Source: an uncultured virus (IMG/VR IMGVR_UViG_3300046692_000582)
Taxonomy: Duplodnaviria > Heunggongvirae > Uroviricota > Caudoviricetes
Length of the DNA stretch: 64,000 nucleotides
Virus record (IMG/VR): IMGVR_UViG_3300046692_000582
Direction: 5' to 3' (one strand)
This document shows, one piece after another, positions 1 through 64,000 of this stretch. The translations under genes and the position numbers were made by a program. Position 1 is the first letter of the stretch. Each line of letters begins with the position of its first letter. The notes under the pieces were generated by a model, which saw only the letters and a list, made by a program, of their open reading frames with translations, did not search any database and was not told the DNA's origin.

Positions 1-141
1 TTTGCCGCTCGGCGTGCAGCCAAAAGCTCGGCGGTGAACCAGCACCTTGTCATAGATAAAGGCTTTCAGGCCTTTTTCAGAGGCTTGGCGCAGTTCTGAC
101 TCCAGGCGTTTGACCAGCTCTACTACCGTGTCTTTTGGCAT
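1..141 (-). CDS. hypothetical protein, runs off window edge (MPKDTVVELVKRLESELR...)
   Basis: ATG at 141 with an AAAGGA RBS; frame open to position 1. Confidence 0.55.
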   Translation of the reverse strand, partial: MPKDTVVELVKRLESELRQASEKGLKAFIYDKVLVHRRAFGCTPSGK

Positions 142-188
142 TGCAGTGTCCTTTCTGTTGGCGGATGGCGATTCAGTTGAGAATCAGC

Positions 189-707
189 TCAGTCGAGATA
201 GTTACAGATTTTGTCTTGCAGGGGCTCGAAAAGGTTACGGAAGCCGCTGTCGCAGAACACTTCATTCAACAGTTCCCTCGCCATGCTGTTTTGCGATTCG
301 AGTTGGCGGATCCGCTAAGCCATCACAGCAACGTCATCCGTCGCCGGGGCTTTTTCGATATTTCTCAGCGCGGTATCGGTGCGCCCCATAGTCGCCTCGT
401 GGTGGCGCAGGTCTTCAGGGTTCATTTCGGCAATTCCGTGAGGTGAGGTTATGCTGCGCAAAGCTTGAGGAACTTCCAAGCCTCAAACCTCGTGAAAATC
501 ATCAGAGCCCTTTGTGTAAGGCAGTTCGTATACCCGACCGGTTTCGGACACCAGCACGATGTCGTGCGATACGGTAAAGCCGAGGCACAGGTACTCACCC
601 AGGCACTTAAACTCGCCTTGTCCGACCTGTTTTTCGATTTCGTCCAGCCGGATTTGCAGCGAGGCCGTAATGGGAAGGCCAATTTGGTATTTGCTGATTA
701 GCGGCAT
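189..707 (-). pseudogene. probable pseudogene: one 173-codon frame with two internal stops
   Basis: MPLISKY...DFHEV*(TGA 483-485)GLEVPQ...VAVMA*(TAG 315-317)RIRQLE...NYLD*, all in one frame. Confidence 0.5.
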
Positions 708-757
708 TGGATGGCTCCAGATTTGAATGGAAAAGGCCGGATTGCTCCGGCCCTTCA

Positions 758-1396
758 CTACACCTTATCCCGTGGGTCTGCATCTGGATTCCAGACGATC
801 CCAAAGTCCTTGCGTCGTACCTTGGCGACCCTTCCATCCGGGTGGTGAAACACCAACCCTTCTTCCTCGTGGCGAATTAGCCACTCGCGGATCGCACTGT
901 ACGAACGCTCAAGTTCCACTGTATCGGCGCCATGGCGGTGCAGCTCATGGCGCTCCAGCCCGTGCGGGTTGAGGCGCACTTTAGGGCCTACCAGCTCGTA
1001 AGTCCCATCTTCCAAGTCGCCAGCATGAGCAAGCGCCTCAAGATGGAGATGGTCAGCTGGATCCCCTTCCCTTACCGGAACCCAACCGGGCCAATGGCCG
1101 GTCTTTTTGTCCGGTGCCGCTTCGCACGGCTCCCATCCTTCTGCGGCTTCCTTGAACATAGCCTCGGTAATCGCCATGTCAGGGTTACGCTTGAAGGAGA
1201 ACAGATGGTGCTTGGACATCTTGCGGGCCATTCGTTTGAACAACCGACCATGTCGCACCATCGCAGCGGAACCGTCTCTTTTGATCGAGGCGATGCCTTC
1301 CCCAGCCAGTACCCACTCGCACCCAGGAACTGGAATGCTGGTGGCCAAGCTGCCGTTTTCACGGTCAATTACAAAAACAGTCTTCATCTTTTTCAT
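758..1396 (-). CDS. RNA ligase-like nucleotidyltransferase (DUF5565/RLIG1-like)
   Basis: Ligase motif I KRDGS, YELVGPK, C-terminal EGLVFHHPDGRVAKVRRKDFG; start placed at MKKMKT behind a GGTG RBS. Confidence 0.7.
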   Translation of the reverse strand: MKKMKTVFVIDRENGSLATSIPVPGCEWVLAGEGIASIKRDGSAAMVRHGRLFKRMARKMSKHHLFSFKRNPDMAITEAMFKEAAEGWEPCEAAPDKKTGHWPGWVPVREGDPADHLHLEALAHAGDLEDGTYELVGPKVRLNPHGLERHELHRHGADTVELERSYSAIREWLIRHEEEGLVFHHPDGRVAKVRRKDFGIVWNPDADPRDKV

Positions 1397-1559
1397 CGGT
1401 GTATCACCTTGGATAATTGGGTAGTTTTCGATTCCGACCCAGTCACCAATCGCTGATGAGGCGATGAATTGATAATATCTAAGCGCCAACGAGATGTCAA
1501 CAGGATAAACCATTTTTAATTTAGATTTCGTGCCTGCCTAAAGCATCAGGGTTCGTTCT

Positions 1560-1748
1560 TTAGGGCTCCTTGGCTTTTTCGACTTTTGGATCGAAATTCC
1601 GGAGGACGTCAGGACGCAAATCAAAAGCCTGATGTTCTTCCCAAGTGACTTCTTTGTAACCCATGCCTAGGGCTTCCAGGGCATCCTTGGTTTGATTTAC
1701 AGTGAGTCGGGCGCGGTGCCGTTCGTGAATAAAAAATCGCTCGGACAT
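1560..1748 (-). CDS. small hypothetical protein (MSERFF...)
   Basis: GGAG RBS upstream of ATG 1748; the longer ORF in the track overlaps the non-coding repeats. Confidence 0.55.
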   Translation of the reverse strand: MSERFFIHERHRARLTVNQTKDALEALGMGYKEVTWEEHQAFDLRPDVLRNFDPKVEKAKEP

Positions 1749-1841
1749 TTTGCACTCCGCAAAAAGGATAAAGGGATTTTGATGGGATGGATCTGGATTG
1801 ATGCAACGAGTGTTGCACCTCGCCAAACCGTTGGAATTAAT

Positions 1842-2082
1842 GAGTTCCCTTACTTGCGCAGCGTCATTCCGGAAGCAGAACTCACATACGACCGGACACA
1901 CTGGCACTGCGCAAGCTCGCCTGAAGACCATCTCGGGCAATCGCCCCACCAATCGCTTGGTGGCCATTCTTTAAATTCGGGAGTTCCAAACTTACCCCAC
2001 GTCGTTCCGAAAACAGAACTCACATGCCTTCGGACGCTCTGGCGCTGAGTAAGCTCACCTGAAACCTCTCAGGCAATAGCCC
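1842..2082 (-). repeat. two diverged ~105-nt direct repeats (1842-1946, 1981-2082); candidate structured leader RNA
   Basis: Shared GAGTTCC, CAGAACTCACAT, CTGGC, AAGCTC and GGCAAT blocks; long stem with compensatory changes. Confidence 0.75.
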
Positions 2083-2108
2083 GTAAATTGCTTTACGCCG
2101 TGCAAAAG

Positions 2109-2137
2109 ATATTAACTAACCAACACCAATTTGTCAA
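2109..2137 (-). promoter_or_regulatory. sigma70 promoter upstream of the tandem leader elements
   Basis: TTGACA-17bp-TAATAT on the minus strand. Confidence 0.65.
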
Positions 2138-2209
2138 TCTTGCTAGTGATCAATTCTCATCAAAACAAGTGCGCCGTGACTTGCACGGCGCGCATCCAAA
2201 CGAATGAAC

Positions 2210-2800
2210 TCAAGCGCCTTGTTCAGAGGTAACTGGCATTTCTTGCTCGCGTTCATTTGCTTTCTTGGCTGCATCACGGCGATCATCCATGCCTCCGGCA
2301 GCGATAATCTGAACGGCGAACATGGCGAGTATTGAAAAGAACTCCTGTGGAGCGCTTCCAGGTTTAAAGGCCATCATCGCCGCAATTGTGAAACTCATCT
2401 GTAGCCATACCATCCACCAGCTTACGGAGCGCAGCTTATTCGCAATATCAGTCTTTTGACCAGAATTGTAGATTTTAATACCAATGCAGGTTGACCAAAG
2501 GCCAACTAGAAGCACTGCAATTTTTACACCCAGAGGGGCGCTATTAAGCACGCCTGCAACACTGTTAAATACGGATGAAATTGCGTTCATGACGTTAACG
2601 AATGCTTCAGCTTTGAAAGCGTTCGCAAGAATTGTAGTAAGCCATTCAAAACCCGCTGCAATGGCGTTACCCAGCGGCTCACGAAGCGCGTACAAGCCGT
2701 AAACAAGGGCAGACACTATAGCGAGAGCGACAAGGCATTTCACCCCTTCTCTGACAACATTAAACTCTTTTGCATTGCTTGGAAGTGTATTGGTAGTCAT
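2210..2800 (-). CDS. membrane protein (paralog of 2813-3466)
   Basis: Several hydrophobic segments; shares KEF..RE..KCLVALA and G.WS.C.GIKI with its neighbour. Confidence 0.8.
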   Translation of the reverse strand: MTTNTLPSNAKEFNVVREGVKCLVALAIVSALVYGLYALREPLGNAIAAGFEWLTTILANAFKAEAFVNVMNAISSVFNSVAGVLNSAPLGVKIAVLLVGLWSTCIGIKIYNSGQKTDIANKLRSVSWWMVWLQMSFTIAAMMAFKPGSAPQEFFSILAMFAVQIIAAGGMDDRRDAAKKANEREQEMPVTSEQGA

Positions 2801-2812
2801 GAGGTATCCTGC

Positions 2813-3466
2813 TTATTTTGTGTGATGTTTGCTGAATGCGATGATCACTTTAAAATTGCTCAGTATTGAATCTTCCAATCCGAGTTTGGCTTTGTATTTG
2901 CCGTATTTGTGAACAAAAATGATCAACGAGACGAACTGAATCATAATTGCCATGTAGTAAACAATGAGCCATTCACCGACCCGTATAAAGACTTTTTCAA
3001 GCATCATGCAGTCAATAACTACAAAGACCAACTGATAAAATCCAAATGAACAAGCAGCTAAAGAGATTGGCTTGATTGCATCGTTCTTATGCTCGGCAAT
3101 GCAGATCTTAATGCCCACGCAGCTTGACCACATCCCCAGGAAGAAAAGGGTCGGTTGAATGAACCAGTAGGAATTACCTCCCCACTCCAACATAAATGTC
3201 ATCAGCGACATGAGGCCTTTGCCAATGATTTTAAATACGCCTTCAAGCGGAGTGGAATTGAGTGCAGCCGGGATGAGCGAAAGTGCTGAATCAAAAAAAT
3301 CAAAAATAAAGCCAAAAATCATTGCCACAAATGTGGTTATCGACCCTTGAAAGGCACAGATTGCAAATACGATCAGTGAGGCCCCTGCAAGAGCGACAAG
3401 GCATTTAAGGCTTTCTTTGCGCAAATCAAATTCCTTTTTTTGCACATTTTCAGCTATCGAAGTCAT
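2813..3466 (-). CDS. membrane protein (paralog of 2210-2800)
   Basis: Multi-TM; shared motifs with neighbour. Confidence 0.8.
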   Translation of the reverse strand: MTSIAENVQKKEFDLRKESLKCLVALAGASLIVFAICAFQGSITTFVAMIFGFIFDFFDSALSLIPAALNSTPLEGVFKIIGKGLMSLMTFMLEWGGNSYWFIQPTLFFLGMWSSCVGIKICIAEHKNDAIKPISLAACSFGFYQLVFVVIDCMMLEKVFIRVGEWLIVYYMAIMIQFVSLIIFVHKYGKYKAKLGLEDSILSNFKVIIAFSKHHTK

Positions 3467-3653
3467 TTTCTAACCTATTTTGAGGTGGTTACTATCAATA
3501 TTCAAGGGTATTCACCGAGAACTTTTAATGACTAGAACATCGGTTATAGCAATAATATATGCCATGATTTATTTTAGTCAATAAATAAGGCGAAGAATCG
3601 CTCTGCGCCTTATTTGTGCTGCTTGTCATGGGTGAAAATGGCTTGAGCCAGCC

Positions 3654-4013
3654 CTACACTGATAGCAGCCAATCAGGACCATGCTCTGCATGGAGGAACC
3701 CAGTCTTGAAGTCTTCGAATACTTGCTCACACCCTTGGTAGTCGGTCGGCGTTGGGAATCCGTGCTTCTCCAGGTACGGGAACACATGGTCAAAAAAGTA
3801 CGTAAGCTTGAATTCTGGCGTCCCCCTGAGGAAGTCTGCGCAACGATAGGAGGTGTCTTTACCGTTGCTGCAACGCGTGATCACTTCTCGCATGAACTGC
3901 TGATGAGCATAAGCAGGCGGGCTGTGGTAGCGCTTTTCACTGAAGTGTTTTGCGTAAACCTCACAGAATTTCTGGAAGTTCGCTTTCGCCGTCATGGTCA
4001 TCAGTTCGTTCAT
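3654..4013 (-). CDS. hypothetical protein
   Basis: 119-aa ORF, operon-like spacing. Confidence 0.7.
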   Translation of the reverse strand: MNELMTMTAKANFQKFCEVYAKHFSEKRYHSPPAYAHQQFMREVITRCSNGKDTSYRCADFLRGTPEFKLTYFFDHVFPYLEKHGFPTPTDYQGCEQVFEDFKTGFLHAEHGPDWLLSV

Positions 4014-4023
4014 GTTCGGGGTC

Positions 4024-4338
4024 TCACTGCTGTACGATGTTGCTGATCAGATCGTCGATGTAATACTCGAAACGATCAATCGAATCGCGGCCCACGTTCC
4101 AGTCCCACGACCCGGTTGTTTCATTCAGGCGACTGTCAGATGTGAGACGTATTTTGGCCCGCAAAGGGTTCTGAAACTGACCCTGAATAGTCTCTTCACC
4201 AATCATGAGGGTCAGATCTTCTACGCGGGTGTTAAGTACGAAGTGGTACGGGTTACCCGCAACAGGTCTAGCGCCAAAGCGCTTCATGACGGCCAGGGCT
4301 CGCGGACGGAACAGACGACGATCTTCTTCAGTAACCAT
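4024..4338 (-). CDS. hypothetical protein
   Basis: 104-aa ORF with GAG RBS. Confidence 0.7.
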   Translation of the reverse strand: MVTEEDRRLFRPRALAVMKRFGARPVAGNPYHFVLNTRVEDLTLMIGEETIQGQFQNPLRAKIRLTSDSRLNETTGSWDWNVGRDSIDRFEYYIDDLISNIVQQ

Positions 4339-4377
4339 TGAGAACTCTCAAAATGCGGTGACAGTGATAGAGGTGTT

Positions 4378-4545
4378 TTAGCGAGCTTTGCGCGACCATT
4401 CCTGGATCAGCAGAGCGAAGTCTGGACGTGGCATGAGCACCAAACTTGAGGCTTTGTTGCTGCGAAGGCCAAGCTCAAGTGCGACCTGAACCATTGTGCC
4501 GCCCGCCCAACCAAACGCTTTGCATGCAAGGTCAAGATTTGTCAT
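4378..4545 (-). CDS. small hypothetical protein (MTNLDLACKAFGW..., 55 aa, below ORF-track cutoff)
   Basis: ATG 4545 with GAG RBS, stop at 4378, minus-strand TTGACA promoter near 4597. Confidence 0.5.
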   Translation of the reverse strand: MTNLDLACKAFGWAGGTMVQVALELGLRSNKASSLVLMPRPDFALLIQEWSRKAR

Positions 4546-4680
4546 AAAAAGACTCGCTGTAGGAAGGCATTTAGTATGACGATATACTGCATTTTTGTCA
4601 AGGAAAACTGCGCGTTACCTATACAAAACACGGTTTTGTTCGGCTGTATAAGCAGCAAAACAAACAACAGAACAAATTTA

Positions 4681-4720
4681 TGTCATTGGTATTGACATGG
4701 CAATTCATTAGCCGTATGAT
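4681..4720 (+). promoter_or_regulatory. sigma70 promoter with overlapping TGTCA-N7-TGACA operator
   Basis: TGTCAttggtatTGACA 4681-4697; TTGACA(4692)-17bp-TATGAT(4715). Confidence 0.8.
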
Positions 4721-4726
4721 TCATCC

Positions 4727-5145
4727 ATCTTCTGCGAATCCTTGTGAGGTTACAGATGTTCCTGATCATGATGATCGGGGCTGTGTTGAGTGAAGTGCGT
4801 CCGGTGACGAAGTCTTCATTTCATTGCACAACTACCGATGCAAGCGGGGTGAGGCCCCACGGACATTGGCGATTACTGCTCGGGGTGCGGCTGTTCGGGC
4901 AGCGCATCCCGCCAGAAAACTCGCCTTAGGGTGATGCCCATGCTTCCGGGCTTCCAGGGGAAGACGCTCAGGCCGACGAGAGAATATCGGCCTCGGATTG
5001 CACCCTCTTGCGCCAAGAGGGCCCGTTATGCGGCCATAGTGCCAAAGAGATGACTTGGCGAGTCCAAGCGCGGGAGAGCCGCGCACGGTCTGATGCGTTG
5101 CACAGGCCTAGGGCAGTCCGTTAACCGGACTGCCCTCGCTTTTTT
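4727..5145 (+). ncRNA. candidate large structured ncRNA (~420 nt), family not recognised
   Basis: Promoter upstream, about 15 consecutive hairpins, intrinsic terminator downstream, no credible ORF. Confidence 0.7.
5110..5145 (+). terminator. intrinsic terminator
   Basis: AGGGCAGTCCG-ttaac-CGGACTGCCCT followed by cgcTTTTTT. Confidence 0.8.
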
Positions 5146-5260
5146 AGAGAGTTCTGCCCAATTGCTTTTCCATTGGAATTGCCAAGTGGACTGGTCTTTC
5201 GTGGTGTAGGGCTTTGGCCTATAGTGCCTGCCCAAGACCCTTTAGGCAGGAGCCTTTGAG

Positions 5261-5674
5261 ATGAGTAGTGATTTGAAAGATTCGTTGATTCCAGAACACT
5301 ACGCGGCCCTGTTTGCCCGGCGCGTACTGAACTTTACCGACGAGTCGATCAAGGAGCACTTTGATCAGGAGCCGCCCTACGAGGGGCAGACGCTGATCCT
5401 GTCGATGCAGCAGCACAACATGAACCGCTATCGTTTGGTCAAGGTGATCAACCCAGCCAGCGGTCGCCAGCGTCGAATTATCATCAATCACTCCGAATCC
5501 TTTGGTGGTGCGTCTTACTACCGAAGTGGCAAAAGCTGCTATATGCCCAAGAGCCAGACGAAGTTGTTGCCGTTCGTTAAATCCGTAGCGCAACGACTGT
5601 CGTTTGATCGGGACACCGTACTGTCGGATGACGCGCTCAAAGAGCTGCTGTACAGCAACGTCACCGCAAATTGA
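5261..5674 (+). CDS. hypothetical protein
   Basis: 137-aa ORF with AGGAG RBS. Confidence 0.75.
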   Translation: MSSDLKDSLIPEHYAALFARRVLNFTDESIKEHFDQEPPYEGQTLILSMQQHNMNRYRLVKVINPASGRQRRIIINHSESFGGASYYRSGKSCYMPKSQTKLLPFVKSVAQRLSFDRDTVLSDDALKELLYSNVTAN

Positions 5675-5701
5675 ATTCAAGACATTGTGAGGAAGGTGCG
5701 C

Positions 5702-6034
5702 ATGGCTCAAATTAAGAACCCGAAAAAAGGTCAGCTCATTTGGACTGTCGTTAACGGCGAGGTTTGCGAGCGCATCTATGCTGGCCTGTCACCTGATAAC
5801 TTCGGCCATCTGTTGCAAGTCCCCTCTCAAGCGATCCAGGGCAAGCGTTCTCCATATTATGAGGCGCACCTGATGGCCTATGAGAAAAAGTCGGAAATTC
5901 TCGCCATTCACCTCGAATCCGCAGAGCGTGCTCTGAAGGCGGCGAAAGCCGATCTGCACCAAGCATCGTATGCGCTCAGCGAAGCATTGCTCGCTGAGAA
6001 TCAGGCAGCCTCTGGCCAGCAGGAGTTTGACTAA
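5702..6034 (+). CDS. hypothetical protein
   Basis: ATG 5702 after GGAAGG. Confidence 0.7.
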   Translation: MAQIKNPKKGQLIWTVVNGEVCERIYAGLSPDNFGHLLQVPSQAIQGKRSPYYEAHLMAYEKKSEILAIHLESAERALKAAKADLHQASYALSEALLAENQAASGQQEFD

Positions 6035-6035
6035 C

Positions 6036-6299
6036 ATGACCACCAACAGCGATGCCTTTTTTGCCCGCTTTCTTCACGAAACCCTGAAGAAGCACCACCC
6101 TGATTTTCCCGTCACCGAGGTCAAGGGGCGTCGCATCGGCGCCGGGTCTCAGCGCGTCATCCAGGTGTTGCACGGCAATGGGCTTTTCGCGCAGTTCCCC
6201 TTTCCTCGAAAAGGGCTGCATGCCGGTGAAGTGCATGCTTTTTTGTATGCTTCGGCATGCAACATGCTGAAACTCACTCCGGCACCCGAGGCCCTGTAG
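6036..6299 (+). CDS. hypothetical protein
   Basis: ATG 6036 after AGGAG, directly after the previous stop. Confidence 0.7.
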   Translation: MTTNSDAFFARFLHETLKKHHPDFPVTEVKGRRIGAGSQRVIQVLHGNGLFAQFPFPRKGLHAGEVHAFLYASACNMLKLTPAPEAL

Positions 6300-6443
6300 A
6301 TTCAGGCGTTCACAGCCAAATGTTCGCGGGTATCTCGGTAAGCCGGGATACCTTTTTTGCGCAAAATAAATGTCACTGTAATTTACACTTACTCATCATT
6401 CTTGTACAATTTCCCCATCGAAACGAAATGATGAGGGCAACAC

Positions 6444-6734
6444 ATGTCGCGCACTTCCAAAGCAGCTCAGTGGTTCGGCGTTCAGTATCGCAGCATGCAT
6501 ACGGCCATTCACAATGTGGTGGTATTTGAGACTCGCGAAGTGGCTCAAACCCTCGGCGAGATGCTGAATGCTGAGGTGGACATGGCTGAGGCACAGGACG
6601 TATTGGTGATGCAGTATGGCAAAGAGGCTGGCGAAGCGAAGGCATCGTTTGAAATTAACTACCGCAACCCGCCAACCGAATACCGCGAGCAGGTGCTGCT
6701 CATCGTCAACGACGCTATTCCTGACGTTTACTAA
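6444..6734 (+). CDS. hypothetical protein
   Basis: GAGG RBS; promoter TTTACA(6382)-17-TACAAT(6405). Confidence 0.75.
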   Translation: MSRTSKAAQWFGVQYRSMHTAIHNVVVFETREVAQTLGEMLNAEVDMAEAQDVLVMQYGKEAGEAKASFEINYRNPPTEYREQVLLIVNDAIPDVY

Positions 6735-6789
6735 TGCCGGTGTGGCTGCCCTTCCAGGGCAGCCCTCCCCGTGTCTCTCGGGAGCCATC

Positions 6790-7005
6790 ATGCCCACTCA
6801 AGAGTTCATAGCAGATACGCCCTTCACGCTGCACGAAAGCCGCCTGGAGCTTTCTGGACAATTGTCCTATCAGATATTTGTCATTGACGATGATGGCGCA
6901 GAGAGCGTCTTTGGGATCGTGACAGCCCAAGATTTTGGGTCGGCCATTGATTTTGCCAAAGAAATAAGTGCGTCTACCGTTTCAGATGCAGTTCTCTGCG
7001 CCTAA
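6790..7005 (+). CDS. small hypothetical protein (MPTQEF...)
   Basis: GGAG RBS. Confidence 0.6.
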   Translation: MPTQEFIADTPFTLHESRLELSGQLSYQIFVIDDDGAESVFGIVTAQDFGSAIDFAKEISASTVSDAVLCA

Positions 7006-7082
7006 TCGTTATTCAATCCTCCTTATTTGATTGTTTCGACAAAATCACCAATAATAATAAAACAATAACAAAAGGCTACTTC

Positions 7083-7397
7083 ATGTCAGTACATCAATCG
7101 AGCATCATCAAAAATCCGGATCTTCACGACGCCCAGGCTGCCTCAAAACTGCCTAATGGCCCGGCAGTTCCTGACTGGTATACGCTTTCCGCTTTGCAGG
7201 TCGGCGTGTGCGTCAAGGTGGGAGTCGGCACGCACGGTCAAGGCAGCGAAGCTTTTTGGGTAGAGCTTCAGGAAGTAACCCCTTCCTTGATGGTGGGCAT
7301 CATTGTGAACAATCTAAAATTCACCTCTATCCACGGTCTGGAAGCTGGCGATGCAATCACTGTCCAGAAGGGGAATGTATTCCAGGTACATGCGTAA
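7083..7397 (+). CDS. hypothetical protein, possibly DUF2314-like beta fold
   Basis: EAFWVEL...GIIVNN...GL..GD.I pattern; family call is weak. Confidence 0.6.
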   Translation: MSVHQSSIIKNPDLHDAQAASKLPNGPAVPDWYTLSALQVGVCVKVGVGTHGQGSEAFWVELQEVTPSLMVGIIVNNLKFTSIHGLEAGDAITVQKGNVFQVHA

Positions 7398-7493
7398 GGA
7401 ACCACGGGGCCCATCCCCTTGAAGATCCTTCAAGGGGTTTCCCCTTACCCACGACTCCGCAGCAGTTGGAGTGATGGCAGCTTGTCAGGCTTC

Positions 7494-7691
7494 CTATTCA
7501 GGGGTCATCAACGAGGCCTCGGCCTGCTCAACGCACTCTTCATAGCTGTCCAGCGCGGCAACATCCCAGTGTTCCCATTCAGCTTCTGGCTTTTCGCTGA
7601 CGATGCGAATGAGGTAAGCCCACTCGCCCTTCTCGTCTAGAAAGACGCTCAGCTCGCGACCATTGAGTATTTTCTTGTACGGTTGGCTCAT
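7494..7691 (-). CDS. small protein identical in type to the middle domain of 36746-37336
   Basis: KKILNGRELSVFLDEKGEWAYLIRI...SYEECVEQA. Confidence 0.75.
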   Translation of the reverse strand: MSQPYKKILNGRELSVFLDEKGEWAYLIRIVSEKPEAEWEHWDVAALDSYEECVEQAEASLMTPE

Positions 7692-7727
7692 TGAGATATT
7701 CCTTTAATCAGTTATTGCATGATTGAA

Positions 7728-8087
7728 TCAGTGCAGGGTTTTTCTGTTGAGTGCGAACTCAAGTTGTTCCAGACTTTGAACGCGGCGAACGCCACCTTGA
7801 AGCCGCGCTTCATCCATGGCAAGCAGAACTTCCTGGCCGTAGACGTAAATGTATTCTGACACGGGGTGATTGAATGCATTGGAGGATTCTATAAAGCCTT
7901 TGTCTCCAAACAAATCAACCTGCGTGAGCATTTGCACCAGGATCACGGGCAACTCAACGATCCCGGTCACCATATGCACCCGGCATTCGCAGCCAAAAGA
8001 TGTCTCTTGCCCCTTGGCGCGATACTCCACAAAAGCATAATCGCCATCAATGGTGGTCGGGATGTGCAGTTGGTGCGAATTCGTCAT
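7728..8087 (-). CDS. hypothetical protein (family with 50115-50477 and 50598-51071)
   Basis: C.V...TG...EYIYVYG..V.L...SLEQL..AL motif. Confidence 0.7.
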   Translation of the reverse strand: MTNSHQLHIPTTIDGDYAFVEYRAKGQETSFGCECRVHMVTGIVELPVILVQMLTQVDLFGDKGFIESSNAFNHPVSEYIYVYGQEVLLAMDEARLQGGVRRVQSLEQLEFALNRKTLH

Positions 8088-8198
8088 CGCTATTCCTTTG
8101 TAAAGACACTTTAGCGTTATCCAATCACTCTATTAGAGCCTTTGGCCTATGCTCAAAAGGTTCTCATATGCGTTCTAAGATTGGAAGTTGTGGCGAAT

Positions 8199-8474
8199 TT
8201 ATTCCCCAGTCATTTTCGACACAATGCCAAAAGCCTTGAGGTTCAACAGGATTTCACGTTGTTGATCACTCAATTCAGAGAAGGTTGTTTTGTTTTCTGA
8301 GCTTACGCCTTGCGTAAGGATGATCCCTGCGGCTCCTGCTTTTACTGAGTAATTGATCCTTCCGAATTGACAGGGACGGCTGGTGACCCGGTAATCCGGG
8401 TATTGTGCCTTCAGGCGTGCGATCCAGCCGCCTGAATCAGGGTGGTCCTGGCTTCGCATAAGGACGGCAATCAT
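8199..8474 (-). CDS. hypothetical protein
   Basis: ATGA overlap with the upstream gene. Confidence 0.65.
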   Translation of the reverse strand: MIAVLMRSQDHPDSGGWIARLKAQYPDYRVTSRPCQFGRINYSVKAGAAGIILTQGVSSENKTTFSELSDQQREILLNLKAFGIVSKMTGE

Positions 8475-8710
8475 TGGTCGACGTCATCCATGTTGGGAGC
8501 ACTGTCAGCATCTGGTTCAATAGTTGATACCGTGCCGTGAGTCGGCCACAGCGGATCTGGTTCATGCACATCTTTGCAGTGCATGAGTTCGTGTACCTGA
8601 ATGGCTGCCGTGTGGCGGTTTGCTGGTAGAGAACCGTCGCCTCTGAGAAAGCTCGTTTGAGCTTCAACCACCAATTCAGAGTTCACATTTTTGGGGATGC
8701 TCATGAGCAT
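8471..8710 (-). CDS. hypothetical protein
   Basis: AAGGA RBS. Confidence 0.55.
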   Translation of the reverse strand: MLMSIPKNVNSELVVEAQTSFLRGDGSLPANRHTAAIQVHELMHCKDVHEPDPLWPTHGTVSTIEPDADSAPNMDDVDQ

Positions 8711-8748
8711 TATCCTTTTCGGTCATGCTGGTCGTGGATCCGATATTA

Positions 8749-8985
8749 CTACTTCCAGGCAACGTTGAGTGCAGGAAAGAGTGGGGAAATGGCTTCAATG
8801 GCGCTGACCAATTCAGCTTCAGAGGCGCGGCTCCTGGCAAACTGCTTGGCCAAATCCAAGACGGTTGTCAGGCTTGAATTGCCATGATCTTCATCATTTG
8901 ACGGGAGTCCATTGCTAAGAATGATCTCGTCGACAGCTTGCATCAGAGCGCGTATGGCTCTGAACATGCTTTCGTTTTTGTTCAT
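8749..8985 (-). CDS. hypothetical protein
   Basis: AGGA RBS. Confidence 0.65.
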   Translation of the reverse strand: MNKNESMFRAIRALMQAVDEIILSNGLPSNDEDHGNSSLTTVLDLAKQFARSRASEAELVSAIEAISPLFPALNVAWK

Positions 8986-9071
8986 GGCTGGAGTCCTGAA
9001 GTGGCGTTAGTTTTGGGGGCTTGCAAGCGCTCACGCGATTGATACGAGAGCGCCTTGGGCGGGTTATCTGT

Positions 9072-9476
9072 TTATTCTTGCAGGAATCTGGCGAGGTTGG
9101 CGGCTGCGATCCAGTCGGCATAAGCGAACTGGCGTTCGGTGGGTGCGTGTTCAACCTGAGCCCAGCCGTTGTTGTGATCAAACTTGTATTTCTGAGTCGC
9201 ACAGGTCATGCGATTGTCCAGCCAGTTCAGCACAGCTTCACGGTTGAAACGGCCTTCGCGTGGAATGACTCCATCGTTCAGGTCGAATGACAAGTCTTTG
9301 GTCAGGCTCATCCAGGCATAGTCGAGCTTGATGGGCATTGTCTTGTTCTTGACTTGGCTGGTGCCATTATCAGTGTCAAAGCCATGCTTTTTCACCATGG
9401 CTGCAACATAGTCATCGCAGTAGCTGATCAGGACTTTTTTGCCGAACCGTGCGCGATTGAACATAGTTGAACTCAT
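9072..9476 (-). CDS. hypothetical protein with internal duplication (paralog of 24688-25089)
   Basis: Two F.....G..QV....(LD/FA)YA units; promoter TTGACA-17-TATAAT at 9508-9536. Confidence 0.75.
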   Translation of the reverse strand: MSSTMFNRARFGKKVLISYCDDYVAAMVKKHGFDTDNGTSQVKNKTMPIKLDYAWMSLTKDLSFDLNDGVIPREGRFNREAVLNWLDNRMTCATQKYKFDHNNGWAQVEHAPTERQFAYADWIAAANLARFLQE

Positions 9477-9507
9477 TGTGCTGTTCCTAGCCTTTGAATA
9501 TGGATCA

Positions 9508-9547
9508 ATTATAGAGACGAAGAAGATGCGTGTCAATCAAATTGACA
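9508..9547 (-). promoter_or_regulatory. consensus sigma70 promoter with operator TGTCAatcaaatTGACA (9531-9547)
   Basis: TTGACA-17-TATAAT on the minus strand. Confidence 0.85.
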
Positions 9548-9674
9548 TCATTTGACGTGACTTTTTCTTCGGATGAGTCGGCACGTGAAGGGAAACAAAT
9601 GCCGGATTTCAGTGTAATTGTACGAAACAAAAAGGCGGTCTCTCATGAGATCCGCCTTTTTAACTCACACAGAA

Positions 9675-11258
9675 TCAGTCGAGGTAGGTGGCAACCACCT
9701 TCAGGCCGCGTGATTGTGAAAGATCAGCGTTGCCAACATTGCTTGAAAAGCAGAATCCGTGTCCCGCCTGCACAATTGTGGTGATGGTTGTGTCGATGGC
9801 ACAGTCGATGTACCGACCACTCCATCCTTGTGCACTACCCACCTCGATACCATCAACGTATAGGAAGGTGTTACCAGCACCAGTGGCTGTGATCAGGGAA
9901 GTTCTGGTCATGGTTTGGCAGTAGCTGTGCGATAGGTTGTCGCCAAAGTGCACCAAGGTAACCGGAGTCGAGGGAGAAATACTGCCCGAGCTTCTCCACA
10001 CGTTTGCTTGGCAAGACAATGTTTTACCGTTGCCATCACGCGCCAATGCACCAATCGTTGGGCAAAAAGTTCCCTCGCCCACGACGTTTCCTAGGTAAGC
10101 TCCGCCATACATATTGGTGCTGCCAGCCACGTTCAGGTTGGAGTACATGTTGGCCACGCCATTGACGTTAACTTGTCCATTGAGACTCAATGCACCTCCT
10201 TCTCCAGTAATCGCGGCGCTGGTGATGGTGTGCAGTTTAGAGTCTCCATTTGGATCGGCAAAATAGGCCGCGTTGTCTCTATCAACGAACCTTGAGGCTG
10301 TTACTGAGCCGCCAACCACCACATTATTGGTCACATTAATGTTTTCTGCGTTAACGATATTGAACCGGCTTTGGCTACCAGGGTCGACATAAAAGTTGGC
10401 ATTATTCCGGTCAACCATGCGGTCGGCGTACAGCGTTCCCATAATTTCAGCGTCACTGTCGACCACCACGCCATCATTCAGAAACGTTGGCAGTGCGCCA
10501 GTTTTGTTGCCTAGTGTCAAATATGGACCTTCAATATTAAATAGTTTTGAGACGTTCCAAATTTCCCGATTTGCATCTGGGTTCCCCGATTTAAATTTCA
10601 AATTATTATTCATGGTATTGCTACCATCTGTTCTCAACCATGTGTCGTCAGAGGCATCGTTGGACGTGAACATGAGAATTCGTCCAAGATGGCCCTGGCA
10701 CTGTGTGACGCTCTCAGTGATACAGAATCGTGCTGTTCCGTCCGTGGTGCGAATGGTCGGGGTAAAGTTCAGTTGTGAAGCACTACCAGCCACAATTGCA
10801 GCCAAACCTGCCAAATCACCACGCTGCTTCTTGGCTATTTTCAGCTCAGACATGGTGGTTCTTGTATTCATGATGTTGGGCGCTGAAGACGTAATTTCAG
10901 TCGTAAACGACAACCGACCATAAGTCGTTAGTTGATTGGTGTCTTGCAGGAATGTGCATGGAACAAAGCCGTCATTGGCCACATCTTTTGGAATGGTGCC
11001 TCCACAGGAAGTGGATTTCAGCCAATCGACACCTACCTTCGTTCCTAAGTGGGAGGCATACGTAGCCTCTCCGGCATAGTGAGACACATAATCTCTAACG
11101 CCATTGTTGAACTTTAAAAGTTCACCTCCTAAGGCACGGGCTTTTTCTTGGTCTGATCTTAACGTCGACTCTTGAAATCCAATCATGGCGATAACCACGG
11201 AAATCACGGCAACCATCATAATTTCAAGTAATGTGAAGCCCTTCTGTTGTTTTTTCAT
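9675..11258 (-). CDS. pilV: PilV-like type IV pilus tip adhesin, paralog 1
   Basis: Prepilin motif KGFTLLE; LRTDGSNTM; GKTLSCQ..WR junction, then unique C-terminus. Confidence 0.75.
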   Translation of the reverse strand: MKKQQKGFTLLEIMMVAVISVVIAMIGFQESTLRSDQEKARALGGELLKFNNGVRDYVSHYAGEATYASHLGTKVGVDWLKSTSCGGTIPKDVANDGFVPCTFLQDTNQLTTYGRLSFTTEITSSAPNIMNTRTTMSELKIAKKQRGDLAGLAAIVAGSASQLNFTPTIRTTDGTARFCITESVTQCQGHLGRILMFTSNDASDDTWLRTDGSNTMNNNLKFKSGNPDANREIWNVSKLFNIEGPYLTLGNKTGALPTFLNDGVVVDSDAEIMGTLYADRMVDRNNANFYVDPGSQSRFNIVNAENINVTNNVVVGGSVTASRFVDRDNAAYFADPNGDSKLHTITSAAITGEGGALSLNGQVNVNGVANMYSNLNVAGSTNMYGGAYLGNVVGEGTFCPTIGALARDGNGKTLSCQANVWRSSGSISPSTPVTLVHFGDNLSHSYCQTMTRTSLITATGAGNTFLYVDGIEVGSAQGWSGRYIDCAIDTTITTIVQAGHGFCFSSNVGNADLSQSRGLKVVATYLD

Positions 11259-11619
11259 TGAGGTTAACCAACTTTTATTATTATGTGCTTGTAGGCATCG
11301 GACCATTTATCATTGCTTATAATAGCACTTGAAGGAGGCTTATCGATACATATTATTCGATTAAAGAATCGTAATATTTTGAGATTGTAACTGTAGTTCT
11401 ATTCGGTGGCTGGCAGCTCACCGGATCATAAGGGTTGGTGGGTCAAGCATATTTATTTCATGGCTTATTGTACGCGTAACTGCTGTTGACGAAATGGTAT
11501 TCTATTGATGATTGTTTTTCACAGAAGACTCCCACACAGGATTGGCAATGTTATTAGAAGCTGGCGCATAATAAATCTGTTCCCGCGCCATAATAATCCC
11601 CTCATTGGATTGGTAATTC

Positions 11620-13128
11620 TTAGTCAAGACACATTGCTGACAGATCCATTGTAAGTCCGTAGCCATTATAGAACGCCTGATAACTGTACTTGCCTTCGTC
11701 GTCGGGACCAGCTGTGCGATAAACGACACCGTGTGGCTGTGCTCCCGCAATTCTTGAAATGGCGCAATAGGTGTGTGTGCCTATATCGACTCTGCCTGAT
11801 CCTGGGTTAGAGTTAACCACAACGTATTCCGTTGAATAGAGCTTTGGCGCCGCAGATCTCCAAATCCAAGATTGGCAAGAAAGGGTTTTCCCTAACGAAT
11901 CTCGTCCAATATCGCCTATCTGCGCACATGCTGAGCCTTCTGACACTACATTGCCTAAATAGGCGCCGCCATACAGGCTGGATTTTCCACCAACATTAAG
12001 GTTGGAGTTAATAGTTGTATTGCCATTCACAGTAACCTGGGCGTTGAGAGCCAGCGCTCCACCCTCTCCAGTGATCACGCTGCTGGTAATAGTGTGCAGT
12101 TTTGAGTCGCCATTAGGATCAGCGAAATACGCTGCGTTGTCACCATCAACGAACCGTTTTGCTGTCACGGTGCCGCCAGCCACAACATTGTTGGTCACGT
12201 TAACGCTTTCGGCATTGACGACGTTAAATCGGCTCTGGTTACTTGGATCGACGTAGTAATTTGAATTATTGCGGTCAACCATTCTGTCGGCGTAGAGGGT
12301 TCCCATAATTTCAGCGTCACTGTCAACGACCACGCCATCATTCAGAAATGTTGGTAGAGCACTGGTTTTGTTTCCCAGTGTCAGGTAGGGCCCCTCAATG
12401 TTGAATAGTTTGGAGACATTCCATATCTCCCTATTTTGATCCGAATTTCCGGGTTTGAATCTCAAATTATTATTCATTGTATTACTGCCATCCGTTCTCA
12501 ACCACGTATCGTCAGAGGCATCGTTGGAGGTAAACATAATAATGCGTCCAAGGCTGCCCTTGCATTGCAGAACACTTTCCGTAATGCAAAATCTCGCTGT
12601 TCCATCTGTACTACGAATGGTTGGAGTAAAATTTAGTTGTGAGGCACTGCCTGCCACAATAGCAGCTAGACCGGCCAAATCACCACGAGGTTTTTTAACG
12701 ATTTTCAATTCCGACATCGTCGTTTTGGTATTCATGATGTTTGGAGCTGAAGATGTTATTTCAGTAGTAAATGACAATCGACCGTAGGTGGTTAACTGAT
12801 TAGTGTCTTGCAAAAACGTACACGGAACAAAGCCGTCATGGGCAACATCTGTTGGGATTGTGCCACCGCATGAGGTCGATTTTAACCAATCAACACCGAC
12901 CTTAGTTCCAAGATGGGATGCATATGAAGATTCTCCAGCATAATGTGAGACGTAATCTCTAACGCCATTATTGAATTTCAATAATTCTCCACCAAGCGAG
13001 CGCGCTCTTTCTTGCTCCGATTTGATTGTCGCCTCTTGAAAGCCAATCATTGCAATAACGACTGCGATGGCGGAAACCATCGTAATTTCAAGTAGGGTAA
13101 ATCCTTTTTGTTTTTGTTGTTTTTTCAT
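11620..13128 (-). CDS. pilV: PilV-like type IV pilus tip adhesin, paralog 2
   Basis: KGFTLLE; N-terminal body near-identical to paralog 1; different C-terminus. Confidence 0.75.
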   Translation of the reverse strand: MKKQQKQKGFTLLEITMVSAIAVVIAMIGFQEATIKSEQERARSLGGELLKFNNGVRDYVSHYAGESSYASHLGTKVGVDWLKSTSCGGTIPTDVAHDGFVPCTFLQDTNQLTTYGRLSFTTEITSSAPNIMNTKTTMSELKIVKKPRGDLAGLAAIVAGSASQLNFTPTIRSTDGTARFCITESVLQCKGSLGRIIMFTSNDASDDTWLRTDGSNTMNNNLRFKPGNSDQNREIWNVSKLFNIEGPYLTLGNKTSALPTFLNDGVVVDSDAEIMGTLYADRMVDRNNSNYYVDPSNQSRFNVVNAESVNVTNNVVAGGTVTAKRFVDGDNAAYFADPNGDSKLHTITSSVITGEGGALALNAQVTVNGNTTINSNLNVGGKSSLYGGAYLGNVVSEGSACAQIGDIGRDSLGKTLSCQSWIWRSAAPKLYSTEYVVVNSNPGSGRVDIGTHTYCAISRIAGAQPHGVVYRTAGPDDEGKYSYQAFYNGYGLTMDLSAMCLD

Positions 13129-13436
13129 CAGGTTAATCCCAACCTTGCCTTGTGTGGTGTTTTTACAGCAAGCTTCCCCGAACTATAAGCGTCATTACAA
13201 AAAGCATAGCAACGTCAAATTCAGCTTAAGCAAAACAAATCACATACCTTTGTCATCTTAAAATAAATACTACTCATGATCATTCTTATAATGACACATA
13301 TATATGCTTTAATAAATAGCAAATTCAAAACACCAGTGTTGCCAAGTACCCGGTTCCTTCGCAGTTTGGCGAAAATCCAACTGTTATGCCAGAAGGACTA
13401 TCTCCGCTGTTAGCTGTCCGCATACAGGATTGGCAA

Positions 13437-14942
13437 TTAATTAAACTTCGCACAAAGAGTTGATGTCCAGTTACCTGTGCTATAGAAACCACTCAGATTT
13501 TTTCCTGAAGTTCGACCGGCACCTCCACCTGAGTCCATGTCCCAGCCACCAATTGCGCGCCATTCACCTGGCGCGGATCCAGAGCAGCGCGCAGTGCAAT
13601 CCGCATCAGTACCTACTGTGTTACCAGTTCCAATGTTGCATAAATCACTTATTCCTCCGCCTCCATTAGCGCGCCACACGCCGGATTGGCAAGAAAGTGT
13701 TTTTCCTGTCCCGTCTCGGCCAATATCACCTATCTGTGAGCAGCCAGTCCCTTCGGTCACGACATTGCCCACGTAAGCGCCACCGAACAAATTGGTCTTT
13801 CCGCCTACGTTAAGGTTAGACGTGACGGTTCCATCACCATTAACGGTAACCCTGGCATTCACAGACAAGGATCCGCCTTCGCCAGTGATGGTGCTGCTGG
13901 TGATCGTGTGAAGCTTGGAGTCCGCATTGGGATCAACAAAATACGCAGGATTGTCGCCATCGATGAATTGCTTGGCGGTTATCTTGCCTCCTACAACCGC
14001 GTTATTTGTTACATTGAGGTTGTCGGCATTTACCGTGTTAAACCGGCTTTGGTTGCTGGGGTCGACATAATAGTTCGCATTTTTTCGATCCACTATTTTA
14101 TCGGTGTACAAGGTGCCCATGATCTCAGCATCGCTGTCGACGACTACGCCTGCATTCAGGAACGTCGGCAGGGCGCCCGTTGCATTGCCCAGCGTTAGAT
14201 AGTCGCCATCAATATTAAATAACCTTGAGACGTTCCAGATTTCTCGGCTCTCATCGGGGCTGCCTGATTTGAACCTGATCCTGTTGTTCATGGTATTGCT
14301 GCCATCCGTCCTCAGCCACGTATCATTGGAGGCGTCATTGGAGGTAAACATCAAGATCCTCCCCAGGCTGCCCTGACACAGCGTTGTGGTCTCCGTAATG
14401 CAGAACATTGCCGTACCATCAGTTGTCCGTACTGTGGGCGTGAAGCTCAGTTGAGAGGCGCTGCCAGCCACAATGGCTGCCAGTCCGGCTAAATCACCAC
14501 GGGCTTTTTTCACAATCTTTAATTCAGACATGGTGGTCTTGGTATTTATCACATGGGCTGCTGGTGAGGTTATTTCTGTCGTAAAGGACAATCGGCCATA
14601 GGTGGTCAACTCCTTGGTGTCTTTTAAAAAGCTGCATGGGAGAAAGCCGTTAGATTCACTTTGCGGAATGTCTCCTCCGCAAGACTGTGACTTCAGCCAG
14701 TTAACGCCTGTTTTAACCCCAAGCTTGGATGAATACGCAGTGTCCCCGGCATATTGCGAAACATAATCGCGAACGGCATTGTTGTACTTTAAAAGTTCGC
14801 CACCCAGCGACCTAGCTTTTTGCTGCTCCGATTGAATTGTTGATTCTTGAAAGCCGATCATGGCCATAACCACAGCCACAGTCGCAACCATCATTATTTC
14901 AAGTAACGTATATCCGTTCTTCTTATTATTATTGATTTTCAT
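13437..14942 (-). CDS. pilV: PilV-like type IV pilus tip adhesin, paralog 3
   Basis: NGYTLLE; LSCQSGVWR junction typical of shufflon PilV; Cys/Gly-rich tip. Confidence 0.75.
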   Translation of the reverse strand: MKINNNKKNGYTLLEIMMVATVAVVMAMIGFQESTIQSEQQKARSLGGELLKYNNAVRDYVSQYAGDTAYSSKLGVKTGVNWLKSQSCGGDIPQSESNGFLPCSFLKDTKELTTYGRLSFTTEITSPAAHVINTKTTMSELKIVKKARGDLAGLAAIVAGSASQLSFTPTVRTTDGTAMFCITETTTLCQGSLGRILMFTSNDASNDTWLRTDGSNTMNNRIRFKSGSPDESREIWNVSRLFNIDGDYLTLGNATGALPTFLNAGVVVDSDAEIMGTLYTDKIVDRKNANYYVDPSNQSRFNTVNADNLNVTNNAVVGGKITAKQFIDGDNPAYFVDPNADSKLHTITSSTITGEGGSLSVNARVTVNGDGTVTSNLNVGGKTNLFGGAYVGNVVTEGTGCSQIGDIGRDGTGKTLSCQSGVWRANGGGGISDLCNIGTGNTVGTDADCTARCSGSAPGEWRAIGGWDMDSGGGAGRTSGKNLSGFYSTGNWTSTLCAKFN

Positions 14943-15249
14943 TTAAGCGATCCATCAGAGTTTACTCAACATAATATCATTATTAATCAATTTTAATAAT
15001 TCAATGTCCCGGATGGAGGGTGCTGCTTTGAGCCGAATTTGACAATAATATAAGTATGACTATAAACGTGATGCTTTATGTCGTCGCAATTAAAAACACA
15101 TAACAGAAAAATTCCTTGTGATTCTTCCTATTTCTGTGGGATTGATAGTCGCTGTAACTGGACTGTTTGCTGTGGTACGGGGGGAGTTGAGTTCTGTTCG
15201 ACAAAAACAGGGTGATCAGCTGAGTCATCTAACTCATCCAAGCACTGTT

Positions 15250-15280
15250 AAAAAGCCGCTTATAAGCGGCTTTTTGTTTG
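15250..15280. terminator. bidirectional intrinsic terminator
   Basis: AAAAAGCCGCTT-at-AAGCGGCTTTTT. Confidence 0.75.
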
Positions 15281-15376
15281 CATGCAAGAGGGTTCAAGCT
15301 GTTTGGGATTCTTTGATGGCCTGAGCTTTGGCAACCTTCCACTGAGTCATGAAATACGGCTTGTCGGTGCGAGGGA

Positions 15377-15562
15377 TCATGAAAAAGAAGGCGACCTCTC
15401 CTTCTTCTTCGCCTCTTCCACGTATTCACAGGAGTTAAAGTCTGTACGCAGAATCTTATCCGCCAGTCTGACGACCGCCTCTTTGCCCTCAATGGCCATC
15501 ATGACCATTCCGTGCTTGATATCAGCTTCGCCTTTTTTGACTTCAAATGCCTTCATGGACAT
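15377..15562 (-). CDS. small hypothetical protein
   Basis: Upstream promoter/operator at 15594-15634. Confidence 0.5.
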   Translation of the reverse strand: MSMKAFEVKKGEADIKHGMVMMAIEGKEAVVRLADKILRTDFNSCEYVEEAKKKERSPSFS

Positions 15563-15660
15563 TGCACCTGCGGATCGCTATGAGTGTGTGATTATTGTAG
15601 CGCTCTCACGGTTTAACTGTCAATGTGAATGACAGTTAAGTGGCGCAATTTAGGTGTGAA

Positions 15661-16203
15661 TTATTCTTTTTTATCTGCATAGGTCATGTCGAGCCAGTCC
15701 TTATTGCAATACAGGGCTTGTTGTACGGGGGCGACGTTTTGCGGGATAAAGACCCAGGTCATGACGAGAATTTCGCTTTCGTCATTAAATTCATGTTTGG
15801 TTGGTTTTTGATCAATGCTCAATTGACTCAGCAGAAACGACATTTGCGCAAAGCTAATGGTCGACTTGGTTGTGCCGTTTAGTTTGACCTCAAGAAGTTG
15901 GCGACCCTGCTCAAACTCTGGTTCCAGTGGTTTCCAACGGTAGTTCACGTAGCGTGCTTTACTTCGTTCCATTGCGCTATTTTTATTACAGAAATCATCA
16001 AGAGTCTTCTTGGCGCTGGATACGCTGCTTTCCAGCCACGTTCCCTCGGTTTCCAGTAAAGCAAAAGGAATATTGTGAATGGCGTCGGCAAGGTTGTAGA
16101 CAGCTTGAGGGTCGCTGATTGCACTGGCGCGGATTTTGAGAATGGTGTGATGCAATACGGTTATTGCATTTTGAATCAACACTTCGCGGCTATCAATGGT
16201 CAT
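15661..16203 (-). CDS. hypothetical protein; C-terminal domain paralogous to 17041-17361
   Basis: ISFAQMSFLLSQLSID...MTWVF. Confidence 0.75.
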   Translation of the reverse strand: MTIDSREVLIQNAITVLHHTILKIRASAISDPQAVYNLADAIHNIPFALLETEGTWLESSVSSAKKTLDDFCNKNSAMERSKARYVNYRWKPLEPEFEQGRQLLEVKLNGTTKSTISFAQMSFLLSQLSIDQKPTKHEFNDESEILVMTWVFIPQNVAPVQQALYCNKDWLDMTYADKKE

Positions 16204-16333
16204 GGATTTTCATCGTCAATGGGCGCGATGATCATGACTCACGCCGTTAATATCGTATTATTATAGGCGTGAAAAAATGCAATATCAAATTAATGATATC
16301 GCACTCTATTTTCAGAAATAGTCGGTATGTCGG

Positions 16334-16918
16334 CTACAGCTCTCGCACGAACGTGGAAGGCGTATTAACCACATCGGCAGCTGCTTCCAGGGTGCTGACA
16401 TCCATCACCACATCGCTTTTCGGGAAAATGACTGGCGTGCCCTGAGCGTCCTTGAACGTCCAGCGGCAATCCTCGTCAAAGTCCACTGTTGCAACGTCTG
16501 GCGCAAAGGTTGCGACGAGCGTAAAAGCTGCTTGAACTGCGGCGTTTTGACGTGCTGCAATGCCATTGGCTTGTCTGTCTTCTTCCAGCAGTGCCTCGAA
16601 GGCACTTTTTAGCACTTGAAACTTGTAAAGGATCGGTTGAGGTATTTTGGCCTTAGCTATTTCCGCATAAGCCAGGAGTACGTCGTGAGATCCAGCTGCC
16701 TTAAACACGGTGTTGCTCATGCCGCGCATGCTCGCGGAATCTGGCATGTTTTCATGACTTACTATCCAGCCAAAAGCGGCGATGATATGACTATTGTGGG
16801 TCAACAACAGTTTTGAAAACACGGGATCCAGCTCTTCGCAGGCGTCCTTGACCTGCGCATTCAGGCGGGCCGATTCGTCTCGAAAATATGTTGTTGCGAG
16901 CTGGCTTTGAGTTTTCAT
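16334..16918 (-). CDS. hypothetical protein
   Basis: AGGAG RBS and own promoter (16943-16981). Confidence 0.8.
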   Translation of the reverse strand: MKTQSQLATTYFRDESARLNAQVKDACEELDPVFSKLLLTHNSHIIAAFGWIVSHENMPDSASMRGMSNTVFKAAGSHDVLLAYAEIAKAKIPQPILYKFQVLKSAFEALLEEDRQANGIAARQNAAVQAAFTLVATFAPDVATVDFDEDCRWTFKDAQGTPVIFPKSDVVMDVSTLEAAADVVNTPSTFVREL

Positions 16919-17040
16919 GCAGATCTCCTAAGTGATGCCTTCATTCTACTTATTTTTGTACAAGCGTCAATACAAATAACACTACTAATGATGAGCTACA
17001 TTATTTGTTCAAGTTGAACACCTATTTGCATTGCCAGATT

Positions 17041-17361
17041 TTACGCTTGTGACGCAGTTGGCTGGATTTCCTCCAGTGGCGACCATTTTGGTCCGTACCA
17101 ATCGCCAGGGGTCGCCCATCGTTCTGCAAGCGCGGCAATGATCGGTGCATGAGCCTCTGAGAACTCCCAAGTCATGATGTTCATCCTGTCGCCGGGCTGT
17201 ACTACTCGCGTATGGATGCCGTTGAGACTCATCTGATTGAGCAGGAAGACCATCTTGCCAAAGCCAATCGATTCTACTGAGATCCAGTCAGCATGAACTT
17301 TAAGAGTTCTAGGGCAGGCGGTGCCAGGATCGGGAGACCAATGAAAATGAACAACGGGCAT
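17041..17361 (-). CDS. hypothetical protein (paralog of the C-terminus of 15661-16203)
   Basis: IGFGKMVFLLNQMSLN...MTWEF. Confidence 0.7.
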   Translation of the reverse strand: MPVVHFHWSPDPGTACPRTLKVHADWISVESIGFGKMVFLLNQMSLNGIHTRVVQPGDRMNIMTWEFSEAHAPIIAALAERWATPGDWYGPKWSPLEEIQPTASQA

Positions 17362-17416
17362 GATGAGGAATCCTTGAGGGTGTGCGTGCGGCCTGGATTG
17401 ACCGCACAGTCAGTGA

Positions 17417-17908
17417 TTACTGCTTGGGCATGCTGTCAATAAACTGATGGCACTTTTCCTTTCCCATCATCGCCTCACATTGATTGATGGCCTCAGCGGC
17501 TCTTTTGGCGTCTTGCTCGGCAGTCGCCGCCAAAATTTCATTCATTGAAACCATTGGGCGATCAATTGCAAACTTGGTGCCCTTTTCGATGGGCAGTTTG
17601 CCAATATGAAAGCCAGTCGGGATTCGAGGTCGGAGTTCGGTTTTCATGTCGCCACAGGCGATGGTCTCGATGCGAATGTAACGATCTGCTCTCTGAATAA
17701 CTTCTTCGCTGGCGATTTTCAGCGATTCGAATGGCAACAAGGTGCCCGTAATTCGGCATTGCTGTGGAATCTGATTGAACACGACGACATTGGAGTTCCT
17801 GTCGATAGTGTCTGAGCTGTAAATCGATATCTGTTCAGGCGTGCCTACATCAGCGAATGAATTCATTGAGGCCAACAGGATTGGGAGTGACAGAAAGAGT
17901 TTTTTCAA
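17417..17908 (-). CDS. exported hypothetical protein
   Basis: Signal peptide MKKLFLSLPILLASMNSFA. Confidence 0.75.
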   Translation of the reverse strand: MKKLFLSLPILLASMNSFADVGTPEQISIYSSDTIDRNSNVVVFNQIPQQCRITGTLLPFESLKIASEEVIQRADRYIRIETIACGDMKTELRPRIPTGFHIGKLPIEKGTKFAIDRPMVSMNEILAATAEQDAKRAAEAINQCEAMMGKEKCHQFIDSMPKQ

Positions 17909-18129
17909 TGGAAACTACCGTAGGTTATTTGCGAGTAATAATAGGTAAACAGATTCACTTTGTCAATGTGCCTGTCAGAAGCATCGTTGCAAAAATAATT
18001 TAATAACGATGAAATTGACATTGACACCACTACCTTCCAAGGGTATTATTTGTCATGTCAGCTTCATGACAGTCCTTTCAGGTTGGACGATACAGCTCGC
18101 TTTAATACTGACCATGAAAGGATATATTT

Positions 18130-18543
18130 ATGAACAAAGATCAATGTGTTGCATGCGGTTTTATCGGCACTGTGGCCTTTACCAATCGCACCTTCACCAT
18201 CAAGGTGAAGCACCTTAGTCGTGACGTCCATGGGATTAACGGTGTGGAGTGTCCCAAGTGCGATGAGGTTGTTTATCCAAACTCGGGTGAGGACGACAGT
18301 GTGGACCGTTACATTGAGGTGCAGGATGGCCTCGTTCACCAGTATCGTGGTGAAGAATTTCGTCGGATTCGGCAAAAATTGAATTTGACGCAATTGCAGG
18401 TTGTCCAGGCATTTGCAGGTGGCGGGCACAATTCAGTGTCTCGTTATGAAAAAGGCATTACCCCAATCCCCTCACCACTGTGGGTTTTGATTCGATTGTT
18501 GGATCGTAAACCTGAATTGCTGGCGGAATTGATGCCCTCCTAG
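18130..18543 (+). CDS. MqsA-family zinc-ribbon + XRE HTH protein (orphan antitoxin/regulator)
   Basis: CVAC...ECPKCDE zinc motif; RRIRQKLNLTQ...SRYEKG HTH; promoter TTGACA(18021)-17-TATTAT(18044); terminator 18551-18588. Confidence 0.85.
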   Translation: MNKDQCVACGFIGTVAFTNRTFTIKVKHLSRDVHGINGVECPKCDEVVYPNSGEDDSVDRYIEVQDGLVHQYRGEEFRRIRQKLNLTQLQVVQAFAGGGHNSVSRYEKGITPIPSPLWVLIRLLDRKPELLAELMPS

Positions 18544-18601
18544 GGCAAATAAAAACCGGCTGGTGGTTATCCCTCAGCCGGTTTTTTATCGTGCTTTTTA
18601 C

Positions 18602-18919
18602 TCAAGCATGCTGCTCGCCAGTTGCTTCTGGCGCTTGTGCAATGTTCAATTCATATACATCATCCCCATACTCACGCGAGTAGGTGGCCGGAAAGGCGCC
18701 TTGACAGGACTCATCCACGATGTTGTACCAGCAGGAATGCTCGCCATCGTTCGCTGGCGTTTTCTTGACCCAGTGTTGAGTAGGCGTACTCAGGTATGCT
18801 CGCTCGCCATACTCGCGCAAAGCCTTCATGAACTCATGAGGGTCGTGATGGCCCTTGCTCATGTAAATCAGTTCGTTATCGGTGTGAACTGCTTCAATCT
18901 TTAGTGGGTAGTTTTTCAT
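18602..18919 (-). CDS. hypothetical protein
   Basis: AAGGA RBS; SKGHHD motif. Confidence 0.75.
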   Translation of the reverse strand: MKNYPLKIEAVHTDNELIYMSKGHHDPHEFMKALREYGERAYLSTPTQHWVKKTPANDGEHSCWYNIVDESCQGAFPATYSREYGDDVYELNIAQAPEATGEQHA

Positions 18920-19032
18920 TCAACTAATCCTTTTTCAATCGCGGGTTCGTCCTTGCCACGCTGGATCTTCAACGTGGTCAAGTTCAATGATACCTCATTA
19001 CCCGCGACCCAGCATTCGCTGGAATTGCCCAG

Positions 19033-19278
19033 TCATTCCGTCTCCTGGGTTTCAATAGTCAGCATCACGCGAAGGTCCAGATACCGCGATTTACCCTTGT
19101 TGAGTTTTTTGAATTCGTCCGAGCCCTTGAATTTCGCACAGGCCAAATCAAAGGCCAGCTTGTTCTGCGCTTCACCAACGCTCACGTCGGGCATGTCAGC
19201 GCTGACAAATCCGTCCCCTACGCACACGCCACTGTCGGTGTAGAGCTTTACGGTGACGCCACTATAGTTTAGTCCCAT
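19033..19278 (-). CDS. hypothetical protein
   Basis: AGGA RBS before MGLNYS. Confidence 0.6.
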   Translation of the reverse strand: MGLNYSGVTVKLYTDSGVCVGDGFVSADMPDVSVGEAQNKLAFDLACAKFKGSDEFKKLNKGKSRYLDLRVMLTIETQETE

Positions 19279-19344
19279 GGTCTTGATTCCTGTTTGGTTA
19301 GAGTGAGGTATGGCGCGCACGCAAGTCTCGCATGCCTCACTGGA

Positions 19345-19755
19345 TTACACGTTCGTTTTTGGGTACATGTAAATCAGATCCCATTCTTGGAAGCCCTGGT
19401 CAACAACGGGATCCACCCATTTGGTGTTGAGGGGATGAATGTGAACAGGTACGTCACCGAGGTAGCCTGTGAGGCCTGTATGCTTACGTTCACGGCCCTT
19501 TTCGTCGTAAAGTTCCACGCCATCAGCCACTTTGAAGATGTTGTAGAACTTGTTGTCCTGCATGATTCGTGTCAAGAGAGTCGGGCTACCCAGGACAAAG
19601 GTGGCTTTATGACGCAAGGCCTCGCTCAACGTGTTGCCGTTCAGGCCGGTGAACACGCCAATATGATCAGGAGAATTTTTGGCTAGATCTTTAAGCTGGT
19701 ACAGGTGCTGCGCCGCATTGCGCAGATCCGCGATTTTCATGCCTTTAACGTTCAT
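19345..19755 (-). CDS. hypothetical protein
   Basis: 136-aa ORF. Confidence 0.7.
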   Translation of the reverse strand: MNVKGMKIADLRNAAQHLYQLKDLAKNSPDHIGVFTGLNGNTLSEALRHKATFVLGSPTLLTRIMQDNKFYNIFKVADGVELYDEKGRERKHTGLTGYLGDVPVHIHPLNTKWVDPVVDQGFQEWDLIYMYPKTNV

Positions 19756-19841
19756 GAATTCATCTCAGCGATTAAATGTTTGTTCTTTCAAGATCGATCA
19801 TTTCGACCGATCTTGAATTGTCAGCGTTACGAAGATTGCGA

Positions 19842-20609
19842 TTAGGCCGTTTGGGCTGACCAGTTGACCGCTTTGTCGAAGTCTTCCTGGCTCATCTGTA
19901 CGCCGACTCGGCAGATGCGCAAGAAGGCCGAACGAGCTTCATCTGGCGTGGCGTTTTCGATGACGGTAATCGCCGTTCGCGCATCACGGAAGGCGTCAGC
20001 GCACTTGTCATGAAATTTGATCATGTCTTCAACCTGATCTTCGGGATAACCCTTCACATTTGTCCACATATCCCAAGATTTTCGAATCAAGTTCATGTTC
20101 ACGCTATGAGCGTTGGGTTGGCAGGAAAGGAGGCTCCAGGCTGGTAGGCGAAGGCCGACATCAGCTTCGGCCACGGGCACAAATTTGATCGAGCGGCTTT
20201 CATAGTCAAGCACCAGTCTTTGACCGCTCAGCCATGTCGCTGTTTCCGCAACCCCGACCTCAAAGGTCAGGTTGTTGAAGTCGGCGTTCATCAGCCACGC
20301 CAGAGTCGCCAATCGGTTCTGGCCATCGAGCAGTAGCTGAGTGGGGGTGTAGGCCTTGCCGCTATCGTCTTGCGCCAGCACCGGTCCCAGACGACCTTTG
20401 GCGACCTTGCTCAGATCAGCCTTGGGACCGGGCTCCCACAGAAGGAAAGAGCCTACCGGAAAGCCGGACAGGATCGAATCGCACAGCGCTTCAACATCGT
20501 CCTTAAGCCACACATATGGACGCTGCATGGCTGCTGGCAGCATGCGACCCTGCATGGCATCGGTGAGCAGCGAAAGCAGGAAGCAGGTGGTTTGAGTGAT
20601 GCGCATCAA
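19842..20609 (-). CDS. DUF262 (GmrS-like, ParB/Srx fold) stand-alone protein
   Basis: QRPYVW, DSILSGFPVGSFLLW, LLLDGQNRLATL motifs. Confidence 0.85.
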   Translation of the reverse strand: MMRITQTTCFLLSLLTDAMQGRMLPAAMQRPYVWLKDDVEALCDSILSGFPVGSFLLWEPGPKADLSKVAKGRLGPVLAQDDSGKAYTPTQLLLDGQNRLATLAWLMNADFNNLTFEVGVAETATWLSGQRLVLDYESRSIKFVPVAEADVGLRLPAWSLLSCQPNAHSVNMNLIRKSWDMWTNVKGYPEDQVEDMIKFHDKCADAFRDARTAITVIENATPDEARSAFLRICRVGVQMSQEDFDKAVNWSAQTA

Positions 20610-20718
20610 GGGCTTCCTTAAGCTTTGAGTCAGGCCCGCAGGCTGACTTTAAAAATGAACAGACTTGGCTCCGAGGAGTCGCGGTACGAGAGCTGACTCA
20701 CCCTCCATCATGACTCAT

Positions 20719-20943
20719 TTACTTCAAGCCTAGGGCGCGCAGTGGACGGACGATCAGCAGGTCGATGCGGATGTTGGCCATCAGGTTCTTGATCACATTC
20801 ACGGCTTCGGCAGAATATGTCAGCTCGCCGGATTTGCGCATTTGGGCGGCAATGCGACGCAGCTCTTCTGCGCGGGCCTCGCACTCGCGAACCATGCCAT
20901 CAATGACTTCTGCGGTGTCTTCAACATTCACTTCGGTGCTCAT
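20719..20943 (-). CDS. small hypothetical protein
   Basis: AAGGA RBS; operator TGTCAatgcaatTGACA at 21008-21024 upstream. Confidence 0.7.
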   Translation of the reverse strand: MSTEVNVEDTAEVIDGMVRECEARAEELRRIAAQMRKSGELTYSAEAVNVIKNLMANIRIDLLIVRPLRALGLK

Positions 20944-21028
20944 TGGGTATTCCTTGTTCGAGAGGTTCTTCACTTGATGGCGTCATTTTACGTAATATTT
21001 GCCGCACTGTCAATGCAATTGACATCTT

Positions 21029-21358
21029 TTATTCTTTGTTGATGCTGCGTGAATACCAGGAGGGATTCCTGCTTAATGGATGTGAATTACTGTGCTCTAC
21101 ACCACCAAATCCCTTCATGGGTTTGATGAGCGGATGCGAATATCGATGTTTGCTCGCCATGCCACCAAACCCTTTCATCGGTTTGGAACCAAGCGGCTTT
21201 GGCCCCTTGTAAATACTCGCCTTTGGCAGGAGGCGGCTTCCATCCTGGCATGCCTGAAAGTCACGCTTTGCGGCGTTATCAGGCAAGGCGAAGCTTGGCG
21301 TAATGATGAGCGACAGCGCGGTCGCTAGTAGAATCTTTTTCAAGGTGTTTCCCGACAA
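21029..21358 (-). CDS. small exported protein with a duplicated KPMKGFGG...SHPL repeat
   Basis: Signal peptide; 20-aa (60-bp) internal repeat. Confidence 0.65.
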   Translation of the reverse strand: MSGNTLKKILLATALSLIITPSFALPDNAAKRDFQACQDGSRLLPKASIYKGPKPLGSKPMKGFGGMASKHRYSHPLIKPMKGFGGVEHSNSHPLSRNPSWYSRSINKE

Positions 21359-21673
21359 AGTAATGGTTCAGAGGTGATATCGATAATTCTAATCAAAAAT
21401 ACACTAATGTCAATGCCAGTGTCATTTACTTGCATCAATAAAATTTGACTCATCCACATTTTTATATATATTATCTTATCAATTATAGCATTCGCACCAC
21501 TTATTACTCTTATGGCAGCCAGAAGCAATTTATGCGCAATCTAGATGATCATGTAATGCCGCCCTCACTGACTCGGTTAGGGTTATCCCTGCAAAACTGG
21601 TGCGATTCTGATTTATCTTTGAGATTACCCACTAGAAATTTAATTTAGCGCCAGTAAAGGCCGGAAGTAATTT

Positions 21674-22228
21674 ATGACTGATAAGCAAAGCGAAACTTAT
21701 TTTGACTCGCTTAAGTGCAAAAGAAAACAACCTCAAAAACCAAGATCAAATCTTGCGTTATCGCTGAGCTGCGCCATGCGGTTGGCGGTGCTTGTTCTTG
21801 GCGCTGTTGTTGTTTATCAGCTTCAGGTTTTTTTTATTCAACTTGGCGCCTACCTACTGACCGGGATATATGCGCTGTCAGATGCGTATAACTCTGAAAG
21901 AATGCATGCTTTCGCTTGCTCATTAAGATGGTTGCTCCCTGTCTGCACCTTAGTTTGCTCGTGGGCACTTTGCGTTATAGTTAAACTCGAAAAGCGTGCA
22001 GATAACTATGGATTCTTTAAAGTTATTTCCTATTCATATTATATCGCGACAACTGTCGGGGGGCTCGCAACGATTGTGTGGGCTCAACACTGTGAGTTGC
22101 CCACCAATAATTTCAATTGGGGATTCCAACTGTTACTCACGTACCTTTCATTCCTAATTACAGCTTATGTATTGGCCATGAGAGCTGAGATGCGAGCAGT
22201 CGTTTCTCAAGCTGCTTCGGATACATAA
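21674..22228 (+). CDS. membrane protein
   Basis: About four hydrophobic helices; layout like 2210/2813/22271. Confidence 0.75.
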   Translation: MTDKQSETYFDSLKCKRKQPQKPRSNLALSLSCAMRLAVLVLGAVVVYQLQVFFIQLGAYLLTGIYALSDAYNSERMHAFACSLRWLLPVCTLVCSWALCVIVKLEKRADNYGFFKVISYSYYIATTVGGLATIVWAQHCELPTNNFNWGFQLLLTYLSFLITAYVLAMRAEMRAVVSQAASDT

Positions 22229-22270
22229 TACGTTTGCTGTGTTTAATTAATCCATTTCAATAACTAAATA

Positions 22271-22783
22271 GTGAATCCGAAAATGCGGTCTACAAAAACT
22301 TATACACCTCGTGAGGCGTGTATCAATTGCGCCATTAACCTCCTCTTGGCTGGTGTTGTCCTGGGTCTAGTCGCTTATTTTCATGAGGCTTTATTCAGCG
22401 GCCTACAGTTCGTTTGGGAGGTGATTTGCAGCGTCGGAACTGTGATGGCATCTTATTCGCGGATTTGGGGTTCATTGATCTTTGTCACGATGGCGCTGAC
22501 TCTTTGGTGTGGCTGTGTGGTGTATAAACTGTCTGGGCAGCCCGAACACAATGATTTTCGATATAACATGTGCTTATTTCAGATTCTTTCTACTGTGAGT
22601 GGAATGGCCCTTTACTTCGCGTATGCCGCTTGCCTCCCTGCGCATTCAGCACAAAATGACAGAATTTTACTGGCCGGTACATTGAACATGTACTTGATTA
22701 CCGGATTTTTTCCTCTTTTCAATGTTATGGTAGAGATTGAACAGGCTAGAAAGGATAAATCCGAGGAAGATCCTTCTGCTTAA
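22271..22783 (+). CDS. membrane protein
   Basis: About four hydrophobic helices; followed by terminator. Confidence 0.75.
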   Translation: MNPKMRSTKTYTPREACINCAINLLLAGVVLGLVAYFHEALFSGLQFVWEVICSVGTVMASYSRIWGSLIFVTMALTLWCGCVVYKLSGQPEHNDFRYNMCLFQILSTVSGMALYFAYAACLPAHSAQNDRILLAGTLNMYLITGFFPLFNVMVEIEQARKDKSEEDPSA

Positions 22784-22812
22784 CACATTGTTTGGGTGAA
22801 AACTCAATGCAT

Positions 22813-22845
22813 AAAAAAGCCCCTGATGCACTCAGGGGCTTTTTT
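22813..22845. terminator. bidirectional intrinsic terminator
   Basis: AAAAAAGCCCCTGA-tgcac-TCAGGGGCTTTTTT. Confidence 0.8.
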
Positions 22846-22857
22846 GTTTTGCGATAA

Positions 22858-23346
22858 TTAAATGAATTGTTCGTTGTCTCTCTGACCAAGAAAAATCAGC
22901 GCCGGGTCACTATCTAGCGGTGTCAGTGGCTGCGCGTTCCCGTTCTTATGGATGGGGAATCGCGCCCACACAAATGTTCCGAGAACATCAAAGGCCACCA
23001 TCTCTCCCAGGGCTGCGAGTTCTCCTCCCAGCCATTCGGAAACAGTCACATACTCGCTGGCGCTGTTGTACTCAATCGGCAGGCTTTTGAGGCTGCACAA
23101 CTCCTTCCAGTTAGTGCAATAAAACAGGTCTTCCTCATTGCGCGCTTCGCAGACCCAGTGAAAGCAAGGATTGCCGTCGCTATCAATTACACTTTTCCAC
23201 CCCGCAAGCTCGGCAGATCGCTGATAGTCTGCTTGTTTGCTGATGGCTTCAATTTTTTGATATTTTATTTCGGCCTGGAGAAATTCAGCAATGGAATCTG
23301 TGACATTGCGATGTACGTGCAGGGCAATTAGCGCTTGGACGGGCAT
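22858..23346 (-). CDS. hypothetical protein (paralog of 23786-24241)
   Basis: ALHV..NVT; EY..VSEWLG..L...GE.VA....G..VWARF. Confidence 0.8.
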   Translation of the reverse strand: MPVQALIALHVHRNVTDSIAEFLQAEIKYQKIEAISKQADYQRSAELAGWKSVIDSDGNPCFHWVCEARNEEDLFYCTNWKELCSLKSLPIEYNSASEYVTVSEWLGGELAALGEMVAFDVLGTFVWARFPIHKNGNAQPLTPLDSDPALIFLGQRDNEQFI

Positions 23347-23453
23347 GAAGAGATCTCCTGGAATATGAGTACAGTTTAGCCCACCACCAAGATCGCGTCA
23401 ATTGCACTGACATTTAATTTTACAGGGAGAGGCTGTCCTCCCCCTTTGCACAA

Positions 23454-23720
23454 TCAATAAAATTGGGTGACGCTGCCATCTGAAACGCGACACCAGTGCG
23501 CTGGTGAATAGCCCAGCTCTTTGGCTCGTGCTCTTGCCCCTAGTGGCGTGACGATTCCCGGTCCCAGGTCAACGAAGTCGACATCGCGCTCGTTAACTTT
23601 CAGGCGCAGATAAAACGCCTTGTCAGGATGGCGACGGCCAAAATCCGTATCCTCCATCATGATGACTTGGTCGGGTATGTCAGCCGGAGGGGTGCAGTCG
23701 GTGGTGTTTTCTTTGGACAT
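23454..23720 (-). CDS. hypothetical protein
   Basis: Start MSKENT after GGGA. Confidence 0.65.
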   Translation of the reverse strand: MSKENTTDCTPPADIPDQVIMMEDTDFGRRHPDKAFYLRLKVNERDVDFVDLGPGIVTPLGARARAKELGYSPAHWCRVSDGSVTQFY

Positions 23721-23785
23721 GGAGAATCCCTGCTTGGGTGTGTGACAAGGGTGAAGTGTATCACCCTTCCCTGAATGGCTCCGCG

Positions 23786-24241
23786 TTACAACCACTGCCC
23801 GGCGATGTCTTCGATAACAGAATCCATATGGACGCCTTGGCCACTGCCGAAGCGAGCCCATACGTTCATACCGTACAGATTGATGGCCACCTTTTCGCCA
23901 CGCCCTTTAAGGTTACGGCCCAGGGCTTCGCTTACGGCGTAGTACTCCATTGCTTCGGATTCGTGGGGCTCGATATCTTGCTCCTCGCACAGCTGCTGGT
24001 AGTTGTCAGCGAAGCTTGCTGCATCCGTATTGATGTTCACATAGGTGGGATTAACATCGCCCTGGATGTCAACTTGGCCGCTGTACACTTCCCAGCCTTC
24101 ATCGGTTGCCGCCGCTTCAAAATCTTGCGAGATCGAGATCCTGTCAATCGCGTGCTCGCCGTCACTGACCTCGCGCAGATGATTGATCAACTGCGTGATG
24201 TTGAGGTTTACGTGCAGGGCAACCACTTCTTTCGGCGTCAT
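23786..24241 (-). CDS. hypothetical protein (paralog of 22858-23346)
   Basis: GGAG RBS; promoter TTGACA-17-TACAAT 24267-24295. Confidence 0.8.
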   Translation of the reverse strand: MTPKEVVALHVNLNITQLINHLREVSDGEHAIDRISISQDFEAAATDEGWEVYSGQVDIQGDVNPTYVNINTDAASFADNYQQLCEEQDIEPHESEAMEYYAVSEALGRNLKGRGEKVAINLYGMNVWARFGSGQGVHMDSVIEDIAGQWL

Positions 24242-24304
24242 CTTGATTCTCCGTGAGTATGGGAGAATTGTACGGACAATCAAAGTTGATGTCAATGTGA
24301 TTGA

Positions 24305-24619
24305 CTATATTTTGTCGGATTGAACATGCGACTCGATAAGTCGCTGGCATGCGCGGTGTGATGAGTTTGGCAGAGTGCCTTGAAATTTATTAGGGGAAGC
24401 GTGGAAGTCTCGAACACCGCACTCTCGGCATCGACCGCCGTTGAATCGCACAAGCAGCATCATGCTGCGTTCACCGTAACAAACAAAGCACTTCTGGCAC
24501 TGTTGGCTCTGACCAACGAGTGGCTTTCGCGTCAGCGCGTCGTCGACCCGTGGCAGCTCGACTTTTAGGAATGGGATTGTTGTGCCAGCTTTGATGATAG
24601 CACCCTTGGTATAAAACAT
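24305..24619 (-). CDS. hypothetical Cys-rich protein
   Basis: CxxC motifs. Confidence 0.45.
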   Translation of the reverse strand: MFYTKGAIIKAGTTIPFLKVELPRVDDALTRKPLVGQSQQCQKCFVCYGERSMMLLVRFNGGRCRECGVRDFHASPNKFQGTLPNSSHRACQRLIESHVQSDKI

Positions 24620-24687
24620 GAGCGGCTTGCCTGAATTCGTTACAGTGCAGATTACAAAGTTTTTCTTATTAAATCAATAATATAAAC

Positions 24688-25089
24688 TCAATTCGTTAGC
24701 CAGAACATAAGATCCAGGCCTGCCTGCACCATGGCATAGTCCAACTTCTTTTCTTTTCCCATGCTGTTTACTTGTGCCCAGCCCAGATCACTCTTGAAGT
24801 TGTTTCCATGCTTGGTCTGGTGCACTGTTAACACCTGTTTAAAGACATACTGCTGGAGCGCCAGCGATGAAAAGCGCCCCTCATGACTTATTGATCCATT
24901 CTCGATCCCTTTTTTGAGGTCGCTTAACATCCTGAATTGCCCATACGCCATCACTTCCGCTTCGCCCAAGCTTTTCAGCTGCTCAAGCCCTTGGTGAGCT
25001 GAAAAGCCGAATTGCGCCTCGCAGGCTTTGATGTTGAGCGTGCAAAGGGCTAGGAAAGAGTGGCGATCCAGCCGATAACGATCAGGCAT
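24688..25089 (-). CDS. hypothetical protein (paralog of 9072-9476)
   Basis: GGAG RBS; GWAQV...KLDYA. Confidence 0.75.
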   Translation of the reverse strand: MPDRYRLDRHSFLALCTLNIKACEAQFGFSAHQGLEQLKSLGEAEVMAYGQFRMLSDLKKGIENGSISHEGRFSSLALQQYVFKQVLTVHQTKHGNNFKSDLGWAQVNSMGKEKKLDYAMVQAGLDLMFWLTN

Positions 25090-25279
25090 GACTTGTCTCC
25101 GATTTTTATTATTTCGGAGCAGTATACCAGCCGCATGGGGAGATTTTTTGACGGGATAATATGAAAATTATTAAGACGATCAGTTGCTTATCGAATAACG
25201 CCGAAACTCAAATGATCCGTATATGAATCACAAGGCGGGCTCATGACTCATATACGGGTCGGCAAGAGGCTTGCTGCAC

Positions 25280-25507
25280 TTAACTGTCTTCCGGCGCCAG
25301 GGTGTGCCACTTAACCCGGTATCCGTCTTTGTACAAACGGTCGAAGACTGCCTGCTGGGCCAGCGCTGTTGGGATGAAGATGCCGCAGGCATATTCAGCC
25401 GACACGGCATACAGATCATCCAGGCGATACTGAGGTGGAATTGCTTTGATCAGTGCTCCGTGAGGATCATAAATCACGCAAACTCGAATCGGATTGGTTT
25501 CCATCAA
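25280..25507 (-). CDS. small hypothetical protein
   Basis: Overlaps the stop of the upstream gene. Confidence 0.6.
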   Translation of the reverse strand: MMETNPIRVCVIYDPHGALIKAIPPQYRLDDLYAVSAEYACGIFIPTALAQQAVFDRLYKDGYRVKWHTLAPEDS

Positions 25508-25818
25508 TGCTGACCTTTGGTTTCGGCAAGAAGGTCGTCGATGGAGTGCTCAACCACTTGACGGTTGCTTTCGGCATGAAGCTCTGTTTTTACCCATTGC
25601 TGGTAGAGCTGTCGAACTTCCTGGAGGGCGCTCTCGCGAATAGCTTCGTCGGTGCAGAGCCAGTGCGGAGTCGTGGGATTGCGAGCCTGAAAGATCAGCG
25701 AGGCTACAAAACTTTCCATCGTCAGTTCTGGGTGCGATGGGGAGCCTTGATCGTTGCTTTGGTTATCCATGCTTTGTCTCATTGCCTGTGGATGTTTAAT
25801 GGTTTCAGCCTCTGCCAT
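25504..25818 (-). CDS. hypothetical protein
   Basis: 104-aa ORF in an operon. Confidence 0.65.
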   Translation of the reverse strand: MAEAETIKHPQAMRQSMDNQSNDQGSPSHPELTMESFVASLIFQARNPTTPHWLCTDEAIRESALQEVRQLYQQWVKTELHAESNRQVVEHSIDDLLAETKGQH

Positions 25819-25875
25819 ATCTCATGACTGAGAGCACAGTGGCTGGAACAGAGTCATTTGGCGTTGTCATTTGAA

Positions 25876-26070
25876 TCAGCAGTAATCGCTTTGCCAGAAT
25901 TGATTTTCCAGCTCCACGCCCGCCGTATAGAAAGACCAGAGATGCGCTACTTGAGCATCTTTATAGTCACAATGGCCATTCTTGCCTTTCGCAATCGACA
26001 GCCCCTGCTTCAAGCACATGCCTTCGAATTTCTCGACATGGTCTGCTCGTTGATCGACCCAGGAAGTCAT
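25876..26070 (-). CDS. small hypothetical protein
   Basis: AAGG RBS. Confidence 0.6.
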   Translation of the reverse strand: MTSWVDQRADHVEKFEGMCLKQGLSIAKGKNGHCDYKDAQVAHLWSFYTAGVELENQFWQSDYC

Positions 26071-26083
26071 AATGGTGGCCTTA

Positions 26084-26422
26084 TTATTCGGGAATCAGAT
26101 TTTCGATCTGTTCGATGTCTTGAAGGGTCATGCCTGCCGGAAGATGGTATTGACGGGCAATACGGTGCTGCAAATTTTGCCATCTTTTGTCCAGAAGAAC
26201 CATTGCATCGTAGACTTCTTGGGACGGATACAGCTGAGCTGCTGCCCCCATAGTTGTCTGCTGGCGACCTGTTTCTTTGAAAAACTTGCTGGAGCCAATG
26301 TGCAAAATGGTGCGACCGACCTTATCAATGGTCACTTCACTTTTCCGGCGTTGAGCGACCAAATACACAGTATCGCCTTCTTTCAGATCGTTGAGCCATT
26401 GAGTGCTGGTTTGCTGTGACAT
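26084..26422 (-). CDS. hypothetical protein (LKEGDTVY beta-barrel-like N-terminus)
   Basis: AGGAG RBS; promoter/operator 26448-26486. Confidence 0.75.
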   Translation of the reverse strand: MSQQTSTQWLNDLKEGDTVYLVAQRRKSEVTIDKVGRTILHIGSSKFFKETGRQQTTMGAAAQLYPSQEVYDAMVLLDKRWQNLQHRIARQYHLPAGMTLQDIEQIENLIPE

Positions 26423-26570
26423 TGGTACTCTCCTGTTCGATGTGACAATTATAGCGAATGAAAACATATTGTCAATACAATTGACACTCTTATGAGGACT
26501 TGCTTGTTTGAAACCCTCCATTTCCTCAATGAAAAACCGCCCGAAGGCGGCTTCAGTTGATCTGAAGGGA

Positions 26571-28037
26571 TCAGTGCCCGCCATGACCCTGGCACACGAT
26601 ACTGCAATAAGTGCCGGTATTGCTTTGATTTACCGTTTGGCCAATCGTTTGTGTTTCAGTAACCGCCCCGCCGTTATTAATGACTTGGCCTGTGGTTGTT
26701 TCATAGAGGCGATCTTGACGCGATCTGGCTTGGTTCAAATAGCACGTGGCGCTTTGGGTGAATACTACGCCTTGGGTAACGGTGCTCGGATCTGGCGTCC
26801 AGGCGGAGCAGCTGTAATATCCACTAATATTGTACCAGCCGCCGTAAACGGGAGGGTAATAAGCCCAGGTTTGCTTGGTGCCATAAGCCGTTTTATAGCC
26901 AGTCTGACCACCAACCGTTTGTGTTTCAGTGAAGGCGGCGCCATTGTTGGCGATTGCACCCGTGGTAGTCTCAACCAGACGGTCCTGCCTTGTTCTGCTT
27001 TGATTGACATAGCAGTTTGTGGCGGTTTGAGTGTAAGCTTGATTGATGATCACAGTGCTAGGATCTGGTGACCAGTTAGAACAGCTATAAGCTCCTGATG
27101 TATTGGTCCAGGCCCCATATACTGAGGAGGTTGCAATCCATGTTTCTTTGGTTCCTGTTGCTGTGCGACTGCTGGAAGCGGTGATCGATTGCGATTGATT
27201 CACGCTGCTGGTTTGCACTGTACTGCCGCTCTTATGATCAACATAGCTCTCAGCACGTACGCGAGTTTGTGGTTGCAGGCAGTCCGTGGCGTTTTGTGTG
27301 AACAACTGGCCAATGGTCACGGTAGCCGGATTTGGTGACCAATTGCTGCATGACGTTACAGCGCCATTGTTCGCCCAAGCAGAAATGGCCACTGTGTAGC
27401 TACGAGAAGCATGTTGCTCAGTTAAGGTTTGATTTTCAGTGACTGGCGCTCCATTATTTCTAACTTCTTCGGTGTACTTTTCTTGCTCTCTATCTTGACG
27501 CAAACGTTCTTGATCAGTTTTGCAAGTGCTGCTGTTTTGTGTAAAGTTGGTCGTTACCGTGTAAACAGCAGGATCCGGACTCCATGATGTGCAGCCGTAG
27601 AGTGCATTCGTATCAGCCCAGTTTGAGTAGGTCGGAGTAAATGCACTCCAGTTTTCCAGAATTCCTATTGCGTCACGCGTGTGGGTGGTCGCTATTGTTT
27701 GGGTTTCTTGGTACTCAGCACCTGGAATATTCTCTATTCTTCCAGTTCGCGCATCTTTTTGTTGTGGATAAGCAGTTCTAACCTGATCTTGATTGCAGTC
27801 AGTCGCCGTCTGCGTGAATGCTATGCTTTTTCCAACTGTTGAAGGGGATGGGGACCAATTTTTGCAATTATAATAGTCGCTTTTATCCTTCCAATCATCA
27901 TAAACAATGCCCGCATCTTCCCACTGGTAAGGAACACTTTGTGAAAGGCTGTAGCGATATCTAAACTCCGATGCCTGGGTGCTACCAATTGCTGCTAACA
28001 GCAATAAAGGCATCATTCTTTTGTGCAATATTTTCAT
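26571..28037 (-). CDS. secreted Thr/Trp/Cys-repeat protein (488 aa), putative adhesin
   Basis: Signal peptide; repeats W..W....Y.C..W.P.P.....FTQ....C...Q.R.R. Confidence 0.85.
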   Translation of the reverse strand: MKILHKRMMPLLLLAAIGSTQASEFRYRYSLSQSVPYQWEDAGIVYDDWKDKSDYYNCKNWSPSPSTVGKSIAFTQTATDCNQDQVRTAYPQQKDARTGRIENIPGAEYQETQTIATTHTRDAIGILENWSAFTPTYSNWADTNALYGCTSWSPDPAVYTVTTNFTQNSSTCKTDQERLRQDREQEKYTEEVRNNGAPVTENQTLTEQHASRSYTVAISAWANNGAVTSCSNWSPNPATVTIGQLFTQNATDCLQPQTRVRAESYVDHKSGSTVQTSSVNQSQSITASSSRTATGTKETWIATSSVYGAWTNTSGAYSCSNWSPDPSTVIINQAYTQTATNCYVNQSRTRQDRLVETTTGAIANNGAAFTETQTVGGQTGYKTAYGTKQTWAYYPPVYGGWYNISGYYSCSAWTPDPSTVTQGVVFTQSATCYLNQARSRQDRLYETTTGQVINNGGAVTETQTIGQTVNQSNTGTYCSIVCQGHGGH

Positions 28038-28135
28038 GACAATCTGATTATCCGATTATTATCGTTTTATTCAGTTTATCATTTTTTTAATTAAAAATAA
28101 TTCTCGCAGTCATTACGACTAAAAAATATTAATTA

Positions 28136-28174
28136 ATGTTAAGTGATGTTAAGTGATGTTAAGTGATGTTAAGT
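28136..28174. repeat. 10-bp tandem repeat (ATGTTAAGTG) x ~4
   Basis: Direct reading of the sequence. Confidence 0.9.
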
Positions 28175-28241
28175 AATTACATTTACGAGCCATTTAATTA
28201 CAAAAAAACCGCCCATAAGGCGGTTTTTACTTTACACCAGA

Positions 28242-31200
28242 TTAGTGCCCGCCAATGTGGTCGCGGTACGTTCCAACAGCAGTTTGGTAACCGGTAGTCG
28301 CGATGGTTTGCGTCTCAGTAACAGCGCCACCATTGTTTATGACTTGGCCTGTGGTTGTTTCATACAAGCGATCTTGACGCGATCTGGCTTGGTTTATATA
28401 GCAGCTAGCGCTTTGAGTAAACGAGACACCCTGGTCTATCGAACTAGCATTTGGTGACCAAGTACCGCAACTGTAGTAGCCAGAGGTGTTATACCAACCA
28501 CCATAAACCGGCGGATAGTAAGCCCAGGTTTGCTTAGTGCCATAAGCCGTTTGATAACCAGTCTGACCGCCAATTGTTTGTGTTTCAGTGACGACAGCGC
28601 CATTGTTAGCGATTGCGCCCGTGGTTGTTTCAACCAGACGGTCTTGCCTTGTTCTGCTTTGGTTTATGTAGCAGTTTGTGGCGGTCTGAGTGAAGGCCTG
28701 ATTGATGGTAACGGCGCTAGGAGCTGGCGACCAGTTGGTGCAGCTGTAGACGCCAGACGTATTGCCCCAAGCACTATAAACCGAAGTTGTGGCAACCCAA
28801 GTCTGTTTCGTGCCGGTAGCCGTTTGAGAACCAGTTTGACCGCCAATGGTTTGTGTTTCAGTGACAACCGCACCGTTGTTACGGATAGCGCCAGTGGTTG
28901 TTTCTACCTGACGATCTTGCCTTGTTCTGCTTTGATTCACAGAGCAGTCGGTGGCGGTCTGAGTGAAGCTCTGACCAATGGTCACAGTCGATGGGGCTGG
29001 CGACCAGTTTGTGCAGCTGTAGACGCCCGAGGTATTGCCCCATGCGCTGTAAACCGACGTTGTTGCGACCCACGTTTCTTTGGTGCCGGTGGCCGTTTGT
29101 GTGCTGGTTTGGCCAGTCAGGGTTTGGGTTTCAGCCGGTACGGTGACGGCAACGGTGCTGCCCGACTTGTGATCGACATAGGATTCTGCACGCGTGCGCG
29201 TTTGATCCTGTTTGCAGTCGGTCGCGGTCTGAGTGAAGTTCTGACCGATAGTCACAGTGGCTGGCGCTGGCGACCAGTTGGTGCAAGCGTATTTCGCCCC
29301 GCTGTTGGTCCACGAACCCAACGTCACGGTGTAGCTACGAGTGGCCGTTTGGCTGGTCAGCGTCTGGTTTTCGACAACCGGCGTGCCTTTATTACGATAG
29401 GCCAGCGTGGTGCTTTCCTGCTCGCGATCCTGACGATTGCGTGTCTGATCGGTTTCACAGTCGGCGGCGGTTTGGGTGAATGTACCGGTCACCGTTTTGC
29501 TGGAGCCCAGAGGTGTCCAGGCGACACAGCCGTACAACGCGTTGGTGTTGGTCCAGGCGGTGTAGGTCGGCGTAGCGGAGATCCAAGTCTCCTTGGTGCC
29601 GGTGGCGGTTTGTGTGCTGCTCTGACCGGTCAGGGTCTGCGTTTCAGCCGGTACAGTGACGGCAATGGTGCTGCCGGTCTTGTGATCGACATAGGATTCT
29701 GCACGCGTGCGCGTTTGATCCTGTTCGCAGTCGCTCGCGGTCTGGGTGAAGCTTTGGCCGATGGTCACAGTGGCAGGTGCTGGCGACCAGTTGGTGCAGC
29801 CGTATTTCGCCCCGCTGTTGGCCCATGAGCCTAAAGTAACGGTGTAGCTGCGAGTCGCCGTCTGGCTGGTCAGCGTTTGGTTTTCGACAACCGGCGTACC
29901 TTTGTTGCGATAGGCCAGCGTGGTGCTTTCCTGCTCGCGATCCTGACGATTGCGCGTTTGATCGGTTTCACAGTCAGCGGCGGTTTGGGTGAAGGTGCCG
30001 GTGATGGTTTTAGTTGACGATGCAGGTGTCCAGGCGACACAGCCGTACAACGCGTTGGAGTTGACCCAAGCAGTGTAGGTTGGCGTGGCGGCAACCCAAG
30101 TTTCCTTGGTGCCGGTGGCGGTTTGCGTGCTGCTCTGGCCGGTGAGGGTCTGCGTTTCAGCCGGTACAGTGACGGCAACGGTGCTGCCGGTCTTGTGATC
30201 GACATAGGATTCTGCACGTGTGCGGGTTTGGTCCTGTTCACAGTCGGTCGCGGTCTGGGTGAAGCTTTGACCAATGGTCACAGTCGAAGGGGCTGGCGAC
30301 CAGTTGGTGCAACCGTATTTCGCACCGCTGTTGGTCCAGGAGCCAAGGGTCACGGTGTAGCTGCGAGTCGCGGTCTGGCTGGTCAGCGTCTGAGTTTCTG
30401 CAACCGGAGTACCCTTGTTACGGTAAGCCAGCGTGGTGCTTTCCTGCTCACGATCCTGACGATTGCGCGTTTGATCGGTTTCACAGTCAGCGGCGGTTTG
30501 CGTGAAGGTGCCGGTCACCGTTTTGCTGGAGCCCGTAGGTGTCCAGGCCGCGCAGCCGTACAACGCGTTGGTGTTGGTCCAGGCGGTGTAAGTTGGCGTC
30601 GCGGCAACCCAGGTTTCTTTGGTTCCGGTTGCTGTGCGACTGCTGGAAGCGGTGATCGATTGCGATTGATTCACACTGCTGGCTTGTACTGTACTGCCAG
30701 TCTTGTGATCAACATAGCTCTCAGCACGTACGCGAGTTTGTGGTTGCAGACAGTCCGTGGCGTTTTGTGTGAAAGACTGGCCAATGGTTACAGTCGCTGG
30801 ATCAGGTGACCAATTGCTGCATGACGTAACTGCGCCATTGTTCGCCCAGGCAGAAATTCCCACTGTGTAACCGCGAGAGGCATGTTGCGCCGTTAAGGTT
30901 TGATTTTCGGTGACTGGCTCACCATTATTTCGAACTTCTTCGGTGTACTTTTCTTGCTCTCTATCTTGACGCAAGCGTTCTTGATCAGTTTTGCAGGTGC
31001 TGCTGTTTTGTGTGAAGTTGGTCGATACCGTGTAGATGGCCGGATCCGGACTCCACGATGTGCAGCCGTACAGGGCATTCGTATCAGACCAATTTGTGTA
31101 AGTCGGAGTAAATGTCATCCAGCTTTCAAGAATACCTATAGCATCACGCGTGTGGGTGGTGGCTATTGTTTGGGTTTCTTGGTACTCAGCACCTGGAATA

Positions 31201-31508
31201 TTTTCAATTTTCCCTGTACGAGCATCTTTTTGTTGGGGATGAGCGGTTCTAACTTGATCTTGACTACAGTCAGTCGCCGTCTGCGTGAATGCTATGCTTT
31301 TTCCAACTGTTGAAGGGGATGGCGACCAATTTTTGCAATTATAGTAGTCGTTTTTATCCTTCCAGGCGTCATAAACAACGCCTGCATCTCCCCACTGGTA
31401 AGGAACACTTTGTGAAAGGCTGTAGCGATATCTAAACTCCGATGCCTGGGTGCTGCCAATTGCTGCTAACAGCAATAACGGCAGCATGCTTTTGTGCAAT
31501 ATTTTCAT
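28242..31508 (-). CDS. secreted Thr/Trp/Cys-repeat protein (1088 aa), expanded paralog of 26571-28037
   Basis: Near-identical N-terminus; three 513-bp tandem units (boundaries ~29074, 29587, 30100, 30613). Confidence 0.9.
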   Translation of the reverse strand: MKILHKSMLPLLLLAAIGSTQASEFRYRYSLSQSVPYQWGDAGVVYDAWKDKNDYYNCKNWSPSPSTVGKSIAFTQTATDCSQDQVRTAHPQQKDARTGKIENIPGAEYQETQTIATTHTRDAIGILESWMTFTPTYTNWSDTNALYGCTSWSPDPAIYTVSTNFTQNSSTCKTDQERLRQDREQEKYTEEVRNNGEPVTENQTLTAQHASRGYTVGISAWANNGAVTSCSNWSPDPATVTIGQSFTQNATDCLQPQTRVRAESYVDHKTGSTVQASSVNQSQSITASSSRTATGTKETWVAATPTYTAWTNTNALYGCAAWTPTGSSKTVTGTFTQTAADCETDQTRNRQDREQESTTLAYRNKGTPVAETQTLTSQTATRSYTVTLGSWTNSGAKYGCTNWSPAPSTVTIGQSFTQTATDCEQDQTRTRAESYVDHKTGSTVAVTVPAETQTLTGQSSTQTATGTKETWVAATPTYTAWVNSNALYGCVAWTPASSTKTITGTFTQTAADCETDQTRNRQDREQESTTLAYRNKGTPVVENQTLTSQTATRSYTVTLGSWANSGAKYGCTNWSPAPATVTIGQSFTQTASDCEQDQTRTRAESYVDHKTGSTIAVTVPAETQTLTGQSSTQTATGTKETWISATPTYTAWTNTNALYGCVAWTPLGSSKTVTGTFTQTAADCETDQTRNRQDREQESTTLAYRNKGTPVVENQTLTSQTATRSYTVTLGSWTNSGAKYACTNWSPAPATVTIGQNFTQTATDCKQDQTRTRAESYVDHKSGSTVAVTVPAETQTLTGQTSTQTATGTKETWVATTSVYSAWGNTSGVYSCTNWSPAPSTVTIGQSFTQTATDCSVNQSRTRQDRQVETTTGAIRNNGAVVTETQTIGGQTGSQTATGTKQTWVATTSVYSAWGNTSGVYSCTNWSPAPSAVTINQAFTQTATNCYINQSRTRQDRLVETTTGAIANNGAVVTETQTIGGQTGYQTAYGTKQTWAYYPPVYGGWYNTSGYYSCGTWSPNASSIDQGVSFTQSASCYINQARSRQDRLYETTTGQVINNGGAVTETQTIATTGYQTAVGTYRDHIGGH

Positions 31509-31659
31509 GATTAACTGAGTATCCGATTATTATTATCGTTTTAATCAATTTATCATTTATTTTAAAGATAATTACATCTACAGGAGCATTTAGATGTCGG
31601 TAGATGTAAAAATTTTGTAAACCGAACTGCGATTGGCAGAATATCTGAATTTGCTTAAA

Positions 31660-32472
31660 TTATGCCTTGGGGACGTACGCATCCAGGCAATCGCGCTGCA
31701 ATTGAAATGGCACTCTTTCCAATGCCCATTTCAACCAACTATAGCCTTGGTTTTCCACGCGACTCTCCATGAGATGTTCAGCCTCGGCTTGCTCCATTGA
31801 GAGGGGTATGTCCGGACGAATGCCCTGCCCGCTGATTACGCTGAACATGGTGAAATCCACTTCGCCGTCCTCGACCGCCAGCTCGACTTCAGCAGGCGTC
31901 AATCCAGCCCCGTGTCTGATGAACTCTACGGCATGCGCCAATTCGTGGGTGATTGTATTCAGCGGCGCCAACAGATAGTTCAGGTCATATTGATCCTGAT
32001 CAGGAAACATCTGCTGATTTCTCTGAAAGCGAAAATATTCTTTAAGATATCGCTCGTCGCAGCCAACGATTACCCTGAACTTATCCGTAAACCACAGGGT
32101 TGTGTCGAAAAGGCCCGACGAGGTGGCAAACCAACCCAGTGGCGCCTCTTGGTTCTTTGCTCGTGTAATATCCAGCATCAGCGGAATGTCTGCGTGATAT
32201 TTGCAGAACACCACTTCAATGACCTTGACGCCTTCGGCCTCAGGAAGGTCCAGCGGTTCGTACAGTTGCCTCTCTCCTATCACCTGGGCATCCTGAAAGT
32301 CTGGATGATGTACCAGTTGCTCCAGGATCGCCTTTTGCAATTTGAACAGCGGTGATTTTTCATTGGCGGGCTTGAAATCCTCACAGGCTTCAAATTGCTT
32401 GAGGGATTTGATTTCAAATTGAATGCGCATGAGGAGATGGCTCATTGAGGCAATGAAAGGTGTTGGCGGCAT
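31660..32472 (-). CDS. HExxH putative zinc metallopeptidase-like protein
   Basis: TITHELAHAVE motif with downstream Glu candidates. Confidence 0.6.
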   Translation of the reverse strand: MPPTPFIASMSHLLMRIQFEIKSLKQFEACEDFKPANEKSPLFKLQKAILEQLVHHPDFQDAQVIGERQLYEPLDLPEAEGVKVIEVVFCKYHADIPLMLDITRAKNQEAPLGWFATSSGLFDTTLWFTDKFRVIVGCDERYLKEYFRFQRNQQMFPDQDQYDLNYLLAPLNTITHELAHAVEFIRHGAGLTPAEVELAVEDGEVDFTMFSVISGQGIRPDIPLSMEQAEAEHLMESRVENQGYSWLKWALERVPFQLQRDCLDAYVPKA

Positions 32473-32504
32473 GACGATGCCGCCGAAGCGATATCAGCTT
32501 TGGT

Positions 32505-32732
32505 CTACGCAGGATTGGCTTGTGCCTTGATCCGACGCTCCATTTCCTTGCGCAATGACTCTACCGTGTGATGGGAGTAGTCAGGGTATTCAAAATGAGG
32601 AAGGCAATTGAGCGCCGACGCCAATTGCTCTTGGTCGTCATACAGCTTTCCAATGTTTTCTTTGTTTCGAAAGCTGCCCAGCACTTCGATGACGGTTTCT
32701 TCAGGTGAGGTGGTGGTCTTGGCATTTGTCAT
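32505..32732 (-). CDS. small hypothetical protein
   Basis: GGAG RBS; promoter TTGACA-17-TATAAT 32781-32809. Confidence 0.7.
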   Translation of the reverse strand: MTNAKTTTSPEETVIEVLGSFRNKENIGKLYDDQEQLASALNCLPHFEYPDYSHHTVESLRKEMERRIKAQANPA

Positions 32733-32875
32733 GATTGTCTACGCTCCGATGAAAGCACTAGAACTTTGCTCTGATGGCTTATTATACAAATATAATAAGA
32801 TACTGTCAATATCATTGTCCATCGCGCACGAAAAAACCCACCAAATAAATGGCAGGTTTCTTTGTGTTGAATGCG

Positions 32876-33274
32876 CTAGCGCTTTTCGACTGGGCCGTGG
32901 TTGTAATCTGTCGCGATCTTGATTAGTTCAGCAAAATCACGGCCAAACCAAACCGTATTGTCGTCACCAAATTCATAAGGGGCGCTAGATCGCTGCATTG
33001 ACCAGCGCACTCCCTGATCATTTGTCCAGCACATGCATTTGATATCCCAACCGGCCAGGGCCATGGCTTCGACGGCGCTGTAGCCATTGGTCGCCAGGAC
33101 CACTGGGGTGAGCGCCGCTTGCAAGCGGCCCGCAACGTACTGCTTGGTTTCAGGAGGGCCGTCATCAAGCTGAAGAAGCGCCATTTCCAATACTTCTTGC
33201 TCAACGCAGATCAGTTGTTGGCACACGGCTTTGCGCGGAGCAAAGTCGAATTCTTGTAGCTTGTCCTTGTTCAT
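32876..33274 (-). CDS. hypothetical protein
   Basis: TGATG coupling with the upstream gene. Confidence 0.7.
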   Translation of the reverse strand: MNKDKLQEFDFAPRKAVCQQLICVEQEVLEMALLQLDDGPPETKQYVAGRLQAALTPVVLATNGYSAVEAMALAGWDIKCMCWTNDQGVRWSMQRSSAPYEFGDDNTVWFGRDFAELIKIATDYNHGPVEKR

Positions 33275-34110
33275 CAGGCAACTTGCTCGGGAGGAGAGCA
33301 TTCTTCTAGCAGATTCTTGATCGTCTGGATGGCCTCAGAACTCTCCAGTCCCAGTGCGTATCCGAACAAATCAGGGTGTTTGCTTTGAAGGGAGTGGTTG
33401 TTGAAGCCTTCTTGAAAGACCTGTTCGATGAAGCCAATGCAGGTGGCTTCCCAGCTGTGCTGAGTCAATTCACCCTGCATTTCCTCAATCAACTCAAGGG
33501 TTGGCAGAATGGTTTGATCGACGTCCAGCCCGGCGATGGTTTGCTTGCTGTTGGTGATGCAGGACGCTCGCAGTCGAGTAATTCGCGCCGCAGCTGACTG
33601 GCCCCAACCCATCTCAAACGAGAATTTTTCAGTGCCTTGCTGCACTTTAACCGAGGTGTTGTAGCCTTCATCGTATGCCTGTGAGGCCAGCGCCAGCAGG
33701 TTATGAAGTCCGCCAATGCTCTTGAGTTGTTCCAGGAAGGTAATGGCCTTCTGGCCGTTCTTCACGGTTTCGTCGGCAGGACCCTTCGGTGCCGCTTGTT
33801 CCGCAATCGCCTTGTCTGCAAACTTCTCAAAGAGCAGGATGTTTTCAGGGGGCGTGCTTGCTTCATGCTTGGTCCACAGCTCCAGCCCGAGGTGACCATA
33901 ATGACCATAAGGCTTGTTATACGGGTCGGTGTCAGAGGCCAGACCGGCAGATCCGAGAACGCGAATACGTCCGCAGGCCATGACGGCATCCCAGCGTGCC
34001 GCAGACACGCTTTTTTGCAGCAGTTCGGCCTTCAATTGCTCGATTTGAGCGTGAAGCCCGTCAATCTGCTGGTTAAGTGCGGTTACGGTGTTTTGAGAAG
34101 CTTTGGTCAT
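33274..34110 (-). CDS. hypothetical protein with N-terminal coiled coil
   Basis: 278-aa ORF, GAGGA RBS, operator at 34159-34175. Confidence 0.8.
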   Translation of the reverse strand: MTKASQNTVTALNQQIDGLHAQIEQLKAELLQKSVSAARWDAVMACGRIRVLGSAGLASDTDPYNKPYGHYGHLGLELWTKHEASTPPENILLFEKFADKAIAEQAAPKGPADETVKNGQKAITFLEQLKSIGGLHNLLALASQAYDEGYNTSVKVQQGTEKFSFEMGWGQSAAARITRLRASCITNSKQTIAGLDVDQTILPTLELIEEMQGELTQHSWEATCIGFIEQVFQEGFNNHSLQSKHPDLFGYALGLESSEAIQTIKNLLEECSPPEQVA

Positions 34111-34375
34111 GGGTTATCCTCTTTAATATATTGCAATAATATATGGGCAAGCAAAGGATGTCAATTACACTGACGAAAAATACAAAACTCATCTGATCCG
34201 GTTTTTGTTTAATGCAAAAATATGGAGCTTCCGGGCAGGCAGCAATATGCCCCTGTCATTGCTGTGATGGCCGGGGCGCGAGAGTGAATTATGCGTAATA
34301 AGGATTGCCCAATGCGATCCAGAGTGCTTCGAATTCAGCCCATATCAATACAAATGACGCTCTTGAGGATGGATA

Positions 34376-35018
34376 TTATCGAGAGGGAGAGGTGGAGAAG
34401 ACAAGGAAGGCCCCGCTGGATACTTCCGCCAGATCCTCGGCCCACAAGGTAAATTCGAAGGCCTCATTCTGGCGGTTTCCTGGATCATCAGCCTTCATAT
34501 AGGTGACAAACCTTGCGCTAGGTCGATCAGCTTGCAATCGAATGCGCGCCAAATTCATCACCCCCTGATGCTGGATCAAGCACAGCCCGCCCTCCTCCAT
34601 GCCCTGTAGGGTATGGATTGGCTGACCCAGGACCCACCCGGCTGGCGCCTCAAGCACAGCGCAATACCGGCACTTCAACTTCGCGGTGGACTCGGTAAAA
34701 GGCGACCTTGTTGTCATTCTCAAAGTGAGATTGCCACACGGCCCATTCTTTGGTGTTGCCCAGCAATGCCTCGGGCGCGTGTGAGGGGCGCACATAGGCG
34801 ATCAACGCCATGATGCCAACGCCATCTTCAGGGATGCGCACCTTGACCATGTTCAGCAAGGACAGGTCTTTCTTGTCTTCAAGGTAATACTCGCCAGCCT
34901 TGAGTTCAGCCAGCGAATTAACTCGCTCGCCCATTATCCAACCGCTGTAATTCATTGTGCCCCATTGGCGCCAAGTAACAACCGGTTCGCCCACATTGGG
35001 CATGCTTTTGTTTTTCAT
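34376..35018 (-). pseudogene. GWxLGE-family gene, probably two domains split by a frameshift near 34650-34670; 5' end hit by the IscB element
   Basis: Domain 1 (34650-35018) YSGWIMGERV; domain 2 GWVLGQPI in another frame without its own start; intact two-domain paralog at 59857-60585. Confidence 0.55.
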
Positions 35019-35067
35019 CCGTTTTGCGCGAGAAACCCTGGCTTTTAGGCTTGGGAGGGATAGTTCG

Positions 35068-36408
35068 TCACGCAACGCGTGACCTGCTTCTCGCATCCTC
35101 TTTATAATGGCTATCCTTGGATTGTTGGTGATAGCCGTAGCCATCTGCGTTTTGGATCAATGTACAGTTTTTTTGGCTGATGCCCTGGACGACACATGTC
35201 AACATTTGAATATTAAAGAACCCAGTGGCCCGGACGGCAACCCGCCCTTGATATTGCCCAATTTTCTTGCCCTTGGTGACAGTAGCTTTAACCATATCGC
35301 CGGTCTGAAAACCGAAGTGTTTCTTTTGACGGGTTAGATACCCTCGCGCAAAGCCAGTGGCGCTGACTCGGGTGCGTTGATAATCACCTCGGCCCATGCA
35401 TTTTACGATCAGTGTTGGTTTTTTCCAGCCATGGACACTGGCCACTTCGCCCACACAGACCGCATCCAGCGCATGAGTTTTGGGTAGGCCCAAGGTTCTT
35501 CGATTGAATTTGGTCTGGCCTCCGGTCCCCGCTTCGACGAGCAATCCCGTGTGCAACAAGGCATGAAACAGCGCATTGCGTGTGGCATTGACCGCCGCTG
35601 CATCGCGCAAAGGAAGTTTGGCCTTTGCCTGAATCGCTTTGATCAGTTCCGGCTTGTTCTTCAAAAAAACCGCAATCAACAGCTTGCCCTTGCGTTGGTT
35701 GCACGGCTGACACGACAGGCCCAGATTGGCGACCCGGCCACTGCCGCCGTTCGCTTTAGCAAGGATGTGCTCGATTTGAAGTGGCGTGTTTTCTGCGGTG
35801 CAGTACATGCATTTACGCCCCCATTTCTCCAGCAGATACTCGCGTACCTCGAAGCCGTAAAGCTCACCCTGCTGGTACTCAATGCCAGACAGTTCAGGAT
35901 TCTGCATGAGTTGCATGTCGAATTTGACGCGCTCGACGGCCAGATCGGTAACCGGCGCCCAACGGCGCAAACGCCTCACCCAACTCAGGGTTGTGTCTAC
36001 ACGGTGCTGCAAGCTGGGCGCCAGCCAGCCTGCCTTTCGCGTGCGGTTGTTGAATCGTGGGCTGCGGTAGCGCAGATTCTGACTACGGCGTCGTCTACGA
36101 TACCCAGCCCTCTGAAGAAGGGCCTTTTGAATCATGGCTCCACGATGCACCAGCTCAATCAGCGACAACACCGAAACGCGCTTTTTCCTCAGGCGAACAA
36201 CGGCCATGCCCGTGAATTTACTGCCAGGATCGATCTTGATAGCGAGGCATTGAAACCTCGATACCGCTCGTAGACGGTCGGTGAGGCGAATGACAAGGGG
36301 CATTTGCCGATGAATACGGGCACGCCCGCGCTCCAGCAGCAAGCGCGCTCGTTTTTCGCTACACGGCATCAGTGGATGCCCTTGTTTGTCCAGCACATAA
36401 ACCGCCAT
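35068..36408 (-). CDS. iscB: RNA-guided endonuclease IscB
   Basis: PLMP N-terminus, RuvC-I IDPGSK, Arg-rich bridge helix, RuvC-II VERVKFD, HNH CMYC..IEHI..N...SCQPCN, RuvC-III HALDA. Confidence 0.95.
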   Translation of the reverse strand: MAVYVLDKQGHPLMPCSEKRARLLLERGRARIHRQMPLVIRLTDRLRAVSRFQCLAIKIDPGSKFTGMAVVRLRKKRVSVLSLIELVHRGAMIQKALLQRAGYRRRRRSQNLRYRSPRFNNRTRKAGWLAPSLQHRVDTTLSWVRRLRRWAPVTDLAVERVKFDMQLMQNPELSGIEYQQGELYGFEVREYLLEKWGRKCMYCTAENTPLQIEHILAKANGGSGRVANLGLSCQPCNQRKGKLLIAVFLKNKPELIKAIQAKAKLPLRDAAAVNATRNALFHALLHTGLLVEAGTGGQTKFNRRTLGLPKTHALDAVCVGEVASVHGWKKPTLIVKCMGRGDYQRTRVSATGFARGYLTRQKKHFGFQTGDMVKATVTKGKKIGQYQGRVAVRATGFFNIQMLTCVVQGISQKNCTLIQNADGYGYHQQSKDSHYKEDARSRSRVA

Positions 36409-36692
36409 GCGATTACCTGTAAATATGCCCTTACGGGCCTTGTGACGGAGGCTTTTACGCCTCGCTCCCCTCGGGGAGTCTGCAACCGGCTCCCGCTTGC
36501 GCGGCATTCAGAACCTTCGGCGCTTTACCTTTCGCCAGCATGATTTTAAATTTCCAGTGTTCGGAACTGAGGAAGCATTCCGAAGTGGGTCTTGACGACC
36601 TGTTGCAAACAGCTGCTGCAAAACAGCCCCCTGGTCAATCGGACCTACTGATTACTCAGCAAGCCCCGTCCTTTTAGGTCGGGGTAATTGAC
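36409..36692 (-). ncRNA. omegaRNA (HEARO-type) scaffold of IscB
   Basis: Structured region directly upstream of iscB with GATTGACCAG and TTCGGAATGCTTCCTCAGTTCCGAA blocks. Confidence 0.85.
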
Positions 36693-36745
36693 GCTGTGTT
36701 TTTCCATGCTTGTGCTGTTTTTGCTTGATCGGTCCCAATGGATGA

Positions 36746-37336
36746 TCAGCGTTTCTTGGTATTATCCAGGCTGTCGTAGCCTGCAATGAAGTCGCAATAT
36801 TGTTTGCAACCGGGCAACAGGTTTTTGAGGGCTGATTCCTCAAGCTTGATCCCGCTCTCTTTGGCATCCTTTCCCGCTTTGAATGCAATGGAGTGCTTGG
36901 GCTTGATCGGTTCATCCTTCAGTGAGGCTTGTTCCATCTGCGCCTTGGCCTGCTCTACGCATTCCTCGTAGGAGCCGCAGGCGGCAAGGTCCCAGCATTC
37001 CCATTCAGTGTCCGGCTTGTCGGTGGCGATGCGAATGACGTACGTCCAATCGCCATCCTCGTTTTTGAAGACGCTCAACTCGCGGTCGCCGACCAGCTTC
37101 TTGAAAGGCTTGTGCCCCTTCTTTTCCAGCTTGGTGCCGGGAAAGCGTCCAGATTCAATGCCGCCGAGGATGTCGTACCGATATTGATCTTTCTCCAGCA
37201 CTACATCAGAGTCCACTTGGCGCAATTCCCACATACGATTCGTCGGGCTGCGAATGATCGTGTAGGCCTCTACATTATCACGCAGAACCACGATTTCGGT
37301 GTCCGATTTTTCGACACTGCTCCAAGGCGCTTTCAT
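36746..37336 (-). CDS. hypothetical modular protein containing a 7494-7691-type domain
   Basis: AGGA RBS; promoter TTGACA-17-TACAAT 37389-37417. Confidence 0.8.
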   Translation of the reverse strand: MKAPWSSVEKSDTEIVVLRDNVEAYTIIRSPTNRMWELRQVDSDVVLEKDQYRYDILGGIESGRFPGTKLEKKGHKPFKKLVGDRELSVFKNEDGDWTYVIRIATDKPDTEWECWDLAACGSYEECVEQAKAQMEQASLKDEPIKPKHSIAFKAGKDAKESGIKLEESALKNLLPGCKQYCDFIAGYDSLDNTKKR

Positions 37337-37430
37337 GACAGAGATCCTGTTTTGAATTCAGATACATTGAGTTTTGTTTAATGTGGATATTGTACTCACA
37401 CCTCAACAAAGTGTCAATGCTGCAAACCAG

Positions 37431-37649
37431 TCAGGCGATATAATTATCGCGAATAACGTTTGTCAGCATGGCAGCGATCATGACGACACAAATGACCAGC
37501 TCTCGCCATGGAAAAGGCATCGTTTTGCCTTTCCGCTTGTCCAGGCACCAAAGAATCACCACCATTCCGGATAGGAAGATGAAAAGAGCCCCTGCGGCGT
37601 AATCGCTGGAGGCCATTATTGATCCTTGAGGGTGTAACTGTAGATCCAT
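37431..37649 (-). CDS. small two-TM membrane protein
   Basis: Two hydrophobic segments; true start probably MASSDY. Confidence 0.6.
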   Translation of the reverse strand: MDLQLHPQGSIMASSDYAAGALFIFLSGMVVILWCLDKRKGKTMPFPWRELVICVVMIAAMLTNVIRDNYIA

Positions 37650-38110
37650 TTGGGGAAGCCCATGCTGGCGTCACCAGCCGGAAGTCCCTGGGCCGTGCGT
37701 GTCAGTCGTCCGATGCGAAACATCGTGCCCAGATCGCGTCTCAGTTGCTCACAGCGTGGCGCTCCGATAAAGGGTGCGCTGAATTTAGCATCGTGCGCCT
37801 CGATGTAGGCTCTGATAAAGGCCGAATCAAGGATGTCCACGTTGTTTTGATCGCGGGACTCACGCATCCAGCTTTCGATCCAGGCGAAGCGTGCTTCTTG
37901 CTCTGGCTTGATGGGACGATGAGCATGAAAGGCCTTCTTGCCTGCCACTCCACCTTTGAGCTGAGTCATCCGGCGAAGGGTTGAATCCAATGACTTACCC
38001 GGAGCGCAGGTCCAGTGGGCTTTTTTCAGGCCGTTGAACGCCTGTCCAGGCACCATTGGAAATTCGCAGATTGAGCACAGTGGATATTTGACTTCACTGG
38101 TGTCGCCCAT
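37616..38110 (-). CDS. hypothetical protein with N-terminal CxxC..HxxC motif
   Basis: Directly downstream of a consensus promoter. Confidence 0.75.
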   Translation of the reverse strand: MGDTSEVKYPLCSICEFPMVPGQAFNGLKKAHWTCAPGKSLDSTLRRMTQLKGGVAGKKAFHAHRPIKPEQEARFAWIESWMRESRDQNNVDILDSAFIRAYIEAHDAKFSAPFIGAPRCEQLRRDLGTMFRIGRLTRTAQGLPAGDASMGFPKWIYSYTLKDQ

Positions 38111-38160
38111 AAAAATACCCTTTGTCAGTGAGGTGATTCGCTTGAATCACTAATGGGCAA

Positions 38161-38208
38161 ATTATAGCGAGCACGTAAAATAGTGTCAATATCAATGACA
38201 CTATTTTA
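38161..38208 (-). promoter_or_regulatory. consensus promoter with extended palindromic operator
   Basis: TTGACA-17-TATAAT; TAAAATAGTGTCA-atatcaa-TGACACTATTTTA. Confidence 0.85.
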
Positions 38209-38255
38209 TGGGAGATAAGCGAGCCCTTTGGGTCCGCTTCGGTGGTGTGGAGTCC

Positions 38256-38483
38256 TTACAGCGGCAACTTGTCGTTGTAGGCTTTCTGAGCCTCGATGAA
38301 GTCCATGCCTTCGTACAGGGTGTCGTAGCCACAAGTCACTTTGAAGGCGCCGCCCATCGAGCGCATGAAGATCAAACGTGCCATCACGCCTGGGCGACGC
38401 GTGGCAACCGACGTTTGTTTAAAGGTCACGAAGTGGGTGCCAAGCCATTCATTCATGCCTTCCATGGTAATTTTGTCTGTCAT
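38256..38483 (-). CDS. small hypothetical protein
   Basis: Adjacent to the upstream stop. Confidence 0.65.
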   Translation of the reverse strand: MTDKITMEGMNEWLGTHFVTFKQTSVATRRPGVMARLIFMRSMGGAFKVTCGYDTLYEGMDFIEAQKAYNDKLPL

Positions 38484-38484
38484 G

Positions 38485-39447
38485 TTACTGCTCGCTTTGA
38501 GGTGTTTGAGTGAGTTCGGTCAGATTCCTGGCCGTGGCTGTGGCCCAAATTCGACTGCGAATTTGATCCAGGGACTGTTCAAAGTACTCGTCTTCGGTGA
38601 TGTCGAGGAAATTAATGACCCCGGCAACCAACAATTTATCAGCATCAGCTCGATGCTGACCGTCTAGGCCTGTTCGACAAAATATGGACTCCATGTCTTT
38701 CAGCAGGTTGTGGAAGATTGGTCGTTTCATTTGTCCGCGACGCGACATCTTTGCAACAAAGCTGCGGTGGTGAATTTGCTCCATCGTTTCACCCTTGTTG
38801 ATTTCTTGCCAGCGCTTGCGTCCAATCTCCCAGATCAATCCTCGCAACTGGTCAACGGTCAGGTCTTTGTCGAGTTCTTGGCTGCCGATTACATAGCGCA
38901 ATCTGGTCATCAGGTCTTGCACTCGTTCGGTTGCAAAAGCTTCAGAGATTTCTTCAAAGGAGCACTCATTGAAGTCTGCCAGGGCTTTGCGTGTCACCAA
39001 GAGTTCAGGGTCAATGTCCCTTACGAGAACGTCGTGACCGTACAGCTCAAGGCAATCCAGCACGCCTTGATAGTCGGGTCTGCGTGTGTACTCGTCAATG
39101 ACCATGGTGCGTTCAAAGAACATGTCCATGGTTTCTTGAGCTTGAAACATTAGCTTGAGTTGAATGGAGCTGCCCGTGAGAACGTTGGCATAGAGCCAAT
39201 CATTCCATTGCAGATAAGGAACCGTGATGGGGTCGACATCCACATTTGCTGCTGGCTCGCATTCTTCGCCGTAGATGTTGGTGGCGGACTTAAAGTCGTG
39301 TTTGAGTTCAGGCTGCCCCATGGCATCCTTCAACGACAGTGCGGTTACATAATGCGTCTTTACGATCACAATGGGAATTCCATTGATGATGTCATCAATG
39401 TCAGGTCTGGCGGCGACCAGCTTGTAGGTTTTCAAATGAGGATTCAT
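38485..39447 (-). CDS. hypothetical protein
   Basis: 320-aa ORF. Confidence 0.8.
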   Translation of the reverse strand: MNPHLKTYKLVAARPDIDDIINGIPIVIVKTHYVTALSLKDAMGQPELKHDFKSATNIYGEECEPAANVDVDPITVPYLQWNDWLYANVLTGSSIQLKLMFQAQETMDMFFERTMVIDEYTRRPDYQGVLDCLELYGHDVLVRDIDPELLVTRKALADFNECSFEEISEAFATERVQDLMTRLRYVIGSQELDKDLTVDQLRGLIWEIGRKRWQEINKGETMEQIHHRSFVAKMSRRGQMKRPIFHNLLKDMESIFCRTGLDGQHRADADKLLVAGVINFLDITEDEYFEQSLDQIRSRIWATATARNLTELTQTPQSEQ

Positions 39448-39453
39448 TCAGGT

Positions 39454-39783
39454 TCAGGCCTTTTTTAGAGCGTATGCATAGGCTTGCCGGGCGGCGTTTC
39501 TTTTAACGAGGTCCGCCTTTGAAAATTCCTGGAGGGCTTCTGCCCAATGCGTGTCTGGGCGGAACGACAGACGGATTTCAACATGGTGTTCCGCAAAGAG
39601 CAGGAATCCAATCACAAATTGTGCTGACGTGCCGTACAGCGCCGACAGATCGTTGTCTTCAGCCGCTTTCAGCAGAATTGTCGCATGGTAGCCACGCCAC
39701 ATGCGTCGCTCATCCACGCACTCTCCCAGCAAGCTGGCTACGAGGTGGACGCGGGCGGAGGTGTCGCCAAGGATTTCGGTCAT
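39454..39783 (-). CDS. hypothetical protein
   Basis: AGGA RBS; operator 39882-39898 upstream. Confidence 0.7.
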   Translation of the reverse strand: MTEILGDTSARVHLVASLLGECVDERRMWRGYHATILLKAAEDNDLSALYGTSAQFVIGFLLFAEHHVEIRLSFRPDTHWAEALQEFSKADLVKRNAARQAYAYALKKA

Positions 39784-40045
39784 GCTCAGATCCTGCGTTA
39801 AATGCTGAGTGTACGCCGAACTTGCACACGGTAATCAGCACTTGGTTTAGTGGGATCACTGTAGCAAAAGCCCAACTGCAATGTCAATCATGCTGACAGT
39901 CTTTATCCTACTGTGATGGATGGTGTTAAATCAGCATTTCATTAATTACAAGGATGCACAGAAATTGTCTCAATGCTTTGGAATGAACTGGTTTTATTGA
40001 TTTTTTCGGCTTTCAGCGTTACATTATTTCCCAAATCAAAGAGAA

Positions 40046-41575
40046 ATGATCATGCGCGAACTCAAATACGTTTCCCTAAAGCGCAAAGGCCCTAAGGTGA
40101 GCATTTCCTTGCATCCGACAGTTCTGCTCAACAGTCGCTGCCTGATTTACTGGTATCTTGACTCCCTGATTAAAATGTATGATCGGCAGCGCTTTGGCAT
40201 AGTCTTTTCTCCAGATACGCAGGCTATCTACGATGAATATGCGTCTGAGGCCGTTCGTATCGAGGGTGCATTCACGGACGGACAGCGCCTCTTGTTCGAC
40301 GGGGTCATGAATCAAATCACCAGCCCGGCCAGCGGCGATCTTAATGGCAACTGGGAGTTGCTTGATCTTCTTCACTCGATTCTGTTGGTCGAACGATTTG
40401 AGGGCGACAAAGATCACAAGCTTCGATACACAGCCCGAAACGGTTATGACCAAAATCTGCGCATCCTGACGATGAAAGATGATTTGGTCGAGCTATACGG
40501 ACCTGAGGTGACGGCCAGTACCATCTCGGCGTTGCGGGCCGCTTATAAGCGAGATCAGAATAAAAACATTCATACCAATGGCCTGACTTATGTGGGTCAG
40601 CGCGTTAGTTCTCTGTACGGGCTTCCTACCCTCTCGCAGCTGAAGAACGCCTTTAATGATCAGCTTCAAAAGCATGATGAGGCTTGGATTAAAGATCACT
40701 TCAAAGAGATTGTGGCAATTATTCAGTTCTTTGAAGATGTTTCTCGCCAGGAAAAAATTTCCCTGCGCACCACACCAAAGGCGCCTGTTCAATTTCTGTT
40801 CCTGTCTGATCCGTTTTCTCGCAAACTTCCAGACAGCGCTTATTTGGAAGAATACGAAGCAGCCCAGGCCGCAGGTATCCCCTGCTCCCTGATTTCTTAC
40901 GAGAGCATTGATGAGGGTGGTGTCTTCAGGCCTTTCCCGGCCCTTGTGCCTGATTTGCCGGTGGTGTATCGCGGCTGGATGATGCCGGTCGAAAAGTACG
41001 AGCGTTTGTATCGACTGATTCGGGATGCCAAGGGCGCCCTTTTGACCGATCCTGGCAGATACGTTCAATGTCATCACTTGCCTGGGTGGTATCAGTCAGT
41101 TACGGACCTGACGCCTAAAACCCTGGCACTTAATGAGAGTGATGACTTTAAAGAGGCTCTGTCCGAAAAGCGTTGGGCTCAATATTTCGTCAAGGATTAT
41201 GTCAAGTCGCTGACGACTGCACGCGGCTCTGTCGCCAAAAATGCTGACGAGGTGCGAGAGATTGTCGATCTGATCAAACAATACCGTGACGAGATTGAGG
41301 GTGGCGTCTGCATTCGTGAGTTCGAGGAGTTTATCCCTGCCACCGAGGAGCGCTATTTCGTTTACCAAGGCCGTGCCTATGGCAAAGACGGCTTGGTGCC
41401 TGACATCGTTCTAGAGGTCGCCTGTCGCATTGCGGCGCCCTTCTATTCCGTAGACATCGTGATGAATGGCGCAGGAAAGCACCGGCTGGTCGAGCTGGGC
41501 GACGGTCAGGTGTCTGACACCAAGCAATGGCCAGTCAACGTCTTCATGAAAATCTTCGAAACTGCTGCCCCATAA
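40046..41575 (+). CDS. ATP-grasp (R2K-like) domain protein with unknown N-terminal domain
   Basis: VYRGWM, FVKDYVKS, GGVCIREF, EERYFV, FYSVD, LVELGDGQVSD. Confidence 0.8.
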   Translation: MIMRELKYVSLKRKGPKVSISLHPTVLLNSRCLIYWYLDSLIKMYDRQRFGIVFSPDTQAIYDEYASEAVRIEGAFTDGQRLLFDGVMNQITSPASGDLNGNWELLDLLHSILLVERFEGDKDHKLRYTARNGYDQNLRILTMKDDLVELYGPEVTASTISALRAAYKRDQNKNIHTNGLTYVGQRVSSLYGLPTLSQLKNAFNDQLQKHDEAWIKDHFKEIVAIIQFFEDVSRQEKISLRTTPKAPVQFLFLSDPFSRKLPDSAYLEEYEAAQAAGIPCSLISYESIDEGGVFRPFPALVPDLPVVYRGWMMPVEKYERLYRLIRDAKGALLTDPGRYVQCHHLPGWYQSVTDLTPKTLALNESDDFKEALSEKRWAQYFVKDYVKSLTTARGSVAKNADEVREIVDLIKQYRDEIEGGVCIREFEEFIPATEERYFVYQGRAYGKDGLVPDIVLEVACRIAAPFYSVDIVMNGAGKHRLVELGDGQVSDTKQWPVNVFMKIFETAAP

Positions 41576-41648
41576 ATCACGTCTTCTGACCACCAGATTT
41601 CATGGCAATTTCGGGTGCGCAATGGTCCTGATTCTGGGGCTTTTGCTT

Positions 41649-42539
41649 CTAGCTGGCGACTTCACACGCAGCGCAGATGAAGTCTTTCTTGATCTGCTCT
41701 GGAGCATTGCGAATCAGGTCTTGTGGTCCCTTCCAGGTGCCACTGCCTGAGGCTTCTGGATTTCTGGCAATGCTGAAGATCTGAAAAATCAGGGCAAGTT
41801 GCTCATTGCTCAGATCCACTTCATCATCACCGGCATGAATCAAGGTTTGATCCGGGGCCTGCAAAATGAAGATCGGCAGAAGGAACTCATCAGGAAATTC
41901 CTCGCTGGTCTGAGTGATTGCCTCTATGAACTTGCACGGCCCATTGTGCTTTTCCAGATCTGGATCTTCGGTGGTGTATCCCACAGTAATGCCTTTCGCT
42001 GCATCAGATGCTTTTTGGCAAATGGCTTTCCATTTTTTATCCATGGCAGCCTTGCGCTTGGCGTCACGTTCTAGCGTCTTTTCATAGCCGCCGTGCTCAA
42101 TCCAGTCGTTGAGGGTGACTGTGCACCAGTATCCGCCGATACCTGCCCATTTGATCTCGAACGCCAGCTCTTGAATTGAGCCTGGGTCATCGCTGTACTC
42201 TTCGTAAAAACCGGTTGCCTTCTCGTTGCTGACCGAGTGGATGGCGATTTCCCGGTCTTTTTCAGCAATGTTGTGAGCATGGCCGTCGCGCAGTGAGCTA
42301 AAGGGGGTTCCTTTGGCCACAATGATTTTCTCTCCGGCAGTCGGCAAGGTCACGCCAAATTTAACCAGATTGCCAATGGAGTGAATTGTCTCAATGCCGC
42401 GATGTTTCATCACGGAAATGGCCATTCTGAGGCTGCGCTCCAACAACCCGTCATCGCTACTCAATCCTGCCATCACCTTGGGCGAATTTTCATCAGTTAG
42501 TTCGGCGTGGCGCCTTTTAAGGTCGGATAGTTTGAGCAT
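41649..42539 (-). CDS. hypothetical protein
   Basis: GGAG RBS before MLKLSD; promoter/operator 42565-42604. Confidence 0.8.
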   Translation of the reverse strand: MLKLSDLKRRHAELTDENSPKVMAGLSSDDGLLERSLRMAISVMKHRGIETIHSIGNLVKFGVTLPTAGEKIIVAKGTPFSSLRDGHAHNIAEKDREIAIHSVSNEKATGFYEEYSDDPGSIQELAFEIKWAGIGGYWCTVTLNDWIEHGGYEKTLERDAKRKAAMDKKWKAICQKASDAAKGITVGYTTEDPDLEKHNGPCKFIEAITQTSEEFPDEFLLPIFILQAPDQTLIHAGDDEVDLSNEQLALIFQIFSIARNPEASGSGTWKGPQDLIRNAPEQIKKDFICAACEVAS

Positions 42540-42722
42540 AATCAACTCCATATTTGATGAGATGATGATAAGCAATCCAACCAATAATGTCAATGCAGAT
42601 GACATGTTAGCAATAAGCTCACAGATAATGTTCAATTAAACAGAGGGTGTTATCGTGACGGTACTCCAGCGCATAAGGAGGTGTTTTTCCTCCCTATGCG
42701 ACTGAAGCAGGGGTGACATGAG

Positions 42723-43157
42723 TTACAGGTAATACCACCAAGACGGCTTTCTGTCCCGAGGCAGTAGCAATTCATCCCAACTGTCGCGCTGCAATGCACG
42801 GCTGATGAGCTGTCGGTGGTTGCACCGAATGAATCGGCGCCATTGCCAAAGGTCATACGAACTGATCTGATAAGGGCTGTACTCTTTGCATCCACGCCGA
42901 TTCGCTCGTTTGTCACTGTGATGCCGGGCTTTGAACCAAGCGGTGTAGCGCTCGTAGGTCGGGTGACTCCCTGTGAACCGCATAAACCGTTTAGCATCGT
43001 GGTATTCGTAATATTCAAGCGGATTGAATGGATTTCCTGCGGCCACCCTCGCCTTCATCTGAATAAAATCTTCTTCAGTGTTGAAGTAGGGTTTGGCTTC
43101 CAACTTTTTGCGGCGGTATGTTCTTGACACATTTAGCTCCTGATTAAGGTTGCTCAA
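42723..43157 (-). CDS. basic hypothetical protein
   Basis: Arg/Tyr-rich ORF; start uncertain. Confidence 0.65.
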   Translation of the reverse strand: MSNLNQELNVSRTYRRKKLEAKPYFNTEEDFIQMKARVAAGNPFNPLEYYEYHDAKRFMRFTGSHPTYERYTAWFKARHHSDKRANRRGCKEYSPYQISSYDLWQWRRFIRCNHRQLISRALQRDSWDELLLPRDRKPSWWYYL

Positions 43158-43226
43158 TGTGGTGCAATGGCGGCGTAGTAATTGCGGTTCATAGCCTTAA
43201 CTCTCTGTAGAGAAATCTGTTGGCGG

Positions 43227-43949
43227 TTACTTGCTGTCAGTGATTCGGCGAATGGCCTTCCATGTTTCTCGGCCTCGCACTTTCAGAAGCTCGATCTCTT
43301 CAGGCCCAAAATGCGGCACCGGGCCGTTCAGCCAGTCCATAAAGGTTTTGCTCTTGTCACCCAGGAACACGGTGTGAGGCTGATAAGGCAGCACGCCCAG
43401 CAAGCGACGGTAGAGCGGTCGTGAGTGAGAAATGATGACAATCATCTTGAGCTGGTGATCTGGTTCGATCATCTGCTGCGCGATGTATTCGCCCAGGGCG
43501 CCTGCGTACTCCTCAGACAGACCGATGTCCGGCTCATCCAGCACCAGCACTGACGGCTTTTCATCGCCCTTGCAAGACCTCAGGCCCAGCAAGACAGCAC
43601 TTACGCTGTTGACCCCTGTACTGGAATCCGATTCATCACCAAACACCAGTGCCCGCCCAATGCCCGACGTCGTGCGATTGGTCATGGACACAACGCGCTT
43701 GCCGAAGCCGCATTTTTTGGCAGCGGTTTCAATCACCGATGCCATGATGGATTTGCCGCTAGCATTGAGGCCACCTATCAGCATGACCGGGATGTTGCCA
43801 TCGGCCATTTGGACATTACGCTGAAGTGGCGGATTGTCCTCTGACTCATCGTCAGCAAAGATCAGCATGTTCTGAAGGGAATTGCGAATCTGATCGTTGA
43901 GGGTCGGCAGGTCCAATTGGGCAATCTGTTCTTCAGTGCTGTCGGTCAT
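43227..43949 (-). CDS. stand-alone ABC-like P-loop ATPase
   Basis: Walker A GGLNASGKS, Walker B VLVLDEP, H-loop IISHS. Confidence 0.8.
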   Translation of the reverse strand: MTDSTEEQIAQLDLPTLNDQIRNSLQNMLIFADDESEDNPPLQRNVQMADGNIPVMLIGGLNASGKSIMASVIETAAKKCGFGKRVVSMTNRTTSGIGRALVFGDESDSSTGVNSVSAVLLGLRSCKGDEKPSVLVLDEPDIGLSEEYAGALGEYIAQQMIEPDHQLKMIVIISHSRPLYRRLLGVLPYQPHTVFLGDKSKTFMDWLNGPVPHFGPEEIELLKVRGRETWKAIRRITDSK

Positions 43950-44046
43950 AATCTTTATCCTGAAAATATTGTGTAACTGTAATTCAATCCTTAATATATG
44001 TCAATGCCAATGACGTCGCTCATTGGCATTGCTCTAAGAGGCTGAA

Positions 44047-44274
44047 TCAATCCTGGATATTAATTTTTTTCTTGATCGCCTTCATTTTCCTTAATGTCCC
44101 AACATCTATGGTGGTCTGATCCACTGCGAGTCCTGTTTTGAGAAGCAGGAAGGCAAGCGTCTTCTCATTCACATCAAGATAAAGAAGGGCGTCATCTCGA
44201 TTGAATACTTCGTCTTTCAGGTGCCCAAAAACATCGGCATGCGAGGCGTTATTGAAGTTTTTTTCTGTGTTCAT
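44047..44274 (-). CDS. small hypothetical protein, possibly excisionase-like HTH
   Basis: AAGGA RBS; FNRDDALLYLDV pattern. Confidence 0.55.
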   Translation of the reverse strand: MNTEKNFNNASHADVFGHLKDEVFNRDDALLYLDVNEKTLAFLLLKTGLAVDQTTIDVGTLRKMKAIKKKINIQD

Positions 44275-44412
44275 AATGTAATTCCTTTATTGAGTAATTA
44301 CATGTAACCCTCCGCAAACTTATTGTGTAGTTGATTTAATTTTCCCATTTTTTGGTAATGCCGTAAAGCGTGCGAGCGAACCAAATGGAGTTATTCATAG
44401 ATGGTTATCCAT

Positions 44413-44444
44413 AAAAAAGGCCTTCACATCGCTGTGAAGGCCTT
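44413..44444 (-). terminator. tmRNA terminator
   Basis: AAGGCCTTCACA..TGTGAAGGCCTT with poly-T on the minus strand. Confidence 0.85.
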
Positions 44445-44452
44445 GGTCATTT

Positions 44453-44841
44453 TGGTGGAGCCGGGGGGATTTGAACCCCCGTCCGTCAGTACTCCGCTGT
44501 CGGTACTACATGCGTAGCCAGATCTATTAAGTTAACCCGTGGCGACCCGATTGGCAGGGTGCGTTGGGCGAGTCGTGTAATGTTTAGCTGCGTCGTCCAC
44601 GACGTACTAGGCAGCGATCCTGTTCTATCTGACAATCAGTTCGGGTTTACAGGCATCCCCTAGTGACTGCTGGCACCGAAGTGACCAGAGGTGCATGTCA
44701 GCTGCAATTAAGCAGCGAGAGCAACACCGAAGGTTTCGTCATTGGCAACTATAAAAGTCGCAACAGTGGATTTACGAGTTCTGTTACCAACTCGGCATGC
44801 ACCTAAAGTTTCGTTACCAGCGTCGAATCCTAATCGGCCCC
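44453..44841 (-). ncRNA. ssrA: tmRNA; tag ANDETFGVALAA (44746-44708)
   Basis: 5' GGGGCCGATTAGGATTCGACG, 3' GGTTCAAATCCCCCCGGCTCCACCA; promoter TTGACA-17-TATTAT 44852-44880. Confidence 0.97.
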
Positions 44842-44928
44842 AGTGGATTTAATAATAGTCAAAGTGGCTGGCTTTGTCAACACAAGATTTGTTTTTTGTG
44901 TGTTTTTTTAATTATCGTTATATGTGAT

Positions 44929-45420
44929 TTAGCTGCCGGTAAGAATCCAGTAACCATACACACAGCGGTGCATCACTCGAATGCTGCCGTCCACTGCACT
45001 TGCCTCGGTTTCCCGAGAGGGGTCATGGGTATCGTGGATTACATTGTTGATCACGGCAACGGTGTGTTTGCTGAGTTTGAGGATCAGTCGCCCTGCGGGA
45101 ATCTCTCCTTGGACAAGGTGCGTGGTGCAGCCTTGGCCAACCTGCATGGTCGGCACCCAGGCAAAGCCCAGCGCGGTCATGTAGTCCTGGAACCACTTGC
45201 GTCGTGTGTTGACGCCATTGCGGGCGGTAGCGCCTTTGCTGCCGCGCTCTGAGCCGACGCCTTTGGCGATAGCCGCGTAAACGTCGGCATAGGGCAGTCC
45301 GGCTGCAATCGCCACGGATCGCGCTACACAGTCGCCTGCCTTTCCTCGAAAGCCTGCCGCCGCTCGCCCGCCGTCATCAAAAACAAAGGGCAGGCGTTGT
45401 TTTAGTTGGGCGGCGGACAT
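44929..45420 (-). CDS. hypothetical protein (GDCVARSVAIA motif)
   Basis: AGGA RBS; Cys/His/Asp pattern. Confidence 0.75.
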   Translation of the reverse strand: MSAAQLKQRLPFVFDDGGRAAAGFRGKAGDCVARSVAIAAGLPYADVYAAIAKGVGSERGSKGATARNGVNTRRKWFQDYMTALGFAWVPTMQVGQGCTTHLVQGEIPAGRLILKLSKHTVAVINNVIHDTHDPSRETEASAVDGSIRVMHRCVYGYWILTGS

Positions 45421-45482
45421 GGCAAAATCCTATTGGCCTGGGTGGCGCATTATGGACGCATTGCCTATAGCGTAGGCGAAGG

Positions 45483-46067
45483 TTACGACTGAACTTTAAA
45501 GCCGCGCTCAATGGCGTGTCGCGTGGCTTCTGCCTTGTTCAGCCATTCGTGCTTGCAGTCGGTAAAGGTCCAGCGCTCAAAGCCCAGTTTAATCAGCTGT
45601 ACCGTCTGGACAGGCCGCTCTTGATCGTCGGAGACGAGGGAAAATTTGGCCACCAGCTTGCCGTTATCGTTCACCACGGTGAAAAATCCGGCGACGGGCA
45701 AGGTCAGTACGCGCCCTTCAGTATTGCGGTAAACCACCACGGCGCGTTTTTCCGCCTCATCCCAGGCCTCGGTCATGGTTGTAACCAATTCGCCTTGGTA
45801 GTGGCGATACACGCCGCCTTCAAAGATCCGTTCGCCGATGGCATCCATGGCTTCTTTCCATTCGATGACCTTGGCAAACTTCACCGTCGCGCCGTGCGAT
45901 GGATACGTTTGAGTGCCTACGCGGAACACTTCCAGGTTTTCCCAGTTGTCCGGGTCACCAACGGCATGGAACCTGAAATTCATGAAGCTGCAAAAGCTGG
46001 CGAGCGTTTCGACACTCAGGCCTTCGCACGGAATGACAACGGGTTTGTTGCGTTGGCTGTCGTACAT
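45483..46067 (-). CDS. DUF1653-like domain protein
   Basis: GGVYRHYQG...VVVYR...LP...FF. Confidence 0.65.
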   Translation of the reverse strand: MYDSQRNKPVVIPCEGLSVETLASFCSFMNFRFHAVGDPDNWENLEVFRVGTQTYPSHGATVKFAKVIEWKEAMDAIGERIFEGGVYRHYQGELVTTMTEAWDEAEKRAVVVYRNTEGRVLTLPVAGFFTVVNDNGKLVAKFSLVSDDQERPVQTVQLIKLGFERWTFTDCKHEWLNKAEATRHAIERGFKVQS

Positions 46068-46078
46068 GGCAGTCTTCC

Positions 46079-46255
46079 TTAGCGCGCTTTTTCAGCGTTG
46101 CGAATGTTTCGCTCAATGCGACGAGCACGCTTTTCTTGAGCCTGGGTATCGCGCAGACGATGATGGCGCATGCTGTTTGGCGTTTCCCCTTCTGACTTCA
46201 GGTACTCTTGTCCTTTGGTTAGTGGCTCTGGCCATTCATCCTGATGCAACTTCAT
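46079..46255 (-). CDS. small hypothetical protein (MKLHQDEW..., 58 aa)
   Basis: GGGAG RBS, TAA at 46079. Confidence 0.5.
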   Translation of the reverse strand: MKLHQDEWPEPLTKGQEYLKSEGETPNSMRHHRLRDTQAQEKRARRIERNIRNAEKAR

Positions 46256-46365
46256 GCGCGCTCCCTATCTTGTTGTCCAAGGCCTGCATTGAGCATTGCC
46301 TTGATTAAGTCACAATAATACCGACAAAACGAGCTTTGTCAATATCACAAACCATTCTGCCTCTC

Positions 46366-48741
46366 TCAAAAAAGCTCGGGATGATCCTCTGGGCACTGAA
46401 CTCGCCACCCATGCTTTTTATAGGCGCTGCGCCGACTTTTCCACATGCTGTTGGTTTTTTTATGGCCAGTGTCCACGATGTCGATAATCCAAATGTCGTC
46501 TTGGCTATTGAGTGTCCTGTCAACTCGACCGGCATATTGCTTAACATCATCCTCATTACTAATGGGGGTGGCTATCACCAGTGTGTTCAGGGGATTGTGG
46601 CTGAATCCCTTGCCACCTTTTTTGCCCGTGGCGATTACGACCCGTGGCGTGTCATTGGGCAGCGCCAGCAAGGCGTTCATGGCATCCTGTGCGGCCTGCT
46701 TGTCTTTTTTCAGTGTGACGCCACCTCGTACCACCAGCAAATGCTCCACCTGCCCCTTGAGGGCTTGCTCCAGCAGGTCTATCTGCTTGATGCGGGCCGT
46801 CAGCACCAGTATTTTTCGACCTTGCGTGTAGGTATCTAAGATCGCCTGAATGATGAGCTGATTCCTGGCCTGATCTTCAATCAGGTAACTGATCAGTTCG
46901 GAGTTTTCGCACCGATCATCCAGTGCAATCAGGCTGTGGTGCCAATGCACCTTGACCAGCTTTTCATGCTCCCAGTTTTTTGGCTTATCACCCACAAAGC
47001 GAAGGGGTCCGCATTGCATGAAAATCTTGGGGTGGTGCCCATCCCTGCGTTTTTTGTTAGCGCTCAAGCCCACAATGTATTTGCCGGTGACGGTTTGCAT
47101 CAGGGCTTCGTAGGATTCTGCGCCTAGGCAGTCGCACTCATCAATGATCACCTGACCGTATCGGTTGATCAGGCCCACGTGCTTTTTGCTGTTGGCCAGG
47201 GATTGAATCAACACGACATCCACAATCCCTGTAGTTCTGTCTTTGTTGCCGCTAAGTGTGCCAACCACATCGCTTCCAACCCCCAAAAACCCTTGCAGCT
47301 CCCGTTGCCATTGTTCAACCAGCAGCGAGGTGTCAACCAACACAATCGTGTTGGTTGATCGTTCCGCAATGATGGCTGCGCTAATCACCGTTTTTCCGAA
47401 GGACGTGCCGCCCAGCAACATGCCATTGTCGTGTTCCATCAAGGCATCGAACGCGGGTTCCTGATAGTCACGCAACGCCCCCTTAAAGGCCACGTCGATC
47501 AAAAATCCACTGGAGCGCTGATCGTCTATCTCTGCGGATATATTGTTGAACTTGAGCAGTTCCAAGACGCCTGAAAGGCATCCGCGAGGCAGGATCAGTT
47601 GCGATTCCGTCAGTAAAGCGCTGCAAACCACTCGCGGGGTTCCCCAGGTGGAATAACCCGCATTCTGGTTTATGTAGAACTTCGGGTTGGCGAACGATGC
47701 AAGCCTGATCAGTCGGTTGAGCAATGAAGGTGGCAGCTTCTTCAAGTCAAAATGTAAGCCATCTAAAAGGCTGATGCTCAGTGATTTGGGCAACTCAACA
47801 CTCATCAGACGCACAGGGCGAATGGGGACTTGCTTACCCGTTGAGAGTACATTCACCTGTGGGTAGGCGACATCCAGGGGGTCGGTATCCCCCACCGCTT
47901 CAAAGATGATGTTCTTGACCCGGCTGCTTGGCAGGTATTCGACCGTTTTCAGGAAGGCCCATTGGTCTGGATACGGTTCAAAATGTTCGTCTACAAAGAC
48001 TGTGCAGCCCTTCTTTACCGAATTACCCTGCTCGGGCATCGAAATCAAATTGCCGTAATTGCCGGGTGGCAGGAAGTCCTGATTAGGTAGTATCCGATCA
48101 TACGACAGCAGCTTGATTCGCCCAGTGCGATTACACACATGGGTGATGATCGCCGTTGCCAATTGCCTTGCGAGTTGCGCAGGCACCCTCTCATCAAAGA
48201 ATATCCAGGCATGTGCACCATTGCCGGATCGTGATATTTCAAGGGAAACGGGAATCTTCAGTTCCTGGCAAGACAGGCAGAACTCTTGGGCATCTGCTCG
48301 CCAGTCCTCTTTATCAAAGTCTACCGCAACGAAGTAACAGCTGTGATCGAGCAAGATTGGATAAATGCCATAAATGGCGGCGCCCGTCAGGTGCATTTTC
48401 AGGCGTTCATCAGTCAAGCTGAGGTTGGTTTTGTCGATGTCGAGCGCGGGCTGATACCCATATTCTTTTTTGTTCGTGGTATTGGGGTTTCCAAAGAAAA
48501 CCGCGAAAGCATCAGAGCGGCCCCGGATAAGGCGTCTGTACAGGCTGACTTGCCAATCTTCGATGGGTGTAAGGCTAATATTGCGTTTGAAATTGGGAGT
48601 GTTTGCGTCCGGGGGAATTACCACGGGCATGTAATCAAGAGGACTGTGATCAATAGGGGCACACTCAGATTCCGGAGTGCTGCTGGGCTCCGGAAAAAGA
48701 TCTTCGATGAGGTGTTCTGGATCGACTTTTTTCTTGGTCAT
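46366..48741 (-). CDS. AEP primase-like domain (TOTE-type) fused to SF2 helicase
   Basis: AVDFD, SRSGNGAHAW, GNLI.MP.Q; Walker A FGKT, DECD, QYAGRVDR. Confidence 0.85.
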   Translation of the reverse strand: MTKKKVDPEHLIEDLFPEPSSTPESECAPIDHSPLDYMPVVIPPDANTPNFKRNISLTPIEDWQVSLYRRLIRGRSDAFAVFFGNPNTTNKKEYGYQPALDIDKTNLSLTDERLKMHLTGAAIYGIYPILLDHSCYFVAVDFDKEDWRADAQEFCLSCQELKIPVSLEISRSGNGAHAWIFFDERVPAQLARQLATAIITHVCNRTGRIKLLSYDRILPNQDFLPPGNYGNLISMPEQGNSVKKGCTVFVDEHFEPYPDQWAFLKTVEYLPSSRVKNIIFEAVGDTDPLDVAYPQVNVLSTGKQVPIRPVRLMSVELPKSLSISLLDGLHFDLKKLPPSLLNRLIRLASFANPKFYINQNAGYSTWGTPRVVCSALLTESQLILPRGCLSGVLELLKFNNISAEIDDQRSSGFLIDVAFKGALRDYQEPAFDALMEHDNGMLLGGTSFGKTVISAAIIAERSTNTIVLVDTSLLVEQWQRELQGFLGVGSDVVGTLSGNKDRTTGIVDVVLIQSLANSKKHVGLINRYGQVIIDECDCLGAESYEALMQTVTGKYIVGLSANKKRRDGHHPKIFMQCGPLRFVGDKPKNWEHEKLVKVHWHHSLIALDDRCENSELISYLIEDQARNQLIIQAILDTYTQGRKILVLTARIKQIDLLEQALKGQVEHLLVVRGGVTLKKDKQAAQDAMNALLALPNDTPRVVIATGKKGGKGFSHNPLNTLVIATPISNEDDVKQYAGRVDRTLNSQDDIWIIDIVDTGHKKTNSMWKSRRSAYKKHGWRVQCPEDHPELF

Positions 48742-48862
48742 TCTGCCTCATTCCAACCCGGCACCACCGATCAGGCATGTCGCCTCGGCGTAAAGCTGTC
48801 GAATCAGAATAGTCGCAGAATGTCAGGATGGCATTGCTTACAACCAATGAAGCGTTTTAGCG

Positions 48863-49600
48863 CTATTGAGTGAACGTGCATCCGAGTGTCATTGCTGTGC
48901 ATTCTGGCGCATATACAACCCCAAACTGCTCCTCCAGCCATTGATGCAGAAATGGCGCCATCTGCCCCGCATCGTCAGTCTTTTGTAGGAAAGGCTTATC
49001 GACCAGCTCCATCGCGTAACCATGGCTAAACAAGGCCTTTGTAGAGCCATACAGATAGTCTCTGGCCTGAGTCATGCTTCTGAATTTCAGTGTCAGCACA
49101 AGACCACACAGTGGTGGCCTCTTACCGTCTTCAAATTCATTTATGTGCAAGATATCACTTGTCTGACGCAGATTAAGCACTCCCGCCCGCATGTCTTTCA
49201 TCGCTACAGTCTTAATCGCTTCGCATGTCCTGGAAAACGCATCGCCCCGACCTTCTATGGCATGGCCGGTTTCACGGCTGCTATTGCAAACATCCAATCC
49301 ATCAGAGCACTCATTTCCAATGTAAAGAGTGACGTTGTTCGGGACAACCTGTGCAATATGATTTCGAGCCATCTTTGCCAATCCAGACCAATCAACAGTG
49401 CTGTGATCAGTAAATACTGGCTCTCCATTTTGACTCAATAGGGTTCCAATATCTTTTGGCATATGGGGAACAACAAAAAAATGGAAGGCTACAGGAAGAC
49501 GTGATTTTTGAACATTGCATTCCATTGTTTTGTCTCTTGATCGGAAAAGGTAATTGAACTTAACGATTTGTTTTGTGCATGCCGACATGGCAGATGTCAC
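48863..49600 (-). CDS. hypothetical protein
   Basis: Long ORF; start uncertain. Confidence 0.6.
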   Translation of the reverse strand: MTSAMSACTKQIVKFNYLFRSRDKTMECNVQKSRLPVAFHFFVVPHMPKDIGTLLSQNGEPVFTDHSTVDWSGLAKMARNHIAQVVPNNVTLYIGNECSDGLDVCNSSRETGHAIEGRGDAFSRTCEAIKTVAMKDMRAGVLNLRQTSDILHINEFEDGKRPPLCGLVLTLKFRSMTQARDYLYGSTKALFSHGYAMELVDKPFLQKTDDAGQMAPFLHQWLEEQFGVVYAPECTAMTLGCTFTQ

Positions 49601-49657
49601 TGCTAATAATGCGCATCACCAAAACCCAGGCTCTGCCTGGGAGCTTTCCAGTGGGTG

Positions 49658-50065
49658 TTAGTCCCTGCCTTTCATCAGGGTGAGCTTTACAGCAGGTTCT
49701 GGTTCAGGCTCAGGGAGCTTACCCCAAGCGTCCTGCGCGTAGTCCATCACACCCGGCAGCGATTCTTGTCGCGCCTCAATCTCTTTGAGATACAGCCCTT
49801 CGGAGCGCTCAATCAGCAGCGATCTCATGTAGGCGCAGCCCGTGTACTGCGAGTCGTCGGTGCGAGGGAGCTGATTGGCCTGCTTTTGCAGCCATGCAGC
49901 TTTCATGACGTCTTCAGTGGTCAGGTATTTCTCGTAAATGCGCTGCTTGGCAATTACCCGACTGCGCACCGACCAGGGCTGCGACGAAATGGGATTGTAG
50001 AAGTCCCAATCGCCCGTTTCGACGAAGGCATTGATTGCGCATTCAGGAAAAGAGTGGTCTTTCAC
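49658..50065 (-). CDS. hypothetical protein
   Basis: 135-aa ORF with GTG start. Confidence 0.7.
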   Translation of the reverse strand: MKDHSFPECAINAFVETGDWDFYNPISSQPWSVRSRVIAKQRIYEKYLTTEDVMKAAWLQKQANQLPRTDDSQYTGCAYMRSLLIERSEGLYLKEIEARQESLPGVMDYAQDAWGKLPEPEPEPAVKLTLMKGRD

Positions 50066-50114
50066 GGTAATAGTCTCTTGGAGGGCAGCGTAGTAATGAT
50101 CGACCTGAAGTGAA

Positions 50115-50477
50115 TTATGTGGCTGTTGTGGCCAGAATCCACTGAAGCTCGCTTAGGCTCTCGATGGCACCGCCATTGAGGTTCAGGCGATAGCCTTTCA
50201 CCACAATGAATTCGCTATCTGGGAAGCCGATAAGATCGAAATGACGCTCGTCCACTGTATAAACACCAGTCTCAGTGTTGATTAGACAGGAAGACGACAA
50301 CTGATAGCCATTACAGATGGTGGTAAATGCACCGGCGACATCTTTAATGGCGAAAGGCTTGAGCGGTTCGTTTTTCGCAGATTCAGGTACGGCACTTCGT
50401 AGGGCGCGGGCAGCCGGTTTGCTTTGCACTATATCGGCGATTGAAAAAATGCGAGCCAGAATTTTGCCAAGCAACAT
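50115..50477 (-). CDS. hypothetical protein (family with 7728 and 50598)
   Basis: SSCLINTETG...EFIVVKG.RL...SLSEL. Confidence 0.7.
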   Translation of the reverse strand: MLLGKILARIFSIADIVQSKPAARALRSAVPESAKNEPLKPFAIKDVAGAFTTICNGYQLSSSCLINTETGVYTVDERHFDLIGFPDSEFIVVKGYRLNLNGGAIESLSELQWILATTAT

Positions 50478-50597
50478 AATTACACCATCCGCTCTTGATG
50501 GTGACATTATATCGAACTTGTCGACTAATGTCAGTCACCTTAACATTATTATTTAGACATTAAGTGGGGCAGCCTGAATCACGCTGCCCTGCGGTAA

Positions 50598-51071
50598 TCA
50601 AGGATAAACGACGGCCAGTGCGTCGTGAAGCGCTTTCATGCTGGTGATCATGTTGTCACCGTCCTCGTCCACTTCCAGGCGAATGCCATTGACGGTAATG
50701 AAGGCTTCGTCGAGCGTGGTGACTTCATCGGAGTTGTGGGTGTCCTTGACCGTAAAGGAGCCGGTGCGTGGGTGGATGTAGCAGACCGATTCCAGGGTGG
50801 TGCCGCTGTAGACCGATTCAGGATTGGCGCCACCGTCCCATTTGGAGGTGTAGACGCCTTCGATCAGCAGCGTTTCTGGCGCGACGGTGCCTTTTGCCGC
50901 TTTGCGAATCATCTCAAGAATCGCCTCAACAGGCTCGTGGCCAGTCAGGTTGAACTCGGTGGTGATGGCGCTGAGAATCTTGATGGCATCCTTAATGTCG
51001 GCGGCAATCGAAACGTGCGGCTTGGTTTCCACGACAAAGTCTAGGCTGCTGTTGATTTCGTTGATGCTCAT
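50598..51071 (-). CDS. hypothetical protein (family with 7728 and 50115)
   Basis: GGAG RBS; SVCYIHPRTG...EAFITVNG.RL; promoter TTGACG-17-TATAAT. Confidence 0.8.
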   Translation of the reverse strand: MSINEINSSLDFVVETKPHVSIAADIKDAIKILSAITTEFNLTGHEPVEAILEMIRKAAKGTVAPETLLIEGVYTSKWDGGANPESVYSGTTLESVCYIHPRTGSFTVKDTHNSDEVTTLDEAFITVNGIRLEVDEDGDNMITSMKALHDALAVVYP

Positions 51072-51105
51072 TGGAACTCCGCTGCGTTGTTTGCTTGATG
51101 GGATA

Positions 51106-51261
51106 ATTATATGCAAACTGGCGCAGCACGTCAATCACAATGACATTATTAATTGATCAATATGGGCTTTTTGATCAGCTGTCTGATTGTTGAAATAGCC
51201 AATCGCAAACCCTACAAACAATGTCATTGCTATTGACACTTGCGATTGGAGCACCTATGAT
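51106..51261. promoter_or_regulatory. divergent promoter pair, each with an operator (51129-51145, 51222-51238)
   Basis: Minus: TTGACG-17-TATAAT; plus: TTGACA(51233)-17-TATGAT(51256). Confidence 0.8.
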
Positions 51262-51287
51262 GAACCAACATTCACGGAGGTCAATTC

Positions 51288-51500
51288 ATGGGACAGGCTA
51301 AAGCACGAGGATCACGAGAAGAGCGAGTTGTTCAGGGCGTCGAAAAGCGGGAACAGCTGCGCGCTGCTTACGAACGGCGCGCTATAGAGCGTGAAGCTGC
51401 CATGACGCCGCAAGATCGTGCCCGTCGCAAACAGGGCCGACTATTGATGGCCACTGTCCTCGGCCTTACCGCCTCCGTCCCAAACACTTTCGGAATTTAA
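51288..51500 (+). CDS. small basic hypothetical protein (MGQAKARG...)
   Basis: GGAGG RBS. Confidence 0.75.
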   Translation: MGQAKARGSREERVVQGVEKREQLRAAYERRAIEREAAMTPQDRARRKQGRLLMATVLGLTASVPNTFGI

Positions 51501-51503
51501 GCT

Positions 51504-51761
51504 ATGACCCAATGGATCAACGAAAAGCCGTACAGCCATACCAGCCACAATGGCACTCACTTCAGTTCGGATCGCTGCGACCTGAAAGGCGGCGTAAAGA
51601 TCACCCGGCCTGATCATGTGGATGACATGAAGTTCGCTGCCGATTGCGCTGAATTTGGCGCCATGCACGTCATCCTTGTTCATGATCGCCTGAATGGGTT
51701 TTCGGGCTTCTCGGCCATTAATTATGAAATGCAGTCAGAAGCTGATGAGCAGCATGAATAA
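51504..51761 (+). CDS. hypothetical protein
   Basis: Operon spacing. Confidence 0.65.
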   Translation: MTQWINEKPYSHTSHNGTHFSSDRCDLKGGVKITRPDHVDDMKFAADCAEFGAMHVILVHDRLNGFSGFSAINYEMQSEADEQHE

Positions 51762-52161
51762 AGATCAGTTCCTTGCCGAGCTAAACGCTGACCTAAGCGC
51801 CTGGAAATTCAGTTCATCCGAAGGGATGACGCTGGAGAAGGCAAAAAAGATGGCAGAAGAAAGTGTTGTCTATAGCCTTCGCATGCTCTGGCTTGGTCGT
51901 TACAACAAGCTTGGTCGAGAGCGCGCCCAGGCTCTGAACGCCGCCTGCTTTGCGTATCTGCCTGAGAGCCTTGGTTACCCAGGCGCTCAAAATGGCGAGA
52001 TCATCCTTGCTGGGCAAGATGACACTGCGCTTGCCAAGGCTGTATTTGAATGTCTTTGGCAGCAATACGTACTGAGTCAAGACTTGGAACACTTGCAGCC
52101 AGCCAAGACTCCCCGTGCATCCATTCTGCAACGCCTTCAAAAGTTCTTCGCAGGGGCTTGA
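51754..52161 (+). CDS. hypothetical protein
   Basis: Overlaps the previous stop. Confidence 0.7.
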   Translation: MNKDQFLAELNADLSAWKFSSSEGMTLEKAKKMAEESVVYSLRMLWLGRYNKLGRERAQALNAACFAYLPESLGYPGAQNGEIILAGQDDTALAKAVFECLWQQYVLSQDLEHLQPAKTPRASILQRLQKFFAGA

Positions 52162-52246
52162 TCTGTGGACCATAAACGCCGTTGAGAGCGACAGCCTCTA
52201 CAGCCTGTCGCTTCAACTGTTTTAACGCGATTCAAAAGGAGAAAAA

Positions 52247-52519
52247 ATGTCTATTGCCGTGGAAAATTACGCAAGAACGGGACGTGTTGTATCTTCAGCT
52301 GTTCTTCAGCGTTATGAAGAGGACCAATCCTCTGTTTGGGTATTTGTGCTGGATGGCGATGAGGAAAAATACACTGCCCGCATGAAGGATGACCTGAGGC
52401 ATCCGGTCGTAGGAGACGCGGTGCTTGTGCTACTGCTGAAAGAATTCAAGAATCATGCAAAGGAAGTAATCTACGACGCCGATCTTCGCCAAACCAGCCG
52501 CATTCTTGGCGAGAAATAG
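52247..52519 (+). CDS. hypothetical protein
   Basis: AAGGAG RBS. Confidence 0.75.
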   Translation: MSIAVENYARTGRVVSSAVLQRYEEDQSSVWVFVLDGDEEKYTARMKDDLRHPVVGDAVLVLLLKEFKNHAKEVIYDADLRQTSRILGEK

Positions 52520-52540
52520 CGCAGGAAGCGGATGACGTTG

Positions 52541-53002
52541 TCAGCCTTTGTCCAATGTCATGTTGAAAACAACGCACTCTTCGGTGCTGTCTGTGGATTT
52601 GGCCATCATGGCGAGTGCTTTTTTGCGCGTGTTGCCAGGGATAACTCCGGCTCGTAGGAGTTCCAAGACCGAGGGAGCCTGGAGCTGATTGACAGCGCAG
52701 TGCACCAACCTTCTAGCGTCGATGTCTTGCAGGTGCATGCCCGTGCACCAGACGTCCAGCTGACTACCGCGACTGATCTTTACGGGCTGGTCGATCAGGC
52801 CTTGAGCTTTACGCTTTGTCTCGCTGGGTTCATATGCAGTCATGATGGCATTGGCCAGCGCGCCCCGAACTTCGATGGAGCCTTGCGTGCCGTAGGTGGT
52901 GAAATGCTCATCGCCCACAATCACCAGTGCATTGTCGATCTCGCGCTGATCCTCTGGAGTCAATTGGAATGGCTTTTCGGCATTCAATGGAGTGGTTGTC
53001 AT
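52541..53002 (-). CDS. hypothetical protein (paralog of 53148-53792)
   Basis: EDQ.EI..AL.IVG...IEV.G.LANAIMTA...GLIDQPV..SR. Confidence 0.8.
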   Translation of the reverse strand: MTTTPLNAEKPFQLTPEDQREIDNALVIVGDEHFTTYGTQGSIEVRGALANAIMTAYEPSETKRKAQGLIDQPVKISRGSQLDVWCTGMHLQDIDARRLVHCAVNQLQAPSVLELLRAGVIPGNTRKKALAMMAKSTDSTEECVVFNMTLDKG

Positions 53003-53147
53003 CAGTTCAAATCGCCCAGTGATGATGTGCAGATTGCGACAGATTTCAGCAATCTTGATGGGATAATTTTACTTGGATTTCAGCAGCACGTCAACCACAA
53101 TGTCATTGTTATTGACATTGTGGTTGTTGATGAAGCGAATGTAATTG

Positions 53148-53792
53148 TTAGATCTTGTTGATCTCAACATTCACCCGGTCGATCAGATCGGCGTGGCCTT
53201 CTTCGCTGGCGATGAACAGGGCTTGCCGCAGAAGCTTGTGCGAAACGACGCCAAGCTTCAGGGCCTCGGCGACTCTCATCGCAATCCACTGATAGTCCAC
53301 CACAGCGGAGGTGATTACGTGAATCTCCTCCAGGACTTTGCGGGTTTCTTCGTCGATGGCGCTGCTGGGGCTAAAGGTAACAACCGTTTCGAATCCGGCA
53401 GGAACTTGCAGGGGAACGAACAGTGGCAAGTTCGGCTTTTCCTGAGGGTCGGCCACCAGCGGGCGGCTCAGCAGTTCGCGCACAGCACGGTGCACCAAGC
53501 CCCGGACGCCCTTGCCTTCCACGTAAAAGCCGTTGCACCAGATTTCCAGATGGCCGCTACGGCTGACCCGCACAGGCTGGTCAATCAAGCCACGGAACTT
53601 GCGCACTTCCTCGTCGGGAAAGTGTGCTGTCATGATGGCGTTAGCCAGCACGCCGTGAACTTCGATGTGACCCATTTGACCGTCGTTACTGAAGTCCTCG
53701 GCCCCAACGATGGACAGCGCCGTGCCGATCTCGATTTGATCTTCAGCGCTGAGGCGCAGTGGTTTTTGGGCAGTTTCTGAGGTGCTGGTCAT
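53148..53792 (-). CDS. hypothetical protein (paralog of 52541-53002)
   Basis: Same N-terminal domain; promoter TTGACA-17-TACAAT 53864-53892. Confidence 0.8.
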   Translation of the reverse strand: MTSTSETAQKPLRLSAEDQIEIGTALSIVGAEDFSNDGQMGHIEVHGVLANAIMTAHFPDEEVRKFRGLIDQPVRVSRSGHLEIWCNGFYVEGKGVRGLVHRAVRELLSRPLVADPQEKPNLPLFVPLQVPAGFETVVTFSPSSAIDEETRKVLEEIHVITSAVVDYQWIAMRVAEALKLGVVSHKLLRQALFIASEEGHADLIDRVNVEINKI

Positions 53793-53932
53793 CAGTTCAG
53801 GTCGCTCTGGGTTGTGACTGATTAATATGCAGATTGCGATTGTGCAACAATCTTGATGGGGTCATTGTAGCCAACACAAGACCCGATGTCAATCATGCAA
53901 ACACTCTCGCAGAATTTTATCCGTCCCTCAGC

Positions 53933-54688
53933 TCAGAGTCGACGTACGACAAAGTAGCCATAAAACTCGCGGTTTGCACCCATCCCGTTGCTTGTAATCA
54001 GTTCAAACAGCAAATCGGTTGCCGTGGGCGGAGTATTGCTGCTGTAAAACGCATCAATTGAACACTGCCAGCGGGTTTGGTGGGAGGTGGTGGCAGCCTG
54101 TTTGAGTTTGTCGGTATCAAAGACATTGGCTTTGATGTCCAGTCGGTAATGCGTGTCATCTATTTTTGTCACGCTGGAACCATGAAGTAGCTCAAATCCT
54201 GCATCCAATGGCGCGACAGGATTGTCCACCGCTACGGCGTACAGGCAGTCATCAAACGAATCGTAGTCGCCGATCTGCTGCCCCCGTTCCTTTACACTCA
54301 GGGGGCCAACCACTTCAAGCAGAACGGCAAACTCTACAACCTGTTCTTCATTGCCTTCGACATTCATTGAGGATACTCCGTGGTGATGGGGTCTTGCAGC
54401 TCTCTCACGCATATGAGCGTTACAGTCCTCGCGCATTTCATCCGCCAATACGTAAAATCTTTCGGAAATCGACTCCCGGACCTCTTGGCTGAGCGTTTTT
54501 TTAGCACGATCAAGCTCAAGCAAATCGGACAGGCGCATAAATTCTGAAAATTTATCGGACTGCTCTTTTACAAACCCCTTTCCAAAGTCCGGGGACAGCA
54601 CCTTGTCGAGACGCTTGTTAATAGCGGCCTCTTCGGCGTCGGTAAGATCTTGGAGAGTGCCGTCTGAATGCCTGATTTTCAAACCCAT
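53933..54688 (-). CDS. hypothetical protein
   Basis: 251-aa ORF coupled to the upstream gene. Confidence 0.75.
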   Translation of the reverse strand: MGLKIRHSDGTLQDLTDAEEAAINKRLDKVLSPDFGKGFVKEQSDKFSEFMRLSDLLELDRAKKTLSQEVRESISERFYVLADEMREDCNAHMRERAARPHHHGVSSMNVEGNEEQVVEFAVLLEVVGPLSVKERGQQIGDYDSFDDCLYAVAVDNPVAPLDAGFELLHGSSVTKIDDTHYRLDIKANVFDTDKLKQAATTSHQTRWQCSIDAFYSSNTPPTATDLLFELITSNGMGANREFYGYFVVRRL

Positions 54689-55080
54689 TATTGAGCCTTC
54701 TTCGAGACGCGATAAAAGTCCCGTGCAAACAGGTCATCGCCGTACACGACCTTGGCGTGAATCACTGTCTCTGGAAGCTCACCCCAGGGAAGCTGCTGCT
54801 CGTCCTGTGGATCGAAGGCAATGCCCAGGACGGTTACGCCCTGCTCACACATGGCCTTGCTGGGGCTGGGATGAATCTTGATCAGGCTCATGCTGTCAAA
54901 AAACAGCGAATCCATCACAAAGATTTCGCCAATCTTCAAATCTTCAAAGCGCGTGACTTTCTCACCAAGGATCCAGCCTTTGTAGTTGGCTTTTCCGTTG
55001 GCTCGCCACAGGGTCAGGCCTTCGCCCACACGGGGCATTGGCAAATCGGCCTTGGGGGCTGGCTTCCATTTTGGGTACAT
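54688..55080 (-). CDS. GWxLGE-family hypothetical protein
   Basis: WRANGKANYKGWILGEKVTRFEDLKIGEIFV. Confidence 0.8.
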   Translation of the reverse strand: MYPKWKPAPKADLPMPRVGEGLTLWRANGKANYKGWILGEKVTRFEDLKIGEIFVMDSLFFDSMSLIKIHPSPSKAMCEQGVTVLGIAFDPQDEQQLPWGELPETVIHAKVVYGDDLFARDFYRVSKKAQ

Positions 55081-55351
55081 GATGCGTTCTCAGATAATGG
55101 GCCATTTAGACCCATGAATTCAAATTGATTTGAGGAAAACAAGAACTCCTCTAAGTTACTTAATAATACGCAAACACAAAAATATGTCAATAAAGCAAAA
55201 CGTGTTTTGCGTACAAAAATCCTCTAGCCAGTAAGTCCAGATACCCGCCTCCACGTGAACCTGTACATCCGAACAGCTGATCTTTGTTCAGTCTTTTTTT
55301 GCAGTGGCGTTGACCATATGCTCCGCTTCGAATGCCTTTGGGGATTGGGAA

Positions 55352-55795
55352 ATGAAGTTATCTGACACTGGGGTGCTGGTCTTTGGGGGCCAGAGCTATA
55401 CCGCCGAGCAAATGAATGACCGCTCGATTGCTTTGCTTGAGGCTGCAAAATACCTGCTTCTCAATAAGCATCGGCTGGCTGGCGCGCAAGATTTGGCTGA
55501 CCGATTGTCTGCGGAGGCAAGCGAGTGGTTGGTAAGAGTTAGGCGCTGTACCGACGCACTAACACCAGGGCAGAGGCGGACTTACATCAACCTTCTTGAG
55601 TATCTGAAGAACAACGGTTGCAGCCCGACTTTCGTGGAATTAGCTGCCATGGAGGGGCTGTCCTCCACCACTGTGCGGAGGAAAGTGCAGGTGCTGATCA
55701 AAAATGGGTTTGTGCGCCAAATCCCCAATGCTCGCGGCGGTCTTTCTGTTCACGATTCGCCACGAGCATGCGAAGTTGAACACAAAATGGATTGA
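55352..55795 (+). CDS. LexA-type winged-HTH protein lacking the peptidase domain
   Basis: LTPGQ...LLEY....G.SPTFVELA...GLSS.TVR.KV..L.KNGFV...PN.R pattern at the C-terminus. Confidence 0.75.
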   Translation: MKLSDTGVLVFGGQSYTAEQMNDRSIALLEAAKYLLLNKHRLAGAQDLADRLSAEASEWLVRVRRCTDALTPGQRRTYINLLEYLKNNGCSPTFVELAAMEGLSSTTVRRKVQVLIKNGFVRQIPNARGGLSVHDSPRACEVEHKMD

Positions 55796-55878
55796 TCAGT
55801 TAGCGCCACCCTATAATGCGGAATGGACGAAGCTTTAGCGGGATTCGCGCCCAGGCACTTTTGAATGGCAGGGAAAGA

Positions 55879-56085
55879 ATGAGCATGTACGAAGTGGACA
55901 ATCTGATAGCGGGCCTTGAAATTCTCAAGCGATACAAGCCGTCCATGGGCATCTATGCCAGCGGTCGGGCAAGACAAACCCTTGAAACTCAAGAGGATGA
56001 GTTTGGCGACATTGCGCCTGCTGATCGAGCGCGGTTGCTTGAGTTGGGCTGGGAAACGAATGGAGCCTTTGTCTGGAGGATGTAA
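55879..56085 (+). CDS. small hypothetical protein
   Basis: AGGGA RBS; ARLLELGW. Confidence 0.55.
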   Translation: MSMYEVDNLIAGLEILKRYKPSMGIYASGRARQTLETQEDEFGDIAPADRARLLELGWETNGAFVWRM

Positions 56086-56171
56086 AGAACCTCCCTCAAA
56101 GCACGCCGCCACACCAGCGCGTGGGGCGGTCATTGTGAGGTGGGCAAATCTGGAAATTACGCCCTGCCCGC

Positions 56172-56366
56172 TTAAAACTCAATGATGGTATAGCCGGAAC
56201 TTTTGGGATTTGAATGGGATTCAAGCTCCTTGAGTTGCTCCGGGGTGTAACCGAATTGCGTTAGGGTGGGAAGTCTGGAAATCGCCAATCCGGTCTTGGC
56301 GTCCAGGCGGGCCTGATCGTTGCTGGCGTGTTCCTGGGTGTTGAGCTGTTGTTTTTCATCTTTCAC
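56172..56366 (-). CDS. small hypothetical protein
   Basis: AGGAGAG RBS, GTG start. Confidence 0.6.
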   Translation of the reverse strand: MKDEKQQLNTQEHASNDQARLDAKTGLAISRLPTLTQFGYTPEQLKELESHSNPKSSGYTIIEF

Positions 56367-56417
56367 TTTTCTCTCCTATGACGCACCAACGGGCGTCTGT
56401 TGTTTGAATTGAATGGC

Positions 56418-56624
56418 TTATCGGCGCGCAAGATCGGCACACGTCAGGCCGATGATGATGGCGATTGTCGCCACCAACGCCGCAGGAATGCCGTCATGTA
56501 CGATTCTCGCTTCCATTGACCAACTGAATAGCGGAGCCATGTGCTGCAATGCCGGATCAAGCACAAAGGTGTAGATGCCCAGCAATCCAGAAATGATTGC
56601 CAACAGTGTTATGGGTGCCCACAT
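56418..56624 (-). CDS. small two-TM membrane protein
   Basis: AAGGA RBS; hydrophobic. Confidence 0.65.
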   Translation of the reverse strand: MWAPITLLAIISGLLGIYTFVLDPALQHMAPLFSWSMEARIVHDGIPAALVATIAIIIGLTCADLARR

Positions 56625-56687
56625 GTCATTTTTCCTTAATCAATAAGTTGTTTGTGTATGGGGAATTGTCAATTACAGCCCTTTCGC

Positions 56688-56924
56688 TCACCGAAACGCG
56701 AGATCCCTGCGCACATTTCTGTCTTCCGCCTCAAGCGATTCGAGCAGTTGATCGCGCCCTTTAAAGTCGACTAGACCCAGATCCCATATCGTCATGATGA
56801 TGGTTTTTGCTGTTTCGTAACTAACTTGACGGAAGCTATCGTTCGGACTGTTTGGAAGCCTTTCGATGTGCCATAGAATGGTCCGAATTTGTTCCTGTTT
56901 CTTGTCTTCAGAAATTTGATGCAT
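56688..56924 (-). CDS. small hypothetical protein
   Basis: GAGG RBS. Confidence 0.65.
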   Translation of the reverse strand: MHQISEDKKQEQIRTILWHIERLPNSPNDSFRQVSYETAKTIIMTIWDLGLVDFKGRDQLLESLEAEDRNVRRDLAFR

Positions 56925-56991
56925 GCCGCCCTCTGAACACTTCTAGTCAGCCTTAACCGATCTTGCCCGCGCATAGCGTGGAATGCAGTGC

Positions 56992-57267
56992 TTAAAAGGC
57001 CACAGATGCCTTGAGGAGCCTTTCAGCCTCATTGACGTCGTCGTGATAGGCCACACGAACCCGCTTGCAGCTCAGGGTATGCACGTACAAGCTGGCGTAT
57101 CCGCCACCATCGTCAGGCCTTACCCGCTGCAAAGAAGCAATTAGTCCGGGGTTGTTGAGGTAGTGTTCCAGATTCCTTTTTACCCGGTGACCATCGAGCA
57201 TTGCGCCAATGGCAAAAAGCGCCATCGTCAGCACGGTAAGCAGCAAAATCTCAAGTGACGTATTCAT
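56992..57267 (-). CDS. small membrane-anchored protein
   Basis: N-terminal TM segment. Confidence 0.65.
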   Translation of the reverse strand: MNTSLEILLLTVLTMALFAIGAMLDGHRVKRNLEHYLNNPGLIASLQRVRPDDGGGYASLYVHTLSCKRVRVAYHDDVNEAERLLKASVAF

Positions 57268-57268
57268 C

Positions 57269-57739
57269 TCACTGCCTTCCAATTTTGTCGGTAACTTCAG
57301 ACAGCCACTTGGCAGGCAGCTCAGTGTCAAGGATCGCCTGAATGGCGACTTCTTCGCTCACATCATCGATGTTAACGAGCAGCGACCAATTGTCTTCAAT
57401 CATCTGACTCAGCGATTGCCCGAGTGCTTTGCTGGCAAAGATGGAAATGATTCGTTTCTTTGTAATCTGTTTGCCAAGAGCAACGACCAGCAGGCAATCT
57501 GGAGCCTCGGTTTCTTGCAAATAGTGCCAATTTCCAATCCCACAAGCATCATCGAACAACGCGGCGTCTTCTGAGAGAAAGTCGCCATTCCCCTCATAAC
57601 GAGCATTGATGCCTACGATGTGATCGTTCTTGCGATTATCAACTGACAAATACCACTGTCCTACAACAGGTTCGGCCTCAATAAAGACGCCAGCGGCAGT
57701 TTTGATCGTGCACAAAAGCGTGCGTGGTACTGTGTTCAT
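57269..57739 (-). CDS. hypothetical protein
   Basis: AAGGA RBS. Confidence 0.7.
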   Translation of the reverse strand: MNTVPRTLLCTIKTAAGVFIEAEPVVGQWYLSVDNRKNDHIVGINARYEGNGDFLSEDAALFDDACGIGNWHYLQETEAPDCLLVVALGKQITKKRIISIFASKALGQSLSQMIEDNWSLLVNIDDVSEEVAIQAILDTELPAKWLSEVTDKIGRQ

Positions 57740-57743
57740 GACC

Positions 57744-58103
57744 CTATCCTTGTTTGTGTTTGATACAGGCTTTTGGGCCATTCATGCGCGGATATTCTCT
57801 TCCATCCGGCCCATACCGGACTTCCCCCTTGGGTTCCTTTACAAGCTCAAGAATCTCAACCCCACCACCCAAATTTGGGTTTGAATCGGACTTCTTAAAC
57901 TCGTACGCCAAGCCGTTGATGCAAATATCGGTAGAGGTGTTGCTAGTGTTCATGTCCAGCTGAATTGAGTGCTGCCTTGAAAGGATTAGCGCAAAAGCCA
58001 CAATCCCAATCATCACACCGAAACCAACGAAAATTGCCGTTGCAGCAACAACTCTCCGACGAGTACCTATCGTCATCGACGACGGCATTTCTTGATTGTT
58101 CAT
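57744..58103 (-). CDS. membrane-anchored hypothetical protein
   Basis: TM segment; ATGA coupling. Confidence 0.7.
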   Translation of the reverse strand: MNNQEMPSSMTIGTRRRVVAATAIFVGFGVMIGIVAFALILSRQHSIQLDMNTSNTSTDICINGLAYEFKKSDSNPNLGGGVEILELVKEPKGEVRYGPDGREYPRMNGPKACIKHKQG

Positions 58104-58546
58104 ACCGCCTGCCCTACTGCACGATGAATCTGATAAAAGTCCTGACCAAACCCGCCGCCACCGAAATACATCTCGAAGAAAGCGTATTCTAGGTAGGCAA
58201 TCGGGCCAGATTGAATATCCTGAGGGTCCAGAGGCTTGAGGTGGATCGCCTTTTCGTACTCCGGTGCCACCACCTGATTGTGAGGACGGAAGGCTTCTAC
58301 TTGCACCAGACTGAGGGAATCCAGATAGGCAGAGTCGGCCAGATACATGCTTCCAGGCTTCAGGTCATCAAAGGCCTTAATCTTCTCGCCCAACACCCAA
58401 CCAGTGAAATCGTATTTGGAAGAACCCCGCCATTGAGACACAGGTTGACCCGCCGCTGGAACCTCCGGCTTGCTCAAGCCGGTTGGTTTTGGTTTGACGA
58501 CAATTGAAACCACGGGACTGCGCGACTTTGTGCGAATTACGGGCAT
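58100..58546 (-). CDS. GWxLGE-family hypothetical protein
   Basis: WRGSSKYDFTGWVLGEKIKAFDDLKPGSMYL. Confidence 0.8.
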   Translation of the reverse strand: MPVIRTKSRSPVVSIVVKPKPTGLSKPEVPAAGQPVSQWRGSSKYDFTGWVLGEKIKAFDDLKPGSMYLADSAYLDSLSLVQVEAFRPHNQVVAPEYEKAIHLKPLDPQDIQSGPIAYLEYAFFEMYFGGGGFGQDFYQIHRAVGQAV

Positions 58547-58632
58547 GTTTGGCCTTCTTGATAAATTATAGAGTTTGAATCCCTCTACCGAGGGTAATTG
58601 CCCAGCGGTTCTCTGGTGCATCGTGGATTCGC

Positions 58633-59010
58633 TTATATGACCTCGGTGTCTTCACTGATGGCGACAGTGATGTCTTGCCATTGGGCAGTGCGAAGCCATG
58701 CCCAGAACTCTGGAAGGCCTTGCCCAGCCTCCTGAAGCGTCTCCCACGCCTCATGATTCAGCGGATTGGTGGGGTACTCTTTGCAAGCGGCGCGTGACAT
58801 GGCGCTGTCCAGGAACATTGTGTCCATTTTCCAGACCAAAAAATCGTAGGATCGCCAATCCATGCGCAGGTGGGTCGCGTATTCGGCATCGCACGTGTAG
58901 CCGTAATGATCGGGGTAATTGACGTCGCTTTCATCTACGAAGTTTCGGTATACCATTCCAAGCAATGGGTGCGGGGCGCCGATGATAATGGCTTCATTCT
59001 TGTCAATCAT
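58633..59010 (-). CDS. hypothetical protein
   Basis: 125-aa ORF. Confidence 0.7.
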   Translation of the reverse strand: MIDKNEAIIIGAPHPLLGMVYRNFVDESDVNYPDHYGYTCDAEYATHLRMDWRSYDFLVWKMDTMFLDSAMSRAACKEYPTNPLNHEAWETLQEAGQGLPEFWAWLRTAQWQDITVAISEDTEVI

Positions 59011-59026
59011 ATGGGATGCGTCTTAC

Positions 59027-59794
59027 TTAGCTACATTTCTTAATGGCTTGCACTTGATGGTCGGCAAGTATCGTCGAATTGGGTTTTGGAATGCCGGTTG
59101 GAAGGCGTTCAATCAGAGGGAAAAGCCCAAAGGTGTTGCCTTGGCAGATCGGTTCATGCATATAACCGAGTGGTACTACCAAATTGACCTTCTCGATCAA
59201 ATCACCACAGGCCTTGATGTCAATTTGTGCATACCAAGCCTCTTGTGGTCGAGTTAGTTCACCGGAGTATCGGCATCCGTTGAGACCATCAAAGTTTACT
59301 GGAACACCTGAGTCTGGAGTAATGGCCTTATTGTTGAGGACTTTTAGGCCGGTCTTGATGTTCTGATCGGTGATGAGCACGCTAGTGTTATCAGACGGAA
59401 ACTTTACTTCGCCTTTTGTTGATGCCTCGTTGAGCAGCTTCCAGTCAATTCCGAAATTTGCCATGCCTGTGTAATGACACACGACAATTTTATCAGCAGC
59501 AAGCTCATGACACGCCCCACCTGCTTGTTTAGCGTCTGCAACGACTTTGGCTGCCTGATTAGAGTTTACGACTTTGTGCTCTTCCCAGTGTTCTTGAGGA
59601 GCAATCTTGACATCGAAAGTTTTTACTTCGACGGAAAATTGATCTTTCTCCCGGCGTTCTTCAGTGTACGTCTTGATTGCGGCTGCTTGTGCAAGATCTG
59701 TAGCTCGTTTTACATCCAGGCTTTCAGTCGAGCTATCCGCCGCCATGGCTGCGCATGAAAGAAAGGCCATGGTGGTGGCGATTAGTATTTTCAT
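59027..59794 (-). CDS. exported hypothetical protein
   Basis: Signal peptide MKILIATTMAFLSCAAMA; paired Cys. Confidence 0.8.
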   Translation of the reverse strand: MKILIATTMAFLSCAAMAADSSTESLDVKRATDLAQAAAIKTYTEERREKDQFSVEVKTFDVKIAPQEHWEEHKVVNSNQAAKVVADAKQAGGACHELAADKIVVCHYTGMANFGIDWKLLNEASTKGEVKFPSDNTSVLITDQNIKTGLKVLNNKAITPDSGVPVNFDGLNGCRYSGELTRPQEAWYAQIDIKACGDLIEKVNLVVPLGYMHEPICQGNTFGLFPLIERLPTGIPKPNSTILADHQVQAIKKCS

Positions 59795-59856
59795 TCAAAA
59801 CATCCTAAATAATATGCCACCGAGAATTTCGGCGGCTCAAGTCTTTTGACGATCAT

Positions 59857-60585
59857 TTACTTTTGTTCAAAAAACACTTCGTATTGAGGCATATTTCTAT
59901 ACCGTTCAAAATCATCCCTCCAGAGAGTAATGACTCTTGTGCTTTTCTCCGCCTCTTTTCCTGGAGTAATCCATCGAAATCCAATGGAATGGTATTGCGA
60001 AATGGCTTGAGTCTGCTTACTGCCCTCCTCCATTCTTGCAATAACCAGTCGATTACCCTGAACTTTGAGATAGAAGTGCCCTTCTGTGAGATCGTCGAAG
60101 TGCTTAATCTCTTCACCCATCACCCAGGATCGAAAATCCTGCTGGCCTTCTGGGCGCCATGAGTAACTGAGGCGCTGCCCAGGCTTGGGAATTTGTACTT
60201 CAGGCAAGATCGATGCGGGGGCATAGAAAACCTCCCATGCAGCTTTCCAGGCGCCGCCCTCGAAGTTTTCTGGATGGATTGGATGCTCTTGAGTATCGAT
60301 GGGCTCTTTATCATCCAGAATAACGTAAGTTCCAAAAAACTTGGTGTCGAGACTGTCCGACGACCTTACTTTCATCAGGAACAGGCGATCCTGAATGGCG
60401 TTGTCGCTCAGGTAATAGCTACCGTCCTTGAGGTCATCAAAGCCAGTAACCTGCTCGCCCAAAATCCAGCTCTGCAAATTTTGCGGGCCTTCGGTGCGCC
60501 AAGACTGATTGATGCGCTGACCGATCTTCGGAAAGCGAATGCCCATTGGATCGTATTCCTGCATGATATGCCCCATAAATCTCAT
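59857..60585 (-). CDS. GWxLGE-family protein with two tandem domains
   Basis: WRTEG...SWILGEQVTGFDDL and WRPEG...SWVMGEEIKHFDDL. Confidence 0.8.
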   Translation of the reverse strand: MRFMGHIMQEYDPMGIRFPKIGQRINQSWRTEGPQNLQSWILGEQVTGFDDLKDGSYYLSDNAIQDRLFLMKVRSSDSLDTKFFGTYVILDDKEPIDTQEHPIHPENFEGGAWKAAWEVFYAPASILPEVQIPKPGQRLSYSWRPEGQQDFRSWVMGEEIKHFDDLTEGHFYLKVQGNRLVIARMEEGSKQTQAISQYHSIGFRWITPGKEAEKSTRVITLWRDDFERYRNMPQYEVFFEQK

Positions 60586-60876
60586 TTGTAAGCGACGCAG
60601 TTTTTTCGCCCGCCATGCTGATTGCCATGCGGTTCGCCAGTCGGTTTTTAATTAATGCATTGAGACATCATCATTTCCGACAAAGGATATATTGCAGAAA
60701 TATAATATCAGCAAATAAAACAATGTCAATTCAATCGACTAAGATGATTACTTCATTTTTGACAATGCAGTTGACATCATCCCGCTTCCCGCTATAATAA
60801 GGCATCAACAAAGCATTCGTCGATCTATTTTAGATTAGATTTCGCTCGATAAGTTACCTTTCTAGTGGTGAGCACT

Positions 60877-61176
60877 ATGAGTCAATATCCAAATCTGGTG
60901 GCAAGACAAATTGGGCCAAAAGGTGACAAAAGTCATTCTTTTCAAGCTGTGAAAGTTACGCAAGACCGACTTTACGATCTAAGGTCTGCGATGGCCAGCG
61001 CTGCTGTTAAGGCAGCCAACCCCTTTTTGCAAGGAAATAGTGGTGAATGGATCATGATTGAATTCTGGACGAAGGATTTGGATCTCGTTAATGCGGCGTG
61101 CCAAAACTTGGCTGAATCGCTTCATACGCCATTGTTTCAAGGGGATTTTTCTCGAAAAGAATTGGGCTTGGAATAG
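60877..61176 (+). CDS. hypothetical protein
   Basis: Promoter TTGACA(60771)-16-TATAAT(60793); terminator ~61191-61216. Confidence 0.75.
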   Translation: MSQYPNLVARQIGPKGDKSHSFQAVKVTQDRLYDLRSAMASAAVKAANPFLQGNSGEWIMIEFWTKDLDLVNAACQNLAESLHTPLFQGDFSRKELGLE

Positions 61177-61245
61177 GCAGCTAATATTTCAAAAAACCGG
61201 CGCAATGTCCGGTTTTCATTCTAAGCACTCCAGTGCCTCATCAGG

Positions 61246-61614
61246 TTAATCGCACATCGGATCCCCATGCTTTTGCAGGTACTCCAGCTGTTCAGGTGAC
61301 AGCGTTGCGTATTTGAGAGGGGCTCCGCCATGCTTCCACGGGCCAGCCTCTGGCTCACCCGCCTCTTCGATTCGGCCCATTGCATCCAAAAGCTTGGATG
61401 AGCTGGCAGAATGAGGATTTTTCATAATGCCAAGCAAGTACCGGGTCAGTCGAACCTTGCCGAATTTGCTTTTTGGATTGATGGCGTGTCCTTTGATCTC
61501 TTTGATCGCCTGCGCCAACAGATCCAGAAACTCCAGGTGTTTGGGTTCTAGAGGCTCTTTTTGCTGACGCATTTTGTGTTTCGGTGACACTTTGCTAATT
61601 TCGATTCCAAACAT
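61246..61614 (-). CDS. hypothetical basic protein
   Basis: GAGG RBS. Confidence 0.7.
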   Translation of the reverse strand: MFGIEISKVSPKHKMRQQKEPLEPKHLEFLDLLAQAIKEIKGHAINPKSKFGKVRLTRYLLGIMKNPHSASSSKLLDAMGRIEEAGEPEAGPWKHGGAPLKYATLSPEQLEYLQKHGDPMCD

Positions 61615-61658
61615 AAAACCTCGCTGAACGCCTGCGCTTGTCTTTGCGTGATATTAAC

Positions 61659-63086
61659 TCACTGATCAAATTCGGTCACCCTGAATACTTCACTGATTTG
61701 TGGCAGCGCGGATGTGTCATAGGTCGGCACCAGATACCAAAACCAGTTTCTGAAATTAATGCTGTAGTTCTCATGGACGTTACTGAACTCGCCATCCGTC
61801 AGCACAAACACGCCATCAAATTTAATCTCCTTTGACAGCTCCATGGCGTGTTCGTAGACGTTTTCAATCCATGTCCCGCCACTGAAGAACTTCGGTTCCT
61901 TGAGGTCAATTGCCTCAACTGTCCCGGCAAAAATGTAGGTGTACAGTTCGTACTTGTCTTCGGGCAAGTTTTTGATCAACGACAGCATGCGCTTGATGTA
62001 ATCAAAGCAGGATCCAGATGTATCCATGTAGACCAGAATCTTCAGCTTTTCCTGTTCTGGTTTGATTGGCACGCGCAAGGACCCAGGCAGCGTGACGCCG
62101 GGATTGATTCGTTTCATTACGTCATACAGGCGATTGTTTGGACGACTCCATGAGGCTTTTGATTCGCGCTCTTTTGAGCGCTTGTTGACTGTTCTGAGGG
62201 TGATTGCGAACACGTCATCAAGGCTGCGAGTGACTTCGACCTTGACCGTGAACTGCCCAAAATTCTCATTGCTGTACGATCCGGACTTCCCCTTGGATGG
62301 ATGGGTGTTGTTGAGCAGGTCTTCATCAGTGATGTCGTCACCCAGGAACTGATTGATCAGCGCCTGTTCCTGCATCACCGATTCCCATGAACGAGACTGG
62401 TGCTCACTGTGCTGAGCTTGTGCCTGCGCCGGACCTTCAGTCCCGGTGGCAACTGAACGGTAACCATGGGTCTCCAGCACCTTCTCAGCGCTGCACTCAA
62501 CGTCCATTGCGTGCTGATGTTTGAGCCAGACTCGGGCATAGAACTCAAACGTTTCATTCAAAGGCAATTGCTCGACTGCCAGCACCTCTTTAGGAAATAC
62601 GGTGTCGACAAAGCACAGTCCGCCCTCAAACTGCATCAGCGCCCGGTCAAAACCGTAAGCTGGTGATACCAGTCCTTCATTGATTTCAATGTCCTGAATG
62701 ACGTTCAACAGATCGTTGGTCAACAGCTGGTACTGACCACCCTCTTGTTTGATTTCTTCGATCAATACTTGCTCGCGCTGACAGTGCTTACGCAGGACGT
62801 GCATGATTTCGTGCGCCAGGATAAAGCACTGTTTCATGAATCCGATAGAAGCCCAAAACGTTGAGTTGATCAAAAATCGAAAGCAGCGCCCTTCCCTATC
62901 AAAGATGACGGCAGCCCGCTCCACCGAGGGGTCGAATTGAGGGTGCGCCAGCTCATTCATGAAGCTGTATAGCAGCATGGCGTGCGTTCGGAGAAACGCG
63001 GCATGGGCCGGAGTCAGCACCTCGTCACAGCGCGACACGATGCTGTGGCGAAAGGCCGAGTTATCCTGAGTAACCCGTTGGCTCAT
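61659..63086 (-). CDS. DUF2201-like HExxH metallopeptidase + vWA domain protein
   Basis: FILAHEIMHV; MIDAS DTSGS, GGT, VLTDG; start placed at MSQRVT. Confidence 0.85.
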   Translation of the reverse strand: MSQRVTQDNSAFRHSIVSRCDEVLTPAHAAFLRTHAMLLYSFMNELAHPQFDPSVERAAVIFDREGRCFRFLINSTFWASIGFMKQCFILAHEIMHVLRKHCQREQVLIEEIKQEGGQYQLLTNDLLNVIQDIEINEGLVSPAYGFDRALMQFEGGLCFVDTVFPKEVLAVEQLPLNETFEFYARVWLKHQHAMDVECSAEKVLETHGYRSVATGTEGPAQAQAQHSEHQSRSWESVMQEQALINQFLGDDITDEDLLNNTHPSKGKSGSYSNENFGQFTVKVEVTRSLDDVFAITLRTVNKRSKERESKASWSRPNNRLYDVMKRINPGVTLPGSLRVPIKPEQEKLKILVYMDTSGSCFDYIKRMLSLIKNLPEDKYELYTYIFAGTVEAIDLKEPKFFSGGTWIENVYEHAMELSKEIKFDGVFVLTDGEFSNVHENYSINFRNWFWYLVPTYDTSALPQISEVFRVTEFDQ

Positions 63087-63090
63087 TGGG

Positions 63091-64000
63091 TTACACCCCT
63101 GCCATCTTGTCAAAGAACGCATCCATGGTTTTGATTGGGTGCGGGTTTTTGCTGGTGCAGTAATTGGTGAAGTCGCCAATCGACTCGATCAGGTTTTCGC
63201 CAAATTGTGCGTACAGTACTGGCGCCACGTTATTTGAGCGCAGCAGTTTGGTGGCAGCGACATGAAATGCCTTGAACGTGCGGTTTCCGAAGTAACCAGC
63301 AGAGCCTCCACCCCTCAGTGTATGTTCCAGTTCCAGTGCCTTGAGCGCGCCGCCAATGCCCACCATGTCACCCAGGAAGCGCATGGCGCCCTCATCTTCA
63401 ATGCGCTTGCTCACAAAGACCTGAAAGTCATAAGTGGCGAAGTTGGACACCGCTCTCAAGATTTTCGACAGCTGCGTTTCGTCCTGTTTGGAGTGACGGG
63501 CATAGCTCATGACGAACAGCAATTTAGAATGGATGTCAGGCAGGTCGTCGGTCAGGATTTTCCAGGCGCACATCGCAGCTAGCAGCCGATCAGAACGCCC
63601 CAATTCCAGCGTTGGCGTCATTGGGTGGCAAACGGTGGCCAGGGTGTAGATTTGGCTGAATGCTTCAAAAACTGGCTCCATGAAGGGGATGGAGGAACCC
63701 TTGCTGGTGCCGATTATTGAGGCCTTCGAGGGGCCGTTGTTGATTTTCGCCAACAATTCAGTGAGTTTGAAATCGCTATTGAGCACAGGCGCCAGCGGCG
63801 TATTTTCGCTGTTGAACAGGCCTGCCGTGACGATCAGGTCGGAGAGCCCTGCCGTCTCCGGGGCGCGCTGAATCAGCTCGTCCACAACGGCTTTGGACAA
63901 GTTAGGCAGCACTTTTTGCTTGAACACTTGTTGATGTTTTTTGAAAAACTCAGCGTGCTCAATAACCCGCTGCGCCGAAAAATACTCGGGAATTTCTTCT
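63091..64000 (-). CDS. 3' part of a large protein, possibly the AAA+ ATPase partner of the vWA protein
   Basis: Frame open to the window edge; ATPase identity inferred only from usual gene context. Confidence 0.55.
   Translation of the reverse strand, partial: EEIPEYFSAQRVIEHAEFFKKHQQVFKQKVLPNLSKAVVDELIQRAPETAGLSDLIVTAGLFNSENTPLAPVLNSDFKLTELLAKINNGPSKASIIGTSKGSSIPFMEPVFEAFSQIYTLATVCHPMTPTLELGRSDRLLAAMCAWKILTDDLPDIHSKLLFVMSYARHSKQDETQLSKILRAVSNFATYDFQVFVSKRIEDEGAMRFLGDMVGIGGALKALELEHTLRGGGSAGYFGNRTFKAFHVAATKLLRSNNVAPVLYAQFGENLIESIGDFTNYCTSKNPHPIKTMDAFFDKMAGV

Follow-up and report, generated by a model that had tools for sequence, protein, structure and literature searches.

GOLLD and ROOL, two structured RNAs of mobile elements, are about 500–800 nt long. 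A different kind of mobile-element RNA is represented by the put RNAs of phage HK022, which PMC9378689 describes as about 70 nt long, built of two stem-loops, located downstream of PL and PR (putR about 270 nt from its start site) and active with no protein factors, and by canT of the conjugative element Tn916, presented in PMC11658703 as a processive, most likely cis-acting RNA antiterminator. Here, we describe an RNA locus in a 64,000-nt stretch of DNA from an uncultured tailed virus (IMG/VR record IMGVR_UViG_3300046692_000582), referred to below as the window. We consider it highly probable that positions from about 4728 to 5145 on the + strand form a stand-alone transcription unit whose RNA of about 418–420 nt is made and accumulates, that this RNA is a chimera of a ~215-nt plasmid-lineage 5' part, a 141-nt six-helix core and an extra hairpin with a strong terminator, and that the core belongs, as a divergent copy, to a hitherto uncatalogued family of structured RNAs found in Pseudomonas-type temperate phages. 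Shown are the features of the sequence, the abundance of the RNA in one RNA library, the covariation within the family and the membership of the core in it.

Layout and expression of the locus

The unit and the first gene of the operon that follows it are laid out as follows.

4692–4720, + strand: sigma-70-type promoter (−35 TTGACA at 4692–4697, 17-nt spacer, −10 TATGAT at 4715–4720)
4728–4942, + strand: lineage-specific 5' domain of ~215 nt, with local hairpins that have neither homolog nor folding-statistics support
4756–4929, + strand: candidate 57-codon ORF (ATG at 4756, stop at 4927–4929)
4943–5083, + strand: conserved core, matched over its full length by the model of the phage RNA family
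4951–4955/4959–4963, + strand: core helix H3
4964–4976/4987–5001, + strand: core helix H4, with loop CGAGAGAAUA at 4977–4986 and a CG bulge at 4994–4995
5003–5010/5014–5021, + strand: core helix H5
5022–5031, + strand: core junction CCCGUUAUGC
within 5032–5043, + strand: core helix H6
5054–5058/5064–5068, + strand: core helix H7
5069–5073/5079–5083, + strand: core helix H8
5087–5108, + strand: extra hairpin GGUCUG/CAGGCC between core and terminator, read from the sequence and outside the family model
5110–5146, + strand: intrinsic terminator (11-bp stem 5110–5120/5126–5136 with 8 G-C pairs, 5-nt loop)
5261–5674, + strand: first gene of a co-directional operon, 137 aa, function unassigned, 115 nt 3' of the terminator

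A first-pass annotation, made from the letters alone, had drawn a promoter, a run of about 15 stems and an 11-bp terminator with a U-tract here, and these elements are present as written: the promoter at 4692–4720 (+) matches at 11 of 12 positions and is the top promoter-like site within 3500–7500, each listed stem can be found, and the terminator stem (5110–5136) is followed by six T at 5140–5145. Judged from the promoter, transcription would start near 4727–4729. The annotation had also given the promoter a repeated operator, which we could not confirm: the word in question, TGGCAATTC, present in the promoter and at 5176–5184, has three exact copies in the window and shows no enrichment when mismatches are tolerated, with 33 copies found against 27 expected and 38 against 31 in a second count. 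The predicted fold offers no evident antiterminator pairing that would compete with the terminator at 5110–5145. A scan of the interval between the terminator and the gene at 5261 (5147–5260) found no consensus promoter, so the operon that starts there is a possible target if the RNA acts in cis; a further terminator (6328–6353) lies 3' of this operon (5261–6299), and the next unit, which begins at 6444, is preceded by a promoter-like site of its own (6382–6410).

Three public runs carry the stretch, and we compared them with the window over 3600–6400. A second rhizosphere metagenome holds 4852–5141 unchanged, and a peat metatranscriptome contains a relative of the whole locus. There, the contig over 4813–5071 has a depth of 91.4 at 97% identity (8 differences in 259 nt), compared with depths of 2.1–5.2 and differences of 3–10% for the contigs of flanking genes (5.2 and 2.9 for the downstream genes, 2–2.8 for the divergent upstream genes), all of these being rough contig depths of a relative in one RNA library, a measure that gives neither transcript ends nor strand. 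With the RNA at 91 against flanks this low, most of it does not extend to the genes that follow. Most of the flanks have diverged more than the RNA, whose conservation equals or exceeds that of coding sequence; four substitutions are shown, three at unpaired positions of the predicted fold and one at a loop-closing pair. Positions 4634–4727 and 5104–5197, which have no RNA-contig cover, give no evidence on the transcript ends. A second window-like core, with 35 of 39 bases identical when aligned at 4958–4996 and with other flanks, occurs in runs X1 and X3, on a 10.6-kb DNA contig in X1 and, in X3, an RNA library, on a contig of 272 nt whose depth is 240; given that depth, a relative of the plasmid-type RNA is very abundant in X3.

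Folding statistics for the RNA are mixed. Folded whole, the RNA scores z −2.62 on the + strand and −4.29 on the − strand, and in a survey of 850 window-strands of 426 nt its region comes second on the − strand (z −3.10), with about −2.0 for the + strand; the segment that holds the tmRNA is comparable, at −2.75/−2.38. The density of perfect hairpins, 6 per 450 nt against a window mean of 1.49, is tied for the window top and is not unique. Because the 5' 215 nt by themselves show no significant folding advantage over shuffled sequence on the + strand (z −1.26; 25 of 200 shuffles did equally well), the 15 stems go only partly beyond chance: the claim of a highly structured RNA is borne out for the core (4943–5083), which has comparative support, and finds no support for the 5' domain, which has no homologs. 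The minimum-free-energy fold of the single sequence pairs 4963–4975 with 5086–5099 and does not reproduce family H3/H4, and for this reason we did not use it for the core. Elsewhere in the window, other 426-nt segments fold equally well, at 32251 (−), 18001–18900 (+), 14851 (−), 37951 (+) and 6151 (+), with composition-corrected z of −2.8 to −3.1, and these may hold further structured RNAs or clusters of terminators.

Folding energy does not decide the strand. We place the RNA on the + strand because of the terminator, the match of the family model to one strand only and the G-U pairs conserved in the family, which would be A-C on the other strand; one pair is U-G in 32 of 36 rows of the family alignment, and several further pairs are G-U. 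The earlier suggestion that G-U pairs favour the + strand, drawn from the window alone, agrees with these family-wide pairs.

A structured RNA family of temperate phages

Searches for a catalogued counterpart or a full-length homolog came back empty. An Rfam 15 cmscan (all 4227 families) of 4400–5400 returned no match at the gathering threshold, in keeping with the first-pass view that the RNA is not tmRNA, RNase P, 6S, SRP, an intron or an Rsm sRNA; the only window matches at gathering are tmRNA and HEARO, both elsewhere, and at E≤10 the RNA region drew only chance-level snoRNA and P18 matches (best weak score 16.6 bits against a threshold of 46). A blastn search with 4560–5260 found nothing in 72,556 plasmids (PLSDB) and 50,697 phages, an exact 27-mer had no match in metagenome contigs, and neither BLAST nor nhmmer nor a model brought up a homolog of the 5' domain when plasmids, phages, 401 Pseudomonas genomes and related megaplasmids were searched. 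On four plasmids with the homologous 137-aa gene the RNA is not beside that gene, neither pPL1 nor the P. frederiksbergensis plasmid carries it anywhere, and it is missing from the P. serbica and PLMAX genomes; a search of two related genomes and two plasmids with family model R3 was likewise empty, a result that carries little weight. The 401 Pseudomonas genomes gave only matches of 30–40 nt to the RNA, in 6 of the 401. Four of these six short matches were rejected as chance, since they lie inside fpg/mutM-like coding sequence.

The family came to light through marginal BLAST matches in two Pseudomonas genomes, which have a hairpin and the sequence around it, in noncoding DNA, in common with the window. 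With one of these loci as query, the element was found in 6 of 401 Pseudomonas genomes, and 55 more share only a 39-nt 5' module (tallies that include the unpublished genomes G101 and G152). A degenerate hairpin pattern then located 41 IMG/VR loci; each of these, and each of 4 genome loci, matches model R1 over its whole length (45 of 45 sources). The same pattern in metagenomes gave 62 loci, some of them the same contigs as in IMG/VR, with 33 end-to-end matches to model R2; none of the 62 resembles the window copy beyond H4. The check for homologs by BLASTn and nhmmer proposed in the first-pass annotation yields no full-length relatives, and it is by covariance model that the core finds its place in a phage family.

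The family numbers about 60 distinct sequences, and covariation strongly supports it as a structured RNA. In an alignment of 36 sequences, 92.8% of cells are paired and 22 of 37 pairs change on both sides, a level reached by 0 of 500 shuffles and compared with 27–42% in slid controls. For a longer model, the pairs changed on both sides number 35 of 46. Both alignments were fitted to the models and therefore lean towards pairing. MAFFT with RNAalifold recovered only 17 pairs from the 36 sequences because the variable hairpins were misaligned, hence our use of model-guided alignments. Read 5' to 3', a family member consists of a Shine-Dalgarno sequence with a 2–4-codon mini-ORF, one or two hairpins, H3, H4, H5, a junction, H6, H7 and H8, so that each core holds six helices (H3–H8). 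The mini-ORF at the 5' edge is mostly AUG-AAG-stop (AUG-AAG-UAA and variants) in both subfamilies (for example L066, L067 and L080). H4 forms a long hairpin, interrupted by a CG bulge and capped by the loop CGAGAGAAUA (consensus CGA(G/C/A)AGAAUA), H5 is variable, the junction reads CCCCGAUAGCGG, and H8 is almost invariant, with a GCCGG/CCGGC stem of which three of five pairs never vary and a loop ending in GUAA. The family is absent from Rfam 15 and matches nothing catalogued (no match at gathering in six loci, L012, L013, L020–L022 and L024, and none at E≤1 for L020 and L024), and its functional class may nevertheless be a conventional one. No description of the RNA was found in the literature, where the supplements of the motif surveys PMC5737381 and PMC2864571 could hold an unnamed equivalent; within that scope, and by its absence from Rfam, the RNA is undescribed, as had been proposed.

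Models R2 and R3 were built from phage and prophage sequences only, without the window sequence, and both match 4943–5083 over all 143 of their positions (1–143), R2 with 43.4 bits (E 1.8e-8) and R3 with 50.7 bits (E 1.7e-10), E-values that are rough owing to a shortened calibration. For R3 this is the sole match in the window, on one strand, and unrelated loci totalling 188 kb score 13.3 bits at best. In the window copy, H3–H8 are all retained in the same order, with compensatory differences; its H4 loop, CGAGAGAAUA, is identical, the CG bulge and the CCCG..GCGG junction are present, and 11 of 13 H4 pairs are standard. The copy nevertheless scores below every phage member (43–51 bits compared with 64–156 bits). 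Its H8 reads CGCGG-GAGAG-CCGCG and lacks the family's GCCGG/CCGGC stem and GUAA-ending loop, and the string GUUAACCGG occurs in the window's terminator hairpin instead of in H8. Also lacking are the Shine-Dalgarno sequence and AUG-AAG-stop mini-ORF of the phage members; an ATG at 4940 opens a frame of 38 codons, and the ORF upstream has 57. Unlike the phage members, which sit inside temperate-phage operons, the window copy lies on a megaplasmid-like replicon and comes with its own promoter, an unrelated 215-nt 5' domain, an extra hairpin and a terminator.

In phages, the family occurs inside mRNA, co-directional with the next gene, either in the early-left region after a cI-like repressor or in the late region before terminase, and its neighbours are unrelated. 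In a lambdoid prophage, the element lies ~700 nt 3' of a promoter-like site that follows the terminator of the cI-like repressor gene, and 5' of a LuxR-type gene. In the other subfamily it sits between a holin gene and a phrog_1924 gene, followed by terminase, and ends 12–25 nt 5' of the phrog_1924 start codon. All five genomes checked have one copy per phage. Among 57 distinct phage-type members, 6 have even a weak terminator-like site within 200 nt and 51 have none, and in phage L100 a terminator-like site lies 3' of the gene after the element. A tblastn search with 16 ORFs of window 758–9536 found no match in the fetched phage and prophage loci. The varied sites, unrelated neighbours, single copies and lack of shared ORFs fit a movable cargo.

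Two further features of these phage regions deserve mention. The cultured phages in our collection carry only the 5' module of ~40–50 nt and no core. The 39-nt module, a hairpin ending in a Shine-Dalgarno sequence, is found at L024 1615–1660 (−) and in 61 of 401 Pseudomonas genomes (G101 and G152 included), is up to 100% identical across genomes, and repeats before small ORFs in prophage early-left regions. In L100, 6371–7354 encodes a phrog_536 regulator, a promoter-like site (6878–6906) and a strong terminator (6962–6989), then a holin gene, an arrangement that resembles a Q/pR'-tR' late switch.

Replicon and neighbouring genes

The 137-aa protein encoded next to the RNA has 20 relatives, several of them on Pseudomonas megaplasmids of 0.37–1.17 Mb, which makes a Pseudomonas megaplasmid setting plausible. 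The first-pass idea of a plasmid-encoded RNA therefore survives in part: the replicon is Pseudomonas-megaplasmid-like, and the 3' ~140 nt are common to temperate phages and are no plasmid invention.

Several other genes of the window bear on RNA or on genetic conflict. A complete tmRNA gene at 44453–44841 (−; 185.7 bits) has an unusual tag, ANDETFGVALAA, and lies on what appears to be a megaplasmid; plasmid-borne tmRNA is uncommon. An IscB-omega RNA unit spans 35068–36692 (−), in which a HEARO RNA (36459–36692, 89.6 bits) adjoins a 479-aa protein with RRXRR and HNH domains. Among the unannotated small genes, 758–1513 (−), 3 kb from the RNA, encodes an RNA ligase-like protein (phrog_14301 at 3.2e-44, Pfam RLIG1). 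A protein with a Phage ProQ C-terminal-like domain (26084–26584, −) is a possible RNA chaperone and a possible partner for structured RNAs; as a common partner of the family it appeared in 0 of 5 family-bearing phages, a weak result given that the control was equally silent. Conflict-system genes include an MqsA-type antitoxin (18130–18543), a GmrSD N-terminal domain protein (19842–20609) and an AEP-TOTE primase fused to a helicase (46366–48741). Finally, three tandem proteins of ~500–543 aa at 9675–14942 (−) share an N-terminal prokaryotic methylation (pilin-type) motif and have nothing else recognisable.

Proposed modes of action and resemblance to known RNAs

Our preference, a tentative one, is for a stand-alone RNA that acts in trans through its folded core, because the window copy is a complete unit with an RNA well in excess of the message downstream, no structure competes with its terminator, and the module is cargo-like in phages. 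The folded core would be the active part, working at the RNA level, and to judge from the invariant C[GAGA]G-AAUA hairpin loop and the conserved junctions it may bind a protein or another partner. Such an RNA would be an accessory, "moron-like" cargo, held inside operons by phages and expressed from its own promoter by the plasmid. Against this, the phage copies are embedded in mRNA and one subfamily ends 12–25 nt from a start codon, which makes them look like cis elements; few phage members have a terminator-like site, no consensus promoter was found for the gene at 5261, no partner protein is linked to the RNA, neither the window nor 5 phage genomes yielded a partner complementary to the H4 loop, the window H8 lacks the family's invariant stem and loop, and the depths come from a relative in one library. 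A cis-acting leader, the main rival and in our view rather unlikely, would have the core let polymerase read through 5110–5145 (and 6328–6353) into 5261–6299, by put-like processive antitermination or another operon-internal cis control, and the abundant RNA would then be, with the same reserve, terminated or processed leader. The order of promoter, RNA, strong terminator and co-directional operon with no consensus promoter found in 5147–5260 speaks for such a leader, as does the position of the phage members, always in long operons upstream of genes of any function. Early-left and late operons are also the two kinds known to depend on antitermination, L100 has its terminator-like site after the next gene, and HK022 put (PMC9378689) and canT of Tn916 (PMC11658703) supply precedents. 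Yet the downstream depths of 5.2 and 2.9, next to 91 for the RNA and barely above the 2–2.8 of the divergent upstream genes, are so low that read-through is at best minor in that sample. Phages carry one copy each at non-equivalent positions, the promoter-terminator pair beside a regulator in L100 suggests protein-mediated late control, the unit at 6444 has its own promoter-like site at 6382–6410, and six helices in ~140 nt differ from the two stem-loops in ~70 nt of put.

The remaining accounts concern what kind of molecule the locus makes; the sponge, scaffold and ribozyme roles suggested in the first-pass annotation are conjectural. It is improbable that the transcript is mainly mRNA for the 57-aa peptide (4756–4929), with the core as a structured 3' UTR of a dual-function RNA. 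The ORF has a GAGG (4746–4749) six bases before its ATG, takes up the 5' domain and ends 14 nt short of the core, the phage core is likewise preceded by a Shine-Dalgarno sequence and a 2–4-codon mini-ORF, and the one visible substitution in the ORF (4890) is synonymous, though a single synonymous change has no weight; a search of 5.8 billion clustered proteins, however, returned the window's own sequence as the sole match, and the peptide is without a domain, having only an 11-residue hydrophobic start. The ORF is probably not a conserved protein, and the overlapping 61-aa ORF has no relative (its single match, 1 of 1, is the window itself), in line with the first-pass dismissal of the overlapping ORFs as spurious. 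Known self-cleaving ribozymes often lie between cistrons with variable neighbours, as this element does in phage operons, and its multi-helix junction with invariant unpaired nucleotides and the short, core-centred contigs in which the RNA is abundant (265 and 272 nt) would suit a self-cleaving or RNA-processing element, possibly of a new ribozyme class, that cuts polycistronic phage transcripts and in the plasmid copy yields a processed, stable fragment. We regard both parts of that proposal as decidedly improbable: no known ribozyme family matched, contig ends do not show RNA ends, and no cleavage site can be inferred. A DNA-level element such as a single-strand origin or a transfer or packaging site, or else a chance run of hairpins, draws on a hairpin density and folding z that are high, if not unique in the window, and on the stronger z of the − strand; it is largely refuted, and extremely improbable, since the family helices are kept by compensatory changes and conserved G-U pairs (A-C on the other strand), the model matches one strand only, the region is strongly enriched in an RNA library, and a promoter and terminator frame it.

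Returning to the trans-acting RNA that we tentatively favour, one more speculative variant starts from H4 (4964–5001), which resembles the 23S sarcin-ricin loop in its ACGAGAG, a GAGA tetraloop closed by a C-G pair; phage members further share CGGAGUG with that loop. The 20-nt sarcin-ricin rRNA motif is exact in 7 copies in genome G002. Unlike that loop, the window copy lacks the flanking bulged-G motif and shares only 7 contiguous bases with it, and model R3 gave no match at the 23S locus, so we treat this likeness of sequence as a lead only. On this view, which seems to us very improbable, phages and this megaplasmid would use the core in trans as a decoy against a host factor, with the invariant C[GAGA]G hairpin imitating the sarcin-ricin loop and so sequestering either a defence-system toxin aimed at rRNA or a translational GTPase; if true, it would be an RNA-only counter-defence or takeover device common to phages and plasmids.

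Whichever reading holds, one RNA module appears in two formats, inside phage operons and as a free-standing, highly expressed megaplasmid gene, and the latter is a clean experimental handle because promoter, RNA and terminator form a single movable piece, with which action in trans could be told from action on the RNA's own transcription complex. An RNA antiterminator would be a novelty among the mobile elements of Pseudomonas, and so would an RNA cargo aimed at a host or defence target.

Set beside known RNAs, the window RNA recalls the Rsm/Csr sponge sRNAs in its string of hairpins ending in a terminator and its Pseudomonas setting; unlike them, it has 5 GGA in 419 nt (8.1 ± 2.4 in shuffles), only one of them in a hairpin loop, and no Rfam Rsm match. 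The first-pass annotation had likened it to GOLLD and ROOL, a kinship that neither size nor architecture shows: no match to these RNAs or to HEARO (the IscB omega RNA) was obtained here by cmscan, and the conserved part measures only ~140–230 nt. Like put and canT, it is a mobile-element RNA upstream of terminators and co-directional genes; unlike put, with which we found no sequence or structural likeness, its core has six helices in ~140 nt, and unlike both, its depth suggests that most transcripts stop at the terminator. With GOLLD, ROOL and HEARO it has in common that it is a structured noncoding RNA of mobile elements found by comparative analysis, and it adds a structured RNA family to the small set of mobile-element orphan RNAs.
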